A DNA stretch of 64,000 bases from Patescibacteria group bacterium. Its GTDB lineage: Bacteria > Patescibacteriota > Patescibacteriia > UM-FILTER-42-10. The translations under genes and the position numbers were made by a program. The DNA lies in NCBI GenBank assembly GCA_041666485.1, contig JBAYGW010000003.1:16415-80414 (forward strand). Reading direction: 5' to 3'. The notes under the pieces were generated by a model, which saw only the letters and a program-made list of their open reading frames with translations, was not told the DNA's origin and searched no databases. Position 1 is the stretch's first letter. Each line of letters opens with the position of its first letter. Below are positions 1-64,000 of this stretch, one piece after another.

Positions 1-134
1 ATTTCTATATTTAAATGATTCATTACTTATTTACCATTTTTCATTAATTCCTAGTATATTTGCATATTATACAAACATGCGCTAGTCTAATTATACTTAC
101 ATGCTTCAATTTAAGCAAAATATAATACTAAATT

Positions 135-614
135 ATGCCGACACTTCCTGTAGTTACAGAACCAAACCCAATATTAAGAAAAAAAGCGGAAACTATCAAT
201 AATCCGCTATCTTCAGCTGTTCAGGAACTGATCCCAAAACTGACTGAAACCATGATTCAGGAGGACGGGATTGGTATCGCCGCTCCGCAGGTCGGTGAAT
301 CAATTCAAATGATTATTATCAACCAAAAAGACAGCCCAATGGTGATGATTAATCCCAGGATAATCACAAAATCAATCCGCACTGAAATAGCTGAAGAAGG
401 ATGTCTGAGCGTGCCCGGAATATTCGGCATGGTCAAACGTTCTAAAAAAGTTAAAGTGAATGCGATAGATGGTTTGGGTAAACCTTTTACAATCAAGGCC
501 GAGGGTCTATTTGCCAGAGTAATACAGCATGAAATTGACCATTTAAATGGCATACTTTTTATAGACAAGATGGTGAAACAAACTCGGAACCCGGGGGACG
601 ATAATATTCTTTAG
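135..614 (+). CDS. def: peptide deformylase
   Basis: Motifs GIGIAAPQVG, EGCLSVPG, HEIDHLNG. Confidence 0.9.
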   Translation: MPTLPVVTEPNPILRKKAETINNPLSSAVQELIPKLTETMIQEDGIGIAAPQVGESIQMIIINQKDSPMVMINPRIITKSIRTEIAEEGCLSVPGIFGMVKRSKKVKVNAIDGLGKPFTIKAEGLFARVIQHEIDHLNGILFIDKMVKQTRNPGDDNIL

Positions 615-1117
615 CTGTTTTGTACAATTTTTTCTATAAACTCTTCTTTTAATTTCCGATACACTCTGCCGTCGCCTTTAGCCGTTTTCACGGCTTGTTT
701 TTTTATTTTTGAATATTCCATCACCGCTTCCGGATGATTTTTCAGGTAATCACGGAACAAAATAATCCGTCGCCATTCAACTCCCCCCATTTTCACAAGA
801 TGAATATGTACACGTCTGATTTTCTTCTTACTAACGTAATCTCTCCGAAAAAATATCCTACCCGGGACACTGGCAACAGCACGGTACTCATAGCCGATAT
901 TCTCCAGTTTCAATTTTACTTTATGCATGTCCTTTTGTTTAACACCAACAAGAATATCAACAATCCCCTTTCCTCCTAAACCACGGACGGACGTGCTTCC
1001 AATATGCTCCACAAGAGCTTTACTTCCTAATGCTTTTACAATTTTATTTTTTTCATAATTATAAAACCTATTGTAATCTGAGGTATATTTATTAAAAACG
1101 TATTTTTTCATTTCCAT
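611..1117 (-). CDS. GrpB/UPF0157 family protein (nucleotidyltransferase-fold)
   Basis: HIGSTSVRGLGGKGIVDIL resembles GrpB HIGSTSVPGL..PIIDI core. Confidence 0.55.
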   Translation of the reverse strand: MEMKKYVFNKYTSDYNRFYNYEKNKIVKALGSKALVEHIGSTSVRGLGGKGIVDILVGVKQKDMHKVKLKLENIGYEYRAVASVPGRIFFRRDYVSKKKIRRVHIHLVKMGGVEWRRIILFRDYLKNHPEAVMEYSKIKKQAVKTAKGDGRVYRKLKEEFIEKIVQNS

Positions 1118-1126
1118 TGATCTTGT

Positions 1127-1426
1127 TTATTTACTTTTATTGATAGTTTTATAAACTGTGATGATAAAATATGGCAGAACCAACATAAACATATATTCTT
1201 CAATCGGCAGATTGCCAATTTTTATTCCGGTTAAACCAGATGCGCTGTAATCAAAATACCAATGGTGACTATAAACGGCAAAGCTGTCCCATGCAACTCC
1301 TACGATTAGTAAAATTAATACTGTGGAAATTCTTTGTTTCCATGAATTATATAAACCAATTTTGTTTTTCCATTGTAGAAAAACACTAAATATCAATATG
1401 AACGTTAATATGATTAGATAGTCCAT
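1127..1426 (-). CDS. small membrane protein, lycopene-cyclase-domain-like
   Basis: ~100 aa, 3 TM helices, W/PxEE pattern as in CrtYcd-type domain proteins; weak. Confidence 0.35.
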   Translation of the reverse strand: MDYLIILTFILIFSVFLQWKNKIGLYNSWKQRISTVLILLIVGVAWDSFAVYSHHWYFDYSASGLTGIKIGNLPIEEYMFMLVLPYFIITVYKTINKSK

Positions 1427-1503
1427 AAATATGCTTTTATCAATGTAATCATATCACTTTTTTTGAAATGGATAAATATTTGTGGATAAAAAAAGAGCTC
1501 ATT

Positions 1504-1800
1504 TTAGACGCTCTTACTTGCGGTACTTATTTGGTGAGTACCGGTGTAAACACCATGCACGATCAATCCTACCCCGACCAAGATACCGACGACAACGCAG
1601 ATCCTCATGAGCAGTGGCATAGCGCGCCACTCGCCTCTCCAGTACGCAGCACATGCTGCTTCAAACGTCAGGACAGGCTGTTCTGACTCTGTCTTTGTGA
1701 GCGGTTCCGTCATGCGGTTCCCGTTCCCTTCTGTTGGACAGGCTAGTGTTTCGGGGCGAAGAAAATGAGCTTCAAAGAAGTATATCACCTCATTCCCCAT
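1504..1800 (-). CDS. hypothetical small tail-anchored protein in GC-rich island (alternative + strand ORF 1468-1686 not excluded)
   Basis: ORF in locally GC-rich segment; C-terminal hydrophobic helix; no RBS seen. Confidence 0.22.
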   Translation of the reverse strand: MGNEVIYFFEAHFLRPETLACPTEGNGNRMTEPLTKTESEQPVLTFEAACAAYWRGEWRAMPLLMRICVVVGILVGVGLIVHGVYTGTHQISTASKSV

Positions 1801-1818
1801 TTGTCAATACTAGGAATT

Positions 1819-2103
1819 TCAGCTGTAAATTATCACACCGATGACAACCATAATATTGATGATAAATGACACTATATTCGTAAAAATAATCGGCTTCTTT
1901 TTATGTAACTTCCCATAAATAACCCAAAGGATTGAGTTAAACGCGTAGGTAATCCAGGCAATTAGTGAAACACCGTCCGCGTTCTTATTCAGCCAAATCT
2001 TTATTACCTGCGACGAAGTCAATATTGGAATTGCGATGCCCATAATATACATAACCCGATCAAGTAACTGAACTCTGTCTCGCGCTTTTTTATCCATATC
2101 CAA
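1819..2103 (-). CDS. SemiSWEET / PQ-loop sugar transporter
   Basis: ~94 aa, 3 TM, aligns with bacterial SemiSWEET core (…SQVIKIW…WITYAFNSILWVIYG). Confidence 0.55.
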   Translation of the reverse strand: MDMDKKARDRVQLLDRVMYIMGIAIPILTSSQVIKIWLNKNADGVSLIAWITYAFNSILWVIYGKLHKKKPIIFTNIVSFIINIMVVIGVIIYS

Positions 2104-2197
2104 ATAGTCTCAATTCTAGCGGTTAATGTTATATTTCTTGAATATTCTTACTACATAAGTCATACTGTAAACACAGTATATCATTATATCTGCAATT

Positions 2198-3163
2198 ATG
2201 GTTAGTAAAAAAGACGAAGTAAATGACAGCAAATTCAGAGTGGCATTTTTCGGCACGCCGGATTTTGCCGTGCCGGCTTTACAGGCACTGCTCTCCATGC
2301 CGGAAATTTACGTGCTCGCCGCTGTTACCCAGCCCGATAAGCCGGCCGGAAGAAAACAGGAGCTGACGGCCCCGCCGATAAAAAAATTGGCGGAACAATA
2401 TAATCTGCCGGTCTGCCAGCCGGAACGGATAAAATCGGTAAAATTTGAACAGTGCTTACGAAATGTCAATCTAGATCTCGCGATCGTTGTGGCTTACGGC
2501 AAAATCATTCCGGAAAAAGTTCTGGACATACCAAAATACGGCTGGTTGAATATTCACGGATCTTTGTTGCCGAAATACCGCGGTGCTTCGCCGATTCAGG
2601 CAGCAATCTTAAATGATGAAAAAGAGACAGGAATTACGCTGATGAAAATTGATGCCGGTTTGGACACGGGAGCCATAATTAATCAAAAAACCATTCCGAT
2701 CATGAGTGGTGACAATTTTGAGTCACTGCATGACAAGCTTGCTCTGCTCGGAGCAGATATTTTAAAAAGTTCACTACTTGACTACTTAAACGGAAAACTG
2801 AAGCCGGTACCGCAGGACGATTTGAAAGCGACTAAAACGCTGATTATAAAAAAAGAAGACGGAAAAATTGATTGGTCAAAAGATGCGTCCGTAATTGCCA
2901 GACACATTAGGGCATATAATCCGTGGCCGGGTTCTTTTTGCAAGTATTACAATAAGACCCTGAAAATACACTCTGCGGAAATAGCTGACGCAAAAGTTCA
3001 ACTGAGTCCTGGTAAAATTTCATATATTGATAATTCCCTTGTAATCGGCTGCGGAAAGGGTAATTTGAAAGTAACTGAACTTCAATTGGAAGGTAAAAGA
3101 TTGCAAACAGCCAATGAATTTATTAATGGTATTCCAGATTTTAGAAATGCTCAGCTTGCTTAA
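2198..3163 (+). CDS. fmt: methionyl-tRNA formyltransferase
   Basis: VAFFGTPDFAVPAL, NIHGSLLPKYRGASPIQ motifs; C-terminal domain. Confidence 0.92.
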   Translation: MVSKKDEVNDSKFRVAFFGTPDFAVPALQALLSMPEIYVLAAVTQPDKPAGRKQELTAPPIKKLAEQYNLPVCQPERIKSVKFEQCLRNVNLDLAIVVAYGKIIPEKVLDIPKYGWLNIHGSLLPKYRGASPIQAAILNDEKETGITLMKIDAGLDTGAIINQKTIPIMSGDNFESLHDKLALLGADILKSSLLDYLNGKLKPVPQDDLKATKTLIIKKEDGKIDWSKDASVIARHIRAYNPWPGSFCKYYNKTLKIHSAEIADAKVQLSPGKISYIDNSLVIGCGKGNLKVTELQLEGKRLQTANEFINGIPDFRNAQLA

Positions 3164-3328
3164 CCAAGCACAAGCTAAATAAAAAAATTGGCTCCTGCCA
3201 AGAACCCCACGCCTCATCCATTATAAATGTGTAGAGCAATCTCTACAGCTACATTCATTAGAAATGCCGTCCTTGAATTAATTTCTTTTTTTTATTTCCC
3301 CTAATTCCTGACCCCTAACTCCTATACC

Positions 3329-4819
3329 CTATTTCCTAATTTTCTCCGTCACATTAAATCCCATGTATTTACCCAGCATCAGCCGGGTCTGAGCATCAAT
3401 CGCTGGAATTGATCCGAAAAAGATCATTGTTACCGGAAAGAGTACCCATTGTAACAGCATTTCAACAAATTTAATCTTATGTTTTTGCTCGGGCCTTTTA
3501 GGCAGCAATGTCGTACTGAAAACTGCCATCAAAATCAGGCCGATCATTGCCGCGCTCATCAGCCACTCCAATACATAAGGCGCGGTTTGTGCGGCGATTG
3601 ATGAAGACTCCTGGTATCTGGCAACCGCAAGCGGTAGTCTACCTAAGATAAATATCAAAATCGGAGCTGTGGCCCAGGAATAATGTCCCTCCGCCATGTT
3701 CCACACGTAGTGAAATTTTTGTCGCCATTTAATTTTCTTATTTTTTTTGAAAAACCAAAGCATATACGGAAAATGCTCAATACCGTATGCCCAGCGCCTT
3801 TGCTGTTTATATTGATTTTTTAAACTTTGCCACAGGGTGCTGCCCATAACCGTATCCATGGAAACCGGTATGTACATAGGCGTCACAGTATAATCTCCGT
3901 CATATTCCAGAAAACACTGCAGAAATATTCTGGAATCCTCAGTGACAATATCGTTCTGCCAGAAATCAATATCCACCAGTGCGCGGAAACTCATACTGTG
4001 TGATGAAAATGTAAATAATCTTTCCGGCCGTAACTGTTCGGTCATCAACCAGAATGTCGTGCCATTTGCCACCACCCGCATCAGTGCCGGCGAATCCCAG
4101 ATATTATTATTGAACAGAGGCACGGGCTGGAAACTGGTTTTGGTCGGATTCGGATGGTTAAGATACATGTTCGTCAAATACGCAAAATATTCGCTGTGCA
4201 CGCATGTATCAACATCAAACGAGGATACGATAACGTTTTCGTACGGAATATTTTGGCTGTCAATATATTCCTTTGTTTTTCTACCAGCCCAGGCGATATT
4301 TGAACCTTTCCCGGGCATTTCTCCCGGAATATTCGCCGGGTGTTCCACCACCAGCAGTTTATGAAACTTATCACCGAATTCTCTTTGCATAATTTCCGCA
4401 ATACCGCTCGCTCTTTCCCTATCCCGCTCCTCAATCGCAAACGTAACAATAAATTTGTCCTTCGGATAATTGGAATTTACTAAGCTCTGGAATGTTGATC
4501 TTATTACTTCAATCGGCTCTTTATATGTCGGCAACATAATAAAATGATACATGTCCTGCCAACGGGAATTTTTCCTGCATTCTTCCAACCAATTTACCTT
4601 GATCGCTCTTTTGAAACGGCGATACGAGATGATCATATACAACTGTAAATACAGTATGCGCATCAGCCACAGTAGATCAAAGACAATAATAAAATATATC
4701 ACCCAGATCGGCTGGAAAAATGACAGTGAAATTGCGGCAATAAAAGTAGTCCAGGTCAGCGCACCCGGGATTATTTCCAGAATTCTATATTTACGATAAT
4801 CAGACAGTTTATTAAACAT
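3329..4819 (-). CDS. family-2 processive glycosyltransferase, membrane-integrated (cellulose/chitin-synthase-like)
   Basis: Multiple TM helices, D/DxD positions, Q(Q)RRW motif (KQQRRWAYG). Confidence 0.65.
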   Translation of the reverse strand: MFNKLSDYRKYRILEIIPGALTWTTFIAAISLSFFQPIWVIYFIIVFDLLWLMRILYLQLYMIISYRRFKRAIKVNWLEECRKNSRWQDMYHFIMLPTYKEPIEVIRSTFQSLVNSNYPKDKFIVTFAIEERDRERASGIAEIMQREFGDKFHKLLVVEHPANIPGEMPGKGSNIAWAGRKTKEYIDSQNIPYENVIVSSFDVDTCVHSEYFAYLTNMYLNHPNPTKTSFQPVPLFNNNIWDSPALMRVVANGTTFWLMTEQLRPERLFTFSSHSMSFRALVDIDFWQNDIVTEDSRIFLQCFLEYDGDYTVTPMYIPVSMDTVMGSTLWQSLKNQYKQQRRWAYGIEHFPYMLWFFKKNKKIKWRQKFHYVWNMAEGHYSWATAPILIFILGRLPLAVARYQESSSIAAQTAPYVLEWLMSAAMIGLILMAVFSTTLLPKRPEQKHKIKFVEMLLQWVLFPVTMIFFGSIPAIDAQTRLMLGKYMGFNVTEKIRK

Positions 4820-5678
4820 ATAGTTTTTGGCATTTAGGACAAAAGGTTGTACCGCGGTTACTCACTTTGGTCCTGGACAGTTTAGTGTCACAGCGGAAAC
4901 AATTTTGTCCGCTACGCTTATATACTTTTCTCACGTTCTGGTAATTACCTTTTCTACCGAGCGCATCACGGTAATCTGATATGGATGTACCACGATACTT
5001 TACCGCCTTTTTCAGTATTTTAACAATAGCTGAATGGATGGCTTTGCTTTGTCTTACATTCAGACTGTCCGTTTTCTGTTTAGGATTGATCTTCGCTTCC
5101 CATAAAATCTCATCTGCATATATATTCCCGATTCCTGATACAAAATGCTGATCCAGTAAAATAGATTTAATAAAACCTTTTTTATTTTGGAGCCTTGATT
5201 TAAATACACTGTATGTAAACTCACGACTCAGCGGTTCCGGACCGAGTTTTTTCAGCCGCGGCATATCATTCTCTTCACTTGTTTTAAAAAGCTTAATCTC
5301 GCCAAATCTCCTCACATCCGAAAAAGCCAGCTCTTTATTATCATCCAAATAAAAGCGGGTGCGTATAAACTGATTAAAGGAATCGTAAAATGGACTGTCT
5401 TTTCCCTCTTTATTCTTCCAGTCATGATCACGATAAAGCAAATGACCGGTCATTTTTAAATGAATAAGTAATGTTTGATTACCTGTCAGATCAATCAGAA
5501 TATTTTTTGCCCGCCTTCTAACACCGGTCACTTTCCTGCCGACAATACCTTTCCTGACTTTCAAAACAGAAGGATGAAAGCTCTTCGGCCAATCAGTCCA
5601 AATCTTTTGAACAGTATGTCCTTTCAATTTTACATTTAAATCAGAAACAATTGTTTGTACTTCGGGCAGCTCCGGCAT
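4812..5678 (-). CDS. mutM: formamidopyrimidine-DNA glycosylase
   Basis: N-terminal MPELPEV, C-terminal zinc finger CFRC…CPKC. Confidence 0.85.
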   Translation of the reverse strand: MPELPEVQTIVSDLNVKLKGHTVQKIWTDWPKSFHPSVLKVRKGIVGRKVTGVRRRAKNILIDLTGNQTLLIHLKMTGHLLYRDHDWKNKEGKDSPFYDSFNQFIRTRFYLDDNKELAFSDVRRFGEIKLFKTSEENDMPRLKKLGPEPLSREFTYSVFKSRLQNKKGFIKSILLDQHFVSGIGNIYADEILWEAKINPKQKTDSLNVRQSKAIHSAIVKILKKAVKYRGTSISDYRDALGRKGNYQNVRKVYKRSGQNCFRCDTKLSRTKVSNRGTTFCPKCQKLYV

Positions 5679-5679
5679 A

Positions 5680-6078
5680 TTATATTATAATAGTTGATTG
5701 ATAATACTTCTCCTGAAAATTTATCTGCTTCCTTATTTCATCAACGCTGTATTTATTATTGTCAGCAACCACTAGTTTAAATTCATCATCATCTTTTCTT
5801 TCCACAAACGCGATAACAACACCTACATATTCATTAACGGGATTGTTGACACCCACCACATAAGCATCAACCGGCTCTCCGTCTCCCGCCATTGTTCCGG
5901 GGATATATCCGTAATTTATTTTGTATTTGGATTCCGGAAAATCAGGATGGCACGAACCAATTGGCCGGTCAATAATTACTTTCACTTTTTTACCTAACCA
6001 TTTTTTTGAGTCTTGATTCATTGGATTACAGCAATTATACCCTACCCAAGCCATAAAATAAAGAACCGAATTAACCAA
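5680..6078 (-). CDS. short inorganic-pyrophosphatase-like protein (family I PPase core)
   Basis: NYGYIPGTMAGDGEPVDAYVV matches PPase NYGFIPQT..DGDPLDVLVL; only ~130 aa. Confidence 0.55.
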   Translation of the reverse strand: MVNSVLYFMAWVGYNCCNPMNQDSKKWLGKKVKVIIDRPIGSCHPDFPESKYKINYGYIPGTMAGDGEPVDAYVVGVNNPVNEYVGVVIAFVERKDDDEFKLVVADNNKYSVDEIRKQINFQEKYYQSTIII

Positions 6079-6130
6079 AAAGACCCCGCGATTGCGGGAT
6101 CCTTTTTCCTCCTTAGCAATTTCAAATTTA

Positions 6131-6412
6131 TTAGAGAATTGCGTCTTTTGCTGCTTTGGCGACTCTGAACTTCAGCACTGTTTTGGCTTTGATCTGAATC
6201 TGTTCGCCCGTGGCTGGGTTTCGGCCCATGCGAGCTTCACGGTGCTTTTTGATCATCTTTCCCAAACCCGGGAGAGTGATTTCACCGCTTGATTTACATT
6301 CTTTGTAAACCAATTCGTTTAGGTTTTCCATGAAGGAAACAACCTCTTTTTTTTGAAGACCGGTTTTTTCAACCAGCGCTCCAATGAATTGAGACTTGGT
6401 CATTGATGCCAT
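6131..6412 (-). CDS. hup: DNA-binding protein HU
   Basis: 93 aa; [19 protein letters not shown] arm motif. Confidence 0.88.
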
Positions 6413-6670
6413 AGTATTCTCTTTTCTTACTTAATTAGTTATTCACATGTTAATGATTACATGCGTAGTATATACTATTTTGCAATATTTGCATAGATTC
6501 CCCTTTGTTTATAAGTATTTTTTACATACGAAGATATTCGGATCGCAATATTAATTTATAAAAAATGCATAATTATTGGCTAATATAAGCCATTTTCTAT
6601 TACTAAATAAAATGTCGCAAAAGCAACAAACTAATCAGATAAAAACTATTATATCGCCTGATAAAATGGT

Positions 6671-8161
6671 ATGATTGTTATTATGAAAAGACAATCCGGA
6701 ATATTATTACACATCACATCACTGCCCAGTCCGTATGGCATTGGTGATTTGGGAGAAGAAGCATTTAGATTTATTGATTTCTTAAGCAAGTCCGGACAGA
6801 GTATTTGGCAAATTCTTCCATTAACCATACCGGACTCTATCGGTTCACCATACGCGTCTTCATCTGCGTTTGCCGGAAACTGGCTACTAATTAGTCCTGA
6901 TGAATTATTAAAAGCCGGATTGCTGCACAAAAAGTCACTTCCCAAAACAAAGCGAGTCACAGCGATCAAATATTCAAAAGTATTCCAAGAGCGACGAAAA
7001 CTCGTTGAAAAATCATATGAGTATTTCCGCAAACATGCTTCACGTGAACAGAGTAACAGCTTTAATCATTTTATCCAATATCATTCAAAATGGCTCAACG
7101 ATTTCGGGCTGTTTATGGCGCTTAAAGATCACTTCAAGGGTGCGCGATGGTTTAATTGGCCTGAGGATATTGCCAACAGAGAAGAACAAGCCATCAAATA
7201 CTGGCAAAAAAAACTTGATCGCCAAATAAAAGTATATCAATACGGACAATGGATATTTTTTTCTCAGTATGCGAAAATTAAAAAATACGCGAATAAAAAA
7301 GGTATCCGCATTTTTGGCGATATTCCATTCTTTATTATTCACGACAGTGTAAATGTTTGGGTTGATCGGGATTTGTTTTTGCTGGACGATAAATACCAAC
7401 CCCTGGCCAAATCGGGTGTGCCACCGGATTATTTCAGCAAACGTGGACAGTTGTGGGGTGACCCGCAGTACAACTGGGAAAAAATGAAGAAAAATAATTT
7501 CCGTTGGTTTATCAGAAGAATAAAAAAAGCGGAAAACTTTTATGATGATGTTCGTTTAGACCATTTTAGAGGCTATTCAGCAGTATGGCATGTTGATCCA
7601 AAATCCAAAACATCTAAAAATGGCAAATGGGTCCCTGTACCCGGAATTGAAATCTTCAGAGAAGTAAAAAGCAAATTCAAAAATCTTTCTATCATTGCGG
7701 AAGATCTTGGATATATAACTCACGATGTAGTTGAATTGAAAAGGCATTATAAATTTCCGGGTATGCGCGTAATGCAGTTTGGTTTTAGTGGAAAACAGAA
7801 TAATTTTCATCTACCCACGAATTTTTCAACCGATTGCGTCGCTTATACCGGCACTCATGATAACGACACAACCTATGGCTGGATTACGAAATCCGGTAAA
7901 ACGTCGCAAAAGAAATTTGCGCTAAAATATGCGAAAACTGACAAAAAGCATTTTGCCTGGAAGCTTATTGAAATAGGTATGCGCTCAAGAGCCTGTTGGT
8001 TCGTCTTCCCTATTCAGGACGCTCTAAATCTCGGATCAGAGGCCCGCATGAACAAACCGTCAACCAAAAAGAAAAACTGGCAATGGCGTATGAAAAAAAA
8101 CGCATTATCGGACGAATTGGCAATTAAGATAAACAATCTTACCAGATCTGCCAGAAGATAA
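6671..8161 (+). CDS. malQ: 4-alpha-glucanotransferase (amylomaltase, GH77)
   Basis: SGILLHITSLPSPYGIGDLG signature; length ~496 aa. Confidence 0.9.
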   Translation: MIVIMKRQSGILLHITSLPSPYGIGDLGEEAFRFIDFLSKSGQSIWQILPLTIPDSIGSPYASSSAFAGNWLLISPDELLKAGLLHKKSLPKTKRVTAIKYSKVFQERRKLVEKSYEYFRKHASREQSNSFNHFIQYHSKWLNDFGLFMALKDHFKGARWFNWPEDIANREEQAIKYWQKKLDRQIKVYQYGQWIFFSQYAKIKKYANKKGIRIFGDIPFFIIHDSVNVWVDRDLFLLDDKYQPLAKSGVPPDYFSKRGQLWGDPQYNWEKMKKNNFRWFIRRIKKAENFYDDVRLDHFRGYSAVWHVDPKSKTSKNGKWVPVPGIEIFREVKSKFKNLSIIAEDLGYITHDVVELKRHYKFPGMRVMQFGFSGKQNNFHLPTNFSTDCVAYTGTHDNDTTYGWITKSGKTSQKKFALKYAKTDKKHFAWKLIEIGMRSRACWFVFPIQDALNLGSEARMNKPSTKKKNWQWRMKKNALSDELAIKINNLTRSARR

Positions 8162-8321
8162 TAATTCTAAAAACGTTCCGGCTTGAAATAAGCGCCGGGG
8201 CGTTTTTGATTATTCCAGAATCAGATTTCCGACCATGCCCATTTGCCGGTGATTTTGTATACCGCAATAATATTCAAAAATTCCGGTTTTATCCGCTATA
8301 AACTCCACTTAATATTAATAA

Positions 8322-8516
8322 TTAGCCGACCTTTTCCCATGTGGCATCATCGGCAACTTCATCAATGTCTACTTTTTTCTGGGGAATCAGGCACGAAACA
8401 CATTCGGGAAATTTTTCGCCTTTTTCCAATTTTGACTTATAGCCGCACGGCATACATAAATATTCTCCCGTCTCCGGAGCTTTATCACCGGCGTAATAGT
8501 ACTTTTTAATAGGCAT
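8322..8516 (-). CDS. small zinc-ribbon protein
   Basis: CxxC…CxxC in 64 aa; no spurious-frame alternative with better features. Confidence 0.35.
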   Translation of the reverse strand: MPIKKYYYAGDKAPETGEYLCMPCGYKSKLEKGEKFPECVSCLIPQKKVDIDEVADDATWEKVG

Positions 8517-8531
8517 ACCTCCTCCTAATTG

Positions 8532-9098
8532 TTAAGAAGTAATATTTTCTCTGCCCCATTTAAGGGTTTTTGTCATCCAGATTAATTCTGTTAAAAAAGT
8601 ATCAATTCTTACATCGTATGATTCATCTAAAACGTTACCATCATCGTCAAAAAGTGTATCAACCTTTGAGAAGTTCAAGTCAGTCTTAATCATTGATAAT
8701 TGCAGGGCCTTCATAACAGATGCCAAACTTTCAACTGCCCTTGCCCCGCCAAAACCACCGTCTGAAACACTGCATAAGCCCACCGATTTATGCCGGTATT
8801 CCGGTAACAGCATATCCAGGGCCATTTTTAAACTACCCGGGAAACTGTGATTATACTCGGGTGATACAATAATCAAACCGTCCGCTTTTTCTACTAATTC
8901 TTTAAAATCAGAATTTTTTTTACCCAGACCGCGCCCTTCATTACCCGCAAAATTTAATTTTTTTACATCAATGATTTGCGTTACAATCCCCGGTTTCTCC
9001 CTGACTCTTTTTTCCAAATATTTCGCGACTTTTTCACTTTCGCGTCCTTCTCTGGTTGTACCAAGAATAATCGGCAAATATAGAGCATCTTCTGACAT
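8532..9098 (-). CDS. NAD(P)H-dependent FMN reductase family protein
   Basis: LIIVSPEYNHSFPGSLKMALD flavodoxin-like reductase motif. Confidence 0.7.
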   Translation of the reverse strand: MSEDALYLPIILGTTREGRESEKVAKYLEKRVREKPGIVTQIIDVKKLNFAGNEGRGLGKKNSDFKELVEKADGLIIVSPEYNHSFPGSLKMALDMLLPEYRHKSVGLCSVSDGGFGGARAVESLASVMKALQLSMIKTDLNFSKVDTLFDDDGNVLDESYDVRIDTFLTELIWMTKTLKWGRENITS

Positions 9099-9115
9099 AT
9101 AATTATAATTAATTA

Positions 9116-9814
9116 TTAAATATATTGTTGTGGATCAATCCAATTATTCAGTTCTGCTTCTGTCTGGACATATCCTTTGATATTAATTTCAGTTCCTTTA
9201 TGTATCCCGAAATGCAGATGCTTTCTTTCCCCGTCTGTTTCCGCGCTTTTGTCCGCACCCAGTAACCCTATTATATCCCCTTTTTTGATATTTGATCCAA
9301 CTTCAAATTTTACACTAGCTATCATTAAATGACCGTAAATTACAGTAACTCTCTGACCATTCAAATCACATTCCTGGACAATCACTCCCCCATAACCGCT
9401 TGCGGTAGTTTTCATTCTAAGCGATCCGGTACAAAAAGACTTAACCTCCACATCACTGTTTAGTTCGTCAGCAAATACCTCAAAGTCAGCTCCGGTATGA
9501 TATCCGGAAAATCTCTCCGGCTGTACCGGCGAATTAGTCTTCGTTATTTTAATACCGAATGGTTTTTTTATAATTCTTTCTTTTGGTTGATCCAAAGGAC
9601 TCTGATAACCCTCATTACTTACCTGATTATTTAAATTTTGGTTTAAATCGGCATTTGCAATGTTTGTAATTTCGGAATTTACCAATACACTATTATTTAA
9701 AATTGTACTGTTACCAATGTTCTGGTTTTTCTTAATCTGTAAAAAAACAAACACACCAAAAAATATAAACATTATCAGCAAACCATAGAGAACCCTTTTG
9801 AATCCTTTACCCAT
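9116..9814 (-). CDS. M23 family metallopeptidase (LytM-like), membrane-anchored
   Basis: N-terminal TM; HTGADF…HLHFGIH zinc ligand motifs. Confidence 0.7.
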   Translation of the reverse strand: MGKGFKRVLYGLLIMFIFFGVFVFLQIKKNQNIGNSTILNNSVLVNSEITNIANADLNQNLNNQVSNEGYQSPLDQPKERIIKKPFGIKITKTNSPVQPERFSGYHTGADFEVFADELNSDVEVKSFCTGSLRMKTTASGYGGVIVQECDLNGQRVTVIYGHLMIASVKFEVGSNIKKGDIIGLLGADKSAETDGERKHLHFGIHKGTEINIKGYVQTEAELNNWIDPQQYI

Positions 9815-9841
9815 TATCTTCTTATTAATATATTATTAAGT

Positions 9842-9873
9842 AAAACTCCCACCAAATAAATGGAGGGAGTTTT
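9842..9873 (-). terminator. rho-independent terminator after arsR-like gene
   Basis: AAAACTCCC…GGGAGTTTT 9-bp stem followed by T-run on minus strand. Confidence 0.5.
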
Positions 9874-9956
9874 ATCAATTCGGTTAGCAACCGCAATCAG
9901 GACCTGATGTCATTTTATTTACCTTTCATGTTTGCCTGCTTAAAATACAGGCTTAA

Positions 9957-10307
9957 TTAATGAATATGTTGATCTAAATGATTATCCAGCATTTCAACCT
10001 GTTCTTTGTCACTGATCTCAAGCATATAGCAAACGCACTTGCCCATTTTATACTTAGTTACAATCCGGGAGCGCTCTAGCATACTTAGCTGGTGCGACAC
10101 TGCGCTGATACTGATACCGAGCACAGCAGCGATATCTGAAACACAGATCTCTTCATAATGTTTTAATAACAGCAATATTTTTATCCTGGTCGGATCAGAC
10201 AAAACATTGCATAGATCACTTTGGATTTTTATGTGTTTACCGTTTCTTTTCAGCCAATTCTGATTTTTTAATATTTGCTTTTGCGTTAACATACTACGTT
10301 TTATCAT
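9957..10307 (-). CDS. ArsR/SmtB family transcriptional regulator
   Basis: wHTH segment ISISAVSHQLSMLERSRIV. Confidence 0.7.
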   Translation of the reverse strand: MIKRSMLTQKQILKNQNWLKRNGKHIKIQSDLCNVLSDPTRIKILLLLKHYEEICVSDIAAVLGISISAVSHQLSMLERSRIVTKYKMGKCVCYMLEISDKEQVEMLDNHLDQHIH

Positions 10308-10439
10308 TTGCTCAAGTGTCTTAATGATATAGCAATTTGTTACCGCCTGTCAAGTCGGGTCACAACTCCTCATAAAGCCAATCTTGACAATAACGTACTT
10401 TTGTATTACTTTCTTTGTATGTTGATCTTTGAAACAACG

Positions 10440-10660
10440 ATGTAGGTGGGAGGACCGCCGTACCAAAAAGCAAGCAGTAATGCTACCCGCTGGGTGACAT
10501 TGACTGACGGGATTCGTCTCGTCCGTGGGCAGATGTTGCCCTCTGGGATGCTAAAGTGCGCGTCCTCCCACCCCACTTTCTTCTACAAATTGCTTTGTGC
10601 GGACGCTTAAGTCCGTTTGTGATAGTCACCCCACAACCCGATCCTACAGGGAGGTACGCC
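10440..10660 (+). other. GC-rich highly structured non-coding segment (candidate leader/riboswitch-like RNA) upstream of GC-rich ORF
   Basis: 11-13 bp outer stem GGTGGGAGGAC…GTCCTCCCACC enclosing several short hairpins incl. AGCA-GUAA-UGCU (GNRA loop). Confidence 0.3.
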
Positions 10661-10760
10661 AAATGTACTCGTGGAGTTACGCACGCCACGGGTTCGGTTG
10701 ACCTGCGATCTTCTCCGTCTGAGTAGTCAATGCCCACGACTCAAAATGAGGAGATCTCGC

Positions 10761-11126
10761 ATGTGCGACAAGACCCAATGGAACGCGGGGCACGTCCTCG
10801 TCGTCCAGACCGTGTTCCCGACCGACAGCGAATCCCCCGGCGGTTTCTCGCGCAGCGTCATGTTGTGCACCTGTGGGAGCTGCCTGAGCTCCAACAACCC
10901 GATGACGCCCGCAGGGCCCCTGCACAGCTACCTGAAACGGTGCTTTGAGCAGGACGCTGCTGATGCGGTGGCGGGGGGCCTTGAGCCGCCCGTCAACCTC
11001 CTGAGCATGCCGAAGCTTGACCCGCGCACCGGCGCCGAGAAGCCGACCAAGAAGCAGGCAGCCATGCTGATCAAGCAGATCGGTCCGGACGCCTTCGCTT
11101 CCGACATCGTCGCGGCCTACGCCTAG
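10761..11126 (+). CDS. hypothetical Cys-containing protein in GC-rich island
   Basis: AGGAG RBS 7 nt upstream of ATG; strong GC3 bias; followed by clean terminator. Confidence 0.45.
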   Translation: MCDKTQWNAGHVLVVQTVFPTDSESPGGFSRSVMLCTCGSCLSSNNPMTPAGPLHSYLKRCFEQDAADAVAGGLEPPVNLLSMPKLDPRTGAEKPTKKQAAMLIKQIGPDAFASDIVAAYA

Positions 11127-11158
11127 CGTAGGAGAAGAAGTACATCGTTGAAGGACAT

Positions 11159-11192
11159 CGGGCGAATCCACTGGATTCGCCCATTTTTTTAT
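11159..11192 (+). terminator. rho-independent terminator
   Basis: GGGCGAATCCA-C-TGGATTCGCCC followed by TTTTTTT. Confidence 0.75.
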
Positions 11193-11276
11193 TATGAATA
11201 TTGACAGAAGAAGTGGAATACAATACCATTGTTAACGCCCGCTGATTGTAAGACATCCTTCATGGAGGAGGTGGAC

Positions 11277-11573
11277 ATGTCCCAAAGTCGGCTGGTGATG
11301 TTCTTAATGCTCTTTCTCGGACTGACTCTCTCTCCCCTGTTTCTTGTCGTTGCGGCGGTTATGTTCCTTGCTCCCTCGGAGCCGAAGCTCATCCCCCGGG
11401 ATGATGAAGGGAGACGTTGCTGTCCCGTCTGCCACTCCAGACACTATCTCATCTTCCCGACTCGGCAGAAGAGCTACTTCGGCCATTCCTGGATTTCAGC
11501 ATTTTGCAGAAACCAAATGGAATACCGCTACCAGGACTGCACAATGAGCTGGAAAGAATCCGGGGACGGCTAA
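11277..11573 (+). CDS. hypothetical membrane-anchored Cys-rich small protein
   Basis: GGAGGAGG RBS; N-terminal TM helix then CCPVCH…C…C. Confidence 0.4.
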   Translation: MSQSRLVMFLMLFLGLTLSPLFLVVAAVMFLAPSEPKLIPRDDEGRRCCPVCHSRHYLIFPTRQKSYFGHSWISAFCRNQMEYRYQDCTMSWKESGDG

Positions 11574-11623
11574 ACCGCGTTGATGTTCTATCAGCGCTTT
11601 TTTTATATATTTATTTGACGTTA

Positions 11624-11959
11624 CTATCTGAAGATTTTAGACAGAAACCAGTTTACAATAGCCAGTACAATACCAAACAGCAATGCCCACCAAAAGCTTG
11701 CTATGGAAAATCCCGGAACAATTAACGCCATCAGCATAACCAATAATGCGTTAATCACCAGCGTAAACAAGCCAAGCGTCAGAATATTGATCGGCAGAGT
11801 AAAAATTACTAAAACAGGTTTGATAAATATATTAATCAGACCCAATACCAACGCCCCGACAAAAGCGACAAAAAAACCATCAACCGCTACGCCCGGTAGC
11901 AGATAGGCTGTGATCAGGATTGCGACCGTTGAAATTAGCCATTTAATAAGGATTTTCAT
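11624..11959 (-). CDS. DUF360 / holin-family-4-like small membrane protein
   Basis: 111 aa, 3-4 TM, LPGVAVDGFFVAFVGALVLGLIN pattern. Confidence 0.5.
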   Translation of the reverse strand: MKILIKWLISTVAILITAYLLPGVAVDGFFVAFVGALVLGLINIFIKPVLVIFTLPINILTLGLFTLVINALLVMLMALIVPGFSIASFWWALLFGIVLAIVNWFLSKIFR

Positions 11960-12156
11960 ATTGTTTTATTTAATGATTATGAAATCTTAGCTCTCTCTCC
12001 ATCAACCCAAAATAGTTGTTCATTATTAACAAAAGTAGGTATAATTAATGTACAAATATATTTTAGCACAATTCGCATAAAATACTCTATATTGCTGAAA
12101 TACGACATATATTCGTGTTGAAACGGGTTAAGTGAAATTCTAAATCTATTTTACAT

Positions 12157-13206
12157 ATGACAAACCATTACGAACAACAATTACAATTTGCTGCCCGTCG
12201 TGAGCAAGAGTCACTATTTACTGACGAGAATTGGATGGTACGCGTCAACAACGAGCTCCATAGTACGTACTTACCACTAGATAAGGATAAAGAAACACTA
12301 AGACCAGAATATCATGCTAAATTACTGGAAGATGCAGAGGCGTATTACCTGAACATTGGTGACGATTTCAATACATTTCGTCTACGATTGAAAAGAGGAA
12401 ATTTACGGGAAGCTGAACAACTAGCGCAAGTATTTTTATCTAAAACAGAAGAACCTAATTTTTTCGCCCATTACACTTCACACCCAGAGGCAATGGACGA
12501 TGCAAACATTCTTGAATTAAAAAAAACATACGTTTTGAGTGATTTAGCGAGATATAAGAAAGATGAAGAGTTACAAAAACAAGCTGCTGCAAGATTCATT
12601 ACTTACGCGGAAAATCAATCGCAACGTGATGAACTATCTGGCTACGAGGCATCAGCTCTCGGATTCTGGCAGGCACGAAGTCTTGTTACAGAAAACAAGC
12701 GAGCTGATATTTCAAATAATTGCATTGCCCAGTTTCGGAAAGCTGCTGAAGATAGAGCTAAAGTCGGGGATCGCTGGTGGGAAAGCATTGCACTGCGCCA
12801 AATAGGCAAAATCTCACCAGATCCAGCGGATAAGCAGGCAGCCTTACAAAGGTCAGAGGAACTGATTACGGAATATACGCAAATGGGCGATTACAAAAAA
12901 GCAGCCCTCTGGGCTCGCGATGTAAATGATCTCAATCCTTCAACAGAAAATGCTCAAAGAATGGAAGATTTGTGGAATGAAAACATAAGGAGAATGCAGG
13001 AAAGTGGTAATACGCGAGACATAGCTAAATCGCTCTGGTCTTTGTTCAAAAGGGTAAGAAAATACGATAGTGAAAAAGCTGAAGATTGCAGATTAAAGAC
13101 AATAGAGTGGTATGAGAAACTCTTATCCGAGGAAAAGGCTAAAAAGCAACCGAGAGAAGACAGAATACGCGAGTGCTATTGGGTATTCAGTGAGCTCATT
13201 CAATAA
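12157..13206 (+). CDS. hypothetical protein, predicted all-alpha
   Basis: long ORF, coding-like composition, no recognised motif. Confidence 0.5.
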   Translation: MTNHYEQQLQFAARREQESLFTDENWMVRVNNELHSTYLPLDKDKETLRPEYHAKLLEDAEAYYLNIGDDFNTFRLRLKRGNLREAEQLAQVFLSKTEEPNFFAHYTSHPEAMDDANILELKKTYVLSDLARYKKDEELQKQAAARFITYAENQSQRDELSGYEASALGFWQARSLVTENKRADISNNCIAQFRKAAEDRAKVGDRWWESIALRQIGKISPDPADKQAALQRSEELITEYTQMGDYKKAALWARDVNDLNPSTENAQRMEDLWNENIRRMQESGNTRDIAKSLWSLFKRVRKYDSEKAEDCRLKTIEWYEKLLSEEKAKKQPREDRIRECYWVFSELIQ

Positions 13207-13290
13207 ATTCAGAACTTCACACAACACCGCGTATGCGGAGAGTTTAAATCATATAGAAACAATCGGAAAATAATAAATATAGTATAATTT

Positions 13291-13779
13291 ATGACTAAAA
13301 AAATAGTTGGAATAATGGGTCCCGGTAGTAAAGCCACCATGAAGGACCTAAAAAACGCCTACAATATCGGAAAATTTTGTGCTGAAAATAACTGGGTTAC
13401 TTTAACAGGTGGCAGAAACAAAGGAGTAATGAATGAAGCATTAAAAGGCGCGAAAAAGGGTAACGGCTTAACTATCGGAATATTGCCAACTGATGAAAAA
13501 AATAAATTTTCTAAATTCCTAGATATTGCAATCTGCACAAATATGAGATCTGGAAGAAATTATATAAATGTTTTGTCTAGTGATATAGTAGTAGCCTGTG
13601 GTATAGACCCTGGCACATCTTCAGAGATCAGTTTGGCAATAAAACCAAAAAAGAATGTAATTTTAGTAGGACTTAATAAAGAGGCAAAAGACTTTTATAA
13701 AAAACTAGCCCCTAAACAAGTTTATTGTGTAAAAAATTATATAGAAGCAAATAAAATATTAGCTGAAAAACTTGGGTGA
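13291..13779 (+). CDS. LOG/TIGR00725-family Rossmann-fold nucleotide-binding protein (putative nucleotide N-glycosidase)
   Basis: TGGRNKGVMNEALKGA and DPGTSSEISLA approximate LOG GGGxxGxM / PGGxGTxxE motifs. Confidence 0.6.
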   Translation: MTKKIVGIMGPGSKATMKDLKNAYNIGKFCAENNWVTLTGGRNKGVMNEALKGAKKGNGLTIGILPTDEKNKFSKFLDIAICTNMRSGRNYINVLSSDIVVACGIDPGTSSEISLAIKPKKNVILVGLNKEAKDFYKKLAPKQVYCVKNYIEANKILAEKLG

Positions 13780-13785
13780 TTTTTT

Positions 13786-13992
13786 GTGTCATACATCACC
13801 CCCGACCTTGACGAAGCTGGCAAAAAACAACTTGCGGATGTTGTATTAGCTATGAGAAAAGATTTGTTAGGCAGAAAAACTAAATTAAAACATGATGATA
13901 TAAAATATTTCATGTTACTTACGACAAATAGTAATATATTTTACTTCGTACAACACGCATTAGGAGAAATGCATAAACCAATTGAAAATTAA
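13786..13992 (+). CDS. hypothetical small protein
   Basis: 68-aa ORF tightly packed between two related genes. Confidence 0.3.
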   Translation: MSYITPDLDEAGKKQLADVVLAMRKDLLGRKTKLKHDDIKYFMLLTTNSNIFYFVQHALGEMHKPIEN

Positions 13993-14001
13993 ATAAATAG
14001 A

Positions 14002-14418
14002 ATGAAAATTGTAATTTGCGGAAGTATGTCGTCAGCAGTTAAGATGTTAAACGCTGAGAAAGAATTACTTCAAAAAGGCCATAAAGTTGTATTACCAAAA
14101 CATACAAAAGAATATGCAGAAATAGAATCGGAGGCGGACACATCACATGAATCAATCAAGGACAAAATTGAACAAGATCTAATACGAGACTATTTTGAAG
14201 AGATAAAAAACGCTGATGCAGTTTTGATTATTAATGTTGATAAATACGGTATTCAAAATTATATCGGTGGAAATGCTTTTCTGGAAATGGGTTTTGCATA
14301 TGTTCTCAGTAAACCAATTTATATACTCAATCAAATTCCGGAAATATTTTATAAAGATGAGATTTTGGCAATGCAGCCGATTACACTTAACGGAAATTTA
14401 TCTAAAATACATTTATAG
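14002..14418 (+). CDS. nucleoside 2-deoxyribosyltransferase / DNPH1(Rcl)-like protein
   Basis: MKIVICGSM N-terminus and NAFLEMGFAYVLSKPIYIL (catalytic Glu context) typical of NDT/Rcl fold. Confidence 0.5.
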   Translation: MKIVICGSMSSAVKMLNAEKELLQKGHKVVLPKHTKEYAEIESEADTSHESIKDKIEQDLIRDYFEEIKNADAVLIINVDKYGIQNYIGGNAFLEMGFAYVLSKPIYILNQIPEIFYKDEILAMQPITLNGNLSKIHL

Positions 14419-14696
14419 TTAGCAAATTTTTACCATTTTCTTCTATTGTTATATAATAAGAAAACAATAAAAATCAAGCATCGCACCAGCCTTGGCGAGG
14501 CGGGCAACACCGGATATCACCACTACGGTCTAGAACCCTTGGGGGCCTTTTTCAAGGAATTTCAGAGAGTTTTTCAAGAGGTCACCCCGTCATACGACGG
14601 GGCAGGAAATGAGACAAAAGAGACAGTGCAGAGGGGTGTCTTATTCTTGACTCATTTAAATAACAGTAGCGTAATATTTACACGTTTAATTATCTC

Positions 14697-14723
14697 AAAA
14701 GGCACGAATTGATATTCGTGCCC
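14697..14723 (-). terminator. putative terminator hairpin
   Basis: GGCACGAAT-TGAT-ATTCGTGCC 9-bp stem, T-run on minus strand. Confidence 0.4.
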
Positions 14724-14855
14724 ATATGCTATCTATAAGAATTAGACAATTATAACAACTTAATTTGTAAAACAGATACAAGAGACACAATGTCTATTAT
14801 AATTTTTCAACTAAATCATTAACTTCTTCGACATTAATTATGATTAGCTAAAAGA

Positions 14856-15392
14856 TTATTGCGCAGCAGGATAATTGACACGACCCAGATCGCGCGTTAA
14901 TGCCCACCATAAAGACGTCTTTGTAACCGATGGTAGCGATCCGGAAGTATCTTCAGGTATTGATAATACATCGTCCATTAATTGTCCTTGAATATACTGA
15001 CCCGGCACAAAAAGAGAGACTGCGGTCGCTGCGCTGGGATTCGGGTGATTCAACACTGTTAACTGTCCGTTAGTACGCATAACGTCTCTAATCATTAAAA
15101 CTCTTCCAATATATCCATCTGACTCGGTAAATGGATTACTATTTGGCGCGACTGCTGTATATGCATAAAAGCGAAATGAATTTGCAAAAGTCGGGCTAAG
15201 ATAAAAATAAATGCCCAAGAGTACAAATGTAAAACCAACCAAAGTAAAAAAGGAACCGACAATTAAGGAAATCCTTTTCCAAAGACTCCCTTTTGATTTG
15301 ATAATAAATATAATCAAAACAACCACTGCAATTAATATCAGCGGCATAATGACCGCCAAGCTTATGTAGTTTAAACCAAGGTTTGCTTGCAT
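14856..15392 (-). CDS. hypothetical membrane protein (2 TM + extracytoplasmic domain)
   Basis: ORF with N-terminal hydrophobic helices. Confidence 0.5.
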   Translation of the reverse strand: MQANLGLNYISLAVIMPLILIAVVVLIIFIIKSKGSLWKRISLIVGSFFTLVGFTFVLLGIYFYLSPTFANSFRFYAYTAVAPNSNPFTESDGYIGRVLMIRDVMRTNGQLTVLNHPNPSAATAVSLFVPGQYIQGQLMDDVLSIPEDTSGSLPSVTKTSLWWALTRDLGRVNYPAAQ

Positions 15393-15451
15393 ATGTTTTA
15401 TAATAAAGATTTATATGTATATATTATATCATTTTATATAAAAGTATAATA

Positions 15452-15491
15452 GTATAAAAATGGCTCTGACAACGAATTCGTCGCCAGAGCC
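15452..15491 (-). terminator. rho-independent terminator
   Basis: GGCTCTG…CAGAGCC stem followed by T-run on minus strand. Confidence 0.6.
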
Positions 15492-15514
15492 TTGAATGAA
15501 ACAGGAGCGCTATA

Positions 15515-15895
15515 CTACGGACAGCTGCCGATCCACGGGGTCGGACTGCCCGTGTAGTCGAATGCCAGGCAACCGAGATGCGTCGTACCACCACCGAGGG
15601 TCTTCGACGGCCAGGTGTTGGACTGAATGTTGATGTCATTCACCCATGCCTTGCCGATGTAACCGGAACCAGACGGAAGTCCCGAGACAGAGATCAGTCG
15701 TTGCCCGAGCGGGAGCGTGACCATCGTGTTCTGCCAACGGACTGTGCTCCCCTGGATGATCTGCACCGTGTACGTGAATGATGATGGACCTCTCACCGTC
15801 ACCTGAGCAGTGCCGGCATGGGCGACGCTAACAGATCCGATGGACACCATCACGACGAGGACAAACAGCAGGATGACACTCTTGAAGATCTTCAT
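15515..15895 (-). CDS. small secreted protein (signal peptide, two Cys), GC-rich
   Basis: AGGTGG RBS; MKIF…VAHAG signal peptide; GC-rich codon usage. Confidence 0.5.
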   Translation of the reverse strand: MKIFKSVILLFVLVVMVSIGSVSVAHAGTAQVTVRGPSSFTYTVQIIQGSTVRWQNTMVTLPLGQRLISVSGLPSGSGYIGKAWVNDINIQSNTWPSKTLGGGTTHLGCLAFDYTGSPTPWIGSCP

Positions 15896-16459
15896 GATCT
15901 TCCACCTTTCATGCGAGTTTGCCTATGCTGTAATGACCAATGAAGCTACGATGAACTCTTACCTCCTTTCTCAAATAGGAAACGAACGATGAATCATTCC
16001 TGGTGTAACCAAGAACGTTATTAAAAGTATGTATGAGTATCAAAATTATTGCAAGAATAAACTTGCGTTATGAAATCTCGGAATCCAAACTACTTTCTCT
16101 TTTTAGAGTGATGATTGAGTGTCCACCAACATCGAAATCAAGATTTTGATGTATTAATGCGTACAGTTTTTTTATAATATGACCATCTTAGACAAACCCA
16201 GACAATATGATTACCGATAATATCAGACAAAATAAATGCCCTTGGAATGAAGCAGAAATGTAAACACTCACAAATGTGCTGTAAAAAATATTTCAATTTG
16301 TGATTATTTCTGTGGGATTGAATATCTAGATAATGTTTTGTGTTGTTATCCCGATAAAAATACTTTGCTAGATAATAAACAAAACAAATAATTTTATTCC
16401 TTAACGCTCGCTCTGGACGCCGGAATATCCTATTCTGTTAGCTGATTGCCGGATAAATT

Positions 16460-17461
16460 TCAGGCTATCGGGTTATTCTCCATCTTTTCACTTTCATCTT
16501 CAATCTCCCCCACCAACTCTTCCAATAGATCTTCCAGCGTGGCAATACCGACGGCTTTTTGTTGCTTGTCCACAACTACTGCAATGTGAACATGAGTTTT
16601 CTGAAAAATTTTGAACAGGTAATTTATTTTAAAATCCTCATCTACAATAATCGGTTTTTTTGCAACCTGTTCAATACGAGCGTTGCCTTTATTTTTTACA
16701 AGTTCTCTAGCAATATCTTTCACTAGTGCAATCCCCACGATGTCATGCTTGTCAGATTTATATACCGGAACACGCGAATAGCCACTGGTAATAATTTCAC
16801 TCATCGCTTCTGAAATTGTTTTTTCACCTTGGAGCATAAAAACGTTTTTAAAAGGGACCATAATCTCTTTTGCTAAAGTATCGCTGAATATCAAAGCCTG
16901 GTTCATAATATATTGCTCGTGCGGTTGAATTACATTTCTTTCCACGCCAAACTGGATCATTTCCTTGATTTCTGTTTCCGTAATTAATTCTTGATCAGGG
17001 ATTTTTACAATTCTGTGCATTAAATTTGTAATCCATTCCAAAAACCAGACAAACGGATAAATAATTAAACCGAAATAGTAAACCGGCCTGGAAATAAATA
17101 AAGCTATGGCACCGGCATTACGGTTGGCAAATGTCTTTGGCATAATTTCACCAAAGATTAAGATCAACAAAGTCAGAATGCCCGTTGCTAATCCGATCAC
17201 ACCTGATCCAAAATGTTCTGAGACAATAATTGCCGTCATGGAGGCCGCGGAGATGTTTGCGATGTTATTGCCGATTAAAACTATAATAATCATCCGGCGA
17301 GGTCTTTCCTTTAGTTTGCGTAAAATACGCGAGCCGCGCTTATTTTCTTTAAGATACGTACGCACCTTTAAATCTGTTACCGAAAGCAAAGCAACCTCGG
17401 CAGCGGAAAAATATCCGGAGATCAGCAACAGAACAAATAAGATTAAAATGTTGGTCCACAT
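16460..17461 (-). CDS. CNNM/DUF21 + CBS-pair membrane protein (TlyC/CorC-like)
   Basis: N-terminal DUF21 TM region, two CBS motifs. Confidence 0.72.
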   Translation of the reverse strand: MWTNILILFVLLLISGYFSAAEVALLSVTDLKVRTYLKENKRGSRILRKLKERPRRMIIIVLIGNNIANISAASMTAIIVSEHFGSGVIGLATGILTLLILIFGEIMPKTFANRNAGAIALFISRPVYYFGLIIYPFVWFLEWITNLMHRIVKIPDQELITETEIKEMIQFGVERNVIQPHEQYIMNQALIFSDTLAKEIMVPFKNVFMLQGEKTISEAMSEIITSGYSRVPVYKSDKHDIVGIALVKDIARELVKNKGNARIEQVAKKPIIVDEDFKINYLFKIFQKTHVHIAVVVDKQQKAVGIATLEDLLEELVGEIEDESEKMENNPIA

Positions 17462-17462
17462 A

Positions 17463-18041
17463 CTACTTTACTATATTTATGTTGAATTTTTTTAGTGCCC
17501 TGACTAAAGCATAGATGGGCAAACCGACAATGCTAAAGAAATCACCTTCCAACTTGCGGATCAGCACTGCACCATACCCCTGAACGGCAAATGCTCCCGC
17601 TTTATCTAAAGGTTCACGTGTTCCAATATACCAGTTTATTTCCTCTGATGATAGCTTTTTGATGGAGACTTTTGCGGTGCTATAATCAGAATATTTCCTT
17701 TTTGTTCTTGCGTCAACTATAGCAAATCCGGTGATTACATTCACACTCTTCCCGCTGATCATTTTTAACATTCTTCGGGTATCTTCCTTGTCTTTCGGCT
17801 TGCCTAATAGCTTATTACCCAAAACAACAAAAGTATCAGCGCCAATTACTATCCCCTCTGCATGTTTCTTTGCCACAGACTGGGCTTTGTTAAGCGCCAA
17901 AAACTTCGCCAGCCTCACAGGCGACAGATTTATTTTCATATCCTCCGGATATTCGCTGGCTTCCACAGAAAATTTTACTTTCAACATTTTCAGCAATTCT
18001 ATTCTCCTGGGGGAGGTTGATGCCAAAATTATTTTTTGCAT
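17463..18041 (-). CDS. maf: Maf-like nucleoside triphosphate pyrophosphatase
   Basis: ILASTSPRRIELL, ADTFVVLGNKLLGKP motifs. Confidence 0.85.
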   Translation of the reverse strand: MQKIILASTSPRRIELLKMLKVKFSVEASEYPEDMKINLSPVRLAKFLALNKAQSVAKKHAEGIVIGADTFVVLGNKLLGKPKDKEDTRRMLKMISGKSVNVITGFAIVDARTKRKYSDYSTAKVSIKKLSSEEINWYIGTREPLDKAGAFAVQGYGAVLIRKLEGDFFSIVGLPIYALVRALKKFNINIVK

Positions 18042-18054
18042 TTCAGAATTATAA

Positions 18055-18753
18055 TCATCTTATCATCAATTTTTTTACTAAATATAACGGCAATGTCGCG
18101 ATCAGCGCAAGCATTTCCATTAATGCTCCCAGTGACACAACGGGCCCCATATATTTGTTCTGTAGCATATTCAGTGTATTTTTGCCTACATCATAGTATA
18201 TCATCAAACCACCTAAAATTATTAAAAACAAAATTCCCCAAATTGCATTTTTGATATCAACACTGCTCGGTGCAATAGAGGCGGAAATCCCCGTCGCAAG
18301 ATATAAAAACAGCCAGAACTTCCAGTCAGAAGCAAACTCGCGAAAAAAATCAAGAGCGCTTTGAAAAAGACCATTAATATTTTGTAGAAATGTGACGGAA
18401 AAATCAACACTCGGCAAAGTATTGTGATAACCGAAAAGCACAAAAAGTCCCCAGAGCGACAGTGAGCACCCGATGAGCGGAGCCAATCCGATCAGTGGTT
18501 TGCCGATTATCGGTATTCTTGGCTGACCGTGTTCCACCTCTCCCCCCTCCGGCGCAAAAAAACGGATCCTCATTATCTTTGCCCGCATCAGTACACACGC
18601 TATTGCGTGGCTAAGCTCATGGATAATGATTCCCGGCGTGATAAACCACCGATAACCATGGCGGGGGAAAATTCTGCTCCACAAAAAATCTAACAAAAAA
18701 CTGAAAATAATCAGCAGGACAAACCACGTCAGAAATGCCAGATAGTTTGCCAT
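18055..18753 (-). CDS. membrane protein with intramembrane HExxH (site-2-protease/M50-like)
   Basis: IIHELSHAIA in TM helix. Confidence 0.4.
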   Translation of the reverse strand: MANYLAFLTWFVLLIIFSFLLDFLWSRIFPRHGYRWFITPGIIIHELSHAIACVLMRAKIMRIRFFAPEGGEVEHGQPRIPIIGKPLIGLAPLIGCSLSLWGLFVLFGYHNTLPSVDFSVTFLQNINGLFQSALDFFREFASDWKFWLFLYLATGISASIAPSSVDIKNAIWGILFLIILGGLMIYYDVGKNTLNMLQNKYMGPVVSLGALMEMLALIATLPLYLVKKLMIR

Positions 18754-18771
18754 ATGATATTCAGCTAATAA

Positions 18772-19236
18772 TTATTGTCCGATGTATGAACTTTGGACTC
18801 TAAAAGTGCTCGTGCTGGTTGCTCCGGCCGATTCAAAATATTCACCCGACTTATTCACAAGTTTAATTCTTAGAATATAGTTACCCTCATCAACAGTCCT
18901 GACCATCTGGCTGCCGCCTTTACTCAGAACGTTGTACGAACCGGGCACGATTATTATCGTTTCACCATTTTTTATCAATTCCAGGTCAATTCTCTGCACC
19001 GCCTGTGTTTCTCCGGACAGCACATATTGAGCAACCAACGGACCGGGATTCATTACGGCATTATTTGCCGGGGATAATATTTGTACTGATGGCTCCTCGT
19101 CAATTGTAATTTCTGCCTCAACATTTGAGTTACTATTATTTTCTTCCCTAAAATAATTATTTTGCGCAAGCCATGTCCAAATCAAAATTACTGCAGATAA
19201 TAAGGCAATTACAATTACTAATTTTTTGTTGTTCAT
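18772..19236 (-). CDS. hypothetical secreted/anchored protein
   Basis: N-terminal TM/signal, Asn-rich linker. Confidence 0.4.
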   Translation of the reverse strand: MNNKKLVIVIALLSAVILIWTWLAQNNYFREENNSNSNVEAEITIDEEPSVQILSPANNAVMNPGPLVAQYVLSGETQAVQRIDLELIKNGETIIIVPGSYNVLSKGGSQMVRTVDEGNYILRIKLVNKSGEYFESAGATSTSTFRVQSSYIGQ

Positions 19237-19586
19237 TATGACAGTCCTAATTCATCTTTAGCACTTTCCTTTACCATATCCGGTGTCCAGGGCGGATCCC
19301 AGACTAGGTACACCTTTGCACTTTTTATGCCCGGGAGCTTTTCTAGAACTTCCTGCGCCTGTCTGGTAATCGGACCTGCAAGCGGGCACCCCGGGAAAGT
19401 CAGTGTCATTTTTAGGGTCACAGCATTATTGCGTACCGATAAGCTATATATCAGACCGAGATCAACAATATTGATTCCTAATTCCGGATCCATTACTTCC
19501 CTTAATGCATTCTCAGCTGATTTCTTTGTAATTTTGTCCTGAAGCTTTATTTGTGGCTTTTTTTTATTCATAACGCAGAGCGTCAA
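19236..19586 (-). CDS. DUF59/MIP18 family Fe-S assembly protein (SufT-like)
   Basis: DPELGINIVDLGLIYSL motif. Confidence 0.7.
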   Translation of the reverse strand: MTLCVMNKKKPQIKLQDKITKKSAENALREVMDPELGINIVDLGLIYSLSVRNNAVTLKMTLTFPGCPLAGPITRQAQEVLEKLPGIKSAKVYLVWDPPWTPDMVKESAKDELGLS

Positions 19587-20802
19587 TCGGATTTTTTCTT
19601 GCGGCTTTTGATGCCGGCATTATTCCAAATACTATTCCAACAATGACAGATACGCCAAATGCTAATGCTAGTGAAAAAACAGTTATTAGCGCCGGAATGC
19701 CGTAGTATTTGGTAATCAATTGAGTCACTACGTACGCCAGACCAACTCCTATGAATCCGCCCAGTAAACTCAAGACGCTTGATTCAATTAAGAATTGGAA
19801 TAAAATATTTGAGCCGGACGCTCCCAACGCTTTTCTGATTCCAATTTCTCTTGTTCTCTCTGTTACAGACACCAGCATGATGTTCATAATTCCAATTCCA
19901 CCAACAATTAATGATATTGCGGCTATTCCGACGATTGCATTTGTTAATATTCCAAAAAAATCATCAAAGAGATCCAGCATATCGTCAGTTGTTAATACAG
20001 AAAAATCTTTAATTCCCTTATGCCGCTCCAACATTAAACTGTTGACTGTTTCAACACCAGGAGCGACCGCTTCGGTTGAATTGAAATTAATCATTATTCT
20101 AAAAATATTCAGTGCCTCAAGGGTGTCCTCAGCTGTACTGATTGGAATTGTGTATGCTTCATGCAGGTTCGGCATTTGACTCGTCATCATGTTACTATCG
20201 TCACCTCCGCCGCTTAGGAATCCTACATCAGTTTCCACAACTCCGATTACCTCAAATTCCTCTTCTAACACTTTTACTTTCTGCCCGACTGCTGAACCTT
20301 CAAAGTCACGTTTCGCAGCATCACGGCCAACCAGAATTACTTTCGCCTTGTTTTCAATATCTTCGGCAGAAATATACCTTCCTTCAATGGCTTTGATATC
20401 TACTATTTTGTTCATCTGATCATTTGTTGCTAAAACCATCGGAAGATACGGATTGCCTACTGGAGGGGTCACAGCACTTGGCACAATCATGAGCGGCGCA
20501 ACTGCTTTCACATTTTCCACCTCGCTGATTGCATCCACATCCCCCATTGTTAATGCCGACATACTCATAAATGAAGCTGGATTCATTTCGCCATTAGTGA
20601 TATCTCCCGCAATCACAGCCGCTAAATTTCCGCCTAACGAATCAACTGCACCGGTAAATTCTTGTTTTACCCCGTCTCCAATACTGACTAATGTTATTAC
20701 GGAAAACACTCCAATAATTATGCCAAGCATAGTCAATACGGACCGCATACGATTTGCCCAGATTGCCGATAATGCAAAGCGGATACTTTCTAAAATGTTC
20801 AT
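19564..20802 (-). CDS. ABC transporter permease, MacB/FtsX type
   Basis: N-terminal TM, large periplasmic domain, C-terminal FtsX 3-TM bundle. Confidence 0.8.
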   Translation of the reverse strand: MNILESIRFALSAIWANRMRSVLTMLGIIIGVFSVITLVSIGDGVKQEFTGAVDSLGGNLAAVIAGDITNGEMNPASFMSMSALTMGDVDAISEVENVKAVAPLMIVPSAVTPPVGNPYLPMVLATNDQMNKIVDIKAIEGRYISAEDIENKAKVILVGRDAAKRDFEGSAVGQKVKVLEEEFEVIGVVETDVGFLSGGGDDSNMMTSQMPNLHEAYTIPISTAEDTLEALNIFRIMINFNSTEAVAPGVETVNSLMLERHKGIKDFSVLTTDDMLDLFDDFFGILTNAIVGIAAISLIVGGIGIMNIMLVSVTERTREIGIRKALGASGSNILFQFLIESSVLSLLGGFIGVGLAYVVTQLITKYYGIPALITVFSLALAFGVSVIVGIVFGIMPASKAARKNPIDALRYE

Positions 20803-21485
20803 ACATTTGCTCCTTCCAATTCGCCGTCCACGATTCTTATTGTTTTATTCGCCCACTTCGCTATCTCAGGATCGTGAGTCACTATTAATAATGTCGTCCC
20901 CCTCTGATTGGCCGCTTTCAGCAGTTCCATAATTTCCCTTCCTGTTTTAGTGTCTAAATTACCAGTCGGCTCGTCTGCTAAAATTATTTCCGGTTGATTG
21001 ACTAATGCTCTGGCAATTGCCGCCCTTTGCGCTTCTCCGCCGGAAAGCTCATTCGGTTTATGGTGCATCCGCTCGGTAATTCCAACTGATTTTATGGCAT
21101 CCAATACTTTTTGCTTCCTTTCGGCTCTTGGCTCCTTAGCATAAATCAGTGGAAGCTCAACATTCTTATAAACGGAATACCTCGGCAATAGGTTATAGCT
21201 CTGGAAAATGAATCCGATTTTTTTGCCGCGCATTTTTGGAAATTCTCGTTTGGCAATTTCTAAAATATTTTGTCCGTCCAGTTCATACAAACCGTCCGTC
21301 GGCCAGTCCAACAGGCCGATAATGTTCATCAGAGACGATTTACCAGATCCCGATGGACCCATAAATGCAACAAAATCCCCCTTTTCTATTTCAAGGGAAA
21401 CATGTTTAATTACCGGAAGAAGCCTCTTTTTGCCTATCTGATACGACTTGTCAATTTTATCTAATTTAATTACTGATTTTGGCAT
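20799..21485 (-). CDS. ABC transporter ATP-binding protein (MacB/LolD-like)
   Basis: Walker A GPSGSGKSS, LSGGEAQR signature, Walker B ILADEPTGNLD. Confidence 0.9.
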   Translation of the reverse strand: MPKSVIKLDKIDKSYQIGKKRLLPVIKHVSLEIEKGDFVAFMGPSGSGKSSLMNIIGLLDWPTDGLYELDGQNILEIAKREFPKMRGKKIGFIFQSYNLLPRYSVYKNVELPLIYAKEPRAERKQKVLDAIKSVGITERMHHKPNELSGGEAQRAAIARALVNQPEIILADEPTGNLDTKTGREIMELLKAANQRGTTLLIVTHDPEIAKWANKTIRIVDGELEGANV

Positions 21486-21761
21486 TTATTTATTTCTTTT
21501 AGCTATCAAAAAAATAAAACTAATAAACAAAGTTACGAGTGTAATCAATTCGGCGAACATTATTGACACAGAACTGGTCTGCACAAAGAATATTCTTGAA
21601 ATGTAGTATATTGCGCCAAAAACAATCAGATTCAGAATAACCAAAAATGCAAACTTCATAACTAGTGACATATGCCCTGCCGGAAGCATTCTTTCCGGAT
21701 TACTCTCCTGTTTGTTCAATAACGGGGTTGGCTTATTTTTTTCGTTATTTTTTTCAGCCAT
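21486..21761 (-). CDS. small membrane protein
   Basis: 91 aa, 2 TM, contiguous with ABC genes. Confidence 0.35.
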   Translation of the reverse strand: MAEKNNEKNKPTPLLNKQESNPERMLPAGHMSLVMKFAFLVILNLIVFGAIYYISRIFFVQTSSVSIMFAELITLVTLFISFIFLIAKRNK

Positions 21762-21797
21762 TGAATTATTATTAATGTTTAGCCTTAATATTATAGC

Positions 21798-22718
21798 CTA
21801 TTTGTTCAGCAATTTCAATAATCTCTCACCCACGGAATATGGAACAGTTCTATTTTTTGAAATATACCCCAGAGGCAGTCCCGGTATGCTCTTATTATGG
21901 AAATCGCTGCCGCCTGTAATCTGCAGATTATTGCGTTCCGCAAATTTCAGCAGATTTTTAATATCTTTTACATAATGATCGGAAGCATATGCTTCTATAC
22001 CGTCTAATCCCATTTTTTTTAATGCTAGAAGATTTTTTGACCAAGTTCCTTTTACCGGCCACAGAGATAAATCCGGGGAATATCTTCTGCCTAACGGATG
22101 GGAAATAAACGCATATCCTCCCGCGTCATGAATAAGTTTGATCGCCTGTCCGGCGGAGAGATTCTTTTTTTCCGCATACGCGGCCGCGCTTTTAACCAAA
22201 TATTTTGCAATAAATTGTGAACGGTCAGGTATAAATCCGAAATTTTTGATTAATATTTTATTATTCCTTTTATCAAATATTACTTGATCGGCAAGATGCG
22301 GACGACCGATAATTTTTTCCGCTCTGTTTCTCACTCCGATGTAGCTGACCGCGTAGCCCAGACGGTTCAGGTTTATAATCATCTTTTTAATGCGGGTCAC
22401 TCGGCTATTAATATAAAACTGGCTTGCTCTCTTCATTGCGATGTGGTGATAATCAAATCCGTATCCCAACAAATGTAATTCTTCCCCTTTGAATGTGACT
22501 GTTATTTCAATTCCGGAAATAAATGGAAATCCGTATTGCTTAGCCTTTTTTTCAACATCATGCATGCCGATTGCAGAATCATGATCACAGACCACTAAAA
22601 TTTTTACTCCAGATTTTTTTGCCATACGGAAAAGCTCTGATGGCGTCAATGATCCGTCAGAGTGGATAGAATGCACCTGTAGATCCACTAGTTTCTGTTT
22701 CCTTTTCATTATAATCAT
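21798..22718 (-). CDS. PHP-domain phosphoesterase
   Basis: VDLQVHSIHSDGS PHP motif I. Confidence 0.7.
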   Translation of the reverse strand: MIIMKRKQKLVDLQVHSIHSDGSLTPSELFRMAKKSGVKILVVCDHDSAIGMHDVEKKAKQYGFPFISGIEITVTFKGEELHLLGYGFDYHHIAMKRASQFYINSRVTRIKKMIINLNRLGYAVSYIGVRNRAEKIIGRPHLADQVIFDKRNNKILIKNFGFIPDRSQFIAKYLVKSAAAYAEKKNLSAGQAIKLIHDAGGYAFISHPLGRRYSPDLSLWPVKGTWSKNLLALKKMGLDGIEAYASDHYVKDIKNLLKFAERNNLQITGGSDFHNKSIPGLPLGYISKNRTVPYSVGERLLKLLNK

Positions 22719-22839
22719 TATATCCCATTTTACAGAATAAATCCCGTTAAAAGCTTATGTGTGGTATTAAACTCCGCGTTCTCTATACCTTTGTGTATTC
22801 AGCCCGCAGCGAGATGCGAAGTATCCTGCTTCTAATGGA

Positions 22840-22880
22840 ATAAAAAACCTGCCCAACACGTGAGTTGTGTTTAGACAGGG
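22840..22880 (-). terminator. putative terminator after purH
   Basis: imperfect GC stem CCUGUCUAAACAC/GUGUUGGGCAGG followed by U-run on minus strand. Confidence 0.4.
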
Positions 22881-22907
22881 TCCTTTTGAAAAATGTGCAA
22901 ACGCCCT

Positions 22908-24497
22908 CTAGTGCCAGAACATCCGGCGATCGGTAAAGAGCATCGCGATGCCCAGTTTGTCCGCGGACCTGATTGAATCCTGGTCGCGAATTGAACCGCC
23001 CTGCTGGACGATCGTCTTGACGCCGAACGTGTCCGCCAGGCGCACGCAGTCGTCAAACGGGAAGAAGCTGTCGGACACCAGCACAGCATGGTGCAGATCC
23101 ATATTCTGCGCCTCCATGTTGTTCATGGCCTGCTCCAGAGCAAGCCGTGCCGACTTGATCCGGCTGGTCTGGCCGTTGCCGATGCCGATCGTCTGCCCGT
23201 TCCAGACCACGATGACCGAGTTGGACTTGACGTGCTTTGACACATTGCAGCCGAAACTGATATCCGACCAGTAGCGGTCCTTGACACCGAGCTTGGTGAC
23301 GCACCGGAACGACCTGCAGTCAAACAGCTCGGTGTCCATCAGCTGGACCACCATGCCGCCGGTCACCGGCTTGAAGTTCAGCGTGCCGAACGGCATGCTG
23401 CAGGAAAGCTCCCCACCCAGTTTGAACAGCGGGGTCTCTGCCCTGGCGCGCTTCTTGGTGATGTGTTCCATCGCCTCCGGCGAAAAATCCAGCGCGACGA
23501 TCGCGTCCACCTTCTGCACGCAGATGGTTTCAGCGACTTCCTCCGTCACCTGGAAGTTGAGTACCACCACCCCGCCGAAAGCCGATTCCGGATCGCACGC
23601 CAGTGCGTTCTGGAAAGCCTTCAGCGGACTGAAGCTGTCCATCGCCACTCCGCACGGCGTACCATGCTTGATGATCGCGACTGCGAATTCCGGGGACAGG
23701 TCGCGGACCGTCTCAATGCCGGCATTGATATCCAGCACAGTGGTGGCCGAGAGCGGCTTGCCCCAGATCTGCTTGGCGTTTGCCGCGGTGTAGCAGTTCA
23801 GACCCGGCAGTTCGTAGAACGCACCCGGCTGATGCGGATTCTCACCGTAGCGCAGATCACACTTCTTCTGCAGACGCTGAACCATCCGATCCGGGAAGCT
23901 GGGGAACTCAAGGCGTTCAGCCAGCCAGTCGGAGATCGTGGCGTCATACCACGCAGTGTGAAGAAACGCCTTGTAAGCCAGTTGCAGACGTTCCAGCGCG
24001 TTGAACCCGACATCTTCCGAAAGACACCGAATCACAAAGCCGTACTGCTCTGGTGAAGTGACCACCAGCACATGGCTGTGATTCTTCGCGGCCGCGCGGA
24101 TCAGTGCCACGCCGCCGATATCAATCTGCTCAATCGCGTCCCGAAATGCCACGGTCCGATCAGCCACCGTCTCTTCAAACGGATACAGGTTGACCACGAC
24201 CATGTCAAACGGGTAGATGCTGTGATCAAACAGCTCCTGCATGTGCGCGTCGCTGTCCTGATCCGCCAGGATCCCGCCGTGGATCTTCGGATGCAGAGTC
24301 TTCACCCTGCCACCCAGAATTTCCGGGAAACCGGTCACCTCCTCTACCGTTCGCACGGGAATTCCGGCTTCCACCAGGTGTCTGGACGTTCCGCCGGAAG
24401 ATACAATCTCCCAGCCATGTTCAAACAGCACGGTGGCAAGCTCAACAATGCCGCGCTTGTCGGACACGCTGATCAGAGCGCGCTGATTTGCTCGCAT
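22908..24497 (-). CDS. purH: bifunctional AICAR transformylase / IMP cyclohydrolase
   Basis: ALISVSDKRGIVELA (MGS domain), GGTSRHLVEAGIPV, KTLHPKIHGGIL; AAAGGAG RBS at chosen start; gene conspicuously GC-rich. Confidence 0.9.
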   Translation of the reverse strand: MRANQRALISVSDKRGIVELATVLFEHGWEIVSSGGTSRHLVEAGIPVRTVEEVTGFPEILGGRVKTLHPKIHGGILADQDSDAHMQELFDHSIYPFDMVVVNLYPFEETVADRTVAFRDAIEQIDIGGVALIRAAAKNHSHVLVVTSPEQYGFVIRCLSEDVGFNALERLQLAYKAFLHTAWYDATISDWLAERLEFPSFPDRMVQRLQKKCDLRYGENPHQPGAFYELPGLNCYTAANAKQIWGKPLSATTVLDINAGIETVRDLSPEFAVAIIKHGTPCGVAMDSFSPLKAFQNALACDPESAFGGVVVLNFQVTEEVAETICVQKVDAIVALDFSPEAMEHITKKRARAETPLFKLGGELSCSMPFGTLNFKPVTGGMVVQLMDTELFDCRSFRCVTKLGVKDRYWSDISFGCNVSKHVKSNSVIVVWNGQTIGIGNGQTSRIKSARLALEQAMNNMEAQNMDLHHAVLVSDSFFPFDDCVRLADTFGVKTIVQQGGSIRDQDSIRSADKLGIAMLFTDRRMFWH

Positions 24498-24589
24498 TTC
24501 TGCTCCTTTCGTGGCAAACCGTGAAGCTTTCACCGCAAACAACCGTTTGGGAAACGGTTTTTTAACTTATCACTCCGACTGACGCAAGT

Positions 24590-24618
24590 CAAATCAAAAA
24601 CGGGTGACTTTCACCCGC
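24590..24618 (-). terminator. rho-independent terminator after doxX-like gene
   Basis: GCGGGTGA…TCACCCG stem followed by TTTTTGATTT on minus strand. Confidence 0.55.
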
Positions 24619-24641
24619 ATTTAATTATGAATGAATATGTC

Positions 24642-25145
24642 CTATTTTGACCGAATCCATTTATCTAGACTGAACCGATTTTTATGGCTTAAAGTGACCA
24701 GGCCAGCCATAACCATAAACAGCAAATCTCTGACATATGTGCTCCAATCCAGAGCGCTTTCGGAATTGAAACACCCGCAGGCAATCAATCCGCCACGGTA
24801 CAGGGTAATTAGGATGGCGATCATAAAACTAAAAAGCATCAGATTAATAATCGTCACGCTGAATCTCGTAAACAATCCTATAACAACCGCAAACCCGAAT
24901 ATCAGTTCAACCCAGGGCAACGCGTAGCCATACCATGTTTCCAGCGGATCGGGCAGAACATTATACTGCCGGACGGTTGCCATGAATTCATCCGGCGCCG
25001 GAATTTTTGACATAGCCGCCATTATAAATACCACGCCCAGTAATATCCGTAGGATCATAGTTGCATAATCATTCACAAATATTTTATTCATTCCAGCTAC
25101 CACTTTTTGATACATTGACTTTTTTTGTAAGTTTGTTTCTTCCAT
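24642..25145 (-). CDS. DoxX/MauE-family membrane protein
   Basis: 4 TM; CGCF motif. Confidence 0.55.
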   Translation of the reverse strand: MEETNLQKKSMYQKVVAGMNKIFVNDYATMILRILLGVVFIMAAMSKIPAPDEFMATVRQYNVLPDPLETWYGYALPWVELIFGFAVVIGLFTRFSVTIINLMLFSFMIAILITLYRGGLIACGCFNSESALDWSTYVRDLLFMVMAGLVTLSHKNRFSLDKWIRSK

Positions 25146-25171
25146 TAATCCTGCTTTCTAGTGATGAATAC

Positions 25172-25936
25172 TTAATTAATTTTATTGAGCCATTTGATTA
25201 TGCCATTCGCCATTTGTTTTGAATCTCTATCCTGATGAAGCGTGTGCCCGGCATTTTTAATCACTATCCTATTCTTTATTTTAGTATTTAAATCATAATA
25301 AAATTTTCTATTCAATTTCAAAATCCGCGGATCCTCAGCTGAACCGTATATTTGTAATACTGGGCAGTTTATTTTCCTAACATGCATTGGCATATTATAT
25401 TTTTTTGATTCATTATAAACTGCAACCCCTATTTTAACCTGCTTTTTTTGAATTCTGGAGTATTCAAAAGCCCAACCTTGTTTTAATAGCAAAGCAAAAT
25501 TATCTCTCATTTCAAAAACAGCCAGCAAATCGTATGTTGGACTTTGCAGGATCAACCTACTAATGCGCCGATCACGACTTGCAATAATTACTGCGGCTGT
25601 ACCGCCGATTGAATAACCGATAAGAATATATTGCTTTCTTTTTAAATGCTTTAAAACATATGAAACTACCAGCTTAATATCCTGAACGTATCCTCCAACA
25701 GTAAAATCAACCAGCTTTCCTTCGCTTTTTCCTGTACTGTTCGTCGCATCCAAACGAACTGTAGAATACCCTTCTTCTCTTAACTTGCGCGCTACTTTAA
25801 CAACCTGCGGAGTTCCGCCGAATGACCGAAAACCGTGGCAAAGGATTACTAATGGTCCGGGAGACTTACCTCTCCATTCCAAAACGGCATAAATTGTTTT
25901 GCCTTTTTCATTCTTAATTCTGATTTCTTCTTTCAC
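25172..25936 (-). CDS. alpha/beta-fold hydrolase
   Basis: HG oxyanion region, GYSIGG nucleophile elbow. Confidence 0.7.
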   Translation of the reverse strand: MKEEIRIKNEKGKTIYAVLEWRGKSPGPLVILCHGFRSFGGTPQVVKVARKLREEGYSTVRLDATNSTGKSEGKLVDFTVGGYVQDIKLVVSYVLKHLKRKQYILIGYSIGGTAAVIIASRDRRISRLILQSPTYDLLAVFEMRDNFALLLKQGWAFEYSRIQKKQVKIGVAVYNESKKYNMPMHVRKINCPVLQIYGSAEDPRILKLNRKFYYDLNTKIKNRIVIKNAGHTLHQDRDSKQMANGIIKWLNKIN

Positions 25937-25937
25937 A

Positions 25938-26408
25938 CTATGTCCTGTCCAAAATAATTTTTATATCCTCTGATGCCTTCGGTAAAAAACGCGATTGGAG
26001 ATAATGGCAAGTGATTTCCTCATCCAGATCCTGGTTGATGGCACGATTACCCAGACGATGTACGCCGTCCACCACCAAATATATTTCTTTCTCCGGATAA
26101 TATAGAACCAATATATCCCCCGCCGGCACGTCATCGTAATCATAAAAACTTTTGAAGTGGTCTTCATTAACCTTGGTCTGTGCCAGTGCATAAACATCCT
26201 TCAGCCTGACCGGTAAGTACTCATCATCTTTGCCCGCCTCTTCAAAAGCGTTAGTAATAATTCCGCACTTCTGGTATCGTGGCAAATAGTACTCCATAAT
26301 GTCGGATACTTTCTTTTTTTCTGAAAATTCCCGCTTGCCGAAAAACAACCAGGTCTTTTTTATCCGTACACGGATGTCTTTGCTGTATTTTTCCAGAAAG
26401 TCTGACAT
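25938..26408 (-). CDS. ParB/Srx-superfamily (DGxHR motif) protein
   Basis: LVVDGVHRLGN resembles DGQHR/ParB-N motif. Confidence 0.35.
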   Translation of the reverse strand: MSDFLEKYSKDIRVRIKKTWLFFGKREFSEKKKVSDIMEYYLPRYQKCGIITNAFEEAGKDDEYLPVRLKDVYALAQTKVNEDHFKSFYDYDDVPAGDILVLYYPEKEIYLVVDGVHRLGNRAINQDLDEEITCHYLQSRFLPKASEDIKIILDRT

Positions 26409-26537
26409 GCAATAAGTATAGCAATTCCCCGGGTAAAAACAATTCTGGCTTAGATTTTAAAGACCATCTTTGTGTGTTATGCTAGAGGGGTGTAAGGGTG
26501 TAATAGCATTAATTTAAGTAAATCAGAGCAAAAAACC

Positions 26538-27527
26538 ATGAATCTGGATAAGATCTATACAATACTGGCAGACCAGCCGAAATACCGGATAGAACAGGCT
26601 AACGAAGCCATTTTTAAACTACTCATAAACAATTGGGATGGGGCGACAAACTTCCCGAAGGAAATCAGAGAAAAACTGAACCGAGAGTGCCCGCTGGAAA
26701 TAAAAGGTGAACTTTTTGCCTCCAAAGACAATAAAACCAGCAAAGCGCTGATTACACTGGAAGACGGCCAGCAGATTGAAACTGTTCTACTGATTCACAA
26801 AGACGGTCGGCATACAGTATGTGTTTCCACTCAAGCCGGTTGTCCGATGGGGTGCACTTTCTGTGCCACCGGAAAGCTAGGACTCAAAAGAAATCTGAAG
26901 GCGGAAGAAATATTGGCACAGGTACTTTTTTTCTCCAGGATTTTGAAACCGAAGAATGAACGCGTGTCCAACGTAGTTTTCATGGGTATGGGCGAACCGT
27001 TCCTGAATTATGACAATACACTTTCGGCAATCAACTATTTGAATAAAGACTTAGGTATCGGTGCCCGCCGTATCTCCATATCCACCTGCGGAGTAATCCC
27101 GGGGATAGAAAAATTAGCAAAAGAAAAATTACAGCTAAACCTTGCCGTATCGTTGCACGCGCCCAATCAGGAACTGCGTAATAAACTGATGCCGGTCAGC
27201 AAGCATGTTGCTTTAGAAAAACTGCTTTCAGCCGTGGACGACTATATTGCCAAAACCGGCAGACGGGTTATGTTTGAATATTTGATGATCAAGGGTGTAA
27301 ATGATAAAATTGAGTACGCAAAGCAACTGGCCGTGCTGATGGATAAACCTCTTCACATGGTAAACCTGATCGCCTACAACCCTACGGACGTTTTCAAACC
27401 TTCGGACCGGAAAACAATAGAAGCATTCAAAGAAGTTTTGGAAAAAGCGGGTGTTACCGTTACCCAGCGCTACAGTTTCGGTCAGGATATCAACGCTGCC
27501 TGTGGACAGTTGGCTAATAAAAAGTAA
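26538..27527 (+). CDS. rlmN: 23S rRNA/tRNA A2503-C2 methyltransferase (radical SAM)
   Basis: CPMGCTFCATG radical-SAM cluster motif, RlmN-like flanks. Confidence 0.88.
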   Translation: MNLDKIYTILADQPKYRIEQANEAIFKLLINNWDGATNFPKEIREKLNRECPLEIKGELFASKDNKTSKALITLEDGQQIETVLLIHKDGRHTVCVSTQAGCPMGCTFCATGKLGLKRNLKAEEILAQVLFFSRILKPKNERVSNVVFMGMGEPFLNYDNTLSAINYLNKDLGIGARRISISTCGVIPGIEKLAKEKLQLNLAVSLHAPNQELRNKLMPVSKHVALEKLLSAVDDYIAKTGRRVMFEYLMIKGVNDKIEYAKQLAVLMDKPLHMVNLIAYNPTDVFKPSDRKTIEAFKEVLEKAGVTVTQRYSFGQDINAACGQLANKK

Positions 27528-27645
27528 CTCAAGAGAATGATTAATATCTTGAATAAATATTTATTCACATGACTAATTCCATATTTTGTCTAAATTGGGT
27601 AAAATGTAACTATTGGAAAATATATATAATTAATTATCTAATAAA

Positions 27646-28602
27646 ATGATTAAAGAACCAACTCCAGGATTGGAGCAATCAAGAGAATTAATAGAAGAAC
27701 AAGGCCACAACACCAGTGTTCATTTTACATTTGTCCGTCATTCGCAGAAATCATCAGGTCAAGTTTTTGCAGAAGGTGGCAAGGGAATATCGCGATCAAG
27801 TATTTCCGAAGGAGGAAGACAGCGGGCAGAAGTTTATGGACGAGATCAAATGTCCAGTCGAAGAATAAATAAAGCTTATGCTACTAAAGTAGATAGAACA
27901 AAAGAAACATTAAATTATGCTTTTCAGGCAGCAGAAATAAATCCAGATATTCTACAAAAATCAGATAGCTCACAATCTTTCTTCTCACTGCCCGCTTTAT
28001 CGGGCAGTACAGAATTTAATAGACGTTATGATGCTATTATGCTTCCCGAAAGACAAAAATTTATTGACGGGCATTATCCGGGGAGGCAATTTAGTGAACT
28101 GACGCCAGATGAGCAAGAGGTAGCCGCAGAATACGCCGAGGAACCGGCCCTAGAATGGTATCTTTCATATAATAATGAACGACCCGATGAAGAAACACCA
28201 AGCCCGCGTGAACAGGCCGCCTCTGTTGCCTTCAAACTAAATCGACTCGTTAATTTAACGGATTTCATGCCAAATGGCAAAGAATTGGACCTTGTCAGTT
28301 CAGGACATAAAACATCTACTGAAGCATTGCTAAAATATATTATAGAACGACAAGAAAATGGCGAAGTAGTAGTGGGATTTGAAAGCTTGGAACAAATAGG
28401 TGGAAGTTTAAAGATTCTAGATAGCTGGGATTTATATGTTCAAAATGATGAAGGTGGAGAAAAGCATATCATGATGGTGTTGAGACGGGAAAATGGTGAA
28501 ACGCAGGAATATGGACTAAACAGTTCTATTCTAAATGAATTGGCAAAAGAATACATTGAGGCCAGCAGTTTGAAGCCTAAGAAAATAGACTCATTACAAT
28601 AA
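27646..28602 (+). CDS. hypothetical protein, possible histidine-phosphatase (PGAM-like) fold
   Basis: FTFVRHSQ…ISEGGRQRAEVYG and SSGHKTSTEALL resemble RHG…/second His region; weak. Confidence 0.4.
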   Translation: MIKEPTPGLEQSRELIEEQGHNTSVHFTFVRHSQKSSGQVFAEGGKGISRSSISEGGRQRAEVYGRDQMSSRRINKAYATKVDRTKETLNYAFQAAEINPDILQKSDSSQSFFSLPALSGSTEFNRRYDAIMLPERQKFIDGHYPGRQFSELTPDEQEVAAEYAEEPALEWYLSYNNERPDEETPSPREQAASVAFKLNRLVNLTDFMPNGKELDLVSSGHKTSTEALLKYIIERQENGEVVVGFESLEQIGGSLKILDSWDLYVQNDEGGEKHIMMVLRRENGETQEYGLNSSILNELAKEYIEASSLKPKKIDSLQ

Positions 28603-28606
28603 AGCT

Positions 28607-28936
28607 ATGGCAAAAATATTACTTACCGGCATAGGCGCCAGCCCAGGATATGTAGAAGGCACTGCACGACTATTTCATTCTGGCGATGAACTATTATCAT
28701 TTCATGATGGTGATATTTTAGTAACTATAATAACCGATCCAACCATGGTGACCGCGATGGTAAAAGCATCGGCAATAATTACAGATATCGGTGGTATTAC
28801 ATCCCACCCCGCAATCCTGAGTCGTGAAATGGGTATACCTTGTATTGTTAATACGAAGGAGGCAACAAAGATAATAAGAGATGGCATGCATATTAGTGTT
28901 GATGGTCAAAAAGGAGAAATTTATGTCCTGGATTAA
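28607..28936 (+). CDS. standalone PEP-utilising-enzyme mobile (phosphohistidine swivel) domain protein
   Basis: DIGGITSHPAILSREMGIPCIV matches GGxTSHAAIxARExGIPxVVG. Confidence 0.72.
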   Translation: MAKILLTGIGASPGYVEGTARLFHSGDELLSFHDGDILVTIITDPTMVTAMVKASAIITDIGGITSHPAILSREMGIPCIVNTKEATKIIRDGMHISVDGQKGEIYVLD

Positions 28937-29990
28937 TGAGTTTACAAAATCAGCATCAAGTTTGTTTAAAGGTCAGATACTAGCAGGTTTCCAACCGCTT
29001 GATTTTAGTCACTTTCTTCCACTTTGGTATGCTCTATGGATTACTAATATTGCGCATACAATTAAAATACTGGACTTAGAATCAAAACATTTTGATGAAA
29101 TCAATGAAATACTTCCACCACCTTCCAACATGAGGGCAATTCTGGTAAAACTTATTCCCGCTTATTATGCTAATCCCACAAAAAATAAGAAGGATTACAA
29201 CATAGTAGCAAATTTTTTTGCGCGAATGCTTAAAGAATGCTGCCCAAATGATCCATTTGCTCTTAAATCAAATACCATTCATACAAGCACGGAAATTATT
29301 TCCCTTGTATCCAATATAAACTGGAATAATGCCGATATTCAAAGTGCGCGAAAAGTTGGCCAACTTATCACTGCAACCGGGTCACTTGTTCATGGTTTAT
29401 ATAACGACCTTGTAACGGATCTCGGCTGGGAAGTATATGGTCCATATATTTCAACAATAAAGCAAACATTACTAATACGTCTTTTCCCCAATCTCCAACC
29501 AAAAGAGCTATGGCCAGAAAAGTATTTAGCCAGCATGAAAGAAATTACTATCTATGCCACTTATGAAGATGTTGAATGGAATATTTCTTTTGTTGGCTGT
29601 CATACAATTTCTAATGGAAAAAGCCCAGTTGAAGGCATGACAAAATACGCAATTTACGGGGATGGAAAAAAATTAAATCTAATCAATACAGAAAATCTTA
29701 TTGATGAATTATCAAAGAAAGCAACAGATATTTATAGCAACATAAATAGTATGTCCTCTGAGAACCTTAAATTATTGGTTATGAGGCAAGAATGCTATCA
29801 ACTTAAATTATTGTTTGATGAAGCGGGAATCGATTGGCAGCCGACCGCTGAAATGATAGAAGTAGTTAAAAGCAAGCAAATTTTGCATGGAGTATTTCCG
29901 CGTGATAAATTTATTGAATCAACAGAGGAATTTAAGAAAATATTTGGCATTGATGTTTTTGAAAAAGAAATTCTGAATATTTTAAATTAA
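28921..29990 (+). CDS. hypothetical protein (356 aa), translationally coupled to swivel-domain gene
   Basis: AGGAG RBS; 16-nt overlap with upstream stop. Confidence 0.45.
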
Positions 29991-30001
29991 TTTATAAACA
30001 T

Positions 30002-30427
30002 ATGACCAAAGCACAAATCAAGGGACATCAAGTTGTTTGTTCCGCGTTTATAGAAAGAAATAAAAGGTTTTTGATTGTCATGGATCCCAAATTCAAAGTT
30101 TGGCGGGTTCCCGGAGGCAGACCGGAGCACGGTGAAAAGCTTGAAGATACTTTGATACGAGAAATGCAGGAAGAAACAGGTATAACATTTTCCGACCCCA
30201 AATTCATCGGCTTTGGCCAGGATCAGCAGTTTAAAGTGGATGATAAACTGGAAACATCGCGTTTGATTATGTATTTTCATGTGCATACCGACCAGGAACC
30301 GGTGCTTGACCCGAACGAAGCAGAACAGCACAAATGGGTTACGCTTGACGAACTCAAGGAAATAGATTTAGATAACAAGGAAGGGGCGCTTACCGATTTT
30401 TTTAATCGTAATCCGAATTTTAAATAA
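30002..30427 (+). CDS. NUDIX hydrolase
   Basis: Nudix box GGRPEHGEKLEDTLIREMQEETGI. Confidence 0.8.
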   Translation: MTKAQIKGHQVVCSAFIERNKRFLIVMDPKFKVWRVPGGRPEHGEKLEDTLIREMQEETGITFSDPKFIGFGQDQQFKVDDKLETSRLIMYFHVHTDQEPVLDPNEAEQHKWVTLDELKEIDLDNKEGALTDFFNRNPNFK

Positions 30428-30434
30428 AACATTT

Positions 30435-30812
30435 ATGAATGAAAATGTCATAGTCAAAGAGTCAAGTATCAATAATAAAGGCGTTTTTGCCACACGCGAT
30501 TTTAAAAAGGGTGAAGTAGTGCTCCCCTGGCAGACAAATACTATCCTAACCATGGAAGAAGTTAAAAAATTGCCGGCATCAGAAAGAAACTATATCGCCA
30601 ACTATGCGGGGGGTAAATATCTGCATCAACAAGAGCCGGAAAGATATGTTAACCACTCCTGCGATCCGAATACAGAAACTGGTGATGATTGTGACGTAGC
30701 GATCAGAGATATTAAATCTGGTGAAGAAATTACTTCCGATTATTCCAAGGCAAAGTTTAATATGCACTTTGTATGCAACTGCGGGAGTAAAAATTGCCGC
30801 AAGTATATTTAA
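30435..30812 (+). CDS. SET-domain protein-lysine methyltransferase
   Basis: GVFATRDFKKGEVV, RYVNHSCDPNTE, GEEITSDY, post-SET CNCGSKNCR. Confidence 0.75.
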   Translation: MNENVIVKESSINNKGVFATRDFKKGEVVLPWQTNTILTMEEVKKLPASERNYIANYAGGKYLHQQEPERYVNHSCDPNTETGDDCDVAIRDIKSGEEITSDYSKAKFNMHFVCNCGSKNCRKYI

Positions 30813-30838
30813 GTATATATACTTTAAATGATTGAATC

Positions 30839-31297
30839 ATGTCGGATCAACGAAAAGTAATCCCGGGAGTACATCTCATTTTCCAAAAATATAATAATGA
30901 CATCGGCGAGAACGAGTATCTGCTCCACAAGCGCATGAATACCAACTTTTTTGACAAACACTTTTCCGTTCCCGGCGGGCATATTGATGATTATGAAACC
31001 CCTACCGACTGCGTGGTACGCGAAGGAAAAGAAGAACTTGGTGTGGATATTGATCCAAAATACATAAAATTTGCTAATGTACTTTACAGGATTAAAAAAT
31101 CCGATCATGAAGTGCGCATTGACTTTTGCTACATCATTACCAAATGGAAAGGCATATTGAAGGCCAATGAACAGCATAAACACTCTGAGCCGGCCTGGTA
31201 TCCACTCAGCAAATTCCCTACACCCGTAGTTCCTTATGTATTGCAGGCAATACAAGATATTGAAAGTGGAATTGCATACACAAAGACAGATATTTAG
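30839..31297 (+). CDS. NUDIX hydrolase
   Basis: PGGHIDDYETPTDCVVREGKEELGV. Confidence 0.75.
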   Translation: MSDQRKVIPGVHLIFQKYNNDIGENEYLLHKRMNTNFFDKHFSVPGGHIDDYETPTDCVVREGKEELGVDIDPKYIKFANVLYRIKKSDHEVRIDFCYIITKWKGILKANEQHKHSEPAWYPLSKFPTPVVPYVLQAIQDIESGIAYTKTDI

Positions 31298-31351
31298 TGG
31301 GGAATAAGAATCATAATAATAACCTGGGTGCAAGAATTTAATTCAATATAA

Positions 31352-31789
31352 ATGTTTACAATCGGAACATTCGGCATAATCAAAGATGAAAATGAACGGG
31401 TATTACTCTGTCACCGCCGGGATTATGATTTTTGGAATCTGCCTGGAGGCGGAGTAAAAGAAAATGAAACTCCCTGGGACGCTGTAATTCGGGAAATAAG
31501 GGAAGAAACGGGACTGGAAGCTCGGATCACTCACCTCTCGGGCGTGTACAGCAAGCCGGATAAAAATGAAATTGTGTTTTCTTTTGTTTGCGAAATAGCG
31601 GGCGGGGAAACTACTTTAACTGACGAGGCGGACAAAATAGCATATTTTGAAGTTGACCAGATTCCTAAAAATACTTCCCCGAAACAAGTGGAACGGATCA
31701 AAGATTATTTTGCTGATCCATCCAAAACCCACTACAAGGCGCAAACCGGCGCGTCATCAATTGATCTGATCAAAGCGGGAAGACTTTAA
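31352..31789 (+). CDS. NUDIX hydrolase
   Basis: LPGGGVKENETPWDAVIREIREETGLE. Confidence 0.8.
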   Translation: MFTIGTFGIIKDENERVLLCHRRDYDFWNLPGGGVKENETPWDAVIREIREETGLEARITHLSGVYSKPDKNEIVFSFVCEIAGGETTLTDEADKIAYFEVDQIPKNTSPKQVERIKDYFADPSKTHYKAQTGASSIDLIKAGRL

Positions 31790-31854
31790 AATTCAGAATA
31801 AATTTAAAACAGTTTATGCAATAAACTGTTCTTTGTTAACAAAAAAACTTAACA

Positions 31855-33075
31855 TTAAAACTTGCTCTTCCTTAAAATATATACCATCAAAACCAATTGA
31901 CAGATACCGACTGCCAATGGAGCCATTAACAGTCCCGTTTTTTGTGAAGTAATTTGAATTATGAATAATAGTATCAGGACGCTAGATATCCTACCGATGT
32001 TCAAAAACAATTCTTTGTCAAAAATATACATGTATTGATTATTCAGCTTCTCATTAGACTCATCGTCCATGATATCTAATACTAGTGGCTCAATCGTTAA
32101 CCACTGAAAAATAGTGGTAATTCCTGAAAATAAAACAAAAATTAAAATATTCAGTGGATGCTCCAGTAATAACAATAAAACAGAAAATATTATATATGAC
32201 GACAATGATACAAAATAAACCGGCTTTCTATGATTATGTTTTGCTAAACGTCCGTACAGATAAGTAATAACCACCACGAATAATGTTACAATCGTGCTGA
32301 TCGTCCCCAGTACCCCTTCTTCGCCAAGGTAAAACAAAATCAGTAAAGTCGGCAGAAAAAAACCGATTCCTTCCAGGATGCCCATGGCAAAACTGATTAA
32401 TCTTACTTTATTCCATTTTGGAGAGATGTGAAATTGGATTATTTTATTTACTTTAGGCGATACATAATCAGTTTTCAAAACCACCATTCCTGAATATATT
32501 AACACTATCATGGCCAGTAGACTTAAAACCCAATATGCTGTTGTCGGCGTATATAACCCGTTACCTTCACCCAAAACAATCAGCCACCCTACTAAAAATG
32601 TAACAATGAGGGATATTAAAGAATTCAATAAGGAAGCGATACTGTAAAAATAATTCCTATGCTGGGATTTCGCTTCCTGAAATGATAAAAAATTCCGGTT
32701 AGCCCAATAAATTCCGGCGCCGAAACCATAAAACCCCCCGTAAGCAAAAAAATTCCAAACACTACTGCCTGAAAAAAATACTGTGACTACTATTGAAACG
32801 GCGGAAACAATCAAACCGACCAAATACAACCGGGCAATCTTTATTCTTTTTAACATCAGACCGTTGACATAAAAACCAAGCGGCAATAAAACAAAAAATC
32901 CGACATTATAAATTACCACATCCGGCAGCGATGAAGTACTCCGCCAGATAAATGAATTGATGAATAATGATAATAGTGGAGATGCAATACTACGCAGTGT
33001 AAATGAAATCATCAGCAGCCGAGACTTCAGAGGAAGAGTTTGATAATGATTCCATTCACGTAAAATAATATTCAT
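31855..33075 (-). CDS. polytopic membrane transporter (MFS-like, ~12 TM)
   Basis: hydropathy pattern only. Confidence 0.45.
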   Translation of the reverse strand: MNIILREWNHYQTLPLKSRLLMISFTLRSIASPLLSLFINSFIWRSTSSLPDVVIYNVGFFVLLPLGFYVNGLMLKRIKIARLYLVGLIVSAVSIVVTVFFSGSSVWNFFAYGGFYGFGAGIYWANRNFLSFQEAKSQHRNYFYSIASLLNSLISLIVTFLVGWLIVLGEGNGLYTPTTAYWVLSLLAMIVLIYSGMVVLKTDYVSPKVNKIIQFHISPKWNKVRLISFAMGILEGIGFFLPTLLILFYLGEEGVLGTISTIVTLFVVVITYLYGRLAKHNHRKPVYFVSLSSYIIFSVLLLLLEHPLNILIFVLFSGITTIFQWLTIEPLVLDIMDDESNEKLNNQYMYIFDKELFLNIGRISSVLILLFIIQITSQKTGLLMAPLAVGICQLVLMVYILRKSKF

Positions 33076-33191
33076 AAGGCAATGAATGTTTGATAACTTG
33101 AATATAACTGCATTGTAGTGTTTTTCAAAGCTACGGTCAATCTAAAAACTGTCCCTCAATTAATCCGAGGGACAGTTTTATATTAGTTAAT

Positions 33192-34784
33192 TTATTGGAT
33201 GATTCCTCCACCCACCTGAACGCCGTTTCGGTATTCAATTGCATAAGGGAAAAATCCGGCATTGATGATCGGCTGGCCGTAGCGGTTGAAAATTCTGACA
33301 TGCGGTCCTCCGCCCGGCCCGGCACCGGTAATGATTTCATCCCTACCATCCTGATCCAAATCAGCGATTCCGACATTTACTCCCCCTCGGAATGCGGTAT
33401 CATAGGCGAAAAATCCCGGAGTGAACTTAATATTGCCATAGGGGTCAAAAATTCTGACGTGCGCTCCCATTCGTACATTGGTTCCGGTAATTATCTCGTC
33501 CCGTCCGTCTTTATCCAGGTCGCCGGCGGCAACTTTAATGCCGTGCCGGAGATCTTCACGATACGCAAAAAATCCCGGAGAAAATTTCAGATTGCCGTCT
33601 CCGCCAAAAACACGTACATGCGGACCGCCGCCGGATTCTGTACCGGTAATTATTTCTGATTTACCGTCTCCGTCCAGATCGCCGGCTGCAACTTTTACAC
33701 CCAGTAAATAGTTATAATTATAGGCGGAAAATTCCTTTAACAAATAATATTTTCCGTCACGATATTCAAATACTCTTACTAAGTGCCCGCCGACTCCGGC
33801 GCCAGTGATTATTTCTTTTGTTCCGTTACCGTTTACATCCCCAATCGCAACATTGACACCGCCGCCGAAATTTTCGTCATAAGCCATGAAAGAATTTATC
33901 TGTATTCCTTCAATATTAAACAATCTGACTTCCGGTTTTCTGCCGTCCTGCGGACCGACAACGACTTCCGCTATCCCGTCCAGTGTGATATCACCAACAG
34001 CCAGATTTACTCCGCCGAGAAATTCTTTTTCATATACCAAAAATTCTCTGACAAAATTGCCGTCTTTTCCGAAAACTTTAACGTATGGCTCCTCCCATTT
34101 GCTGGTAGCAACAACAATGCCGGTTGATTTTGAGTCACCGATAACCTGAGGAGTTGGAATATTTGTCTGATCATCATCCTTGATCGGGACAGACGGTGTT
34201 GTCCGTGCAGTAATTTTCAGTTTATCCTGATTGCTGAAACTAAACATCATTGATGCTTCATAAGCATTTCTATCAGCATAATAGATATCTACCGTATGTT
34301 TGGATTCTGTTATCGTCTCTATTGCTGTTTTAGTACGTGCGGCATGAACACCGGAATTATCAATCACCAATCTTCCGTCAAAATATACCCATGAATCATC
34401 ATCACTGGTTATGGACAGGACATAGTCGCCAGGAAAATCGGTTGTAACATAAGACTGCCAGTGAACACCGAAATTTCGGTCGTGTCCCAGATTATCCTCT
34501 TCCTTTGCAGAATCAAACGGGAAAAAATTATTACCAAAATTCAAATTATCATCAATTCTGGCAAAACGAAAATACTTATTGTCATACCAGTCAGTATCCC
34601 AAGTGCCTAGCGGATTGCCGTGATTATTATCAGGCCACTTCGCACTGGGAACTGCCATATCAGGATGTAACTCAGAATAGTTATAATACCTGCCATACCA
34701 GCCGGTATCACCTTCCGCACTACGTACCCCGAACGGGATAAATAATCCGACTACTGCCAAAATTAATATTGATTTTTTAATCAT
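33192..34784 (-). CDS. secreted PA14-domain + FG-GAP-repeat (beta-propeller) protein
   Basis: Signal peptide; PA14-like GDYVLSITSDDDSWVYFDGRLVIDN; >=5 repeats of G(D/N)xDxDGxxEIITG. Confidence 0.7.
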   Translation of the reverse strand: MIKKSILILAVVGLFIPFGVRSAEGDTGWYGRYYNYSELHPDMAVPSAKWPDNNHGNPLGTWDTDWYDNKYFRFARIDDNLNFGNNFFPFDSAKEEDNLGHDRNFGVHWQSYVTTDFPGDYVLSITSDDDSWVYFDGRLVIDNSGVHAARTKTAIETITESKHTVDIYYADRNAYEASMMFSFSNQDKLKITARTTPSVPIKDDDQTNIPTPQVIGDSKSTGIVVATSKWEEPYVKVFGKDGNFVREFLVYEKEFLGGVNLAVGDITLDGIAEVVVGPQDGRKPEVRLFNIEGIQINSFMAYDENFGGGVNVAIGDVNGNGTKEIITGAGVGGHLVRVFEYRDGKYYLLKEFSAYNYNYLLGVKVAAGDLDGDGKSEIITGTESGGGPHVRVFGGDGNLKFSPGFFAYREDLRHGIKVAAGDLDKDGRDEIITGTNVRMGAHVRIFDPYGNIKFTPGFFAYDTAFRGGVNVGIADLDQDGRDEIITGAGPGGGPHVRIFNRYGQPIINAGFFPYAIEYRNGVQVGGGIIQ

Positions 34785-34912
34785 TTTCTTTCAAATTATA
34801 TATTTATCAGCAACGTTGGATACTATCACATTTGTATCCCCCTGTCAATACCTGAAGAAAAAACGCTAAATTTAGCGTTAATTAAAGTCTATAATAATTC
34901 ATTATTCAAACC

Positions 34913-36415
34913 TTAGGTAATTGTAAAAATATTGATTTTTTCAATCGCTTTCTTTGCCAGTTCAATTCTTTCCCTGCGATTCGCGTAAAAAGTGAACAGT
35001 TTACTACCCTTTTTAACTTCCTGTCCAACCCTTTTGTGGAGGTAAATGCCGGCCAATTTTTCTGAAGGCGCACCTAGTGTTCTCGCAATTTCGTCAATTG
35101 CTTTATTATCTACTGCGGTTATTTTACCTGACTTTGCGGAAAGTACACGGTAATACTCACCGCCTAAGACCACTGCGTCGGAATCAATTGTAGAATTACC
35201 ACCCTGTTCCTTGATCACCACCTGCATTTTTTTCCACGCCTTACCTGATACCAGAATTTCTTCCGCAACTGATTTTCCCTTACCGCGCGCCACCTGCCCC
35301 GATATTTCCAGAAGTTTTCCCGCCAAAACCAGTGCTTTATCTTCTAAATCTTTCGGCCTGTTACTTTTTTGCTGCAATACCCGGAGAACATCGCGTGATT
35401 CCAAGGCCGGTCCAACCCCTCTGCCGACCGGTTCATTGGCAAAAATTTTTTCAACATGTATTTTAATCCCAAAACGCTTGCCAAGATACATAAACTTTTT
35501 TTCAATCTCATTCGCGGTCTTCATATCCGGAATTTTTGAGGTGATTCCGACCGGCATATCAATCACCAGATACTTGATACCCATGGCAACTTTTTTCGCC
35601 ATAATACTTACCACCATTTTATCAAACGGTTCCAAGGAGAGTGGTTTTGTCACCTGAATAATCAAATCATCCGCCGGAGCAATATTTAAACCACCGCCCC
35701 AGATCATACATACTTTGTTTTTCATCACCATTTGTTTGATTCTGGTCATGGAAAATCCGACCGGAGCCAATACTTCCATAGTATCCGCCGTACCCGACGG
35801 TGAAGTGATCGCCCGGGAGGAGGTTTTTGGAATATATAAACCAAAGGCTGCAACAATCGGAACAACAATCATAGTTGTCCTATTGCCGGCCAAACCGCCG
35901 ACGGAATGTTTATCAACTACAATTTTATTTCCGGAAAATCTCAACTGCTCGCCGGTTTCCGCAATTGATTTTGTAAGATAATACAGCTCCAGTGGAGTAT
36001 AAGGCCTTGCAAAACTAGACGCGACAAAATATGATGTTTCCACCGGTCCGAGTCTGCGGCTGACAATATCTGCTATGATTGAATGAATTTCCTCATAACT
36101 TAAAACACCGCCCTTAATTTTCTTATTAATTGCTTTTACTGATTCCGGACGTTCAACGATTGAAACCTCAATGATTTGATCTTTCTTCATCGGGTACTTC
36201 GCCCAGATCTCTTCAAAAAAACCGATCTCCCCCGGCTTTATTTCATTTTCCGCCAGGTTTACAGTAGCAAATATTCTTTTACGGTTATGCCAGGACAAAC
36301 CGATATGGTCATTAGCATGAATACCAAAATTGAGGGCTTCTTTTTCATTTAAAAGCACCTTCGGCATCTCGCCGGTTTCAATATCAATTTTTTTTGCCCT
36401 TAAATAAAATGCCAT
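34913..36415 (-). CDS. AMP phosphorylase (thymidine-phosphorylase family, archaeal DeoA-type)
   Basis: Near full-length similarity to Thermococcus AMPpase incl. HSVGGLAGNRTTMIVVPIVAA, PKTSSRAITSPSGTADTMEV. Confidence 0.85.
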   Translation of the reverse strand: MAFYLRAKKIDIETGEMPKVLLNEKEALNFGIHANDHIGLSWHNRKRIFATVNLAENEIKPGEIGFFEEIWAKYPMKKDQIIEVSIVERPESVKAINKKIKGGVLSYEEIHSIIADIVSRRLGPVETSYFVASSFARPYTPLELYYLTKSIAETGEQLRFSGNKIVVDKHSVGGLAGNRTTMIVVPIVAAFGLYIPKTSSRAITSPSGTADTMEVLAPVGFSMTRIKQMVMKNKVCMIWGGGLNIAPADDLIIQVTKPLSLEPFDKMVVSIMAKKVAMGIKYLVIDMPVGITSKIPDMKTANEIEKKFMYLGKRFGIKIHVEKIFANEPVGRGVGPALESRDVLRVLQQKSNRPKDLEDKALVLAGKLLEISGQVARGKGKSVAEEILVSGKAWKKMQVVIKEQGGNSTIDSDAVVLGGEYYRVLSAKSGKITAVDNKAIDEIARTLGAPSEKLAGIYLHKRVGQEVKKGSKLFTFYANRRERIELAKKAIEKINIFTIT

Positions 36416-36480
36416 GATTAGTAATTCGTAATTAGCAATTGGTAATTAGTAATTAGCAACGTGTAATTCGCTGTATAATG
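36416..36480 (-). promoter_or_regulatory. tandem AATTAC-repeat array in leader of AMP phosphorylase gene
   Basis: cgAATTACacgttgctAATTACtAATTACcaattgctAATTACgAATTACtaatcATG (read toward gene); near-identical array before guaB. Confidence 0.35.
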
Positions 36481-36516
36481 CCGTATGTACAGGTCTGATA
36501 TTAAGATGTAAAAAAA

Positions 36517-37800
36517 TTACTTATCCCCATCCTTCCAATGTCTGAGCGCAACGGCTAACTCTCCGTGGTCTTTGGCATACTCATCCAGATCAATCCCCGC
36601 AAGCGTCGCGTCTAATGCCTGTTTAACGGCTGTCGCTCCGGCAAATGTTCCTTCCGGATGACCATGGATACCCCCGCCAAAATTCAGAATTACATCTTTG
36701 CCGAATATTTTATAAAGCGAAGGTATTAAATTGGGATACAACCCGCCTGATGCGATCGGGAATGTTGATTTAATATTAAACCACTTACTGCGCAGAAAAT
36801 CATCTATTTCAACTACATCACTTTTTCCACCCTCCATTTTCCCCACAACCGTGCCGGTGTGCAGCTGATCAATACCTGCCAGACGCGCCAATTTTGACAG
36901 CACTAGCATACTCATTCCATGTTTTTGGTTCTTAGTGAACATAGAATGCCCAGCTCTGTGACCGTGAATTATAAGACCTAAATCCCGTTTGCGTAACATT
37001 TGCACATTATCAAGTCCTACGGAAACCATGTCAATCATTACCACTTCACCGCCGAGGCTTTTGACCAGCTGCGCTCTTTTGATCATTTCATCCGGTTGTG
37101 CTGTTACATTAAACACGCACAATTTTTTGCAGCCTGTTTCTTTTTCCGCTTTATCCCTCATTTTAAGAGTAAGCCGGACTCGCTGATCAAATCGGCTGAA
37201 AGAAAGGTCGGTTAAATTTTCATCATCTTTGACCAGATCAATTCCACCGATAAAGACCTGGTAAGACAGTGTGGCATGCTGCAGAGCGGACAAGCCCAGC
37301 TTTGGTTTCAGAATTGATCCCAGTATGGGCCGGTCATAAATTCCCATAATGCGCCTGATCCCTTTTATGCCGAAACGCGGGCCCTGAAAACTTTCAACAT
37401 ATTCTTTCGGAAAGTCTACATCCACTAATCTGAGATTCCTTATGATCTTCATACTAAAAACATTACCCGCCACACCGGATAAAAATTGCGGGATGCTCCC
37501 CTTTTCAAAAAGCGCCAAGGGATAGGCAACTTTGAATGTATGGGCTTTTTTATCAATATCATATGCTTTCGCGCTCAGCTTCGTGAATGTTGCTTTGGAT
37601 AATGTGGCAAGATCCGTCCAGGTTCCAATAGAAGATTCCGCCGCCACTCCGCCCGCCGCATCGTTAAAATCAACATTGGTATCCATATAGAATGAAGCGA
37701 CAAGTTCTGTTTTCTTCGGCTGATAGCTTTTTTTTACAAATTTTTGGTAAAATTTATTCATATTATAGATTCTTGAAAATCCATGGATAATGCTTTTCAA
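36517..37800 (-). CDS. rbcL: ribulose-1,5-bisphosphate carboxylase large subunit, form II/III
   Basis: KPKLG carbamylation site, GGIDLVKDDEN, IHGHRAGHSMF, GGGIHGHP; alternative start at 37761. Confidence 0.88.
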   Translation of the reverse strand: MKSIIHGFSRIYNMNKFYQKFVKKSYQPKKTELVASFYMDTNVDFNDAAGGVAAESSIGTWTDLATLSKATFTKLSAKAYDIDKKAHTFKVAYPLALFEKGSIPQFLSGVAGNVFSMKIIRNLRLVDVDFPKEYVESFQGPRFGIKGIRRIMGIYDRPILGSILKPKLGLSALQHATLSYQVFIGGIDLVKDDENLTDLSFSRFDQRVRLTLKMRDKAEKETGCKKLCVFNVTAQPDEMIKRAQLVKSLGGEVVMIDMVSVGLDNVQMLRKRDLGLIIHGHRAGHSMFTKNQKHGMSMLVLSKLARLAGIDQLHTGTVVGKMEGGKSDVVEIDDFLRSKWFNIKSTFPIASGGLYPNLIPSLYKIFGKDVILNFGGGIHGHPEGTFAGATAVKQALDATLAGIDLDEYAKDHGELAVALRHWKDGDK

Positions 37801-38719
37801 CTAAATAAGCAACATCACGTGGCTTAATAATACCAAATTCACAAATTATTCCTTTGATGAATTTAGATGGAATGCGGTCAAAAGCGAAATTGATTATTTT
37901 TAATCCTTTCGGACCGTTCGGCCAGATTTCTTTGCGATCCCGCAATTCAATGCCAACATATTTGCTGATAAATGTTTCCGGATCGGTTTTTAAAAGTGAA
38001 GCGGCGACATAAACCGGAATTTTTTCGTGGTTAGCAACCTGGGCGATTCCGTAGCTACCGACTTTGTTGATCACTGAGCCGCCGGATGTAACCGAGTCTG
38101 CACCCAAAAAAGCAATATCCACCATCACTTCCCGGCCACTGGTTCTGCTGATCAGAAAAGCGGCAGCTGAATCAGCCACCATTGTGACGTCAATCTTTCG
38201 CTTTAATAGATTCTTAGCTGTTATTCGCCCCTGGAAAAGCGGGCGGGTTTCTGTACAAAAAACATGCGGCATCTTTGAATGTTTATTAGCCTCAGTAATA
38301 ATATGCTCCACAGTTGAAGAATGGCAGTGCGTGAATACTTTCATATCTTGCTTAATCAGTTTTGCGCCGGCTACGGCAATTTTTTGATCATGATATTTCA
38401 GCAAAACTAAAAAAAGATGGCAAGCTTTTTTTAGCAACTTCGCCAACTCAGGCACGGATAAACCTTCTTTATTATTCTCTAAATAATGTAAAACGAATTG
38501 GACTGAATTACGGGACAGCGGTTCGGTCGGCCTTGCTTCCGCCAAGGCTTTGCCACTTTTACGAATAGCAGAAAGAAACTGGCTTTTATTTTTTTTTAGC
38601 AATTGATTACTTTCCAACTGCAACGCGTCCAAAATTACTTTGGTTATCTGCGTTGCACCCTGTATTTCTAAAGATGCTATTTTTGTTACTGTTTTTTGTA
38701 CTGCGCTATTCATAAACAC
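37763..38719 (-). CDS. ribose-1,5-bisphosphate isomerase (eIF-2B alpha/beta/delta family)
   Basis: e2b2-family core …VTMVADSAAAFL…FLGADSVTSGGSVINKVGSYG. Confidence 0.72.
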   Translation of the reverse strand: MFMNSAVQKTVTKIASLEIQGATQITKVILDALQLESNQLLKKNKSQFLSAIRKSGKALAEARPTEPLSRNSVQFVLHYLENNKEGLSVPELAKLLKKACHLFLVLLKYHDQKIAVAGAKLIKQDMKVFTHCHSSTVEHIITEANKHSKMPHVFCTETRPLFQGRITAKNLLKRKIDVTMVADSAAAFLISRTSGREVMVDIAFLGADSVTSGGSVINKVGSYGIAQVANHEKIPVYVAASLLKTDPETFISKYVGIELRDRKEIWPNGPKGLKIINFAFDRIPSKFIKGIICEFGIIKPRDVAYLVEKHYPWIFKNL

Positions 38720-38734
38720 AGTATACCATTTATA

Positions 38735-40558
38735 TCATTCCCATTCAATCGTCCCTGGCGGCTTGTTGGTGAAATCAAAAACAATCAAATCTATTTGTTT
38801 TATTCTTTTTAAGCGTCCGACAACCTGGTCAATAAAAGATCGGGACAACGGGAAATACTTGACCGTCATTGCTTCCTCCGATTGCACGGGGCGCAAAATT
38901 ACTGTGTAGCCGCCCGCAATGGAATATGGGGCCAGGATTACGGGAAATTGCCAGATTTTAGAATCCAGTCGGGCTTTTTTCATTTCAGACTGTACTATGT
39001 CGTCAATATTCTGCAGTAGAGCCACGTTTTTTTTCGTCAGCAGAAGTTTAATATTTTTTCCTCCGCTAATATCTTTTTTCCTGCTAAAAATCACCCAGCA
39101 CACCCGATTTACATTTTGAATCTGATTTGCCACGAGCGGACCGAGCTTTTGCATTTGAATAGTATTCATTTCTCCGGAGAAAACCGCGGGATGGGCGTAA
39201 GTCCGTTCATCGCCCTGAACGCCCACACTTCTGACCGGTAGTACCCAGCCTTTAATATCTGATTTGTTCTCATAATTGAACTGCGAGATTATTATATCCA
39301 AATCGGCATTTTCTTTCTTTACATTTACATGCACCTTATTTCCCCGGGAACAAATTATACGGATTGCCAACCCCGGACCGGGAAATGGATGACGATTGAT
39401 AATTTCTCCAGGCAAGCCGATCTGCTTGCCGAGCTGCCGTACTTCGTCTTTGTACAAGTCTTTCAAAGGCTCAATGACCAACCCGCGTTTTATTAATTCC
39501 AAAACTTCTTTTACCCGATTATGGTGTGTTTTTATTTTATCGGCGTGCTTCGTCCCGCCCGATTCAATTGTATCCGGATAAATAGTCCCCTGCGCCAGAA
39601 TCCATTCCTTTGGATTCAGTTTGAATTTCTTCATCGCAATTCTTTGAACATCCAGATACGTCCTGCCGATAATCTCGCGTTTGCGTTCCGGACTGATAAT
39701 ACCTTTTAACCTCTTATAGAATAGTACGGAAGCATCCATTACTTCCAGATTGGTAAACCCTAGTTTATTGAAACGTTTTTTTATTTCCTCTGATTCATTT
39801 TTTCTCATGAACCCCAGATCAATATGCAGACCAAACACCTTTTCTTTGCCCAAGATCCGATTCAGTAACCCGAAACATACGGCAGAATCAACTCCGCCGG
39901 AAACCAGCAAAAATACCTTGCGACTTCCTACTTTCCTAACTATCTCTTTTTCAATATCAGTTAAGTAATGTTTAATATCCCATTCCTTTTTAGCGCCGCA
40001 GATACTGAAAACAAAGTTATTAATTAATTCCATTCCACGTTCTGTATGTGATACTTCGGGGTGAAACTGGACTCCGTATATTTTCATTATGCTGTTTCCC
40101 ATCGCTGCTACCGGGCAATCAGCAGTCTTTGCCATGACTTTAAATCCCTTCGGCACATTTAATACAAGATCACCATGACTCATCCAAACCTGTTCGTTTG
40201 CACCAAATTTCCTGAACAGCTTGCCGGGTTCAATTACTGACAGGTTGGCAAAACCATATTCTCTCACATCACCCCTGACTACTTTTCCGCCCATTAGATA
40301 GGTGATCAGTTGGTGACCATAGCAAACACCTAGGATTGGTACGCCGCTTTTCAGTATTCTCCGGTCAAATTTTATTTTCCCGTCATAAACGCTGTTTGGT
40401 CCGCCGGACAGGATTATTCCCCAGGACGACCTTAATTCTTCAAGTGGCGTTTCGGGATTGTAAATATTAGCTAAAACACCAAGTTGCCGGATTCTGCGTG
40501 CAATCAGGTGGGTATATTGTGAACCAAAATCCAGAATTGTTATGTGTTTTTGTTTCAT
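38735..40558 (-). CDS. guaA: GMP synthase (glutamine-hydrolysing)
   Basis: GATase ILDFGSQYTHLIARRIR, PP-loop SGGVDSAV, C-terminal …IEWE; 607 aa (longer than usual). Confidence 0.9.
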   Translation of the reverse strand: MKQKHITILDFGSQYTHLIARRIRQLGVLANIYNPETPLEELRSSWGIILSGGPNSVYDGKIKFDRRILKSGVPILGVCYGHQLITYLMGGKVVRGDVREYGFANLSVIEPGKLFRKFGANEQVWMSHGDLVLNVPKGFKVMAKTADCPVAAMGNSIMKIYGVQFHPEVSHTERGMELINNFVFSICGAKKEWDIKHYLTDIEKEIVRKVGSRKVFLLVSGGVDSAVCFGLLNRILGKEKVFGLHIDLGFMRKNESEEIKKRFNKLGFTNLEVMDASVLFYKRLKGIISPERKREIIGRTYLDVQRIAMKKFKLNPKEWILAQGTIYPDTIESGGTKHADKIKTHHNRVKEVLELIKRGLVIEPLKDLYKDEVRQLGKQIGLPGEIINRHPFPGPGLAIRIICSRGNKVHVNVKKENADLDIIISQFNYENKSDIKGWVLPVRSVGVQGDERTYAHPAVFSGEMNTIQMQKLGPLVANQIQNVNRVCWVIFSRKKDISGGKNIKLLLTKKNVALLQNIDDIVQSEMKKARLDSKIWQFPVILAPYSIAGGYTVILRPVQSEEAMTVKYFPLSRSFIDQVVGRLKRIKQIDLIVFDFTNKPPGTIEWE

Positions 40559-40644
40559 ACTTGTCTTTATTGTAAAATATACTTACAATTAAAACAACAT
40601 TTTAACCCTAATCCCTTGTCCCTACTACCTAACTTCGCATATTA

Positions 40645-40705
40645 CCAGGTAGAGATTACGAATTACCAAATTGCCAATTACTAATTACTAGTTCCTAAAC
40701 CCTAA
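40645..40705 (+). promoter_or_regulatory. tandem AATTAC-repeat array in guaA/guaB divergent region, immediately before guaB
   Basis: gagATTACgAATTACcaaattgccAATTACtAATTACtag…ATG. Confidence 0.35.
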
Positions 40706-40711
40706 AAAAAT

Positions 40712-42187
40712 ATGTTTACCCAGTTTGAAGAAACATTAACATTTGATGATGTATTGTTAGTTCCGCAAAAGTCATCAATTCTTCCGAATGAAACCGAGAT
40801 TAAAACCAGGCTGACACGCAGGATAAATTTAAATATTCCATTAATCTCATCCCCGATGGACACTGTAACCGAACACCGGCTGGCGATCGCCCTGGCACTG
40901 CACGGCGGAATCGGGATAATTCATAAAAATATGCCTGCCGACAAACAGGCGCAGGAAGTAAGTTTTGTAAAAAGATTTGAAAACGGCTTTATTGAAAATC
41001 CTGCCACACTGCAGCCGGAAGATCCGATTGATGACGCGGCGGAAATTAGAGACAAAAAAGGATACAAAAAAATTCCGATTGTTGATAAAAACAACAAGCT
41101 GGTGGGAATGATTACCGAGCAGGATTATTTCGTGCCCGACGATTTGAAACTGCCGATAAAATTTAAAATGAAACGTTTGAATGAAATTGTGGTCGCTAAG
41201 CACGGCATCACCCTCCAACAAGCAAATAAAATTATTAGGGAGAAAAAGCTCACCGCATTGCCGATCGTTAATAAGCAGGGAAAACTGGTTAGTATGGTTA
41301 CCAGAAAAGATTTGGAAAAAAACGAGCAGCACCCCAATGCCTGCAAGGATGATAAAAAACAACTGCGGGTCGGTGCCGCTATTTCCGTCGGCCCGGAAGC
41401 TCTGGAACGCGCCAAATATTTGGTTGCCGCCGGAGTAGATGTATTGGTCGTTGATACCGCTCACGGCCATACTAAGGGCGTATTGGATACGGTAAGAGCG
41501 CTGAAAAAAAATAAATTGTTTTCTAATATTGATATCATCGCCGGGAATGTCGCAACAGAAGAAGGAACCAGAGATCTGATCAGGGCTGGTGCGGACGCTG
41601 TAAAGGTAGGGGTCGGGCCGGGATCAATCTGTACCACCAGAGTAATTGCGGGGATCGGTGTACCACAAATCAGCGCGATTCTGGCGGCGGTAAAAGGCCG
41701 GGGTAAATCCAATATTCCCATTATTGCTGACGGCGGTATCCGATACTCAGGCGATATAGTAAAAGCACTTGGTGCTAAAGCGGATTCCGTAATGATCGGC
41801 AGTCTTTTTGCCGGTTGTGAAGAAACACCAGGTGAAATAGAGTATGAAGGTGGCAAAATGTATAAATCCTACCGCGGGATGGGTTCAAAAGAAGCCATGA
41901 TCCACGGATCCAAAGACCGTTACGGACAGGGAGAGCAAAAAGACAGTGAAAAACTGGTGCCGGAAGGTGTATCAGCCAGGGTTATTTATAAAGGGCTGGT
42001 TTCAAGACACATATATCAGTTGATCGGCGGGATTAGATCCGGTATGGGTTATATCGGCTCTAAAACAATTTCGGAGTTGCACAGGAAAGCAAGATTTATT
42101 AAAATCAGCTCTGCGGGACTGCGAGAAAGTCATCCACATGATGTAACAATTACAAAACAGCCGCCAAATTATCATTCGGAAAAATAA
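40712..42187 (+). CDS. guaB: IMP dehydrogenase
   Basis: [13 protein letters not shown] pair, [11 protein letters not shown] catalytic loop. Confidence 0.92.
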
Positions 42188-42231
42188 TAAACAAAAGACG
42201 GATTTCACATCCGTCTTTTTAATTCGCTCTA

Positions 42232-43737
42232 TTAAATTCTTTTTCTCAACTTCATGTGCGCCTGTTGCAACTGCGTCAAAAGACTCGTTTCGTTGATAAA
42301 ATTATGCTTACGATTAGAAATAACAAAATTCCCGTTAATCATCAGATCCCTGATATTTCTACCCCCATACGTAATCATATTACTGACCAATGTCTTCGGG
42401 TCATTTGAATTGTACGGTAAGAATCCGCGATCCTGCAGTTTCCAGAACGCGATATCCGCCCGATATCCCGGCAGTATTTTGCCGACTTTTGGCAATCCCA
42501 ACAGTTTCGCACCTTGTGCAGTAATCATATTGAATAAATCACTATAGGGAACGATTTTTTTGTTTTGATGCATCGTTTTAGTCTGTAGCGCTTCCGTAAG
42601 CAAATCCAGCCTGTTTTTACTGACCACGCTGTCCGTTCCCAAGGCAATCTGTTTGGTTGCTTTAATCTTATGAAATAACGGATAATCAAACTGACCGCTA
42701 CGGTGCAGAAGATTGGATGTCGGCAGATGCACAACCCCGACCCTTCTTTTCTGAATTAATTCTACATCTTCCCTGCCCACATGCACGACATGCGACATCA
42801 TGGTCCTGGGATTTAATAGTCCAAACCGATCCAATACTTTCACCGGATGTTCTCCAAATTTTTTCATTGACTTCTCCAATGACTCCTTAGTTTCCGCGAC
42901 ATGGATCGTAAACAATGCATTATACTTTTTCTGAAGCAATCTAACTTTTTTAAAAATTGCCGGCGATGCCTTGTGCGGTTCATGGATCGCAATTGCGGGC
43001 TCCGTATGATATTTTGCTTTATTCTTCAGATATCTTTCAACCATTGCCGGAGTATTTTCCGGATGCGAGTTGCTCACCGCACTGACAGCATTAATCACTT
43101 CATGACCGGTTAGTTTTCCCGCATCGTCAATCGGTTCAAACACTCCATAGTGGCTAAGCGTTGTTGATATGCCGAACTTTTGTTGTTCAGTAAAATCCCC
43201 TACTGCCCCCAGAAAAAAATCGTCCTCAGTCATTTTCCCTTCTAACCTTGCCATACCTTTCAGTGTCTTTTCTAAATTCGCTTCGGAAAATGTTAATGTG
43301 GATCTGAGTAGATACATCGGGGGATGTGCGTGTGCATTAACTAACCCGGGGGTAACAACTATTCCACCGCCGAGCTCGGCATCATAAATTAGGTCAATCT
43401 CGGTTAAATCAACAAAAGATAATTCAGTTGCTTTTAATACTTTTACTATCACTCCATCCTCAATCAGAATTGATCGTCCGGATACAACCTCTAATTTTTC
43501 ATTCTCATTGATGGTAATTAAAAAGGGAATTCCGTGAATTAGAATTTTTCTCGGATTCCCTTCGCGCAACAAAGTATACCTGTTTTTCCCTTTCTGGCCA
43601 GCAGCAAAATTAATATCTTTCTGCCGATATTCAATCTCGCTTTTAAGTTCGGAAAACTCGTTTCTCATTTGCTTGATATTATAACAGGATTTGCTTTTTT
43701 GCCCAAATTGCGTGAGCTGCGACCATTTCATCCTCAT
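42232..43737 (-). CDS. amidohydrolase (MtaD/SsnA/guanine-deaminase-like nucleobase/nucleoside deaminase)
   Basis: PGLVNAHAHPPMYLLR metal-binding HxH region. Confidence 0.62.
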   Translation of the reverse strand: MRMKWSQLTQFGQKSKSCYNIKQMRNEFSELKSEIEYRQKDINFAAGQKGKNRYTLLREGNPRKILIHGIPFLITINENEKLEVVSGRSILIEDGVIVKVLKATELSFVDLTEIDLIYDAELGGGIVVTPGLVNAHAHPPMYLLRSTLTFSEANLEKTLKGMARLEGKMTEDDFFLGAVGDFTEQQKFGISTTLSHYGVFEPIDDAGKLTGHEVINAVSAVSNSHPENTPAMVERYLKNKAKYHTEPAIAIHEPHKASPAIFKKVRLLQKKYNALFTIHVAETKESLEKSMKKFGEHPVKVLDRFGLLNPRTMMSHVVHVGREDVELIQKRRVGVVHLPTSNLLHRSGQFDYPLFHKIKATKQIALGTDSVVSKNRLDLLTEALQTKTMHQNKKIVPYSDLFNMITAQGAKLLGLPKVGKILPGYRADIAFWKLQDRGFLPYNSNDPKTLVSNMITYGGRNIRDLMINGNFVISNRKHNFINETSLLTQLQQAHMKLRKRI

Positions 43738-44713
43738 TTTTAATTAATAGCTCAATGGAAGGTAGCGCTTCCACACTCCCCCAATTCCCCAGGGCAACCG
43801 CTACATTTCTCATGAATCCGCGATATTTTGTTCTCTTTATCGGGCTGTTTTTGAATCTAGCCATAAAATCCTCTGCAGATAATTTTGCCAAATCTACTAG
43901 AGACGGGGCGATTAAATCTTCATGGGCAGTAAATTCTTGAAATGACGTTGGTAATGATTTGCTGTTCCAAGGGCAAACCTCCTGACAAATATCACAGCCG
44001 TAAATTCTATTTTTCATAAGCTTGCGAAATTCTACTGGTATTTCATTTTTTAATTCTATCGTAAGATATGAAATACAACGCCTAGCATCAAGCACCTTGT
44101 TTGCCACCAACGCTCCGGTAGGACAGCTCTTTCTGCATCGCTGGCAGGTTCCGCATGATCCAATCAGTTTATTTACATAACTGTCTAATTCTATATCTAT
44201 TAATATCTCACCCAGAAATATATATGAACCGGTTCTGTAATTTATCAAATTAGTGTTGTTGCCAGTAAATCCTAATCCTGCGCGCTCAGCAAACTCCCTT
44301 TCCAAAAAAGGCCCCGTATCAACATACATCTTTGCGCTGACATTTTTTTTCATCACAACTGAAATGGCTTCAACATATTTTTCCAGTCTCGTTTTAACTA
44401 TCTTGTGATAGTCGTCAAACCACGCATAGCGGGCAATGATTCCTCTTGAAGGATCATTTAGTAATTCAGCCGGGATATCCTGCGTAAAATAACTTACCCC
44501 AACCATAATAATTGATTTTGCTTGGGGAAATATTTTTCTCGGATCTTCGCGTTTTTCCTGGCCGCGCCGGATCCAATCCATATCCCCCGCCATTCCTAAG
44601 CTTATCCACTGGTCAAGTTGACGTTTTTGTTTGCTGGGCTGTACCGGTATTATTCCAAGCAAATCAAAACCTAGTTTTTTTCCGGCATTATGAATACTGC
44701 GAGTAATTTCCAT
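43679..44713 (-). CDS. queG: epoxyqueuosine reductase
   Basis: Two ferredoxin-type Cys clusters CGTCQRCRKSCP / CDICQEVCPWN. Confidence 0.75.
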   Translation of the reverse strand: MEITRSIHNAGKKLGFDLLGIIPVQPSKQKRQLDQWISLGMAGDMDWIRRGQEKREDPRKIFPQAKSIIMVGVSYFTQDIPAELLNDPSRGIIARYAWFDDYHKIVKTRLEKYVEAISVVMKKNVSAKMYVDTGPFLEREFAERAGLGFTGNNTNLINYRTGSYIFLGEILIDIELDSYVNKLIGSCGTCQRCRKSCPTGALVANKVLDARRCISYLTIELKNEIPVEFRKLMKNRIYGCDICQEVCPWNSKSLPTSFQEFTAHEDLIAPSLVDLAKLSAEDFMARFKNSPIKRTKYRGFMRNVAVALGNWGSVEALPSIELLIKNEDEMVAAHAIWAKKQILL

Positions 44714-44835
44714 ATGAATATTTTAGCAATTAATGGGATATTAGCACAATTGAATTGACACCCGTCAAATTTGAGCCTAAACTCTATATGGCCTGAAAAG
44801 CCATTTGTTCATTGTCACCGGCTCAACACCAGAAA

Positions 44836-45267
44836 GGAGCAGACATGGACTTGAAAAAAGTCCGGCAAATAGTCAGCCTGCTCCAAGAGCATCCAACTAT
44901 TGCCGAGCTGGAAGTAAGGAACACGATGGGATTTGAAAAAATCCTGATCCGGAGGTCTCCTCCGATCATCCCCGAGAGTCAGACACAAGCAACAGTTGTA
45001 CTGGCACGACCGACCTTTTTCATCACCGCTCCGGATGTCGGATGGTACCTGGCCGCTGCCGATCTGGAGAAAAATCCGCCGCTTACCAAGGGCAGTTTTG
45101 TTTCCCAGGGCGAAATCGTGGGTTACATTGAAAACCACGGAATTCGGAATGAAGTCGTTGCGGAATTCGCCGGGACAGTCATGCATGTACATGCTGAAAC
45201 CGGTAAACCGGTGGAGTACGACCAGAAGCTGTACACAATCTTACTTTCCGAACCTTCCAGATGCTAA
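44836..45267 (+). CDS. BCCP-like (AccB homolog) protein lacking the biotinylation lysine
   Basis: N-terminus MDLKKVRQIV…AELEV parallels AccB; C-terminal hybrid-barrel aligns but EAMKM is ENHGI. Confidence 0.6.
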   Translation, partial: GADMDLKKVRQIVSLLQEHPTIAELEVRNTMGFEKILIRRSPPIIPESQTQATVVLARPTFFITAPDVGWYLAAADLEKNPPLTKGSFVSQGEIVGYIENHGIRNEVVAEFAGTVMHVHAETGKPVEYDQKLYTILLSEPSRC

Positions 45268-45364
45268 TTACCTGCTCATTTCGTCAAGCGCAATGCTTGA
45301 TGTTTTTTTTAATTCCAATATGCGATATAATAGCTTAAACAAGATATTACACGTATAATATAAA

Positions 45365-46486
45365 ATGATTAAAGCCATCATATTTGATTTCGGGAACGTT
45401 ATAGCCAGTTTTGACAATGGTTTATTTTTGAAAAAAATTTCCAAATATACCAGTAAATCTATTGACAAGTTGTATGAACTAATCTATAAAAAATCAAAAC
45501 TGCCAAGCCAATACGAACAGGGAAAAATTAACTCCGATGAATTTTACAACCAAGTTGTAAAACTATGTGATCTGAAAATCAGTCAGATACAATTTAGAGA
45601 CGCCTATACTCAGATATTCACACCGATTCCGGAAACAATTGAGCTGATTAATGCACTTAAGCCAAATTATAAGCTGGGGCTTTTATCCAGCACCAGCGAG
45701 TGGGATTTTGAATTTGGATTCAAACCGCTAATTGATGTGTCTATTTTTGATTCAATTACATTAACCTATCAGCTAGGAATTAAAAAACCGGATCCGAAAT
45801 TATTTCACGATGCTTTAAATAAACTGAGTGTTGCCCCAAACGAAACTGCCTATATTGATGATCTCCCGGAAACAATTGAAGTAGCCAATAATCTGGGTAT
45901 TCATGGAATATTATTTACCGGTAATGACACCCTGCAAGCATCACTGCATAAACTGGGGGTTGAAGTTAATAATACCTACCGCCCGAATTATGTGCAAAAA
46001 GTTACGATAGCTGACGAGAATGACAAAAAAATTGGATACAAATACCGGGATCAAATCACAGAGACAGATATTTTTCGGGCGACCGGCTTGTGGATTACCA
46101 ATTCAAAAGGCGAAATACTTTTAGCCCGAAGAGCACTGTCAAAAAAAATGCATCCGGGATTATGGAGTACCGCCGTTGCCGGAACAGTTGAAGAAGATGA
46201 AACATACGAACAAAATGTAATCAAAGAAGCTGAAGAGGAACTTGGTATCGTTGGCGAAACTTTTATTCCGTATGAAAAAACCAGAATCCGAGGAAAACAC
46301 AATTTCTTCATCCAATGGTACACTTTAGTCATAAATAAAAAAGCTGAGGAATTCATGTTGCAACCAGAGGAAGTGGTTGAAGTAAAATGGTTCAAAAAAT
46401 CCGAGCTAAAATTGTTGCTGAAAGAAAAACCGGAAATATTTACGTCTTCGCTGCCTCAGTGGGTATCTTTATTCCTGGCGAAATAG
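45365..46486 (+). CDS. HAD-superfamily hydrolase fused to C-terminal NUDIX domain
   Basis: HAD motif I IIFDFGNVI, motif IV YIDD; Nudix box GTVEEDETYEQNVIKEAEEELGI. Confidence 0.7.
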   Translation: MIKAIIFDFGNVIASFDNGLFLKKISKYTSKSIDKLYELIYKKSKLPSQYEQGKINSDEFYNQVVKLCDLKISQIQFRDAYTQIFTPIPETIELINALKPNYKLGLLSSTSEWDFEFGFKPLIDVSIFDSITLTYQLGIKKPDPKLFHDALNKLSVAPNETAYIDDLPETIEVANNLGIHGILFTGNDTLQASLHKLGVEVNNTYRPNYVQKVTIADENDKKIGYKYRDQITETDIFRATGLWITNSKGEILLARRALSKKMHPGLWSTAVAGTVEEDETYEQNVIKEAEEELGIVGETFIPYEKTRIRGKHNFFIQWYTLVINKKAEEFMLQPEEVVEVKWFKKSELKLLLKEKPEIFTSSLPQWVSLFLAK

Positions 46487-46499
46487 ATTTGTACTATTG

Positions 46500-47420
46500 T
46501 TATATTTTTTTTGGAAACAGAATAGACAGGATAATTGAAGCAAAAAGCGCGAGCATAATGATGCCAAATGAGATTAATGACGATATATGGACACCAAATA
46601 TCCCAGAAAGCATTTTCAATCCGATAAACAACAGAATAAATGCCAAACCTTTCTGCAGATGATGAAAACGATGGAGTACGCTTTCAATCAGGAAGAATAA
46701 TGCTCTCAACCCCAGAATTGCAAAAATGTTTGAAGTGAATACAATAAAGAAATTTTGGGAAATAGCAAAGACCGCTGGAATTGAATCCACCGCAAAAAGG
46801 ATATCCGTCGCCTCAATCAATATCATTATTAAAAATAGCGAGGTAAACACAAACTTTCCATTTTCACGGTAAAAAAACTTTCCACTATGGTGGTTTACGG
46901 TAAATGGCAAATACTTTCGGGCAATTTTGATTATTCTATTATTATTAAAATCAACGTGCTCCTCTTTTTTCTCACGCAAAAGTTTAAAGCCGGTAAATAA
47001 TAATACCGCGCCAAAAATATACAACACCCAGTAAAATTGGTGAATAATATACGCTCCCACCCCGATAAAAATTCCGCGGAAAACAATTGCCCCCATTATG
47101 CCCCAGAACAAAACCCGGTGATGGTATTTTTCTTCTAATTTGAAATAACTGAAAATCAGCATCATCACAAACAGATTGTCAACGGACAACATTTTTTCCG
47201 TTACGTATGCGCTCATAAACTGGGCCGCCAGTTCATTACCCATATACAGAAGAATCAAAAAGCCGAACATTACGGAAATCAATATCCAAAATATTGATTG
47301 ATACAATGCCGGTTTGAATTCAATTCTATGGCTTCTCCGGTTAAAGAATCCAAGATCAACTATCATAAACAAAGTTACAATTATCCCGAAGAGAATAAAC
47401 AGTTTAGCTTGTATATCCAT
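46500..47420 (-). CDS. TerC family membrane protein
   Basis: SVDNLFV and EATDILFAVDSIPAV duplicated TerC motifs. Confidence 0.75.
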   Translation of the reverse strand: MDIQAKLFILFGIIVTLFMIVDLGFFNRRSHRIEFKPALYQSIFWILISVMFGFLILLYMGNELAAQFMSAYVTEKMLSVDNLFVMMLIFSYFKLEEKYHHRVLFWGIMGAIVFRGIFIGVGAYIIHQFYWVLYIFGAVLLFTGFKLLREKKEEHVDFNNNRIIKIARKYLPFTVNHHSGKFFYRENGKFVFTSLFLIMILIEATDILFAVDSIPAVFAISQNFFIVFTSNIFAILGLRALFFLIESVLHRFHHLQKGLAFILLFIGLKMLSGIFGVHISSLISFGIIMLALFASIILSILFPKKI

Positions 47421-47614
47421 AACAGCTGGTGCTTTATTATTTAAATCGTCTCATAAAAAAACCGGCATTCGGCCGGTTATAATTAATGCTAGTTCACTGT
47501 TCCAAAGCGCCCTCTTGTGGAAGGACCTTTTGCTTTTTCACTCCCTAGCATTCAAGGCATATTAATAATATCAAACAAATCACTAGAATGCAAACCTACT
47601 CAAAATACTTTTTG

Positions 47615-48250
47615 CTATTTTTTCTTTTTTGCCTTCGGTTTAGCTTTTACCGCCTTTATTACCTTCTTCTTAACTTCTGCTTTTACAGAAACCTTCTTCT
47701 TTATTTCGGGCTTAGAAACAGGTTTTACTTTTTCTTGTAATACTTCTGGCTCTGCTGCCGATAACTGCCGCAATATTTTATCTAATTTTTCATTAATTGT
47801 TTTTAACTGGCCGTCAAATCGCCCGCTATTGGCATCGCTTGGTTTTCGGTCAGCACTTCTCGGATCCTTCCCAAAACAGCTGGAACACAATACGGGCTTT
47901 TCTCCGGTAGGACGAAAAGGAACTTCACAGCTCTGCCCGCACTTGGAACAGGTAGCACTGAACATTTTTTTCTCATAAAAATTCGGCTTGCCGAAATCCC
48001 TGCCAAAAGAACGACCGGAACTTGATTTATCCTTTGCTTTGAAGCAGTTACTGCAATAAACCGGCTTGTTTCCCGTCGGTTTAAACGGAACTTCACAGCT
48101 TTGCCCGCATTCCGAACAGACAGCTTTATGCATTACATGATGGTCCGAGTCACCTCCCCGGTTATAACCGCCGCTCATAGATTCTCTGCGGTCAAAACTA
48201 GGACCGTTTTTTCGGTCAAATGATTTTCCGTTTCTGTTAAAGTTTTTCAT
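47615..48250 (-). CDS. tandem zinc-ribbon protein with RGG-like N-terminus and lysine-rich (H1-like) C-terminal tail
   Basis: Two copies of CxxCGQSCEVPF(K/R)PTGxKPVxCSxCF; tail KKKVSVKAEVKKKVIKAVKAKPKAKKKK. Confidence 0.6.
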   Translation of the reverse strand: MKNFNRNGKSFDRKNGPSFDRRESMSGGYNRGGDSDHHVMHKAVCSECGQSCEVPFKPTGNKPVYCSNCFKAKDKSSSGRSFGRDFGKPNFYEKKMFSATCSKCGQSCEVPFRPTGEKPVLCSSCFGKDPRSADRKPSDANSGRFDGQLKTINEKLDKILRQLSAAEPEVLQEKVKPVSKPEIKKKVSVKAEVKKKVIKAVKAKPKAKKKK

Positions 48251-48366
48251 AAAAATTTTATAATAATTAATGCGGGTTAAGTCTAGCTGTTTAAGTCATA
48301 AATAGCAAGCTTTTCATTAACATTTTTACGCTTTTGTGCTATAATTACAATAATTACGGAATTATT

Positions 48367-49038
48367 ATGGATCAGAAAGTGATTATCTCGATTAGAAATA
48401 TCGAGAAAACATATAACCTTGGCGAAATAAAGGTTAAAGCACTGAGAAAAATCTCCTTAGATATTCAAGAAGGAGAATTTTTGATTATTACCGGCAGAAA
48501 CGGATCCGGCAAGTCCACCCTGCTCCGACAAATCGGCCTTTTAGACTGGCCGAACCGCGGTCAAATATTTCTGGACGGAGATGAAGTCACCCATTTGAAG
48601 GAAAAACACCGCAGAAAAATCCGCCACAAAAAAATCGGTTATATTTTTCAGGAATACGCTTTGATTCCGGAATTAAACGCAATTGAAAATGTAATGCTCC
48701 CCGCCATGCTGATTGAACCGACAAAATCCTGCAAACCGAGAGCAATTGATTTACTGAAAAAGGTCGGGCTGGAAAATCGGCTCAGGCATCAGCCGAAACA
48801 GATGTCCGGCGGTGAACAGCAGAAGGTAGCCATTGCCCGCGCGCTGATTAATAACCCAAAAATACTTTTCGCTGACGAACCGACCGCAAATCTTGATTCA
48901 ATAGCGGCGGGTGGAATTCTGGAAATATTTGAACGACTACATGCTGAGGGCCATACAATTGTAATGATTTCTCACGAGCAGGATGAAAAAAGCTACGCAA
49001 GCAGGATTATTGAATTAAGAGACGGGGTATTATTATGA
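48367..49038 (+). CDS. ABC transporter ATP-binding protein (LolD/MacB-like)
   Basis: Walker A GRNGSGKST, signature MSGGEQQKVAIARAL, Walker B LFADEPTANLD. Confidence 0.88.
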   Translation: MDQKVIISIRNIEKTYNLGEIKVKALRKISLDIQEGEFLIITGRNGSGKSTLLRQIGLLDWPNRGQIFLDGDEVTHLKEKHRRKIRHKKIGYIFQEYALIPELNAIENVMLPAMLIEPTKSCKPRAIDLLKKVGLENRLRHQPKQMSGGEQQKVAIARALINNPKILFADEPTANLDSIAAGGILEIFERLHAEGHTIVMISHEQDEKSYASRIIELRDGVLL

Positions 49039-50234
49039 AATATGAATTTAAAATTCCGTTTTTTCTGGCATTTCGCCAGATTACCCGTGGTAGTAAGTGG
49101 ACTTTCTTTTTGATAATTTTTTTAATGGCGGCATCATTTATTAATCTAGTTTTTGTTTCTTCTCTTTTCAAGGGCATTATTAAAGGATCAAATGAGCAGG
49201 TGATAAATATGCATTCCGGACATATCATGATTAAACCGAACAGCGGAAAGGACGTGTTTGAAAACCGGGATGATCTAATTGAAGAGATTGAGAAAATCCC
49301 AAATATTGAATCAGCAACTACGCAATTTGAGATTGGCGGAAATCTTGCACTGAATGAAAAAAGCGGTAATTGGATAATCAATGCCATAAACCCGGATGAG
49401 GAGGTAAAAGTTACAAAACTTTTTGACAGTATGATTTCCGGGGAATATTTAAAATCAGGAGACCGGGAAGGAATTATCCTTGGTAAACAGATCGCGGGTG
49501 GTGATGTGGCGGAACTGGATGCTTTTTCCCTACATGCCAATGTCGGAGATACTATCATTGCAAATTTTAACGGCGTGGAAAAAGAATTTGTTGTAAGAGG
49601 AATATTCAATTCCAAATACATGACCGTAGACAATACTGCATTTATCACTTACGCGGGTTTGGAATCTATTTTTCCGGCTTTGGTTAATCAGGCCAATACC
49701 GCGCTTGTCCGCTTGATTGAACCCGGTGAAGAACAGACGGCCATCAATCAGCTGAAGAATGCGGGTATTCATGGAACATTTTATACCTGGGAAGACGCGG
49801 CCGGCATAATGAACTCCGTAACAAGCAGTTTTCTGACAATTGATTTTATACTCAGCTTTGTTGCCACATTAATCGCAGCGGTAACAATTTTTATAGTTGT
49901 CTACATTGATATTTCAAACAAGCGACAACAAATCGGAATATTGCGGGCGATAGGAGTGAAACCATATATTATCCGTTCCGCATACGTTATTATTTCTTCA
50001 ATATATTCCGTAATTGGCGTTGCTGTCGGTGCCGGACTGTTTTTCGGAATTATCATGCCGTATTTTGTTGCACATCCCTTTGTACTGCCGATTGTGGATG
50101 CAACCTTGGCAATTGAGCCTGGAGATTTTATTTTCCGCATGGAATCAATTATTATTGTTTCAATTCTGGTCAGCCTTATCCCCTCCTTCATGATAACCAG
50201 AATTAAGTTATTAAACGCTATCTGGGGTAAATAA
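49035..50234 (+). CDS. ABC transporter permease (FtsX/LolE-like)
   Basis: 4-nt overlap with ATPase gene; periplasmic domain + C-terminal FtsX bundle. Confidence 0.8.
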   Translation: MKYEFKIPFFLAFRQITRGSKWTFFLIIFLMAASFINLVFVSSLFKGIIKGSNEQVINMHSGHIMIKPNSGKDVFENRDDLIEEIEKIPNIESATTQFEIGGNLALNEKSGNWIINAINPDEEVKVTKLFDSMISGEYLKSGDREGIILGKQIAGGDVAELDAFSLHANVGDTIIANFNGVEKEFVVRGIFNSKYMTVDNTAFITYAGLESIFPALVNQANTALVRLIEPGEEQTAINQLKNAGIHGTFYTWEDAAGIMNSVTSSFLTIDFILSFVATLIAAVTIFIVVYIDISNKRQQIGILRAIGVKPYIIRSAYVIISSIYSVIGVAVGAGLFFGIIMPYFVAHPFVLPIVDATLAIEPGDFIFRMESIIIVSILVSLIPSFMITRIKLLNAIWGK

Positions 50235-50265
50235 TTAATACAACTAGAAGGGATATCTAAACAAC

Positions 50266-50655
50266 ATGGAAGAACCTAAGGTAAGTCCAAAACCATTAAG
50301 GCTTTTTTACTTTTGGTCCGGTATCATCGCTACATTCGCCTACCGTGCAATTATTGTAATCAATGACGCGGTCGTCGTGAAGATATTTTGGTATGTCGGC
50401 ACAATCGGTTTTATAATCTATTTTATACACCGGTTTGATATTTCGCAAAAACGCTCTAAATTGATTGTAGATCACAAACTGCGGGAGAAAATGGACACTC
50501 TTGACCATCTGACCGACGATGATAAAAAAGCACTGAGTTATATACTCGGTACCCTAGTATCTTCAAAAGAGAAATGGAACAATTACGCAATCTTTATTCT
50601 CTCCGGAATTGCCCTAATATTGGGAATATTATTTGATTTTATCCTTAAAATTTAA
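50266..50655 (+). CDS. small membrane protein
   Basis: 129 aa, 3 hydrophobic helices. Confidence 0.4.
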   Translation: MEEPKVSPKPLRLFYFWSGIIATFAYRAIIVINDAVVVKIFWYVGTIGFIIYFIHRFDISQKRSKLIVDHKLREKMDTLDHLTDDDKKALSYILGTLVSSKEKWNNYAIFILSGIALILGILFDFILKI

Positions 50656-50658
50656 ATT

Positions 50659-51093
50659 TTGATGGAAATAAAACAATTCACCGCCACCAAAGCGTTTATC
50701 AAATATAACGGTAAAATTCTGATTCTCCGTGAATCAGGAAAATATGAAGACGGAACTAATATGGGATATTATGATATTCCCGGTGGCAGAGTGAAGCCCG
50801 GGCAAAGGTTTGACGAAAGCTTGAGGAGGGAAATTAAAGAAGAAACCGGATTGAATATTGCGATCGGTGAACCGTTTTTTGTGAGTGAATGGCGACCGGA
50901 AAAAAACGGCGAGCAGTGGCAGATTGTCGGGATCTTTTTTGAATGTCAGGCGGACATTGACCGAGTGATTTTAAGCAATGATCACGACAAATACGAGTGG
51001 ATTGATCCAAAAGAATATATCAAATTTAAACTTATTGATAACTTAAAGCCGGCATTTAAGAGTTATAATCAGCGTCAAACAGTTAATCAATAA
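50659..51093 (+). CDS. NUDIX hydrolase
   Basis: IPGGRVKPGQRFDESLRREIKEETGL. Confidence 0.8.
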   Translation: MMEIKQFTATKAFIKYNGKILILRESGKYEDGTNMGYYDIPGGRVKPGQRFDESLRREIKEETGLNIAIGEPFFVSEWRPEKNGEQWQIVGIFFECQADIDRVILSNDHDKYEWIDPKEYIKFKLIDNLKPAFKSYNQRQTVNQ

Positions 51094-52066
51094 GTTTTAA
51101 ATACCGAGAGCGGTTAACCCGCTCTTTTTCTTTTTCAAACGCCAATTTAAATTCGGGATAAATTTCGGAAACTCTAACTAACCTATCTTCAACTATTACT
51201 AGTGGATCAATCACACGCATTTTAGATTTTTTGTGGATGTAATCATAAATATCCGCATCTTCAATAACTTTATTACGATCAAGATTTTTTAATCTCCTAG
51301 TCGCTTCAATGATATCATTGTTACTGCAATTTTCTAATTTCTCAATAACTACGTCATCATCGGTTGCTAAATCTTCTTTCATTAATACCCCTGCTTCTAT
51401 AGCCATAACTATAATATTTTTTAACATATTGTAAGAATAGACACCCCAATTGGAATGCCAGAAATTTCCGCACATCCACAATGACAATTCAGCGAATTCT
51501 TTGGCAATATCTTTATCATGAAAAACAATCATATCATTTTTAACAACCAGATCGTTGATGATTATCTTTGCTTTCTTTTGATCTATCCTATTCGCAGTAA
51601 CACCATCACCTAGGGTATACTGCAAGCGATCCGCACAGATATTCGGCAGTTCATTTTCTGCTAGCGGCCATCTTTTTATATCTTCAACAGCGTCCGTATC
51701 AATTTTATATTTCTTCAAAACTGCACTGATGTCAGTCTGAAAATATTTTTTGTTCACGCTTTCTTGATAATCCTCTTTTTCATAACGGTTATATAAGTGA
51801 TCTATTACATGGGAAAATGTTCCGTGCGATATGTCATGCAGCAAACCGGCAAGCTGTTCTTCAAGTCCCGCACCGAATTGTTTTAATAACCAGTACACTC
51901 CCAATGAATGTTCAAATCGGGTTGTATCAGCTTCCGGATAAAAATAATGGTAAATTCCATATTGATGTATTTTTTTTAACCTCTGCAATTGCGGAGTATC
52001 AATCAATTCCAAAACTACCGGCTCTGTGATTTCAATGTTTCCATAGATTTTATCTGTGAATCGCAT
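51083..52066 (-). CDS. HD-domain phosphohydrolase
   Basis: HSLGV…LLHDISH HD motif. Confidence 0.7.
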   Translation of the reverse strand: MRFTDKIYGNIEITEPVVLELIDTPQLQRLKKIHQYGIYHYFYPEADTTRFEHSLGVYWLLKQFGAGLEEQLAGLLHDISHGTFSHVIDHLYNRYEKEDYQESVNKKYFQTDISAVLKKYKIDTDAVEDIKRWPLAENELPNICADRLQYTLGDGVTANRIDQKKAKIIINDLVVKNDMIVFHDKDIAKEFAELSLWMCGNFWHSNWGVYSYNMLKNIIVMAIEAGVLMKEDLATDDDVVIEKLENCSNNDIIEATRRLKNLDRNKVIEDADIYDYIHKKSKMRVIDPLVIVEDRLVRVSEIYPEFKLAFEKEKERVNRSRYLKLID

Positions 52067-52119
52067 GGATCTATTGTATTAAAAAAAGCGGATGTCGTCC
52101 ACCTTATTGTAATTTCTTT

Positions 52120-52401
52120 TTACTTTTTTATTGCTATCGGCCGTAGTGCAAAATACACAAAGGCAAATACAATGATTGTACCGATCATTCCGGCAAACGC
52201 CACAGCCAAGTAGTCATTGCCGAATATGTTCAATTCATAATCCGGCATTAGCACCTTTGAAGGATAATTTAGCGCTTTTACAATAAAACCCTTATCTTCC
52301 GCGACTTTTTCCAGGCCATCAGGGCTAGAAGAAGCAAACAAAGAAACAACACTTGCTGACAAAATAGATACTAATAATAGTATTTTATATCTTCTGTTCA
52401 T
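52120..52401 (-). CDS. PDGLE-domain protein (CbiN-like partner of CbiM)
   Basis: signal/TM, SSPDGLE motif, C-terminal TM; overlaps cbiM by 17 nt. Confidence 0.5.
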   Translation of the reverse strand: MNRRYKILLLVSILSASVVSLFASSSPDGLEKVAEDKGFIVKALNYPSKVLMPDYELNIFGNDYLAVAFAGMIGTIIVFAFVYFALRPIAIKK

Positions 52402-53089
52402 TGCCTTTTTCTTTTTGCATATACCAAACTATCGCAAACGTAATTATGCCCTCGCCAATGCCGATCAAAGCATGCGTCTTAACCATTGCGGGAATAACTA
52501 AATTCAGTGCAATTGTGTTTGAAATTGCCAGTTCAAGAGATGTCGCAATTGATGCTAAGACAACACTTAACCAACCAGCAATAAAAACAGACAATAGTTT
52601 AAACTTAACAATCTTCCTGATTCCCTTGTAGCAATAAAAACCCGCTATTGTACCAATTATGCCCATATTAAAAATATTTGCACCCAAAGCAACCAACCCC
52701 CCGTCCGCAAAAAAAATAGACTGTATAACTAGAACGGCCGATATCACAATCAAAGCTTCCAGCGGACCGAGCAGTACAGCCGCCAACACTCCGCCCAATA
52801 AATGGCCGGACGTTCCATTCGCCACCGGAAAATTAAGCATTTGTGTCGCAAACACAAATGATGCGATAGTAGCCATGCGTAACAATTTATCCTTTCCATA
52901 TCCAGACAGTACGGATGTTTTTTTTACCGTTGAAAATTGCGCACCTTCGGGCGTAGCTAGCGCAAGAATTTCCTTCTTTACAAAAAACTTTCTTTTTACC
53001 CTGCTAACAGCAAAGCTGACCGCAGCAACTGCTGCAGTAATTAATGAAGCGGACGTATTTGGTCCTAAAAATCCGTCTGGAATATGCAT
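52385..53089 (-). CDS. cbiM: ECF/cobalt-nickel transporter substrate component CbiM
   Basis: N-terminal MHIPDG; 6-7 TM. Confidence 0.8.
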   Translation of the reverse strand: MHIPDGFLGPNTSASLITAAVAAVSFAVSRVKRKFFVKKEILALATPEGAQFSTVKKTSVLSGYGKDKLLRMATIASFVFATQMLNFPVANGTSGHLLGGVLAAVLLGPLEALIVISAVLVIQSIFFADGGLVALGANIFNMGIIGTIAGFYCYKGIRKIVKFKLLSVFIAGWLSVVLASIATSLELAISNTIALNLVIPAMVKTHALIGIGEGIITFAIVWYMQKEKGNEQKI

Positions 53090-53092
53090 AGT

Positions 53093-53842
53093 TTATTCAA
53101 TGAGTAACATTAACGCCATTATTCCAATTCCGAGCATTAAGGACAGTAATTGAAACCACGATTTTCTAAAGTCGGTTTCTTTTTTCATTTCCGGAATTAA
53201 ATCAGCAGCAGCAATATAGACAAAACCGCCGACCGTAAACGCAACAAGAAATTCTTGCGTATTTTCCAAAACTGATCCAACTAATAAGGCCAGGACAGCG
53301 CCCGCTATTGCCGTTAATGCAGACAGAAAATTGAAAAGTAGCGCTTTTTTCTTGCTAAATCCGGCATGCAATAGAATTCCAAAGTCCCCTATTTCTTGAG
53401 GAATTTCATGCAATATTACTGCGACAGTTGTCGCGATACCTAACGGGATATTAACTAAGTAACTTCCGGCTATTATCATGCCGTCAATTAGATTATGAAA
53501 GCCATCTCCTACTATATTATTCACTGCAACAGGATGCGGATGATTTTCAGACGTTGGCACATGGCAATGTCGCCAACATAATATTTTTTCCAAAATGAAG
53601 AATAGTAAGAAACCCAATATAATCATAAAAGGGATCATTGCAATATTATTTGAATCTTTATAGACCTCCGGAATCAAATGAATGAATGCGTCACCTAATA
53701 ATGAGCCCGCGGCAAAACTAACTAAGAACAAAAGGCTCTTTTTTAGTTTCTCCATATCAATTGAAATTGCAACGATTCCAATCAATGAAACCAAACTTAC
53801 TATGAAGACGCTCCCAATTGTATATAGCCAAACTTGTGTCAT
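53093..53842 (-). CDS. ZIP family metal transporter (ZupT-like)
   Basis: HEIPQEIGDFGIL motif; 8 TM. Confidence 0.75.
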   Translation of the reverse strand: MTQVWLYTIGSVFIVSLVSLIGIVAISIDMEKLKKSLLFLVSFAAGSLLGDAFIHLIPEVYKDSNNIAMIPFMIILGFLLFFILEKILCWRHCHVPTSENHPHPVAVNNIVGDGFHNLIDGMIIAGSYLVNIPLGIATTVAVILHEIPQEIGDFGILLHAGFSKKKALLFNFLSALTAIAGAVLALLVGSVLENTQEFLVAFTVGGFVYIAAADLIPEMKKETDFRKSWFQLLSLMLGIGIMALMLLIE

Positions 53843-53863
53843 ATTATTTTCATTATATCATTA

Positions 53864-54838
53864 TTATTCAACGCTCGCATCAAGCTTCTTTAAACGTAAT
53901 ATTGACCAGATAGCGCCAAACACAATTACGGCGCCCAGCCATTGTCCTAAAGATAGCGTTTGATTATGTATAAAGTATTCTAATATTATGGCACTGACCG
54001 GAAAAACCATTTCGTACATTATGGAACGCGTTGCCAAAACTTTTTTTAACCCCCAGTAGTATATAAATATTGCCGTACCGCCGGTGGTCAGCGCAATCAC
54101 CACGAAAGCACCGATCAGGTTCCAATTCACAGCACTAAATCCGGCGAAGCCCTCATAATTAGTATCAATCCCGGAATAATTTAACAGCGAAATCACAGAA
54201 ATTATTACTAGCATTATTGCTGTTGTAATAAAAAACCTCAGGGCAGTTCCCAAACCGTTACTGATTTTAGTAACCGCTCTTTTTGAAAACACAGTTGAGG
54301 ATCCGAACGAAAAGGCGGCCAGAATAGCCAGCATTGCCGGCACAAACATTCCGGTGACTTTGAAATTCGGGCTGTTCAAACCGAATGTCAAAAGATAACT
54401 GCCAATCAGAGCAACTAGCGCCCAGACGTAAAATACTTTTCTTGGCCTTTCTTTCAGCCACAAATATGCAAGCAGTATGGCGAAGATCGGCTGCAGCTTC
54501 TGAAGTAAAAGTACCACGGAAATATTCAGGCCTTCACTATAAACCTGCACGATTGCCGCGATGATCGCCATAGTCCCGATCGCACCACCGAACAAGCCGG
54601 TCAATCCAAATGCCAACCAGTCTTTTTTATCCAGATTTTTCAATTCGGCGGATTTGGTAAACAAGAAATAACTTAAGAATACTGATGAAACAGCATGTAA
54701 CATGAAAACAAATGTCGGTACGTCGGAAAGACCCAGGTCTACCACCCAGGGTGTCAGTACCACTCCGTCAAATGCCCATAAAAAAGCGGCAAACATGATT
54801 GCCAGCGCTCCCATAAAACCAATATTCTTTAATCTCAT
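53864..54838 (-). CDS. EamA/DMT family transporter
   Basis: 10 TM, duplicated EamA-type halves. Confidence 0.68.
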   Translation of the reverse strand: MRLKNIGFMGALAIMFAAFLWAFDGVVLTPWVVDLGLSDVPTFVFMLHAVSSVFLSYFLFTKSAELKNLDKKDWLAFGLTGLFGGAIGTMAIIAAIVQVYSEGLNISVVLLLQKLQPIFAILLAYLWLKERPRKVFYVWALVALIGSYLLTFGLNSPNFKVTGMFVPAMLAILAAFSFGSSTVFSKRAVTKISNGLGTALRFFITTAIMLVIISVISLLNYSGIDTNYEGFAGFSAVNWNLIGAFVVIALTTGGTAIFIYYWGLKKVLATRSIMYEMVFPVSAIILEYFIHNQTLSLGQWLGAVIVFGAIWSILRLKKLDASVE

Positions 54839-54882
54839 ATTAATTTAAAATTTTGTAAAGATATTATATCAGAAAATAATGA

Positions 54883-55653
54883 TTAGCATAATTTTACAGT
54901 TTCATCATGAAGTCTGGTGCCGTTAGTGGCAATAAATATGCTGTTCATGTCATTTTTTTCAATTCTGCCGGAAAAATCCGTAATGCGTGCCCCTGCCTCT
55001 CGGGCAATTAATTTGCCCGCGATATGGTCATATATTTCGCTGTAGTTATTAATTAATATTTCTACTTTCCCTGAAGCAAGCATGCAGAAATCCAGTGAAG
55101 GAGACCAATTGCGTAAAATTCTTTTTACTTTTTTATTTTCAACTCTATCAATGATTAACTTATGCGGCTTGCGGTTCACTGTGTAATGAGTTATGTAGAC
55201 AACGGTTGATTTCTCCAATTCGGATATTTTATTTACTTCAATCTTTTTTTTATTACAGAAAGCGCCATTACCTTTTTCCGCATAATATGTTTTTTCTTGG
55301 ATCGGGTCGTACACTACTGACGCAATTATTTCATCATTTCTTAATAATGCGATGGAAGCAGAAAAATTAGGTATTCCTAAAACAAAATTATTTGAGCCGT
55401 CTAACGGATCAATGATCAAGGTATATTCAGAATTTTTCTTTATCTCTCCCGTTTCTTCGGAGAAGATATTAAAACCGGGTAATTCTTTGGTGACAATATT
55501 TAAAATAGCCGCCTCTGATTCAATATCAGCTTTCGTATAAACATCAGCCGGAAATGTCTTCTGAACAACTTGCAGATCGTGGCCGAAATATTTCCTTAAT
55601 ACTTCCCCGCCGGCCTCTGCCGCTTTGATAATTACCTTTGTTTCTCTTTTCAT
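54883..55653 (-). CDS. inositol-monophosphatase family protein (IMPase/CysQ/FBPase-like)
   Basis: IIDPLDGSNNF metal-binding motif. Confidence 0.8.
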   Translation of the reverse strand: MKRETKVIIKAAEAGGEVLRKYFGHDLQVVQKTFPADVYTKADIESEAAILNIVTKELPGFNIFSEETGEIKKNSEYTLIIDPLDGSNNFVLGIPNFSASIALLRNDEIIASVVYDPIQEKTYYAEKGNGAFCNKKKIEVNKISELEKSTVVYITHYTVNRKPHKLIIDRVENKKVKRILRNWSPSLDFCMLASGKVEILINNYSEIYDHIAGKLIAREAGARITDFSGRIEKNDMNSIFIATNGTRLHDETVKLC

Positions 55654-55810
55654 ACCGTCTTATTGTACCAAATATCAATGTTTCTGGCGACTTGTCATTA
55701 CAGTCACGTAGCAACCCTGACTTGCCAGAGTAAATGAAATATGGTAAAAACAAAACTGTGCCCATCTTCAGGGCGCAAATGACCAAAACCCGTTTTTGGG
55801 AGGTATTGGT

Positions 55811-56923
55811 ATGGACCAACGATTTGTCGATCTGGCGAGAGTCATGGTCGGCCATTCCACAAGGGTCTCAAAGGACGATATCGTCATCGTCAAGAGCACG
55901 GAGGTAGTGCCGCCCGACATGATCTTCGCGGTGATCCAGACCGTGCGCGAAGCGGGGGGCTCCGTGATCCCCTGGCGCTACGATCCGCGCATTGACTTCG
56001 AGGCATTCAGGGGTGGCACCGCTCACCAGCTGCGTGCCTGGGGCGCCGGCCAGTTTACCCAACTGGCTGCCGCCAACTGCTTCATTGAGTTCCGGCCGTT
56101 CAGTAACCAGCTCGACGGCAACGACGTGCCGGCAGCGGACATGCAGCGCCACGGCGAGGTGTTCGTTCCGCTGACGGTTGAACAGCGCGTGGAACGCACC
56201 CGCTGGGTGCTGACCCGCTGGCCGACGCCGGCCAACGCCCAGTTGGCCGGGATGTCCACGACGCAGTTCGAAGAGTTCTTCTTCAAGGCATGCCTCGCCG
56301 ACTACGGCGCCATGGCCAAGGCCGTGAAGCCGCTCGTCGCCCTGATGGAGCGGACCGACCAGGTCCAGATCCAAGGGCCGGGCGACACCGATCTCACTTT
56401 CAGCATCAAGGGAATTCCGATCATCGCCTGTACCGGATCGCACAACATCCCCGACGGCGAAGTGTTCACGGCGCCGGTTCGCGATTCCATGAACGGCGTG
56501 ATCGCCTACAACACCCCCACGGTCAACTCCCGCGGCCAGCGGTTCACCAATCTCCGCTTCGTGGTCAAGGCGGGCAAGATCGTGGAGGCGACCTGCGAGA
56601 CGGGTGACCAGACGGCGCTGGACGCCTTCCTGGACACCGACGAGGGTGCCCGCTACTTCGGCGAATTCGCCCTCGGCATCAACAACTTCGTCACGGGTGT
56701 GATCGGCGAAACGCTGTTCGACGAGAAGGTCGGTGGAAGCCTCCACTTGACGCCCGGCCGGTGCTATGAGCAAGCGCCGAACGGGAACCAGTCGGCCAAC
56801 CACTGGGACATCGTCTGCGATCAGCGCGGGGCTTCCGGTGGTGGGGAGATCTACTTCGACGGCAAGCTGGTCCGCAGCAAAGGGCTTTTCATCCCGAAGA
56901 GCCTCCACGCGCTCAATCCCTGA
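55811..56923 (+). CDS. M29-family aminopeptidase (aminopeptidase T/AmpS-like), GC-rich
   Basis: NIPDGEVFTAP, LDTDEGARYFGEFALG match Thermus aminopeptidase T; GGGAGG RBS; antisense 364-aa ORF has no motifs. Confidence 0.8.
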   Translation: MDQRFVDLARVMVGHSTRVSKDDIVIVKSTEVVPPDMIFAVIQTVREAGGSVIPWRYDPRIDFEAFRGGTAHQLRAWGAGQFTQLAAANCFIEFRPFSNQLDGNDVPAADMQRHGEVFVPLTVEQRVERTRWVLTRWPTPANAQLAGMSTTQFEEFFFKACLADYGAMAKAVKPLVALMERTDQVQIQGPGDTDLTFSIKGIPIIACTGSHNIPDGEVFTAPVRDSMNGVIAYNTPTVNSRGQRFTNLRFVVKAGKIVEATCETGDQTALDAFLDTDEGARYFGEFALGINNFVTGVIGETLFDEKVGGSLHLTPGRCYEQAPNGNQSANHWDIVCDQRGASGGGEIYFDGKLVRSKGLFIPKSLHALNP

Positions 56924-57035
56924 CCGCACAACCGGCGCATTGTCAACTAAGCCGTCTAGCACGGCTATTCGCTCTTGAAACGGACCCGCGAACTGTGACC
57001 TTAACAGTTCAAAGGTCCATTTTTTTTATAATCTA

Positions 57036-57069
57036 AAACCGCTCAAATAATGCATATTGAGCGGTTTTA
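57036..57069. terminator. bidirectional rho-independent terminator
   Basis: AAAACCGCTCAA…TTGAGCGGTTTTA flanked by A/T runs on both sides. Confidence 0.6.
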
Positions 57070-57080
57070 TGAATTAATAT

Positions 57081-58127
57081 TTATTTCACTAGGTTTTTCA
57101 TTTTCATTTTCTGGCTGTAAGAAGTAATATTTTCAATCGTCGTATCCAATATCCTTTCCAACGCCTCTTTGCTGTTGAAAGCGTTATGCGGGGTTACTAC
57201 AACTTTGTCAGACATTAATAGCATATGACCTTCCACGATTGTTTCCAGATTCTCCTTGATATTCTGCTGATTTTTGCTGACAAAATGCGGGGACAAAAGT
57301 TCCGTTTCTTCTTTGAGTATATATTTTTCCTCTTCTAACACATCTAATCCAATACCTGCAAGTTTGCCACTACGTAACCCGTCAATCAAAGCTGTCGTAT
57401 CAATCAGGCCTCCGCGGGCGGTATTGATGATCATTGCCCCTTCTTTAACCAGTTTGATATTTTTCCTGTTGATCATGTGATGGGTTTTCTTGGTATACGG
57501 CGCGTGCAGTGTAATAATATCCGACACACTGATCAGCCGGTTGAGTGTTACATATTGGAACCCCATTTTCTTTGCTAACTTCTGATTCCGATGAACATCA
57601 TACACAATCACTTTCATATTGAAGCCTTGGGCAATTCTTATGACATGTTGTCCGATATTTCCACTGCCAACCACGCCGATCGTTTTGTCTCTGAGATCAA
57701 AACCACGCAATCCCTCCAAACTGAAATTTCCACGTGATGTCCGTTCATAAGCCTGGTGGATTTTCCTGCTAAGCGAGAGAATTAAGGCGAAGGTATGTTC
57801 CGCAACCGTATTTGCTCCGTACGTCGGCACATTTGCTACCTTGATATTCATTTTTTGCGCCGACTTAAGATCAATGTGATCAAATCCGGTTGAACGGGTT
57901 GCTACTAATTTCAGATTTGGTAGTGCCGAAAGAATATCCTTATTTATTTTGGAATAGATAAAAGGCGACAAGATACCGACATTCTGAATACTTTTCAGAT
58001 TTTCCTTATCTATAGTTTTACTGAAAAAACTAAGTTCAAACCCTTTTAATCTTTTTTCTAGATATTCCTTTTCCCACTGCTCAACCTCAAAAAAAGCAAC
58101 GCTTACTTTTCGGTTTTTTTTGGTCAT
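57081..58127 (-). CDS. D-isomer-specific 2-hydroxyacid dehydrogenase family
   Basis: GVVGSGNIGQHV NAD-binding motif; catalytic R…E…H. Confidence 0.8.
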   Translation of the reverse strand: MTKKNRKVSVAFFEVEQWEKEYLEKRLKGFELSFFSKTIDKENLKSIQNVGILSPFIYSKINKDILSALPNLKLVATRSTGFDHIDLKSAQKMNIKVANVPTYGANTVAEHTFALILSLSRKIHQAYERTSRGNFSLEGLRGFDLRDKTIGVVGSGNIGQHVIRIAQGFNMKVIVYDVHRNQKLAKKMGFQYVTLNRLISVSDIITLHAPYTKKTHHMINRKNIKLVKEGAMIINTARGGLIDTTALIDGLRSGKLAGIGLDVLEEEKYILKEETELLSPHFVSKNQQNIKENLETIVEGHMLLMSDKVVVTPHNAFNSKEALERILDTTIENITSYSQKMKMKNLVK

Positions 58128-58375
58128 TATTCTTCTCTCTTGGAACCCTTTCTAGCCTTTATCTTTTTTCTAGTTTTGTTAACTTTCTTTACCGTTGCAA
58201 TGCTGGTTAATATAGCAAAGGCACCGGCCAAACCCAACATTACTTTCTTTTTTGTTTCATCATCCATTGAGCTGTACTTACCTTTTATTTTATTGGTATG
58301 CTCAATCAGTTTGTCAAACTTTTTATGTTCAACGGTTGGTGATGAAGCAGGAACGCGTTTCTTGGTAATTTTCAT
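58127..58375 (-). CDS. small Lys-rich membrane-anchored protein
   Basis: 82 aa, one TM, stop/start overlap with downstream gene. Confidence 0.35.
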   Translation of the reverse strand: MKITKKRVPASSPTVEHKKFDKLIEHTNKIKGKYSSMDDETKKKVMLGLAGAFAILTSIATVKKVNKTRKKIKARKGSKREE

Positions 58376-58396
58376 GGGTTTAATCCTTTCTAGTTA

Positions 58397-58972
58397 TTAA
58401 TAATTTTCTTTAAATATTTCAAAGTGTGCCTGGGGGTGCAGGCAAGCCGGGCAGACATTCGGCGCCTTTGTTCCCTCGTGCAGATAACCGCAATTCCGAC
58501 ACTTCCAAATAATCTTTTCACCGCTGACAAATACTTTACCTTCTTCTAAATTTTGATACAGCTTTCTGTACCTTTTTTCGTGTGCTCCTTCAACTTTTGA
58601 AATATTCCGAAAAGCATTGGCAATTTCTTTGAATCCTTCTTCCTCTGCGACATCAGCAAAGCCAGGATATAGTTCTGACCACTCTTCATGTTCGCCTTCC
58701 GCGGCTGCCTTCAAATTTTCCAAGGTCGTGCCAATTTTTCCGGCAGGATAAGTGGCAGTTATTTCAACCTTATTGCCTTCCAAAAATTTGAAAAATATTT
58801 TGGCATGTTCCCGTTCATTCAAAGCGGTTTCTTCAAAAATACCAAACATTTGTTCCAAGCCTTCTTTTTTCGCCTGCTTGGAAAAATAATCATAACGCAT
58901 TCGGGCCTGTGACTCACCGGCAAATGCTTTGAGCAAATTTTTTTCTGTTTGTGAACCAGCTAAATTTCCCAT
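58397..58972 (-). CDS. rbr: rubrerythrin
   Basis: ferritin-like E…EGAHEK…, C-terminal rubredoxin-like CRNCG…CPAC. Confidence 0.88.
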   Translation of the reverse strand: MGNLAGSQTEKNLLKAFAGESQARMRYDYFSKQAKKEGLEQMFGIFEETALNEREHAKIFFKFLEGNKVEITATYPAGKIGTTLENLKAAAEGEHEEWSELYPGFADVAEEEGFKEIANAFRNISKVEGAHEKRYRKLYQNLEEGKVFVSGEKIIWKCRNCGYLHEGTKAPNVCPACLHPQAHFEIFKENY

Positions 58973-59093
58973 ATCAATTGATGTTAATGATTATTTGTAT
59001 TGGTCTACATTATAGCAGATTTACACGGATTATCAATTAGAGCCAAAATGAAAAAACCAAATTATTCCGGCTCAAAATTGAAGATAAACAATT

Positions 59094-59861
59094 TTACATC
59101 ACAGTCAAATCTACCCCTTTTGATTCATAATATTCTAAAACATAATCGGGTATCTGTATTTTATGATGCCTAAAGCATTGGACCATTTTTGTAATATATC
59201 CCTCTTTATCATCCTCCCATGTATCCCAATGCAACGATTCACGAGCGATCGCATTTAGTTCCTTATCCATAGCTCCGTACTTCAACTGTAAATCCGTTAG
59301 CTCCTTCCACAAAATAAGATGATACAAACGGATACCACTCTGATCAAACCATGATTGACTGTCAAAAACATCCTGATATTTTTCATGAAACCGGTCTATC
59401 TGATATTCCCCATATATAAACACAGCTACCCCGGTTACAATCGCTCCAACTTCTGCCAGTTTTTTTGTGCTTTCACGCTTGGATTTTGCAGCAGCCATTG
59501 AATCATCCACTAATAAAACGCGTGTTCCGGGTTTGATAAAATTCATGCCACCAACGATAACCGGTCGTCCTGCACGTTTTGATTCACCGCGCACAATAAC
59601 CATTGGTTTGCCAGTTGCCATTGAAATCGCCGTCGCAATGGTAACACCGGATAACTCAATACCGGCAATAATATCTACCTGACTAAAATCAATCAGTCGT
59701 TTGAACTCTTCCGCAAGCAATTTCAATATCGTCGGCTCACCAACTACGCCTCTGGTAAAATCCACAGGAATCAAGCCATAACTGGTCATTACTGGTACAA
59801 GTGTAAACAAATTCGGAAACGTTCCCAGTCGTTTGATTAATTCTTGGCTTTGTATGTTCAT
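59094..59861 (-). CDS. type-I phosphoribosyltransferase (OPRT-like) with ~100-aa C-terminal extension
   Basis: PRPP-binding loop GTRVLLVDDSMAAAKS. Confidence 0.55.
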   Translation of the reverse strand: MNIQSQELIKRLGTFPNLFTLVPVMTSYGLIPVDFTRGVVGEPTILKLLAEEFKRLIDFSQVDIIAGIELSGVTIATAISMATGKPMVIVRGESKRAGRPVIVGGMNFIKPGTRVLLVDDSMAAAKSKRESTKKLAEVGAIVTGVAVFIYGEYQIDRFHEKYQDVFDSQSWFDQSGIRLYHLILWKELTDLQLKYGAMDKELNAIARESLHWDTWEDDKEGYITKMVQCFRHHKIQIPDYVLEYYESKGVDLTVM

Positions 59862-60141
59862 AAAGTAATTGTAACGCGCATATATTCTAGGTCAAGGTGC
59901 CTGTATAACTACTGCCCGTTCGAATCCCAATAATTACAAATGTCTTAATTCATTATTTATCCTGAGCACAACAGGAGCGCACAAGGCATAGATTTGACAA
60001 GTCTAGCTAGTCCTCGCCGAGACAGAAAAAAGTGGGGCCCCCGACCCGCTTTTGGCGGGTTGGGGAAAGGGGCACAGACCCGCAACCTAAAACAACCAAG
60101 CTTGCTTGGTTGTGACAGGTGAAGGGTCTGATGACCCGTGG

Positions 60142-60212
60142 CTGGGGAGGAGGGATTCGAACCCCCGGTGACGGGACCAGAACCCGTTGCCTTACCGCTT
60201 GGCTACTCCCCA
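60142..60212 (-). tRNA. tRNA-Gln (anticodon CUG)
   Basis: Hand-folded cloverleaf: U1-A72 acceptor TGGGGAG/CTCCCCA, D-loop AGCGGTAA, anticodon stem ACGGG/CCCGT with loop TTCTGGT, T-loop TTCGAAT; close to E. coli tRNA-Gln. Confidence 0.85.
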
Positions 60213-60221
60213 ATGTTTAGA

Positions 60222-60488
60222 TTAATTTTTATTTTTGATTTCTTCTATGTCTTTCAGTTTTTCATCAAGTAATTTTCTACCTTGACCGGATTTTAAAAAC
60301 TTTTCTCTTTTCATTGCCTCAGATCTACTATTAAAATCTTCCTTATAAATCAATACCCACGGTGATCGTCCCTTAGTATATCTACACTTGCCGCTATTGT
60401 GTTCTTCTAATCTTTTCTCAACATTATCAGTGCTACCAACGTACCTATTCTGGTAATTTATACTTTTTATTACGTAAATTGAATACAT
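60222..60488 (-). CDS. GIY-YIG nuclease family protein (YhbQ-like, ~89 aa)
   Basis: YSIYVIKS…RYVGSTDNVEKRLEEHNSG GIY…YIG…R..E..N motifs; start at internal Met of longer ORF. Confidence 0.7.
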   Translation of the reverse strand: MYSIYVIKSINYQNRYVGSTDNVEKRLEEHNSGKCRYTKGRSPWVLIYKEDFNSRSEAMKREKFLKSGQGRKLLDEKLKDIEEIKNKN

Positions 60489-60564
60489 TGTATTTTTATG
60501 ATTCCTCGCCGGAGGCGAGTGCGCTCGCCTCGCTTTCGCGAGAGCGAAGCGGGCCTCAGGCGCA

Positions 60565-60650
60565 GAACCCCCGGTGACGGGACCAGAACCCGTTGCCTTA
60601 TCCGCCTCGGCTCGACGCCTCGTCGAGACGGGCCGCTTGGCTACTCCCCA
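60565..60650 (-). pseudogene. truncated tRNA-Gln copy (nt 1-56) with 32-nt palindromic insertion in D-loop; no T-arm/3' acceptor
   Basis: 54 nt identical to intact tRNA-Gln split by insert tccgcctcggCTCGACGcctCGTCGAGacggg; diverges after T-loop C56. Confidence 0.5.
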
Positions 60651-60706
60651 ATGTTTTATTTCAAAAAAATAATTCGCCATATATCGCATGGCGATAACAT
60701 TCTTAT

Positions 60707-62356
60707 CTAACCTTCTACCACTTTCCCGCCGAAGGTGTCAAGTGCATCCTTCAGCGCACTACTGTCTTCCTCTTTTTTATTGTGTTCCGGTATCTTTTTA
60801 TCTCGCAACGCATTATCAATAATACAGGTGAAGGTCAGGGGCGTTTCATATACTTCATCCAGTACATTTTCAATTATCTGTTTGTTCTTTGCTTCCCAGA
60901 CCCGGTCCATATAAAATTTAAACCCGAAAGCAATTGTAATAACCTTGCCGTTAATCTCCAATACTTCCCCGACACTTAAGGTAAGTGATAAAGAATGATT
61001 ATGTGCTTTTAGCTTTTTTAAAAAAGTTTTCCATTTTTTTTCAATCTCTGACAGCTTAACAACCGGCGTCTCTTTTACCAATTCATCTGTTTCATCAACC
61101 GCCTTCTTTTCAGCTAGAACTGGCCTAATTACCTCTTTTACTATCTTATGTACTTGAGCAATTGGTCTTACTTCGGGAATATTTCTTCTGTTTGGTGGTT
61201 GAAATTTAGGAGTAAAAGACGGTTGATTCTTTGTAACCGGCTGTGTTATTTCATTCCCGCCCTCAATAATTTCCAAAATTGCAATTTCCAGCGGGAGTTG
61301 GATTATATCCTTTTGCGCTTTGATCATCGGTTCAATTTTAAGAAAAATATTGATCCACCGGATCAGTTCCTGTGAATTGAATTGATTTGAAATTTTAATC
61401 ATTTCTTTCTGCAGTTCATCATCCATTTCATACACAACAAACTTCTCCAATGAACTTGATATATTAAGCAGCATGATTCTTCTTAACACTTCAATCACAT
61501 TTTTAACAAAATTCCTGACATTTCCACCCTCTTCTACCAACCTGTTGACCAGCTCAATAGATGCGGCGGTATTTTCCATCGCAATCAGGCTCAAAAACTG
61601 AATCACTAGTGTATCATCAGAATGCGGAACGATCAGATCAATGTGATCCATTGTAACTTTTTTCTCTCCGAGTGAAAGCACCTGACCCAACATGCTCTCG
61701 GCGTCCCGTACACTACCGTCAGAAGCCATAGCAATTGCCTTCAAGACCGGCTCATCAACCTGCACTTTTTCCTGACTAATAATAGTGTTCAACCGGAGCA
61801 CCAGATCTTTTACTCCCACTTTCTGAAAATCAAAACGCTGACAGCGGGATATAATAGTCTGCGGCACCTTATGTACCTCGGTTGTCGCAAGGATAAACAC
61901 AACATTTTCCGGCGGTTCTTCCAGTGTTTTCAGCAAAGCATTGAACGCGGATATTGAAAGCATGTGGACTTCATCTATTATGAATACTTTGTAGGTGCTG
62001 GATACCGTTGCCACACGCGAATTGTCAATTATATTTTGTCTTACATTATCCACTCCCGTATGAGAAGCAGCATCAATCTCAACCAAATCCAATAATCTTC
62101 CCTTCATAATATCTTTGCAGGAGCTGCATTCATTACAGGGTTCTGCAGAATCTTTTTTTCTTTTCTTACAGTTAAGAGATTTTGCAAAAAGACGGGCAAT
62201 GGTTGTCTTGCCGACACCCCGCGGACCGGTAAACAAATATGCATGGGCGATTCTACCGCTTTCCAATTCATTTATCAGCGTAATTCTGATATGATTTTGA
62301 TCAACCAAATCCTTAAAAGACTGCGGCCGATATTTACGATATAGTGTCTGTGACAT
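60707..62356 (-). CDS. dnaX: DNA polymerase III subunit gamma/tau
   Basis: YRPQSF…AYLFTGPRGVGKTT Walker A, zinc module CxxC, SRC motif. Confidence 0.9.
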   Translation of the reverse strand: MSQTLYRKYRPQSFKDLVDQNHIRITLINELESGRIAHAYLFTGPRGVGKTTIARLFAKSLNCKKRKKDSAEPCNECSSCKDIMKGRLLDLVEIDAASHTGVDNVRQNIIDNSRVATVSSTYKVFIIDEVHMLSISAFNALLKTLEEPPENVVFILATTEVHKVPQTIISRCQRFDFQKVGVKDLVLRLNTIISQEKVQVDEPVLKAIAMASDGSVRDAESMLGQVLSLGEKKVTMDHIDLIVPHSDDTLVIQFLSLIAMENTAASIELVNRLVEEGGNVRNFVKNVIEVLRRIMLLNISSSLEKFVVYEMDDELQKEMIKISNQFNSQELIRWINIFLKIEPMIKAQKDIIQLPLEIAILEIIEGGNEITQPVTKNQPSFTPKFQPPNRRNIPEVRPIAQVHKIVKEVIRPVLAEKKAVDETDELVKETPVVKLSEIEKKWKTFLKKLKAHNHSLSLTLSVGEVLEINGKVITIAFGFKFYMDRVWEAKNKQIIENVLDEVYETPLTFTCIIDNALRDKKIPEHNKKEEDSSALKDALDTFGGKVVEG

Positions 62357-62493
62357 AAATAAATCCCCTTAATCGGGTACCTACTATATTAGCGCGAATG
62401 ATAAAGATTTGCAATCTGCATAACTCATATAAAAAGACCCTTATTCTGTAGGTTTATAGGGTCTTAAAACAGTTATTAAAATTTACTTTGAAA

Positions 62494-63144
62494 TTATATC
62501 TCTAAATCATCAACTGCCTTTTCCTTCTCCATGCCGGGATTTTCTTGTTGGATATTCACAGTACTCGGCACAGCATTAATATTTGGTTGTGACTCGCCTC
62601 CTTTTACAATATTTTCCACAGCGGCCCAATCTGTTTGTTTATCAATTGGAACAAGTATTACCACCTCATCACCGACTTCACCTTTAAAATACGTAATACT
62701 GGCCAAAAGTACCTTATAACTCTTGCCGTTTGCCAGCACCTGGTATTCCCCGGTTGTATCATCCTGATTCAACATGCCGATCAGTCTTTTTCTTTCCACC
62801 GGCCCGATTTGTTTAAAAACAAAAGAACCATCATTGGAAATGGTCAGTTTTAAGATATCGCCTTCAACCAGTTTTGATTTAGAAGCATAGTTCGCCGGCA
62901 CATTGTACTGTTTTCCGTCCGGACCGATCATATTTAATCCATCAAATACTCCTTCCACAACACGCCCGTTGTGATCCACAGAACCGATGGAGCGAGCCTT
63001 TTGTAAATGACTAATCTCATTGGAAACAGCGTCAGCATCCGATTCTAGCGAGTCTCCTTCCAACATAGCTTTAGCAACACGTATCGCATCTTCCGCTGAA
63101 GCAATTAGCTGTTTGATTTGTGTCAGTTTATTTTCGTCAACCAT
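62494..63144 (-). CDS. hypothetical protein
   Basis: 216-aa ORF upstream of dnaX; no recognised motif. Confidence 0.5.
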   Translation of the reverse strand: MVDENKLTQIKQLIASAEDAIRVAKAMLEGDSLESDADAVSNEISHLQKARSIGSVDHNGRVVEGVFDGLNMIGPDGKQYNVPANYASKSKLVEGDILKLTISNDGSFVFKQIGPVERKRLIGMLNQDDTTGEYQVLANGKSYKVLLASITYFKGEVGDEVVILVPIDKQTDWAAVENIVKGGESQPNINAVPSTVNIQQENPGMEKEKAVDDLEI

Positions 63145-63322
63145 TTTATTTTTGCCTCCCCTTTTTATATTGTTTTATCTTTGATTTTAATTTTGATTTA
63201 AGTTTTTGTTTGGTTTTTACTAATCACATTGTATCATATTGAGTTTTCAAATGTAAAGCATAATTTGATTTCTGGCATAAAAATACGGGATAAATCCCGT
63301 ATATTTCGTTTTAGCTATAATA

Positions 63323-63877
63323 CTAGAATTGATATAAATATATGGCAATACTTGATTTGTCTGGCTTACTTACTGCACTTGGAGTAAATGTTTTAAGCGG
63401 AAACACATATGAGATTACTCTGGCGCCTTTTTTCAGTTCCTTGGAAAATTTTGCCTCCAGTTCCTTTATTGATTTTGGCATCAGAAAACATATTACCAAA
63501 TCGGCGTCATTCAAATTTTGCTGGAAAAGATCACGGTATTTGATCAAAACTTTACCTTTCATTTTATGAACAATAATTGTGTTCATCAACCAGGACTTTA
63601 TTTTTGAGAACACATAGGGCATTAGCGAGATTTCAACACCCGTTGCAGACACTTTAAATCGTTTGGCTATTTCAAAAAGTATACGCCCATCCCCGGAACC
63701 CAGCTCATAAACTGATTCACCGTCTTTTATTCCGGCCAGGTTAATCAGCCGGTCAAGATCCTTCTTTTTTGTCGGCACCCACGGAGCACCGCGGTATCCG
63801 GCATATGCCATTGATCCCAATACCACAAAAACAATAACTGCAATAATAAAATAAAAAAACATTCCTGGATCAAACAT
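63323..63877 (-). CDS. class I SAM-dependent methyltransferase with N-terminal membrane anchor
   Basis: VYELGSGDGRIL motif I; N-terminal hydrophobic helix. Confidence 0.55.
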   Translation of the reverse strand: MFDPGMFFYFIIAVIVFVVLGSMAYAGYRGAPWVPTKKKDLDRLINLAGIKDGESVYELGSGDGRILFEIAKRFKVSATGVEISLMPYVFSKIKSWLMNTIIVHKMKGKVLIKYRDLFQQNLNDADLVICFLMPKSIKELEAKFSKELKKGARVISYVFPLKTFTPSAVSKPDKSSIAIYLYQF

Positions 63878-64000
63878 ATTGATTTATATTTAACAAATGC
63901 GAAACTAAACGGTAAATTTTGGAGTTGATGATGTCGGCGGAACCGGCAATGTTGGATTTTTTGGGACTGATGTATTTGGAGTTGATACAGGAGCTGTTGG

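What the first reader, a model, noticed from the sequence alone, without database searches (positions are those of the whole stretch)
10440..11600. GC-rich island with a highly structured leader and two small Cys-rich ORFs between arsR and a DUF360 gene
About 1.2 kb of roughly 55-60% GC. A ~130-nt element with a 13-bp closing stem and several internal hairpins (one with a GNRA loop) precedes a 122-aa Cys-containing ORF with a perfect AGGAG RBS and a textbook terminator. A second ORF encodes a TM-anchored CCPVCH… Cys-rich peptide. There is no similarity to anything I recognise. It could be a mobile cassette, a toxin or bacteriocin-like pair, or a riboswitch-controlled gene.
Basis: seen in the sequence. 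Interest (0 to 1): 0.55.

Follow-up and report, generated by a model that had tools for sequence, protein, structure and literature searches.

The report
Conserved structured leader before orphan genes
A few related Patescibacteria carry, next to an SmtB-like repressor gene, a GC-rich cassette in which a conserved ~320-nt folded RNA leader with a 12-codon mini-ORF hides the ribosome-binding site of an orphan Cys-rich protein gene; this looks like a new regulatory RNA, but the signal it responds to is unknown.

Summary
Window 10440-11600 is 56% GC in a 40% GC Patescibacteria genome and lies between an SmtB-like arsR gene and a DUF360 gene. The same cassette sits at the same locus in five distinct lineages. 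ORF1 (10761-11126, 121 aa) and ORF2 (11277-11573, 98 aa, TM plus zinc ribbon) show coding-type substitution patterns. Neither matches any family or fold.

The leader is the best-conserved part of the locus: 80-85% nucleotide identity where ORF1 protein is only 42% identical. It matches no Rfam family. Its 135-nt 5' domain is a three-way junction with a GNRA loop and has compensatory changes.

- a conserved 12-codon uORF (10663-10701) with a perfect GGAGG;
- an anti-SD/SD helix with four compensatory pairs;
- a helix between the uORF interior and the ORF1 start codon;
- a conserved 5'-3' end pairing of the ORF1 mRNA.

Best reading: a new, clade-restricted cis-regulatory leader that controls ORF1 translation, probably through uORF translation, on top of ArsR control of transcription. 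The signal is unknown. Only five sequences in two clades exist, so covariation is suggestive rather than statistically proven. The mobile-cassette and toxin/bacteriocin readings found no support.

The parts
9957..10307 (-). ArsR/SmtB-family repressor gene, transcribed divergently from the cassette. It is the most conserved protein of the locus.
   Evidence: PF01022 E=3e-14. NF033788 E=4e-20. Closest solved structure is SmtB 1r1t, E=1e-12. Adjacent to the cassette in every lineage where the upstream sequence is available.
10324..10353 (-). Promoter-like site for arsR (TTGACA-18-TATCAT).
   Evidence: 11 of 12 consensus matches. The -35 box (GTCAAG on the + strand) is conserved in alignment A1.
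10384..10412 (+). Promoter-like site for the leader-ORF1 transcript (TTGACA, 17 nt, TACTTT).
   Evidence: CTTGACAAT is invariant in window, L001 and L004, and TTGACA is present in L013/L014. The -10 box and the transcription start are inferred only.
10435..10444 (+). 5' arm (CAACGAUGUA) of the end-to-end closing helix of the ORF1 mRNA.
   Evidence: Perfect 10-nt complement of 11141-11150 (I11). The core CAACGAU is invariant in 5 lineages. Pairing probability is about 1.0 in full-transcript folds of window, L001 and L004.
10442..10576 (+). 5' domain, a three-way junction. P1 10445-55/10562-72. Junction stem 10469-72/10549-52. P2 10473-76/10481-84 with a GNRA loop. P3 10492-501/10532-41. P3a 10506-11/10518-23. 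Internal loop CGUGGGCA 10524-31.
   Evidence: z = -5.5. 40 pairs, 95.5% of cells paired against 47-56% when slid, 5 compensatory pairs, 0 of 500 shuffles reach the covariation score. P1, P2 and P3 are recovered in independent folds of all 5 lineages. 80-85% nt identity between window and L013. L001 carries an extra hairpin in the P3a loop.
10574..10584 (+). CAC followed by a U-rich tract (UUUCUUCU) directly after the P1 stem. Possible weak intrinsic terminator or attenuator.
   Evidence: CACUUU is invariant in 5 lineages, and L001 and L013 have longer U runs. Function is inferred only.
10599..10616 (+). P4 hairpin (GCGGAC/GUCCGU), variable in sequence.
   Evidence: Three different helix sequences at the same place in different lineages: GCGGAC/GUCCGU, GCGGGU/GCCCGC and GUACGCA/UGCGUAU. 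Present in the MFE of 4 of 5 lineages.
10650..10701 (+). SD GGAGG (10650-54) plus a 12-codon uORF, 10663-10701 (MYSWSYARHGFG, stop UGA). It contains hairpin P7 (10668-74/10686-92).
   Evidence: Same SD, spacing (7-8 nt), length, frame and stop in all 5 lineages. Apart from ORF1, it is the only SD+start pair that is conserved in all five leaders. No indels occur inside it. There is no codon-position bias, so translation is inferred and not shown.
10680..10685 (+). 5' strand of long-range helix PKa (CGCACG, uORF codons 6-8). It pairs with UGUGCG at 10762-10767, which covers the ORF1 AUG and codons 2-3.
   Evidence: 6 pairs, 97% of cells paired against 3-77% when slid, 2 compensatory pairs (CG to UA, GC to AU).
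10707..10756 (+). ORF1 SD-sequestering hairpin. The anti-SD GAUCUUCUC (10707-15) pairs with GAGGAGAUC (10748-56). It holds inner hairpin P9 (10725-28/10738-41) with the invariant loop UGCCCACG (10731-38).
   Evidence: P8 has 9 pairs, 98% of cells paired, and 4 pairs with compensatory changes. It is in the MFE of window and L013. It is also retained in the partial sixth lineage L021.
10761..11126 (+). ORF1, a 121-aa orphan protein. Conserved residues are Cys2, the C36-x-C38-x2-C41 cluster, the NPxTPxGxLH motif and a C-terminal AAY.
   Evidence: Substitutions by codon position are 12/14/28 and 18/16/40. 8 homologs, all from Patescibacteria or metagenomes. No Pfam, NCBIfam, PHROG, PADLOC or PDB sequence hit. 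AF2 pLDDT is 93.8, but there is no fold match. GC3 is 0.88.
11141..11150 (+). 3' arm (UACAUCGUUG) of the closing helix, in the ORF1 3' UTR.
   Evidence: ACAUCGUUGA is invariant in window, L001, L004, L007, L013 and L014 while the flanking 3' UTR varies. Pairs with 10435-44.
11160..11190 (+). Intrinsic terminator of ORF1 (10-bp stem followed by U7).
   Evidence: The stem is conserved, with an A-U to G-C exchange between lineages.
11201..11229 (+). Promoter-like site for ORF2 (TTGACA-17-TACCAT).
   Evidence: ATATTGACA and the -10 region are conserved in all lineages.
11277..11573 (+). ORF2, a 98-aa protein with a hydrophobic N-terminal anchor and a zinc-ribbon-like domain (CCPxC ... CxxC).
   Evidence: Substitutions by codon position are 19/16/33 and 23/24/48. 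Homologs are listed. There is only a weak, non-significant resemblance to the Rpb9 zinc ribbon (E=0.2). The window copy has Tyr (11529-31) where the homologs have the third Cys.
11577..11597 (+). Terminator-like hairpin after ORF2.
   Evidence: Conserved in alignment A1.
11624..11959 (-). DUF360 / Phage_holin_4_2 membrane protein gene, convergent with the cassette. It marks the right border of the island.
   Evidence: PF04020 E=1e-33. Syntenic in L001, L004, L007, L013 and L014.

Best explanation
This is a vertically inherited, clade-specific expression cassette of a small group of Patescibacteria. An SmtB-like ArsR repressor is transcribed divergently from a roughly 750-nt GC-rich mRNA. That mRNA consists of a ~320-nt structured leader, the orphan Cys-cluster protein ORF1 and a terminator. 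A second, separately promoted gene for a membrane-anchored zinc-ribbon protein (ORF2) follows.

The leader is a cis-regulatory RNA that keeps ORF1 translation off by default. The ORF1 SD is paired with an upstream anti-SD (helix P8). The ORF1 AUG region is paired with the interior of a 12-codon uORF (helix PKa).

Ribosomes translating the uORF would melt PKa. Ribosomes terminating at its UGA, 5 nt before the anti-SD, would also melt P8. ORF1 translation would therefore be coupled to uORF translation or stalling.

The 135-nt three-way-junction 5' domain is the candidate sensor. It could bind a ligand, a metal or a protein, and it would set how much transcript or uORF translation occurs. A 5'-3' end pairing closes and probably stabilises the mRNA.

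Shown: conservation, synteny, coding status of the ORFs, helices with compensatory changes, SD and AUG sequestration, and absence from known families.

Inferred: transcription start, uORF translation, direction of the switch, the sensed signal, ArsR control, and a metal or thiol-related role for the proteins.
For: - Synteny: arsR | leader-ORF1 | ORF2 | DUF360 occurs in five distinct lineages.
- Conservation: the leader is more conserved than any neighbouring gene. The 5' domain is 80-85% nt identical between window and L013, against arsR 68-71% nt and ORF1 42% aa. It shows no codon periodicity.
- 5' domain structure: 95.5% of cells paired against about 50% when slid, 5 compensatory pairs, and 0 of 500 shuffles reach the score. 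P1, P2 and P3 are recovered in 5 of 5 independent folds. z = -5.5.
- 3' domain structure: 27 pairs, 96% paired against 33-50% when slid. There are 6 compensatory pairs, 4 in the anti-SD/SD helix and 2 in the uORF-to-AUG helix.
- uORF: SD, spacing, length, frame and stop are identical in 5 lineages.
- Strand: G-U pairs fix the RNA to the + strand.
- 5'-3' arms: both are invariant, and pairing probability is about 1.0 in three lineages.
- Repressor: the ArsR is SmtB-like.
- Known precedents for each mechanism:
  - erm-type leader-peptide attenuation (PMC11264731);
  - the mgtA leader with the mgtL uORF (PMC11552253);
  - 5'/3' UTR pairing in icaR and hbs (PMC3868564, PMC5737220).
Against: - Statistical power: only five leader sequences exist, in two clades (3+2). 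Each compensatory change may be a single event, and significance at R-scape level is impossible.
- Alignment bias: the 3'-domain alignment was made by hand to fit the helices.
- uORF coding signal: the uORF shows no codon-position bias, and its middle five residues change non-conservatively. The GGAGG, AUG and UGA could be conserved for RNA structure alone.
- No ligand, no transcript data and no operator were identified.
- Weaker lineages: P8 and P9 are not in the MFE of every lineage. The 5'-3' helix has probability of only 0.2-0.35 in L013/L014.
- Possible terminator: P1 followed by a U-rich tract could terminate transcription, making the 5' domain a separate small RNA.
- Unexplained composition: the persistent GC3 of ORF1 (0.62-0.88 in 8 lineages) is not explained. 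A conserved structure inside the CDS was not supported (covariation term +1.25).
Confidence: 0.5

Rival explanations
1. This is a classical riboswitch with no role for the uORF. The 5' three-way junction binds a small molecule or metal ion, and ligand binding switches P1 and the downstream helices directly. It would act either through the P1/U-tract terminator or through the SD-sequestering hairpin. The 'uORF' is then a by-product of structural sequence constraints.
For: - The aptamer-sized domain is conserved and has a GNRA loop that stays GNRA (GUAA or GAAA), invariant internal loops and compensatory pairs.
- The P1 3' strand (CCUCCC) is also complementary to the GGGAGG at 10649-54. This pairing changes in step in L013 (CUCCUU with AAGGAG).
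- The uORF has no codon-level signature (and my count of its substitutions).
- A terminator-embedded aptamer has a precedent in the HMP-PP riboswitch (PMC6478431, listed).
Against: - There is no Rfam match even at E<=10.
- The RNA is found before only one gene family, so context gives no ligand clue.
- The perfect GGAGG-N7/8-AUG and the indel-free 39-nt frame in all lineages are hard to ascribe to chance.
- P1 is predicted to be very stable (p 0.77-0.95), so strand exchange is not thermodynamically favoured.
Confidence: 0.2
2. The structures are not a switch. They make a compact, nuclease-resistant mRNA: a 5' stem domain, 5'-3' end pairing and a strong terminator. Regulation would be purely transcriptional, through ArsR. 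SD occlusion would only tune a low constitutive translation rate.
For: - The end-to-end helix lies next to P1 and to the terminator, so both RNA ends are buried.
- The whole unit is GC-rich, with z-scores of -2.9 to -5.5.
- The hbs mRNA is a precedent in which a 5'/3' UTR interaction controls stability (PMC5737220).
Against: - Stability elements rarely need 135 nt of invariant internal loops plus a junction conserved better than the neighbouring genes.
- Compensatory maintenance of both SD and AUG sequestration argues for translational control.
- A conserved CDS structure was not supported.
Confidence: 0.13
3. The 5' domain is a separate ~150-nt small RNA gene ending at the P1/U-tract. It would act in trans or bind a protein. 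ORF1 would be expressed only by read-through.
For: - A strong stem is followed by the invariant CACUUU and further U/C-rich sequence in all lineages.
- The 5' domain is the most conserved segment.
Against: - The U tract is short and interrupted (UUUCUUCU).
- No promoter-like site was found between 10576 and ORF1 by the scan (a consensus scan, so only weak evidence of absence).
- The 3'-UTR arm pairs with the 5' end of the long transcript.
- Model R1 finds no second copy anywhere in the 325 kb held.
Confidence: 0.1
4. The island is a relic of horizontally acquired or mobile DNA: a GC-rich donor cassette, or an IS200-sized element bounded by the 10-bp inverted repeat 10435-44/11141-50. The structures would be leftovers of that element.
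For: - GC is 0.56 against 0.40, and ORF1 GC3 is 0.88.
- A perfect 10-bp inverted repeat encloses 716 bp holding one small ORF behind an RBS-occluding leader, which resembles the layout of IS200 (for the repeat; the IS200 comparison is my own knowledge).
- The same window holds other GC-rich single-gene islands, purH and an M29 peptidase.
Against: - The unit is single-copy and fixed at one locus in five lineages whose flanking genes have saturated dS.
- There is no transposase domain.
- There are no homologs in any GC-rich organism among 1.84 billion representative proteins.
- There are no phage, plasmid or viral hits.
- One 10-mer inverted repeat is expected by chance in 1.45 kb.
- High GC3 persists at 40% protein identity, so this cannot be recent transfer.
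Confidence: 0.05
5. ORF1 and ORF2 are a toxin/immunity or bacteriocin-like pair.
For: Both are small and Cys-containing, and one is membrane-anchored. Both are orphans.
Against: - There are no PADLOC or PHROG hits.
- ORF1 has no signal peptide or leader, and the genes are separate transcription units.
- ORF2 is replaced by a lipoprotein gene in L021.
- Linkage is to a metalloregulator and, in other lineages, to thioredoxin, glutaredoxin and DsbD genes.
Confidence: 0.02

Closest known systems
Leader-peptide translation attenuation (ermC/ermB, cat, cmlA leaders; also secM-secA)
   Same: A short uORF with its own SD lies just upstream of a hairpin that sequesters the SD of the regulated gene. A ribosome on or at the end of the uORF would open that hairpin (PMC11264731).
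   Different: The uORF peptide is unrelated to any known arrest peptide. The regulated gene is an orphan Cys-cluster protein, not a resistance or secretion factor. A 135-nt structured domain precedes the uORF. The ORF1 AUG is additionally paired with the uORF interior. Stalling and its inducer are untested.
mgtA / mgtCBR leaders of enterobacteria (long structured leader combined with the short uORFs mgtL, mgtM and mgtP)
   Same: A leader of several hundred nt combines a conserved folded sensor-like domain with a very short translated ORF. Translation of that ORF chooses between alternative helices (PMC11552253).
   Different: There is no sequence or structure similarity (no Rfam hit). The output here appears translational (SD and AUG masking) rather than Rho-dependent or transcriptional. 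The taxon and the regulated genes are unrelated.
SmtB-SmtA type divergon (an ArsR/SmtB metalloregulator divergent from a small Cys-rich metal-binding protein gene)
   Same: An SmtB-like repressor (best PDB hit 1r1t, E=1e-12; NF033788) is transcribed divergently from a small protein with a conserved Cys cluster.
   Different: ORF1 is not a metallothionein. It has 4 conserved Cys in 121 aa, a confident alpha/beta fold and no BmtA-type hit. No 12-2-12 operator was identified. SmtA has no long structured leader.
5'/3' UTR base pairing in bacterial mRNAs (S. aureus icaR, B. subtilis hbs)
   Same: A conserved 3'-UTR segment is complementary to the 5' end of the same mRNA and is predicted to pair with it (PMC3868564, PMC5737220).
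   Different: Here the 3' arm pairs with the extreme 5' leader and not with the SD. Both arms are invariant, so no covariation is available. No RNase data exist.
Orphan riboswitch candidates found as GC-rich intergenic regions in AT-rich genomes (Breaker-lab GC-IGR searches)
   Same: A GC-rich, conserved, multi-helix 5' UTR element with a GNRA loop and covarying stems sits upstream of one gene in an AT-rich genome (PMC6429828 and PMC8632094, listed).
   Different: It is not among the 4227 Rfam 15 families. It is known from only five sequences of one narrow CPR clade, and it is associated with a uORF.

Membership tests
Any described RNA family (Rfam 15, 4227 models, including T-box, NiCo, Mn, Mg, ykkC, introns, 6S and SRP) | Covariance-model match at or near the gathering score | tested here: not met
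   The window at gathering threshold gives only tRNA-Gln. The sensitive scan of 10200-11800 at E<=10 gives only chance hits to SNORA7 and suhB over the terminator. The homologous loci L013, L014, L002 and L005 give nothing in the leader.
Riboswitch (generic) | Conserved aptamer-like domain whose helices are supported by covariation | tested here: inconclusive
   40 pairs, 95.5% paired, 5 compensatory pairs, 0 of 500 shuffles. However, there are only 5 sequences in 2 clades, so the statistical power is too low for a firm call.
Riboswitch (generic) | Expression platform that can occlude the SD or form a terminator | tested here: met
   The anti-SD/SD helix P8 has 4 compensatory pairs, and helix PKa covers the AUG. 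P1 is followed by a U-rich tract.
Riboswitch (generic) | Direct, specific ligand binding that changes the fold | not testable with these tools
   This needs in-line probing, ITC or SHAPE with candidate ligands.
Leader-peptide translation attenuator (erm/cat type) | Short uORF with a functional SD and start, conserved in frame and length | tested here: met
   GGAGG, 7-8 nt spacer, AUG, 12 codons and UGA in all 5 lineages. Apart from ORF1, it is the only SD+start pair that is conserved in all five leaders.
Leader-peptide translation attenuator (erm/cat type) | The uORF overlaps or abuts RNA segments whose pairing masks the downstream SD | tested here: met
   The uORF stop at 10699-701 is 5 nt before the anti-SD at 10707-15. 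uORF codons 6-8 pair with the ORF1 AUG region.
Leader-peptide translation attenuator (erm/cat type) | Translation of the uORF, and regulated stalling by an inducer | not testable with these tools
   There is no codon-position bias in the 39 nt, and the peptide middle varies (SYARH, CHAHR, SYTHR, SYSHR). Toeprinting or ribosome profiling is needed.
SmtB/ArsR-metallothionein divergon | ArsR/SmtB-family repressor adjacent and divergent | tested here: met
   Present in all lineages where the upstream sequence is available.
SmtB/ArsR-metallothionein divergon | The target gene encodes a metallothionein (very Cys-rich, about 50-60 aa, BmtA-type) | tested here: not met
   ORF1 is 121 aa with 4 conserved Cys (C2, C36, C38, C41) and a folded alpha/beta model. 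It has no family hit.
SmtB/ArsR-metallothionein divergon | Imperfect 12-2-12 inverted-repeat operator in the shared promoter region | tested here: inconclusive
   A 17-bp palindrome ATCtTTGaaaCAAcGAT lies at 10425-41, but its spacing is not kept in L013/L014. Its right half is better explained as the 5' arm of the RNA closing helix.
IS200/IS605-like or MITE-like mobile element | Transposase (Y1 HUH) or multiple dispersed copies | tested here: not met
   No PF01797 or any transposase hit for ORF1. There is one copy per genome at a fixed locus, and no viral or plasmid copies.
Zinc-ribbon protein (ORF2) | Two CxxC knuckles about 30-35 residues apart | tested here: inconclusive
   CPxC and CQDC are present in all homologs. 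The window copy has YQDC, so the third Cys is lost. The similarity to the Rpb9 ribbon is only E=0.2.
Anti-phage defence or toxin-antitoxin system | Match to a known defence or toxin protein model | tested here: not met
   PADLOC gives 0 hits for ORF1 and ORF2 from two clades.

The most novel reading that the evidence does not exclude
The 135-nt three-way-junction domain is the aptamer of a new riboswitch class confined to a Patescibacteria clade. Given the SmtB-like partner and the thioredoxin, glutaredoxin and DsbD neighbours, it may sense a metal ion or a thiol/redox-related metabolite. It would act in an unusual two-step way: it gates transcription read-through or translation of a 12-codon uORF, and uORF translation then unmasks the SD and AUG of an orphan Cys-cluster protein. 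All of this would happen within an mRNA closed by 5'-3' pairing and kept GC-rich by selection.
Probability: 0.2. Interest if true: 0.75.

Novelty: new variant of a known kind. Interest (0 to 1): 0.5.

Why it matters
CPR/Patescibacteria are almost unexplored for RNA-based regulation, and very few structured RNAs specific to them are known. This locus offers a compact, testable unit of about 330 nt of RNA with clear mutational targets: the uORF AUG, the anti-SD, the uORF-to-AUG helix, P1 and the 5'/3' arms. It combines features normally seen separately, namely an aptamer-like domain, a leader peptide, double masking of the start site and mRNA end pairing.

If the domain binds a ligand, it would be a new riboswitch class. 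It could also reveal the function of two orphan protein families that partner with an SmtB-like regulator.

The persistence of GC3 at 0.6-0.9 in one gene of 35-40% GC genomes, at divergences where neighbouring genes are saturated, is an unexplained compositional anomaly worth a population-genetic look.

If the structures only stabilise the mRNA, the finding is a modest addition: a clade-specific orphan operon.

Tried and rejected
- **Known RNA family.** Rfam at gathering and at sensitive thresholds, on the window and on four homologous loci, found nothing. The T-box idea came from GGGAGGUAC resembling the T-box sequence. I dropped it because there is no T-box model hit and the regulated gene is unrelated.
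- **Known protein families and folds for ORF1 and ORF2.**
  - Pfam, NCBIfam, PHROGs, PADLOC and PDB sequence profiles gave nothing, apart from a non-significant Rpb9 ribbon hit for ORF2.
  - The afdb50 library was unavailable.
- **More homologs.**
  - The full HMMER scan of 1.84 billion representatives gave only 3 real relatives, plus a weak hit to a 1514-aa repeat protein (P0011, E=2e-5). I regard that hit as compositional.
  - The genome and metagenome DNA-pattern scans returned only the same five lineages plus chance hits L010, L012, L016 and L020.
  - Viral scans were empty or at chance level. 22 hits to a 16-mer were all rejected by model R1.
- **Conserved RNA structure inside the ORF1 CDS**, as an explanation for GC3 and low dS. 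RNAalifold gave a covariation term of +1.25 with many broken pairs, so this is not supported.
- **Antisense overlapping gene.** The open antisense frame is the expected by-product of avoiding TTA, CTA and TCA codons, and its extent differs between lineages.
- **Low dS of ORF1** (0.41-0.57 against >=1.1 in the flanks) as evidence of recent cassette exchange. The estimate is confounded by extreme GC3, and overall nt identity is not higher than in the flanks.
- **Helix GGUUGAC/GUCAAU**, proposed by RNAalifold. GUCAAU sits at a different position in L013/L014, so I rejected it.
- **Loop-loop pairing CGUGGGCA (10524-31) with UGCCCACG (10731-38).** Both segments are invariant and perfectly complementary. 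However, about one 8-mer complement is expected by chance in 330 nt and there is no covariation, so I keep it only as a speculation.
- **Flanking repeats or target-site duplications** around the island: none were convincing.


Full report

The window averages 40.5% GC. Positions 10440-11600 are 56% GC, peaking at 66% inside ORF1.

Window 10440-10575 folds into one closed domain at -64.6 kcal/mol. The z-score is -5.5 against 200 dinucleotide-preserving shuffles, none of which folds as well. The closing stem is an 11-bp perfect inverted repeat, 10445-55 with 10562-72 (I8). It is extended by 2+4 pairs across single-nucleotide bulges. One internal hairpin carries a GUAA loop.

| Feature | Coordinates | Notes |
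|---|---|---|
| ORF1 | 10761-11126 | 121 aa; GAGGAG 7 nt upstream; terminator 11160-82 followed by U7 |
| ORF2 | 11277-11573 | 98 aa; own promoter-like site and own terminator |
| arsR | 9957-10307(-) | PF01022, NF033788 |
| DUF360 | 11624-11959(-) | PF04020 |

**2. Organism and distribution.** ORF1 is identical to an NCBI 'Patescibacteria group bacterium' protein.

Protein look-ups, one genome scan and one metagenome scan recovered the same arrangement in five distinct lineages:
- the window itself;
- L001 (the same locus also appears as L002, L003, L006, L011 and L018);
- L004 (also L005 and L019);
- L013 (also L009 and L015);
- L014 (also L017).

L007, L008 and L021 are partial.

The order is always arsR(-), leader-ORF1, ORF2, DUF360(-). 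The exception is L021, where a lipoprotein gene replaces ORF2. In every lineage the island is GC-rich against a 35-40% background.

Nothing related exists in the phage, plasmid or viral collections. A full HMMER scan of 1.84 billion representative proteins found only this small family.

The cassette is therefore rare, clade-restricted, single-copy and syntenic. It is not an assembly artefact and not an active mobile element.

**3. The two ORFs are genes, and orphans.**

Substitutions against L001, L004 and L007 concentrate at third codon positions. For ORF1 the counts by position are 12/14/28 and 18/16/40. For ORF2 they are 19/16/33 and 23/24/48. The only indel in ORF1 is 3 nt long.

ORF2 is a hydrophobic N-terminal anchor followed by a CCPxC...CxxC zinc-ribbon-like domain. 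The window copy has Tyr in place of the third Cys.

**4. The leader is the most conserved part of the locus.**

| Segment | Window vs L013 |
|---|---|
| Leader 5' domain | 80-85% nt identity |
| Whole leader | 75-79% nt |
| arsR | 68-71% nt, 72-76% aa |
| ORF1 | 40-42% aa |
| ORF2 | 55% aa |

Among the three closer lineages the leader is 83-85% identical with no codon periodicity. The inter-ORF spacer is 66-71%. No Rfam family matches, even in sensitive mode and on four homologous loci.

**5. Structure of the 5' domain (10442-10576).**

It is a three-way junction made of these helices:
- P1;
- a junction stem (AGCA/UGCU);
- P2, with a loop that stays GNRA (GUAA or GAAA) and a closing pair that runs A-U, G-U, G-C across lineages;
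- P3, 10 bp;
- an apical P3a.

The P3a sequence differs in four ways: GACGGG/CUCGUC, GGCGAG/CUCGCC, GGCGAGC/GCUCGUC and ACGAGG/CCUCGU. Its loop ranges from 3 nt to an inserted 31-nt hairpin in L001.

On alignment A7, 40 pairs are 95.5% paired against 47-56% when the partners are slid. Five pairs carry compensatory changes, and 0 of 500 shuffles reach the covariation score. Independent folding of each lineage recovers P1, P2 and P3 in 5 of 5. Several G-U pairs place the RNA on the + strand.

A covariance model of the domain finds only these five copies in 325 kb of held sequence. It finds none elsewhere in the window.

Caveat: there are five sequences in two clades. The counts are suggestive, not proof.

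**6.

At 10650-54 there is a perfect GGAGG. Eight nt later comes an AUG that opens a 12-codon frame ending in UGA (10663-10701, MYSWSYARHGFG). The SD, spacing (7-8 nt), length, frame and stop are the same in all five lineages. The peptides are MYSW[S/C][Y/H][A/T/S][R/H][H/R]GFG. Apart from ORF1, this is the only SD+start pair that is conserved in all five leaders. No indel falls inside it, although loops elsewhere in the leader vary in length.

Five nt after its stop lies the anti-SD GAUCUUCUC (10707-15). It pairs with the ORF1 SD region GAGGAGAUC (10748-56). In L013/L014 the same helix is CAAUCUCU(G)/(C)AGAGGUUG. That gives four column-wise compensatory pairs in nine. The partial sixth lineage L021 keeps it as UCAUCUC/GAGGAUGA.

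In addition, uORF codons 6-8 (CGCACG, 10680-85) pair with UGUGCG (10762-67), which covers the ORF1 AUG and the next codons. This helix co-varies: CGCACG/UGUGCG becomes UGCACA/UGUGCG and then UACACA/UGUGUA, with two compensatory pairs.

Over the 27 pairs of the 3' domain, 96% of cells are paired against 33-50% when slid. There are 6 compensatory pairs against 0-2 in the slid controls. That alignment was hand-fitted to the helices, which favours them.

**7. A conserved 5'-3' end pairing.**

CAACGAUGUA (10435-44, just 5' of P1) is the perfect complement of UACAUCGUUG (11141-50), which lies between the ORF1 stop and the terminator (I11). The cores CAACGAU and AUCGUUG are invariant in every lineage, although the surrounding 3' UTR varies.

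Folding of the full ~760-nt transcripts gives this helix a probability of about 1.0 in window, L001 and L004, and 0.2-0.35 in L013/L014.

One 10-mer inverted repeat is expected by chance in 1.45 kb. The argument therefore rests on its conservation and its position at the two transcript ends, not on the match itself. Precedents are icaR and hbs (PMC3868564, PMC5737220).

**8. Most likely mechanism.** This part is inference built on sections 4-7.

- *Transcription* is probably controlled by the divergent SmtB-like ArsR. Its closest solved relative is SmtB, E=1e-12.
- *Default state.* The ORF1 start site is locked twice, at the SD by P8 and at the AUG by PKa.
- *Unlocking.* A ribosome translating the uORF must melt PKa. 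A ribosome terminating or pausing at UGA 10699-701 would cover the anti-SD. ORF1 translation would thus be coupled to uORF translation or stalling, as in erm/cat leaders (PMC11264731) or the mgtL-mgtA leader (PMC11552253).
- *Sensor.* The 5' junction domain is the candidate sensor.
  - P1 is followed by the invariant CACUUU and a U/C-rich tract, so P1 could also act as an attenuator.
  - The P1 3' strand is complementary to the uORF SD and changes in step with it in L013, which suggests strand exchange. P1 is predicted to be very stable, though.
- *Stability.* The end pairing next to P1 and the terminator would bury both RNA ends and stabilise the mRNA.
- *Signal.* It is unknown. The context hints at metal or thiol/redox homeostasis: an SmtB-like regulator here, and thioredoxin, glutaredoxin, DsbD-type and SEC-C genes beside arsR in L004 and L009. 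FMN reductase and a zinc-ribbon protein lie beside arsR in the window.

**9. Weak or unexplained points.**

- The uORF shows no codon-position bias, and its centre changes non-conservatively. Its translation is inferred from SD, AUG, frame and stop only.
- P8 and P9 are not in the MFE of every lineage.
- ORF1 keeps GC3 at 0.62-0.88 in eight lineages while arsR has 0.34-0.42.
- ORF1 dS is 0.41-0.57 where the flanking genes are saturated at >=1.1.
  - This is not recent transfer, because dN and overall nt identity are like the flanks.
  - The dS estimate is confounded by composition.
  - A conserved CDS structure was not supported.
  - The open antisense frame is a by-product of codon choice.
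- What maintains the GC richness therefore remains unexplained.

**10. Comparison with known systems and novelty.**

In function the leader resembles leader-peptide attenuators and the mgtA-type 'structured leader plus uORF'. The gene arrangement resembles an SmtB-SmtA divergon. The end pairing resembles icaR and hbs.

It is a member of none of these families. It matches no Rfam family, ORF1 is not a metallothionein, and it has no transposase. I rate it a new variant of a known kind: a new, narrowly distributed leader RNA with an unusual combination of features, in front of two orphan protein families.

Interest is moderate (0.5). It is a well-defined candidate in a poorly explored phylum, but the sequence set is small and the signal unknown.

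Noticed in passing
window 22851-24550 (-), 55751-57000 (+), 15451-15900 (-): Three more sharply bounded GC-rich single-gene islands (0.56-0.62 GC) lie in the ~40% GC window. They are purH (AICARFT/IMPCHase, PF01808), an M29 aminopeptidase (PF02073) and a 126-aa protein with an N-terminal hydrophobic segment and no family hit. They look like horizontally acquired genes and show that GC-rich islands recur in this genome.
   Followed up: partly
window 60139-60212 (-) and 60565-60600: The tRNA-Gln(CTG) gene has an exact 36-nt direct repeat of part of the tRNA 406 nt away (60159-60194 and 60565-60600). This is the pattern left by an element integrated at a tRNA (att-site duplication), or a partial tRNA duplication.
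   Followed up: no
window 11529-11531 (ORF2 codon 85): The window's ORF2 has Tyr (TAC) where all six homologs (L001, L004, L007, L008, L013, L014) have the third zinc-ribbon Cys (TGC; EYRCQDC becomes EYRYQDC). An identical protein is present in an independent JGI contig (P0005), so this is not a sequencing error.
   Followed up: partly
L014 / L017 (JAHJBM010000022.1): This contig is deposited as 'Candidatus Micrarchaeota archaeon'. It nevertheless carries the same arsR-leader-ORF1-ORF2-DUF360 locus as the Patescibacteria contig L013, with a near-identical 5' domain. It is probably mis-binned.
   Followed up: no
L008 1-335; L021 430-802: L008 has a frameshift or in-frame stop in the 5' part of ORF1, which is either a pseudogene or an assembly error. 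In L021, ORF1 (53% identical) keeps the leader 3' end and the terminator but is followed by a lipoprotein-like gene instead of ORF2. ORF1 and ORF2 are therefore separable.
   Followed up: partly
L004 1275-4934; L009 1-937; window 8322-9814: The genes co-directional with arsR differ by lineage but share a redox or metal flavour.
- L004: thioredoxin, a DsbD_TM-AhpC/redoxin fusion and a cupredoxin.
- L009: SEC-C, glutaredoxin and thioredoxin.
- Window and L001: an M23 peptidase, an FMN reductase and a 64-aa zinc-ribbon protein.
   Followed up: partly
window 10425-10441: A 17-bp imperfect palindrome ATCtTTGaaaCAAcGAT lies just downstream of the predicted promoter and overlaps the 5' arm of the RNA closing helix. 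It could be an ArsR operator, but the spacing is not conserved in L013/L014, which instead have CTAATgaaaATTAG nearby.
   Followed up: partly
P0011 (1514-aa protein, not in the window): The ORF1 profile (residues 47-102) weakly matches six repeats of a large repetitive, probably surface-exposed protein (E=2e-5). The match is probably compositional but was not examined further.
   Followed up: no

Follow-up and report, generated by a model that had tools for sequence, protein, structure and literature searches.

Arrangement of the locus

Two closely spaced genes in the window, as the whole 64-kb stretch of DNA analysed here is called, raise the question of whether they form a functional unit or are neighbours without a common task. 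A first-pass annotation had seen in them a tight operon of two nucleotide N-glycosidases, one of the LOG type and one related to Rcl and the nucleoside 2-deoxyribosyltransferases (NDT), separated by a small ORF. Its placement of three ORFs on the + strand agrees with the ORF list. ORF1 (13291-13779, 162 aa) codes for a Rossmann protein of SLOG cluster 4 that resembles TIGR00725 and is of the molybdenum cofactor (Moco) carrier protein (MCP) type; ORF2 (13786-13992, 68 aa) starts with GTG and is an orphan ORF, possibly a gene remnant; and ORF3 (14002-14418, 138 aa) is a core gene encoding a divergent member of the NDT/DNPH1 (Rcl) fold superfamily. Upstream on the same strand lies ORF0 (12157-13206, 349 aa), considered here as context only, which codes for a rare TPR-like alpha-solenoid protein. 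It is the first gene of a lineage-specific block (12139-13959) that comprises ORF0, ORF1, and most of ORF2 and occupies a hypervariable slot between conserved flanks.

All four ORFs are co-directional, the gaps between ORF1 and ORF2 and between ORF2 and ORF3 measure 6 and 9 nt, respectively, and no terminator-like site was found between ORF1, ORF2, and ORF3 on the + strand. Thus, the three genes probably are co-transcribed in this genome. A weak promoter-like site is located directly 5' of ORF1 (13254-13283) and a strong one 3' of ORF3 (14429-14457). Elsewhere, this arrangement of ORFs was seen solely in the same population, on short and nearly identical contigs of three other samples.

ORF1, a SLOG protein of the Moco carrier type

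ORF1 matches the Pfam profile of SLOG cluster 4 (PF18306) with 152.8 bits (gathering cutoff 26.3; E 6.7e-45), and its earlier assignment to the SLOG/LOG superfamily was right at the level of the fold. Against NCBIfam TIGR00725 it scores 92.3 bits, which indicates a relationship below the equivalog threshold (curated cutoff 106.9). A search with the LOG family profile PF03641, which the first-pass annotation had proposed as a check, gave no match for ORF1 even at E <= 1, and TIGR00730 and the LOG equivalog reached 18-19 bits only. Among proteins of solved structure, ORF1 is closest to 6y01 (E 5e-43), to the Chlamydomonas Moco carrier protein (2iz5; E 1e-36), and to TM1055 (1rcu). The first of these is RoMCP, the Moco carrier protein of Rippkaea orientalis, for which selective binding of Moco and its transfer to apo-nitrate reductase have been demonstrated (PMC7470044). 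ORF1 is 52% identical to RoMCP over 145 aa without any gap, within the range of 50-60% identity that is counted as MCP-like (PMC7470044). In RoMCP, an anion is coordinated in a crevice by R42, S67, R89, and T109 (PMC7470044); three of these residues (R42, R89, and T109) are identical in ORF1 and the fourth, S67, is replaced by Thr. ORF1 thus combines close similarity to a verified MCP with the crevice residues of this protein, S67 being Thr, and it also equals CrMCP (2iz5) and RoMCP in length.

For comparison with LOG enzymes, 33 relatives of ORF1 were combined in a family profile, which was then aligned with two LOG structures (3qua and 7w2i). ORF1 has Gly88 where LOG enzymes have their catalytic Arg, part of an M-x-x-R-K motif, and this position is Gly or Ala in 32 of the 33 relatives, the class of residue that MCPs have at this site. 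The LOG motif PGGxGTxxE reads G-I-D-P-G-T-S-S-E in ORF1, with G104-I-D in place of PGG, whereas G108 and T109 do not vary, nor does the Glu at the end of the motif (E112), which all 33 relatives keep. Absence of the catalytic Glu or of PGG had been named beforehand as an observation that would speak against a LOG-type phosphoribohydrolase. The Glu has been retained, the PGG motif has not, and together with the replaced Arg this removes the basis for that assignment. The literature on LOG enzymes likewise keeps MCPs out of the LOG family, their PGG and catalytic Arg positions not being as in LOG (PMC5379747). What ORF1 has in common with LOG proteins (PF03641; 3qua, 7w2i, and 5wq3) is the Rossmann-type SLOG fold, a GGxxGxM loop, the Glu that ends the motif, and the G-T within the phosphate loop; the match to PF03641, the PGG, and the catalytic Arg set the two apart. 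ORF1 therefore is LOG-like at the superfamily level only and not a canonical LOG, and its altered LOG catalytic motif does not support a reading as an N-glycosidase. It is a new member of a known superfamily.

With neither the catalytic Arg of LOG nor its PGG loop, ORF1 most likely is a ligand carrier rather than a nucleotide hydrolase. From the observed homology and crevice residues we infer that it would bind or carry a phosphate-bearing ligand, either pterin- or Moco-like or derived from a nucleotide, in the crevice formed by R42, R89, and T109. The crevice residues of ORF1 fall on the site that in LOG enzymes receives the phosphate group of AMP or ribose-5-phosphate (PMC7470044).

The identity with a protein shown to bind and transfer Moco, its position in the range treated as MCP-like, and the conserved anion-site residues would all suit a genuine Moco carrier, by which the organism acquires or protects the molybdenum cofactor and to which ORF3 would be unrelated. 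We regard this explanation as possible, if rather doubtful. R42 and position 67 vary across the ORF1 family, R42 being replaced by Leu in 11 of the 33 members. Moreover, genes for Moco biosynthesis or molybdenum enzymes do not occur among the commonest families adjoining SLOG4 homologues, and none were found in the examined parts of the window, so that ORF1, unlike the known MCPs, was seen in a patescibacterial host without a Moco context. The use of Moco enzymes is not known from Patescibacteria. MCP-type SLOG proteins are found sporadically in Patescibacteria and DPANN, where the use of Moco is unexpected, and they may therefore accept a wider range of ligands than Moco.

ORF3, a divergent member of the NDT/DNPH1 superfamily

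ORF3 has the flavodoxin-like fold of NDT and retains the nucleophilic Glu and the Asp of this superfamily, which bears out its earlier placement there at the level of the fold. The relationship is visible only through the fold and weak Pfam matches, and the link from sequence alone is weak. Of the two other profile searches proposed by the first-pass annotation, the one with PF05014 gave a match of 19.7 bits, below the gathering cutoff of 28.8, and the one with PF15891 gave none. PF05014 matches at E <= 0.01 were obtained for 26 of 44 sampled relatives of ORF3 (best E 3e-6), while sequence searches of PDB chains with ORF3 and with its family profile returned nothing but noise. The 489 homologues collected are about 137 aa long, and relatives occur in at least 569 species genomes, mostly of Patescibacteria and of archaea of the Woesearchaeota/Nanoarchaeota type. 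The nearest ones belong to Patescibacteria, with 78% identity in GCA_041664365.1 and 69-72% in MAGs of Falkowbacteria and Andersenbacteria. The ORF3 family is a new member of a known superfamily and a core gene conserved across Patescibacteria and DPANN. Falling below the Pfam and NCBIfam thresholds, its members are annotated as 'hypothetical' or under inconsistent names.

In an alignment of 44 family members, the invariant or nearly invariant residues include C6-G7-S8-M9, E50-S51, K55, D59, R62, Y64, D72, N78, Y87, G89-G90-N91, E95, K104, and E120. An hhalign comparison of the ORF3 profile with human DNPH1, a 2'-deoxynucleoside 5'-phosphate N-hydrolase also known as Rcl, places C6-G7-S8 on C26-G27-S28, D59 on D80, and E95 on the nucleophile E104, although with weak support (E 0.064). 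In the HsDNPH1 sequence used for this purpose, the numbering of residues 24, 80, and 104 is consistent with the names of mutants in the PDB and with PMC10483697, from which the roles of the DNPH1 residues were taken. Both the nucleophilic Glu (E98 in NDT, E104 in HsDNPH1) and the Asp (D72 and D80, respectively) are thus present in ORF3, with E95 invariant and D59 found in 43 of the 44 sequences.

Other parts of the active site differ. In NDT and DNPH1, a Tyr (Y7 and Y24, respectively) is hydrogen-bonded to the nucleophile and tunes it. This Tyr is missing from ORF3, which has V4 at the equivalent position; Val, Ile, Ala, or Ser occupies position 4 in all 42 non-gapped rows of the alignment. 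DNPH1 recognises the 5'-phosphate by the side chains of Ser98 and Ser128' and by an S-I-R-G-G loop. In this site, as far as the weak alignment can be followed, C6-G7-S8-M9 corresponds to C26-G27-S28-I29, whereas the phosphate-binding Ser98 is replaced by G89 and Arg30 is not conserved, with Ser, Thr, or Lys at position 10 of the ORF3 family. From the compact NDTs of Desulfotalea psychrophila (7o62) and Bacillus psychrosaccharolyticus (6evs), which represent PF05014, ORF3 is further set apart by its score under the Pfam cutoff, by G89 at the position of NDT Asp92, and by a conserved insert, E50-S51-x-x-N/D54-K55. This insert is specific to the family; S51 and K55 are invariant in it and E50 is present in 43 of the 44 sequences. 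The G-G-N motif (G89-G90-N91) likewise is invariant. ORF3 is thus ambiguous in the features by which nucleoside and nucleotide substrates are told apart.

Given the observed fold and residues, the invariant Glu95 would act as the nucleophile on C1' of a (deoxy)ribosyl nucleoside or nucleotide to form a covalent glycosyl-enzyme, with Asp59 assisting the departure of the base. The base would then be set free by hydrolysis or exchanged in a transfer reaction. This would serve the salvage of bases and sugars or keep the nucleotide pool clean in a salvage-dependent organism. Patescibacteria and DPANN are generally thought to depend on scavenged nucleotides, and models of salvage in these lineages have a gap that a biochemical characterisation of the ORF3 family would close. 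We tentatively consider, with clearly less than even confidence, that ORF3 represents an uncharacterised NDT/DNPH1 branch with a remodelled active site, whose substrate or chemistry may be unlike those of NDT, DNPH1, and MilB (the substrate being, for instance, a ribonucleotide or one that is modified), which could catalyse a core step by which these reduced symbionts scavenge nucleotides, and which in this genome would be co-expressed with an MCP-type carrier.

Genomic context of ORF1 and ORF3 in other lineages

The linkage of the two genes was examined from both sides. In the forward direction, 80 loci with relatives of ORF3 were fetched from different species and the neighbourhood was analysed in 75. 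A SLOG-type protein is encoded at one of these 75 loci (L069); it shares 28% identity with ORF1, and its gene lies two genes, or 1.2 kb, downstream. A close SLOG relative of ORF1 was found at none of them. In the reverse direction, not a single ORF3-type gene was present at 80 metagenome loci (490 kb) that carry SLOG4 relatives. The neighbours at the SLOG4 loci are heterogeneous, those of the UbiA family being the commonest. The contexts of close ORF1 homologues are equally diverse: one lies near an IS200 transposase and an integrase, one from a member of the Nanoarchaeota adjoins a HEPN/NTase pair and the gene of a DNA ligase, and one from Gracilibacteria follows a phosphoribosyltransferase gene. 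The genes adjoining two close homologues, coding for 150 aa in L088 and 132 aa in L093, were tested as cryptic relatives of ORF3 and proved not to be such. L093 uses genetic code 25, and its apparent stop codons are Gly codons.

The usual neighbours of the ORF3 relatives are genes for LysRS (23 of the 75 loci), GreA (20 loci), and SerRS (14 loci), and the tightly adjacent genes on the same strand include phosphohydrolases of the HD (7), Nudix (5), and CYTH (3) types. The genomic setting of ORF3 is one of housekeeping and nucleotide metabolism. At L069, CYTH, ORF3, a nuclease, the LOG-like gene, and a PRTase occur together. Recurrent adjacency of ORF1 and ORF3 across independent lineages was not observed: the linkage is missing from the 75 ORF3 loci, apart from the one distant case, from the 80 SLOG4 loci, and from the closest relatives. 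Since it recurs nowhere outside the near-identical contigs of the same population, the adjacency of ORF1 and ORF3 is incidental and no more than chance placement would give. The proposed tight operon of two N-glycosidases hence does not hold as a conserved unit, and the neighbourhood analysis suggested along with it revealed no effector or sensor gene that is conserved beside ORF1 or ORF3.

A hypervariable slot upstream of ORF3

The strongest evidence on the pairing comes from the closest syntenic relatives of the locus. In L084 and L086, whose ORF3 proteins are 85 and 78% identical to that of the window, respectively, the gene is embedded in a common frame consisting of ArsR, ORF3, and the series CNNM-Maf-FeS_assembly_P-FtsX-ABC; a gene for a PF04020 membrane protein was called in L086 and not in L084. 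The genes 5' of ORF3 differ. L086 has HAD, methyltransferase, and Nudix genes and an AAA_18/33 kinase gene that overlaps the start of ORF3; in L084, genes for an integrase and a Vpar_1526 protein take their place. Homology in blastn comparisons with both breaks off at position 12138 and resumes at 13960 (L084) or 14002 (L086), and no counterpart of the segment 12139-13959 was detected by blastn in either of them. L088 shares only positions 13271-13785 with the window, that is, the ORF1 gene alone, at 84% nucleotide identity. Because of these breakpoints, the differing upstream genes, and the unlinked homologues of ORF1 and ORF0, the segment with ORF0, ORF1, and ORF2 appears as a lineage-specific filling of a hypervariable slot beside the stable core gene ORF3.

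ORF1 and ORF3 thus probably are unrelated stand-alone genes that became neighbours by an accident of genome rearrangement. The slot directly 5' of ORF3 would in this lineage have been filled by a TPR-like gene, a sporadic MCP-type SLOG4 gene, and an orphan ORF, and the co-transcription of ORF1 and ORF3 would be a by-product of insertion rather than a sign of a shared pathway. Some observations count against an accident. The ORFs are co-directional and closely spaced and probably are co-expressed, both superfamilies handle nucleotide-like ligands, and the relatives of ORF3 are repeatedly found among genes of nucleotide metabolism, as also reflected in the gene set of L069. A loose functional theme is possible on account of these neighbours and of the combination found at L069.

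Nucleotide salvage and conflict systems as alternatives

The two genes might instead cooperate in nucleotide salvage. ORF1, for example as a (deoxy)nucleotide binder or phosphoribohydrolase, and ORF3, as an N-glycosidase of dNMP or NMP, would then release bases and (deoxy)ribose-5-phosphate for a route via AMP phosphorylase, R15P isomerase, and RuBisCO. Genes for this route were said by the first-pass annotation to lie about 20 kb away, and they do indeed occur in the window, some 21-25 kb from ORF1-ORF3. They code for an AMP phosphorylase-like protein (34913-36415), the RuBisCO large subunit (36517-37800), and an R15P isomerase-like protein of the IF-2B family (37763-38719); GuaA and IMPDH are also encoded in the window. 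This interpretation would be in line with the tight co-directional arrangement of ORF1-ORF3 that no terminator interrupts, with the HD, Nudix, CYTH, 5'-nucleotidase, and Maf genes adjoining ORF3 relatives, and with the coincidence of the ORF1 crevice residues with the phosphate site of LOG enzymes (PMC7470044). The LOG-like gene 1.2 kb from ORF3 at L069 and the phosphoribosyltransferase gene preceding the SLOG4 gene of Gracilibacteria point in the same direction. We nevertheless consider it unlikely. The pairing is missing from all the loci surveyed except for the distant case at L069, ORF1 has neither the catalytic Arg and PGG motif of LOG nor a match to PF03641, the neighbours of SLOG4 genes elsewhere show no theme of nucleotide salvage (UbiA being the commonest), and the RuBisCO cluster, at 34.9-38.7 kb, is 21 kb away and encoded on the opposite strand. 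For ORF3 alone a role in salvage retains some indirect support, its relatives often being located beside HD, Nudix, and CYTH phosphohydrolase genes.

The first-pass annotation had also pointed to SLOG-type domains in nucleotide-centred conflict systems. In a PADLOC search, ORF1 gave sub-threshold partial matches only (PsyrA, E 1.6e-4, residues 4-67), and ORF2 and ORF3 gave none. A conflict module in which the SLOG protein senses a signalling nucleotide, the NDT-like ORF3 degrades nucleotides as the effector, and ORF0 acts as sensor or adaptor is highly improbable, because ORF1 has in common with SLOG conflict proteins such as the SIR2-SLOG protein ThsA of Thoeris the superfamily fold but belongs to another SLOG family (cluster 4), whose MCP-type domain stands alone, and has no fused effector, conserved partner, or significant PADLOC match, because ORF3 is conserved beside aminoacyl-tRNA synthetase genes in many genomes and is not an island gene, and because ORF0, ORF1, and ORF3 each occur elsewhere without the others, a recurrent trio of them in defence islands not having been found in our searches. 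A false lead is thereby removed: this locus contains neither a LOG-plus-NDT glycosidase pair nor a conflict module.

Other features of the locus

ORF0 matched no family in Pfam, NCBIfam, or PADLOC. Full-length relatives number about six among 1.84 billion representatives, all other matches being due to repeats. Its AF2 model is all-helical (pLDDT 84.6), and the best Foldseek matches of the model are LGN/Pins TPR and SNAP proteins. A role as a sensor partner was rejected for this rare TPR-like solenoid, whose 45% identical homologue does not adjoin a SLOG gene.

For ORF2, no database relatives were found beyond one copy with 99% identity. Over residues 5-41 it shares 51% identity with the C-terminal end of an ORF of 139 aa in L053, and its last 33 nt belong to the block upstream of ORF3 that is conserved with L084. 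ORF2 thus is most plausibly an orphan or a gene remnant, though for the latter a match of 37 aa is too short for certainty, and it probably stands outside any system. An upstream extension of the match to L053 led only into an alignment through the C-terminus of ORF1, with which ORF2 is in frame, across the single TGA stop codon between them. A fusion of ORF1 and ORF2 by read-through was rejected, because the homologues of ORF1 end at the same length.

A GC-rich stretch further upstream (10300-11650) was considered as a large ncRNA; alignment with relatives instead showed that it consists of promoters and terminators, a conserved hairpin, and two small ORFs rich in GC.

ORF1/ORF2 junction and homologue names

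ORF1 (13291-13779, +), the SLOG4/MCP-type gene, and the orphan ORF2 (13786-13992, +) share one reading frame, with nothing but two codons and a TGA stop between them (13777-13788), so that translation over the junction reads ...AEKLG*FFVSYITPD.... TGA does not appear to be recoded in this genome, because homologues of ORF1 stop at equal length. In the Gracilibacteria locus L093, by contrast, TGA is clearly a sense codon, since many in-frame TGA codons occur throughout its SLOG4 gene.

The database annotations of ORF1-type and ORF3-type homologues are misleading. SLOG4/MCP-type homologues carry the name 'cytochrome' in NCBI records, a label that was probably propagated from 'p450 cytochrome, putative', a name that the molecule in the Rippkaea orientalis MCP structure (PDB 6y01) bears as well. 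Homologues of ORF3 (14002-14418, +), a member of the NDT/DNPH1-fold superfamily, are variously listed as 'hypothetical protein', 'nucleoside 2-deoxyribosyltransferase' or, at JGI, 'predicted RNA-binding protein with PUA domain'.

Surroundings of ORF3 and its relatives

Immediately 3' of ORF3 lies a strong promoter-like site (TTTACC-17-TATAAT, 14429-14457). About 190 nt of GC-rich sequence without a match in Rfam come after it, the two together spanning 14429-14660. The promoter region is kept in L084, one of the two closest syntenic relatives, where an OmdA gene comes next; in the window, the site is followed only by an unsupported 88-aa ORF (14446-14712). The slot upstream of ORF3 includes a tyrosine integrase gene in L084 (5138-5950). 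In L088, the locus with the closest ORF1 homologue, the genes near that homologue include one for an integrase and one for a Y1 transposase of the IS200 type (1170-1988 and 5023-5457). The presence of such mobile-element genes in the variable slots of both loci is consistent with gene turnover there.

In another Patescibacteria locus, L069, the ORF3 relative belongs to a string of genes (2620-6335) that looks like a nucleotide-scavenging neighbourhood. The string runs from a CYTH gene, with which the ORF3 relative has a 4-nt overlap, through a 244-aa ORF for a putative secreted staphylococcal-type nuclease, a YerC/TrpR-like protein and a TIGR00725-like LOG-superfamily protein to a PRTase-like protein. 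The LOG-superfamily assignment was tested individually; the other labels were read from the translations.

Other features of the window

A nucleotide-salvage and purine gene cluster spans 34913-42187. On the minus strand it encodes an AMP phosphorylase-like protein (34913-36415), the RuBisCO large subunit (36517-37800), an IF-2B-family R15P isomerase-like protein (37763-38719) and GMP synthase (38735-40558), and on the plus strand IMPDH (40712-42187). A HAD-Nudix fusion is encoded at 45365-46486.

The segment 10300-11650 is a GC-rich island (50-55% GC versus roughly 37% for the genome) that has no match in Rfam or Pfam and shares 73-77% nucleotide identity with the two syntenic relatives (L086, 861-2191; L084, 3512-4647). 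Alignment with these relatives divides the island into the following elements: a promoter of the TTGACA type; a long hairpin (about 10436-10575, about 140 nt) that is perfectly conserved; a Cys-rich ORF of high GC content that stops at 11126; an intrinsic terminator (about 11185-11215) that shows compensatory changes; another promoter, with a strong SD, ahead of a small membrane/CxxC ORF (up to 11573); and a terminator (11577-11597). The conserved hairpin may act as a regulatory leader or may be an sRNA.

Follow-up and report, generated by a model that had tools for sequence, protein, structure and literature searches.

Why does a single purine gene remain GC-rich in surroundings that are AT-rich? 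The question is raised by purH in a window of 64,000 nucleotides (the whole stretch of DNA analysed here), where purH, on our best reading, is transcribed as a unit of its own in the genome of a Patescibacterium (CPR) related to Kerfeldbacteria. An earlier note on this DNA had taken the sharp rise in GC as a sign of likely horizontal acquisition. What calls for explanation is why purH stayed GC-rich, and the answer that we favour, with a probability of roughly 55%, is that the gene was acquired anciently, encodes a functional ZMP-to-IMP enzyme and has a GC-rich coding sequence (CDS) that is actively maintained, likeliest by selection at the synonymous or mRNA level.

A compositional step at the limits of the purH coding sequence

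22908..24497, minus strand: purH CDS, 529 aa, bifunctional AICAR formyltransferase / IMP cyclohydrolase (NF002049, PF01808 + PF02142)

The GC content of purH is 0.59 overall and 0.57-0.63 along the CDS, whereas the flanks lie at 0.36-0.45, and its GC3 is 0.76 where the genes of the window have a median of 0.39 (a robust z of 5.9 over 74 ORFs), so that the description of purH as sharply GC-rich in AT-rich surroundings is borne out. Averaged over the eight orthologs (see below), the step falls no more than 30-60 nt from the start and stop codons, and the spacer, promoter and UTR around the gene are AT-rich in all eight. Such a step is foreign to purH genes at large: at 79 control loci from diverse genomes (distant purH genes from other organisms, among the matches listed in the contig scan) gene minus flank GC is +0.014 ± 0.020 with a maximum of 0.058, versus +0.195 (about 19-21 points) in the window, a z of about 9. 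The tetranucleotide check proposed in the earlier note likewise marks the gene as atypical, its composition-normalised signature correlating with the host at r = 0.41 compared to 0.70 ± 0.10 for host fragments, and its codon and amino-acid usage resembles that of a high-GC organism. The many overlapping spurious ORFs that had been remarked upon do exist, but their lengths do not exceed what purH's own codon usage leads one to expect. We also considered a hidden overlapping or antisense gene that constrains the synonymous sites of purH and rejected it, as alternative-frame ORFs did not exceed those of synonymous-codon shuffles in 8/8 orthologs.

Identity and predicted function of PurH

The NCBIfam model NF002049 matches the protein over its full length (residues 4-529, 592 bits, cutoff 402), while the older TIGR00355 model scores narrowly below its cutoff (508, cutoff 528). 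Pfam places the MGS-like IMP cyclohydrolase domain (PF02142, 77 bits) at residues 16-130 in the N-terminal part and the AICAR formyltransferase domain (PF01808, AICARFT_IMPCHas, 288 bits) at residues 136-456 in the C-terminal part, and the PurH structures 3ZZM, 4EHI and 9OU7 align with the window protein from end to end. Alignment to 3ZZM and 9OU7 revealed that GRVKTLHP, NLYPF, IDIGG, AAKNH, KHxxPCG, SDxFFPF and GGSxRD, which we take to be the ATIC/PurH active sites, are all intact; these motifs are invariant in the nine CPR sequences compared. Family membership and context thus predict that PurH converts ZMP/AICAR via FAICAR to IMP, and the products of two further genes of the window, GuaB and GuaA, would carry this IMP on to GMP.

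38735-40558, minus strand: guaA (GATase/GMP_synt_C in syntenic relatives), GC3 0.44, host-like
40712-42187, plus strand: guaB (Pfam IMPDH, 516 bits), GC3 0.44, host-like

That purH is the sole de novo purine gene in the window, as had been claimed, holds for the ten-step IMP pathway; guaB and guaA sit in the same window beyond that pathway. Since purH is the only gene of the ten steps here, it presumably serves ZMP salvage, and we regard it as a probable salvage add-on in an organism that would otherwise do without the de novo pathway. Nucleotide biosynthesis is in general missing from CPR bacteria (PMC7304191). The predicted purH-only step from ZMP to IMP, feeding GuaB and GuaA, would then be a conserved part of the nucleotide economy of this CPR family.

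Elements flanking purH

22842..22879, minus strand: imperfect hairpin followed by T6, 3' of the purH stop codon, probable terminator
24503..24509, minus strand: RBS AAAGGAG, 5 nt before the purH ATG, read from the sequence
24541..24559, minus strand: hairpin AACCGTTT-CCC-AAACGGTT, then GTTGTTTG, in the purH 5' UTR
24564..24592, minus strand: promoter-like motif TTGACT - 17 nt - TAAGTT with TG upstream, AT-rich and conserved among orthologs
24600..24618, minus strand: intrinsic terminator (hairpin and T-run) ending the upstream DoxX/MauE-family gene (24642-25145)

The gene indeed has its own RBS, as had been proposed, and a purine-rich GGAG/GGGG is conserved at this position across the orthologs. 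All 8 orthologs agree without exception in the TTTTTnATTnGA and TGnTAAnnT columns of the promoter-like motif; a strict sigma-70 scan did not detect the motif at 24564..24592, and we predict from its sequence and conservation that the TTGACT-17-TAAGTT element acts as the purH promoter. The hairpin in the 5' UTR is conserved in the four closest genomes and the T-run of the DoxX/MauE-family gene terminator in all orthologs. Of the GC-rich terminators that the earlier note saw on both sides of purH, the one after the stop codon is retained as hairpin and T6, whereas the upstream one ends the DoxX-family gene and the second hairpin on that side (24559-24541) belongs to the purH 5' UTR. A search of the whole window at the gathering threshold gave no match to the ZTP (pfl) riboswitch RF01750, and in the interval 24440-24700 upstream of purH, searched at E <= 10, neither this nor any other Rfam riboswitch was found.

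A family-wide locus with a long history

Related Patescibacteria (CPR) genomes carry purH in the same syntenic slot in eight of eight cases, with PurH identities of about 50-82%; the neighbours of purH in the window are DoxX-family and PHP-family genes. In all eight relatives the GC3 of purH is high (0.60-0.81) compared to that of the neighbours (0.18-0.51). Contigs and junctions at the locus are identical across independent assemblies (JGI, ENA, NCBI, Logan) that differ in sample and assembler, and chimerism, which the earlier note had asked to be checked, is therefore excluded; contigs of the same genome from different samples are identical in sequence and showed no polymorphism.

The 11 CPR PurH sequences form one exclusive clade among the best 122 matches; the nearest outsiders share 44-48% identity with it and are taxonomically mixed, and among these matches the clade is not nested within any identifiable donor lineage. 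In a search of 5.8 billion proteins every sequence more than 49% identical to PurH fell within the same CPR clade, and the genomic contexts of close relatives, 8/8 of those examined, are AT-rich CPR genomes with the same synteny. For the most part the PurH tree agrees with the trees of flanking genes, and it shows one exchange within the family: the relative L011 falls into the window's clade by its PurH (100% bootstrap), whereas by its flanking CNNM+Maf (100%) and PHP (77%) it falls with L009/L010. FtsX is mosaic, and in a Kerfeldbacteria relative (L008) an equally GC-rich purM adjoins purH. No integrase or transposase was found linked to purH, no tRNA lies beside it (the window's only tRNA, a tRNA-Gln(CUG), is at 60139-60212), and flanking or att-like repeats at the gene do not go beyond chance-level matches of 12-14 nt. 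A search of viral contigs returned no close relatives of PurH or of the M29 aminopeptidase discussed below, an absence by which we ruled out a phage vehicle for these two genes.

Foreign origin as such is thus plausible, given the isolated clade, the high-GC-like usage and the GC-rich purM next to purH in a relative. The recent transfer that the earlier note implied is contradicted by the slot and promoter motif shared by eight genomes, the congruent tree, the lack of a mobility signature and the lack of a nameable donor. Moreover, because the PurH phylogeny is mostly congruent with the host lineage, an outcome that the earlier note itself had listed as speaking against its reading, the composition that purH has today is, for the most part, not to be explained by simple HGT.

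The substitution process in purH differs from that of its neighbours

While the 4-fold sites of the neighbours are near saturation even within the closest clade (p 0.41-0.68), purH holds its GC4 there at 0.72-0.80, and its 4-fold divergence is lower than theirs. Polarised S>W changes at 4-fold sites number 47/390 in purH versus 90/282 in the neighbours (p = 5e-10), a per-site rate of about one third on the same branches. The ratio of W>S to S>W per-site rates is 3.4 in purH and 0.96 in the neighbours, a shift of about 3.5-fold, although the rise in W>S (25/61 versus 123/400, p = 0.14) is not significant alone, and a locally reduced rate of G/C-to-A/T mutation therefore fits about as well as selection. 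At codon positions 1+2 the same ratio shifts only about 1.2-fold (0.82 in purH, 0.69 in the neighbours), a contrast between synonymous and replacement sites that is only suggestive because selection on the protein screens the changes at replacement sites.

Non-stationary maximum-likelihood tests, which drew on no more than four close taxa with 189 four-fold sites, rejected neutral amelioration on the neighbours' tree (2ΔlnL = 103) and with freely scaled branches (2ΔlnL = 24.6, p = 7e-7), the root being optimised under each hypothesis for both figures; with completely free branch lengths the rejection is much weaker (2ΔlnL = 7.1, p about 0.008). Equilibrium GC4 (GC4*) is about 0.75-0.9 for purH, the non-stationary fits giving 0.76-0.89, and 0.44 for the neighbours, and a stationary model fits purH with GC4* = 0.76. 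The present GC-richness of purH is not an unameliorated leftover. Lineages differ in level, with GC4 of purH at 0.72-0.80 in the window's clade, 0.61-0.63 in L009 and 0.54-0.56 in L010, the most AT-rich lineage, which shows a net loss of GC from purH (S>W 17 versus W>S 2).

Further GC-rich islands in the window

The earlier note singled out purH, which is indeed GC-rich, but the window holds three more sharp GC-rich islands.

55811..56923, plus strand: M29 aminopeptidase CDS (island ~55796-56923), PF02073 137 bits, GC 0.63, GC3 0.84
15515..15895, minus strand: 126-aa secreted protein, GC 0.58, GC3 0.73
10400..11580, plus strand: island A, with a structured conserved leader at ~10400-10745 and small GC-rich ORFs at ~10761-11126 and ~11262-11573

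The M29 aminopeptidase behaves like purH across Patescibacteria. It is GC-rich relative to its neighbours in L012, L013, L014 and L098. GC3 values of 0.84, 0.66, 0.62 and 0.60 stand against respective backgrounds of 0.33-0.45, 0.33-0.58, 0.42-0.54 and 0.16-0.27 in differing genomic contexts, and GC3 is higher in the window's AT-rich clade (0.84) than in GC-richer relatives (0.62-0.66). Its 4-fold divergence is 0.31 at a GC4 of 0.88/0.86 (neighbours 0.38-0.67), and its tetranucleotide signature correlates with that of purH at r = 0.73. The 126-aa secreted protein had no Pfam or NCBIfam match, and relatives have a different GC-rich secreted protein of 405-443 aa in its slot. Island A had no match in Rfam, Pfam or NCBIfam, and a metagenome scan for its leader RNA returned two already known genomes and one chance coding match, with no others. 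A search for an uptake-signal-like motif common to the GC islands found no recurring k-mer of 10 nt or more.

Proposed maintenance of a GC-rich coding sequence and its alternatives

We propose that the ancestor of this CPR family acquired purH in the distant past, probably within a GC-rich pur-operon fragment, an origin suggested because GC-rich purM still adjoins purH in a relative; such an ancient transfer would be one with no identifiable donor. Since then the gene has been inherited at one locus behind a conserved AT-rich promoter-like sequence, and related lineages have exchanged its allele at least once. Its synonymous sites evolve under a regime other than that of the flanking genes, with G/C-to-A/T changes becoming fixed at about a third of the per-site rate. 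Selection could act on the CDS or mRNA for G/C-ending codons, by way of transcript stability or yield or of codon-dependent translation control. Such selection for GC at the synonymous or mRNA level is the most likely cause of the maintenance, since the bias stays within the CDS, is strong at synonymous and weak at replacement sites, and recurs in purH and M29 across backgrounds. A point against this cause is that, to our knowledge, there is no functional reason for purH and M29 to need GC-rich codons when highly expressed genes, RuBisCO among them, do not.

The best-placed competitor, which we consider possible but distinctly less probable, is that a bias at the level of DNA keeps the purH island GC-rich, through either GC-biased gene conversion (gBGC) by recurrent allele exchange or a lower rate of G/C-to-A/T mutation. 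The mutational version could reinforce itself in GC-rich duplex DNA, for example by less cytosine deamination. Recombination near purH is real (the L011 tree conflict and the FtsX mosaic), the lower 4-fold divergence of purH suits such a bias, and S>W that is much reduced with W>S not significantly raised is exactly what reduced mutation predicts. The GC excess, however, ends at the CDS limits with AT-rich spacer, promoter and UTR in 8/8 orthologs, the ratio at replacement sites barely shifts when compared to that at 4-fold sites, and the M29 excess persists at different loci and on different backgrounds. GC3 differences associated with bacterial recombination are, moreover, reportedly much smaller than the 35-45 GC3 points of purH. 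gBGC, which has been proposed for bacteria (PMC4450053), would call for recombination in the segment, which is seen when L011 PurH is set against the flanking trees, and for a bias at all site classes and in non-coding DNA, which is not seen, where purifying selection could mask a weak effect.

Amelioration that is neutral and merely unfinished after an ancient transfer from a very GC-rich donor is unlikely. It would account for the isolated PurH clade, the GC-type codon and amino-acid usage, the GC-rich purM in L008, the lower GC4 of purH in the more divergent and AT-richer L010 and L009 and the net S>W excess in L010, but the flanks are at or near synonymous saturation even in the closest clade, the neutral model is rejected in all three versions given above, S>W per site in purH is a third of that in the neighbours, and M29 is most GC-rich in the AT-rich clade rather than in its GC-richer relatives. 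Less probable still is repeated re-import (xenologous replacement) from an unsampled GC-rich host, plasmid or phage reservoir. CPR bacteria live as episymbionts and do take up foreign DNA, and at least one purH allele was replaced within the family, but the reservoir would have to be reconciled with a protein search in which all close sequences fall in the same clade and in AT-rich CPR contexts, with viral contigs devoid of close relatives and with a promoter and UTR conserved along with the gene. Recent acquisition or an assembly chimera, to which the sharp step, atypical tetranucleotides and own RBS might point, is scarcely credible for a gene, locus and anomaly common to eight genomes down to about 50% protein identity, identical in independent assemblies and devoid of mobility genes, tRNA and flanking repeats.

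Returning to synonymous selection, a broader and more speculative extension, which we hold only tentatively, is that AT-rich Patescibacteria keep a subset of genes (purH, M29 and some secreted and small-ORF loci) at 55-65% GC by such selection through very long spans of evolution, as a heritable expression code. If so, a GC-rich CDS would act via mRNA stability or particular tRNAs and would mark a functional class of genes, not a fossil of foreign origin.

Comparison with known systems

As an enzyme the window PurH resembles M. tuberculosis PurH (3ZZM) in its two-domain full-length architecture (E = 4e-103 end to end) and shared active-site motifs, and differs from canonical bacterial PurH in being about 40-48% identical to any non-CPR PurH. 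Its CDS lies ~20 GC points over its genome, in contrast to the +1.4 ± 2 points over flanks of the 79 other purH genes. CPR genomes carry laterally acquired nucleotide-salvage genes, namely AMP phosphorylase, R15P isomerase and form II/III-like RuBisCO (PMC5113843, PMC6389311), to which purH is akin as an accessory enzyme of nucleotide metabolism with a patchy distribution shaped by lateral transfer; that module is present in the same window with host-like composition, which purH does not have.

34913-38719: AMP phosphorylase / R15P isomerase / RuBisCO module, GC3 0.38-0.43

With recombining bacterial genes whose raised GC3 is attributed to gBGC (PMC4450053), purH shares raised GC3, recombination and a fixation-type bias towards synonymous G/C. 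Unlike in these systems (PMC4450053), the elevation amounts to 35-45 GC3 points, does not extend past the CDS and hardly touches replacement sites, and it recurs in the same genes at other loci in distant genomes. A search of the literature found no description of compositional islands of this kind in CPR genomes. The contrast of purH with its neighbours therein offers a within-genome natural experiment on whether selection, biased gene conversion or mutation maintains bacterial GC, as population size, lifestyle and replication machinery are held constant.

Atypical GC is routinely read as recent HGT, an inference that fails for purH, and HGT detectors that go by composition, as well as filters for MAG contamination, may mistakenly flag or discard genuine, long-resident CPR genes. 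In the Lawrence-Ochman model, acquired genes of atypical GC are said to drift toward host composition; such fading does not predict the state of purH, whose anomaly is family-wide, old and near a compositional steady state while neighbours in the same genome are at a very different equilibrium. purH is thus like classical horizontally acquired islands in its sharp discontinuity, atypical codon and tetranucleotide usage, accessory metabolism and isolated phylogeny, and unlike them in consisting of one CDS behind an AT-rich promoter that looks native, without integrase, tRNA or repeats, that has stayed at one locus throughout the family and has not converged to the host despite saturated flanks.

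purH is a sharply bounded GC-rich gene

The earlier note had singled out purH as sharply GC-rich against AT-rich surroundings, and this contrast proved highly non-random, as its GC at third codon positions (GC3) is 0.76 against a median of 0.39 for 74 ORFs of the window (robust z = 5.9). The mean GC of the window is 40%, and it is 0.57-0.63 over ~22.85-24.55 kb, taking ~100 nt on each side to drop back; averaged over eight orthologs, the composition step falls 30-60 nt or less from the purH start and stop codons.

22908-24497, minus strand: purH, the single ORF of the GC-rich segment, with its stop at 22908 and its biologically sensible start, an ATG, at 24497

The ATG is preceded by AAAGGAG, confirming that the gene has its own ribosome-binding site. 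The gene encodes a complete bifunctional PurH of 529 aa (NCBIfam NF002049, 592 bits versus a cutoff of 402) with the Pfam domains MGS and AICARFT_IMPCHas. The protein can be aligned over its whole length with known PurH structures (3ZZM, E = 4e-103) and retains recognisable active-site motifs. The many overlapping ORFs remarked upon before do exist, but synonymous-codon shuffles of this purH and seven orthologs showed them to be no more than the chance yield of its codon usage.

purH has long been resident in its family

An assembly chimera can be dismissed, since the same sequences come from independent samples and assemblers: the exact PurH protein is also found on contigs from ENA, JGI and an NCBI MAG, and three relatives with 79-82% PurH identity have contigs of 0.28-1.18 Mb that are each identical across different samples and assemblers. 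In these three and in four more distant genomes (65%, 52%, 52% and 51% PurH identity) purH occupies the same slot, upstream of a PHP-family/91-aa/ABC/FtsX gene run. A promoter-like motif with TG (TTGACT-17-TAAGTT), lying in AT-rich DNA, is kept in 8/8 genomes, and in all eight purH has a GC3 of 0.60-0.81 versus 0.18-0.51 in neighbouring genes. No integrase, tRNA or flanking repeat linked to purH was found. A neighbour-joining tree of the best 122 database hits placed 11 PurH sequences of Patescibacteria (CPR) in an exclusive clade, the closest named PurH relative being PIY97201.1 of Candidatus Kerfeldbacteria, and because the remaining hits are all 44-48% identical and of mixed taxonomy, no donor can be named. 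Thus, while the horizontal acquisition proposed earlier is plausible as to foreign origin, the recent timing it implied is wrong, as the gene sits in the same slot and is GC-rich in eight genomes, and it leaves the present composition unexplained; purH is a long-standing, probably functional resident of its CPR family.

Between the promoter-like motif and the ribosome-binding site, the purH 5' UTR also contains a hairpin and, after it, a U-rich tract (24541-24559, minus strand). This element is kept in the four closest genomes, has no Rfam match and might act in attenuation or bind a protein.

The GC-rich composition is maintained

As control we used 79 purH loci, among the matches listed, from a wide variety of genomes, with a flank GC of 0.29-0.73 that is below 0.45 at 25 loci; gene minus flank GC in these loci was +0.014 ± 0.020 (maximum 0.058), versus +0.19 to +0.21 in CPR loci (z ~9-10) and +0.09 in the Kerfeldbacteria locus. 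Since control loci match their flanks, the PurH protein itself does not force high GC.

In the window's closest clade, five flanking genes are near saturation at 4-fold sites (p = 0.41-0.68), and purH, with a 4-fold divergence of 0.29-0.43, still has a GC at 4-fold sites (GC4) of 0.72-0.80 (0.54-0.73 in deeper lineages). The PurH protein evolves faster than its neighbours (~52% versus 64-89% identity between sub-clades). When changes on terminal branches were polarised by parsimony, G/C>A/T changes at 4-fold sites were found at 47/390 G/C sites in purH versus 90/282 in neighbours (p = 5e-10), and A/T>G/C changes at 25/61 versus 123/400 (p = 0.14).

We also fitted a two-state non-stationary maximum-likelihood model to 189 four-fold sites of four close taxa, with the root optimised for each hypothesis. 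Neighbouring genes have an equilibrium GC4 of 0.44, and for purH the same tree and process with any starting GC was rejected (2ΔlnL = 103), as was a neutral process with a uniformly shorter purH tree (2ΔlnL = 24.6, p = 7e-7); fully free branch lengths weaken the test (2ΔlnL = 7.1). The equilibrium GC4 of purH was 0.76 in the stationary fit and up to 0.89. One very AT-rich lineage (the related contig L010) shows net GC loss. Overall, purH of the window's clade sits close to a GC-rich steady state and is not decaying: its coding sequence is maintained GC-rich against the AT pressure of the genome, and several genes, purH among them, share this behaviour.

Selection on synonymous or mRNA-level GC fits better than a DNA-level process

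The per-site rate ratio of A/T>G/C to G/C>A/T is 3.4 in purH versus 0.96 in neighbours at 4-fold sites, and 0.82 versus 0.69 at codon positions 1+2, a contrast between site classes to be read with the constraints that replacement and regulatory sites carry of their own. The GC excess ends with the coding sequence, the spacer, promoter and UTR being AT-rich. Because GC-biased gene conversion (gBGC) or regional mutation bias should touch all site classes and adjacent non-coding DNA, selection on synonymous or mRNA-level GC, which would maintain the purH composition, fits the pattern better.

Of the DNA-level processes, gBGC, which has been proposed for bacteria (PMC4450053), is a live rival because recombination does occur in this region. 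PurH of the related contig L011 joins the window's clade (100% bootstrap), whereas its flanking genes join those of L009 and L010 (CNNM+Maf 100%, PHP 77%). The tree of the FtsX permease (19564-20802, minus strand, with its orthologs in L009-L011) conflicts with those of the other flanking genes, grouping L010 with L011 (100%) and with L009 nearer the window's clade (81% versus 71% identity), and therefore points to mosaic recombination among these CPR lineages. Moreover, the significant signal, a lowered G/C>A/T rate, would likewise arise from a GC-dependent mutation rate. Against either process stand the confinement of the excess to the coding sequence and the hardly shifted ratio at positions 1+2. 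An external GC-rich reservoir of purH is unsupported, as all close PurH homologues examined lie in AT-rich CPR genomes, and none was found in viral contigs.

M29 aminopeptidase and other GC-rich islands

Besides purH the window has three sharp GC-rich islands:

10400-11580, plus strand: 1.2-kb GC-rich block
15515-15895, minus strand: 126-aa secreted protein, GC3 0.73
55811-56923, plus strand: M29 aminopeptidase, GC3 0.84

M29 relatives in related contigs, labelled Patescibacteria or Kerfeldbacteria:

L012, 8001-9113
L013, 8001-9122
L014, 8001-9140
L098, 8001-9161

M29 is 88% identical and syntenic between the window and L012 (GC4 0.88/0.86), with a 4-fold divergence of 0.31 versus 0.38-0.67 for neighbours. 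Its GC3 is 0.66 in L013 (background 0.33-0.58), 0.62 in L014 (0.42-0.54) and 0.60 in L098, a 34%-GC genome (0.16-0.27). Across five Patescibacteria genomes, whose background GC ranges from 34% to 50%, M29 thus clearly exceeds its neighbours in GC at differing loci, and the excess accompanies the gene. Its GC is higher in the window's AT-rich clade than in GC-richer relatives, a pattern that passive decay would hardly produce. The composition-normalised tetranucleotide signatures of purH and M29 correlate with each other at r = 0.73, and with the host at 0.41 and 0.24, respectively, versus 0.70 ± 0.10 for host fragments. Both genes nearly drop common host codons (TTA, TTG, ATA and CTA near 0%) and use AAG for 91-92% of Lys, versus 24% in host genes.

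The slot adjoining CNNM holds a GC-rich secreted protein in every case, the 126-aa protein in the window and a conserved 405-443-aa protein in relatives (L001 18709-19926; L003 17654-18871; L009 17995-19326; L010 18022-19266). The latter has a signal peptide and an outer-membrane-protein-like C-terminus (...QHWF), which is odd for CPR. An OPT-family oligopeptide transporter gene in L013 (731-2557; GC 0.59, GC3 0.74; adjoining genes GC 0.41-0.42) may be a further member of the set of genes kept GC-rich. Milder outliers (GC ~0.51-0.52, GC3 0.55) lie at 1504-1800 (minus strand) and 44812-45267, the latter overlapping ORFs on both strands.

The 1.2-kb block comprises:

10400-10745, plus strand: GC-rich leader of ~340 nt, kept in the window and the related L006 and L010
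10761-11126, plus strand: GC-rich ORF, 121-aa Cys-containing protein (MCDKTQWN...CTCGSC...)
11262-11573, plus strand: GC-rich ORF, 103-aa protein with a TM helix and a CCPVCH-type Cys cluster

A 17-bp stem (GGUGGGAGGACCGC... / ...GCGCGUCCUCCCACC) closes the leader, which lies 5' of the first ORF. L006 carries an insertion the size of a hairpin, one hairpin shows compensatory changes, and in a 3' helix GAUCUUCUC pairs with the ribosome-binding site GAGGAGAUC. No Rfam match was found, nor any further copies in a metagenome scan; with double changes in only 4 pairs, the leader is a candidate for a regulatory RNA of riboswitch type. Neither ORF has a Pfam or NCBIfam match, a terminator hairpin lies 3' of each, and gene callers call no genes in the matching stretch of relatives.

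Pathway context

Nucleotide biosynthesis is generally absent from CPR bacteria (PMC7304191). The CPR-type nucleoside-salvage module (PMC5113843), consisting of AMP phosphorylase, R15P isomerase and RuBisCO, is encoded in the window at 34913-38719, within the following cluster:

34913-42187: nucleotide-economy cluster of AMP phosphorylase, RuBisCO, R15P isomerase (IF-2B family), guaA and divergently transcribed guaB

The cluster is compact, host-like in composition in every gene, and keeps its synteny in L009 and L010. The window also has fmt and a gene resembling purine/pyrimidine phosphoribosyltransferases. In line with the earlier note, purH is the sole gene of the ten-step IMP pathway in the window, with the IMP to GMP route immediately available. 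Because purH stands alone, yet IMP has this direct route, its gene context points to a putative role in ZMP/AICAR-to-IMP salvage. In the Kerfeldbacteria locus (L008) the gene after purH is purM (11901-13331; 476 aa; TIGR00878, 300 bits), which is likewise GC-rich and suggests that a pur-operon fragment was originally acquired. Another Kerfeldbacteria genome (L014) has a stand-alone 200-aa IMP-cyclohydrolase domain (7226-7828) directly 5' of M29; together with purM in L008, this indicates that partial purine-pathway remnants differ across the group.

Comparison with known systems

We found no description of such compositional behaviour of purH in the searchable literature. The island bears on the debate about whether selection, gBGC or mutation sets the GC content of bacteria, as well as on screening of CPR MAGs for horizontal transfer and contamination. 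As an enzyme, this PurH is an ordinary new member of its family; as a compositional phenomenon, the gene is an unusual variant of the 'atypical-GC island'.
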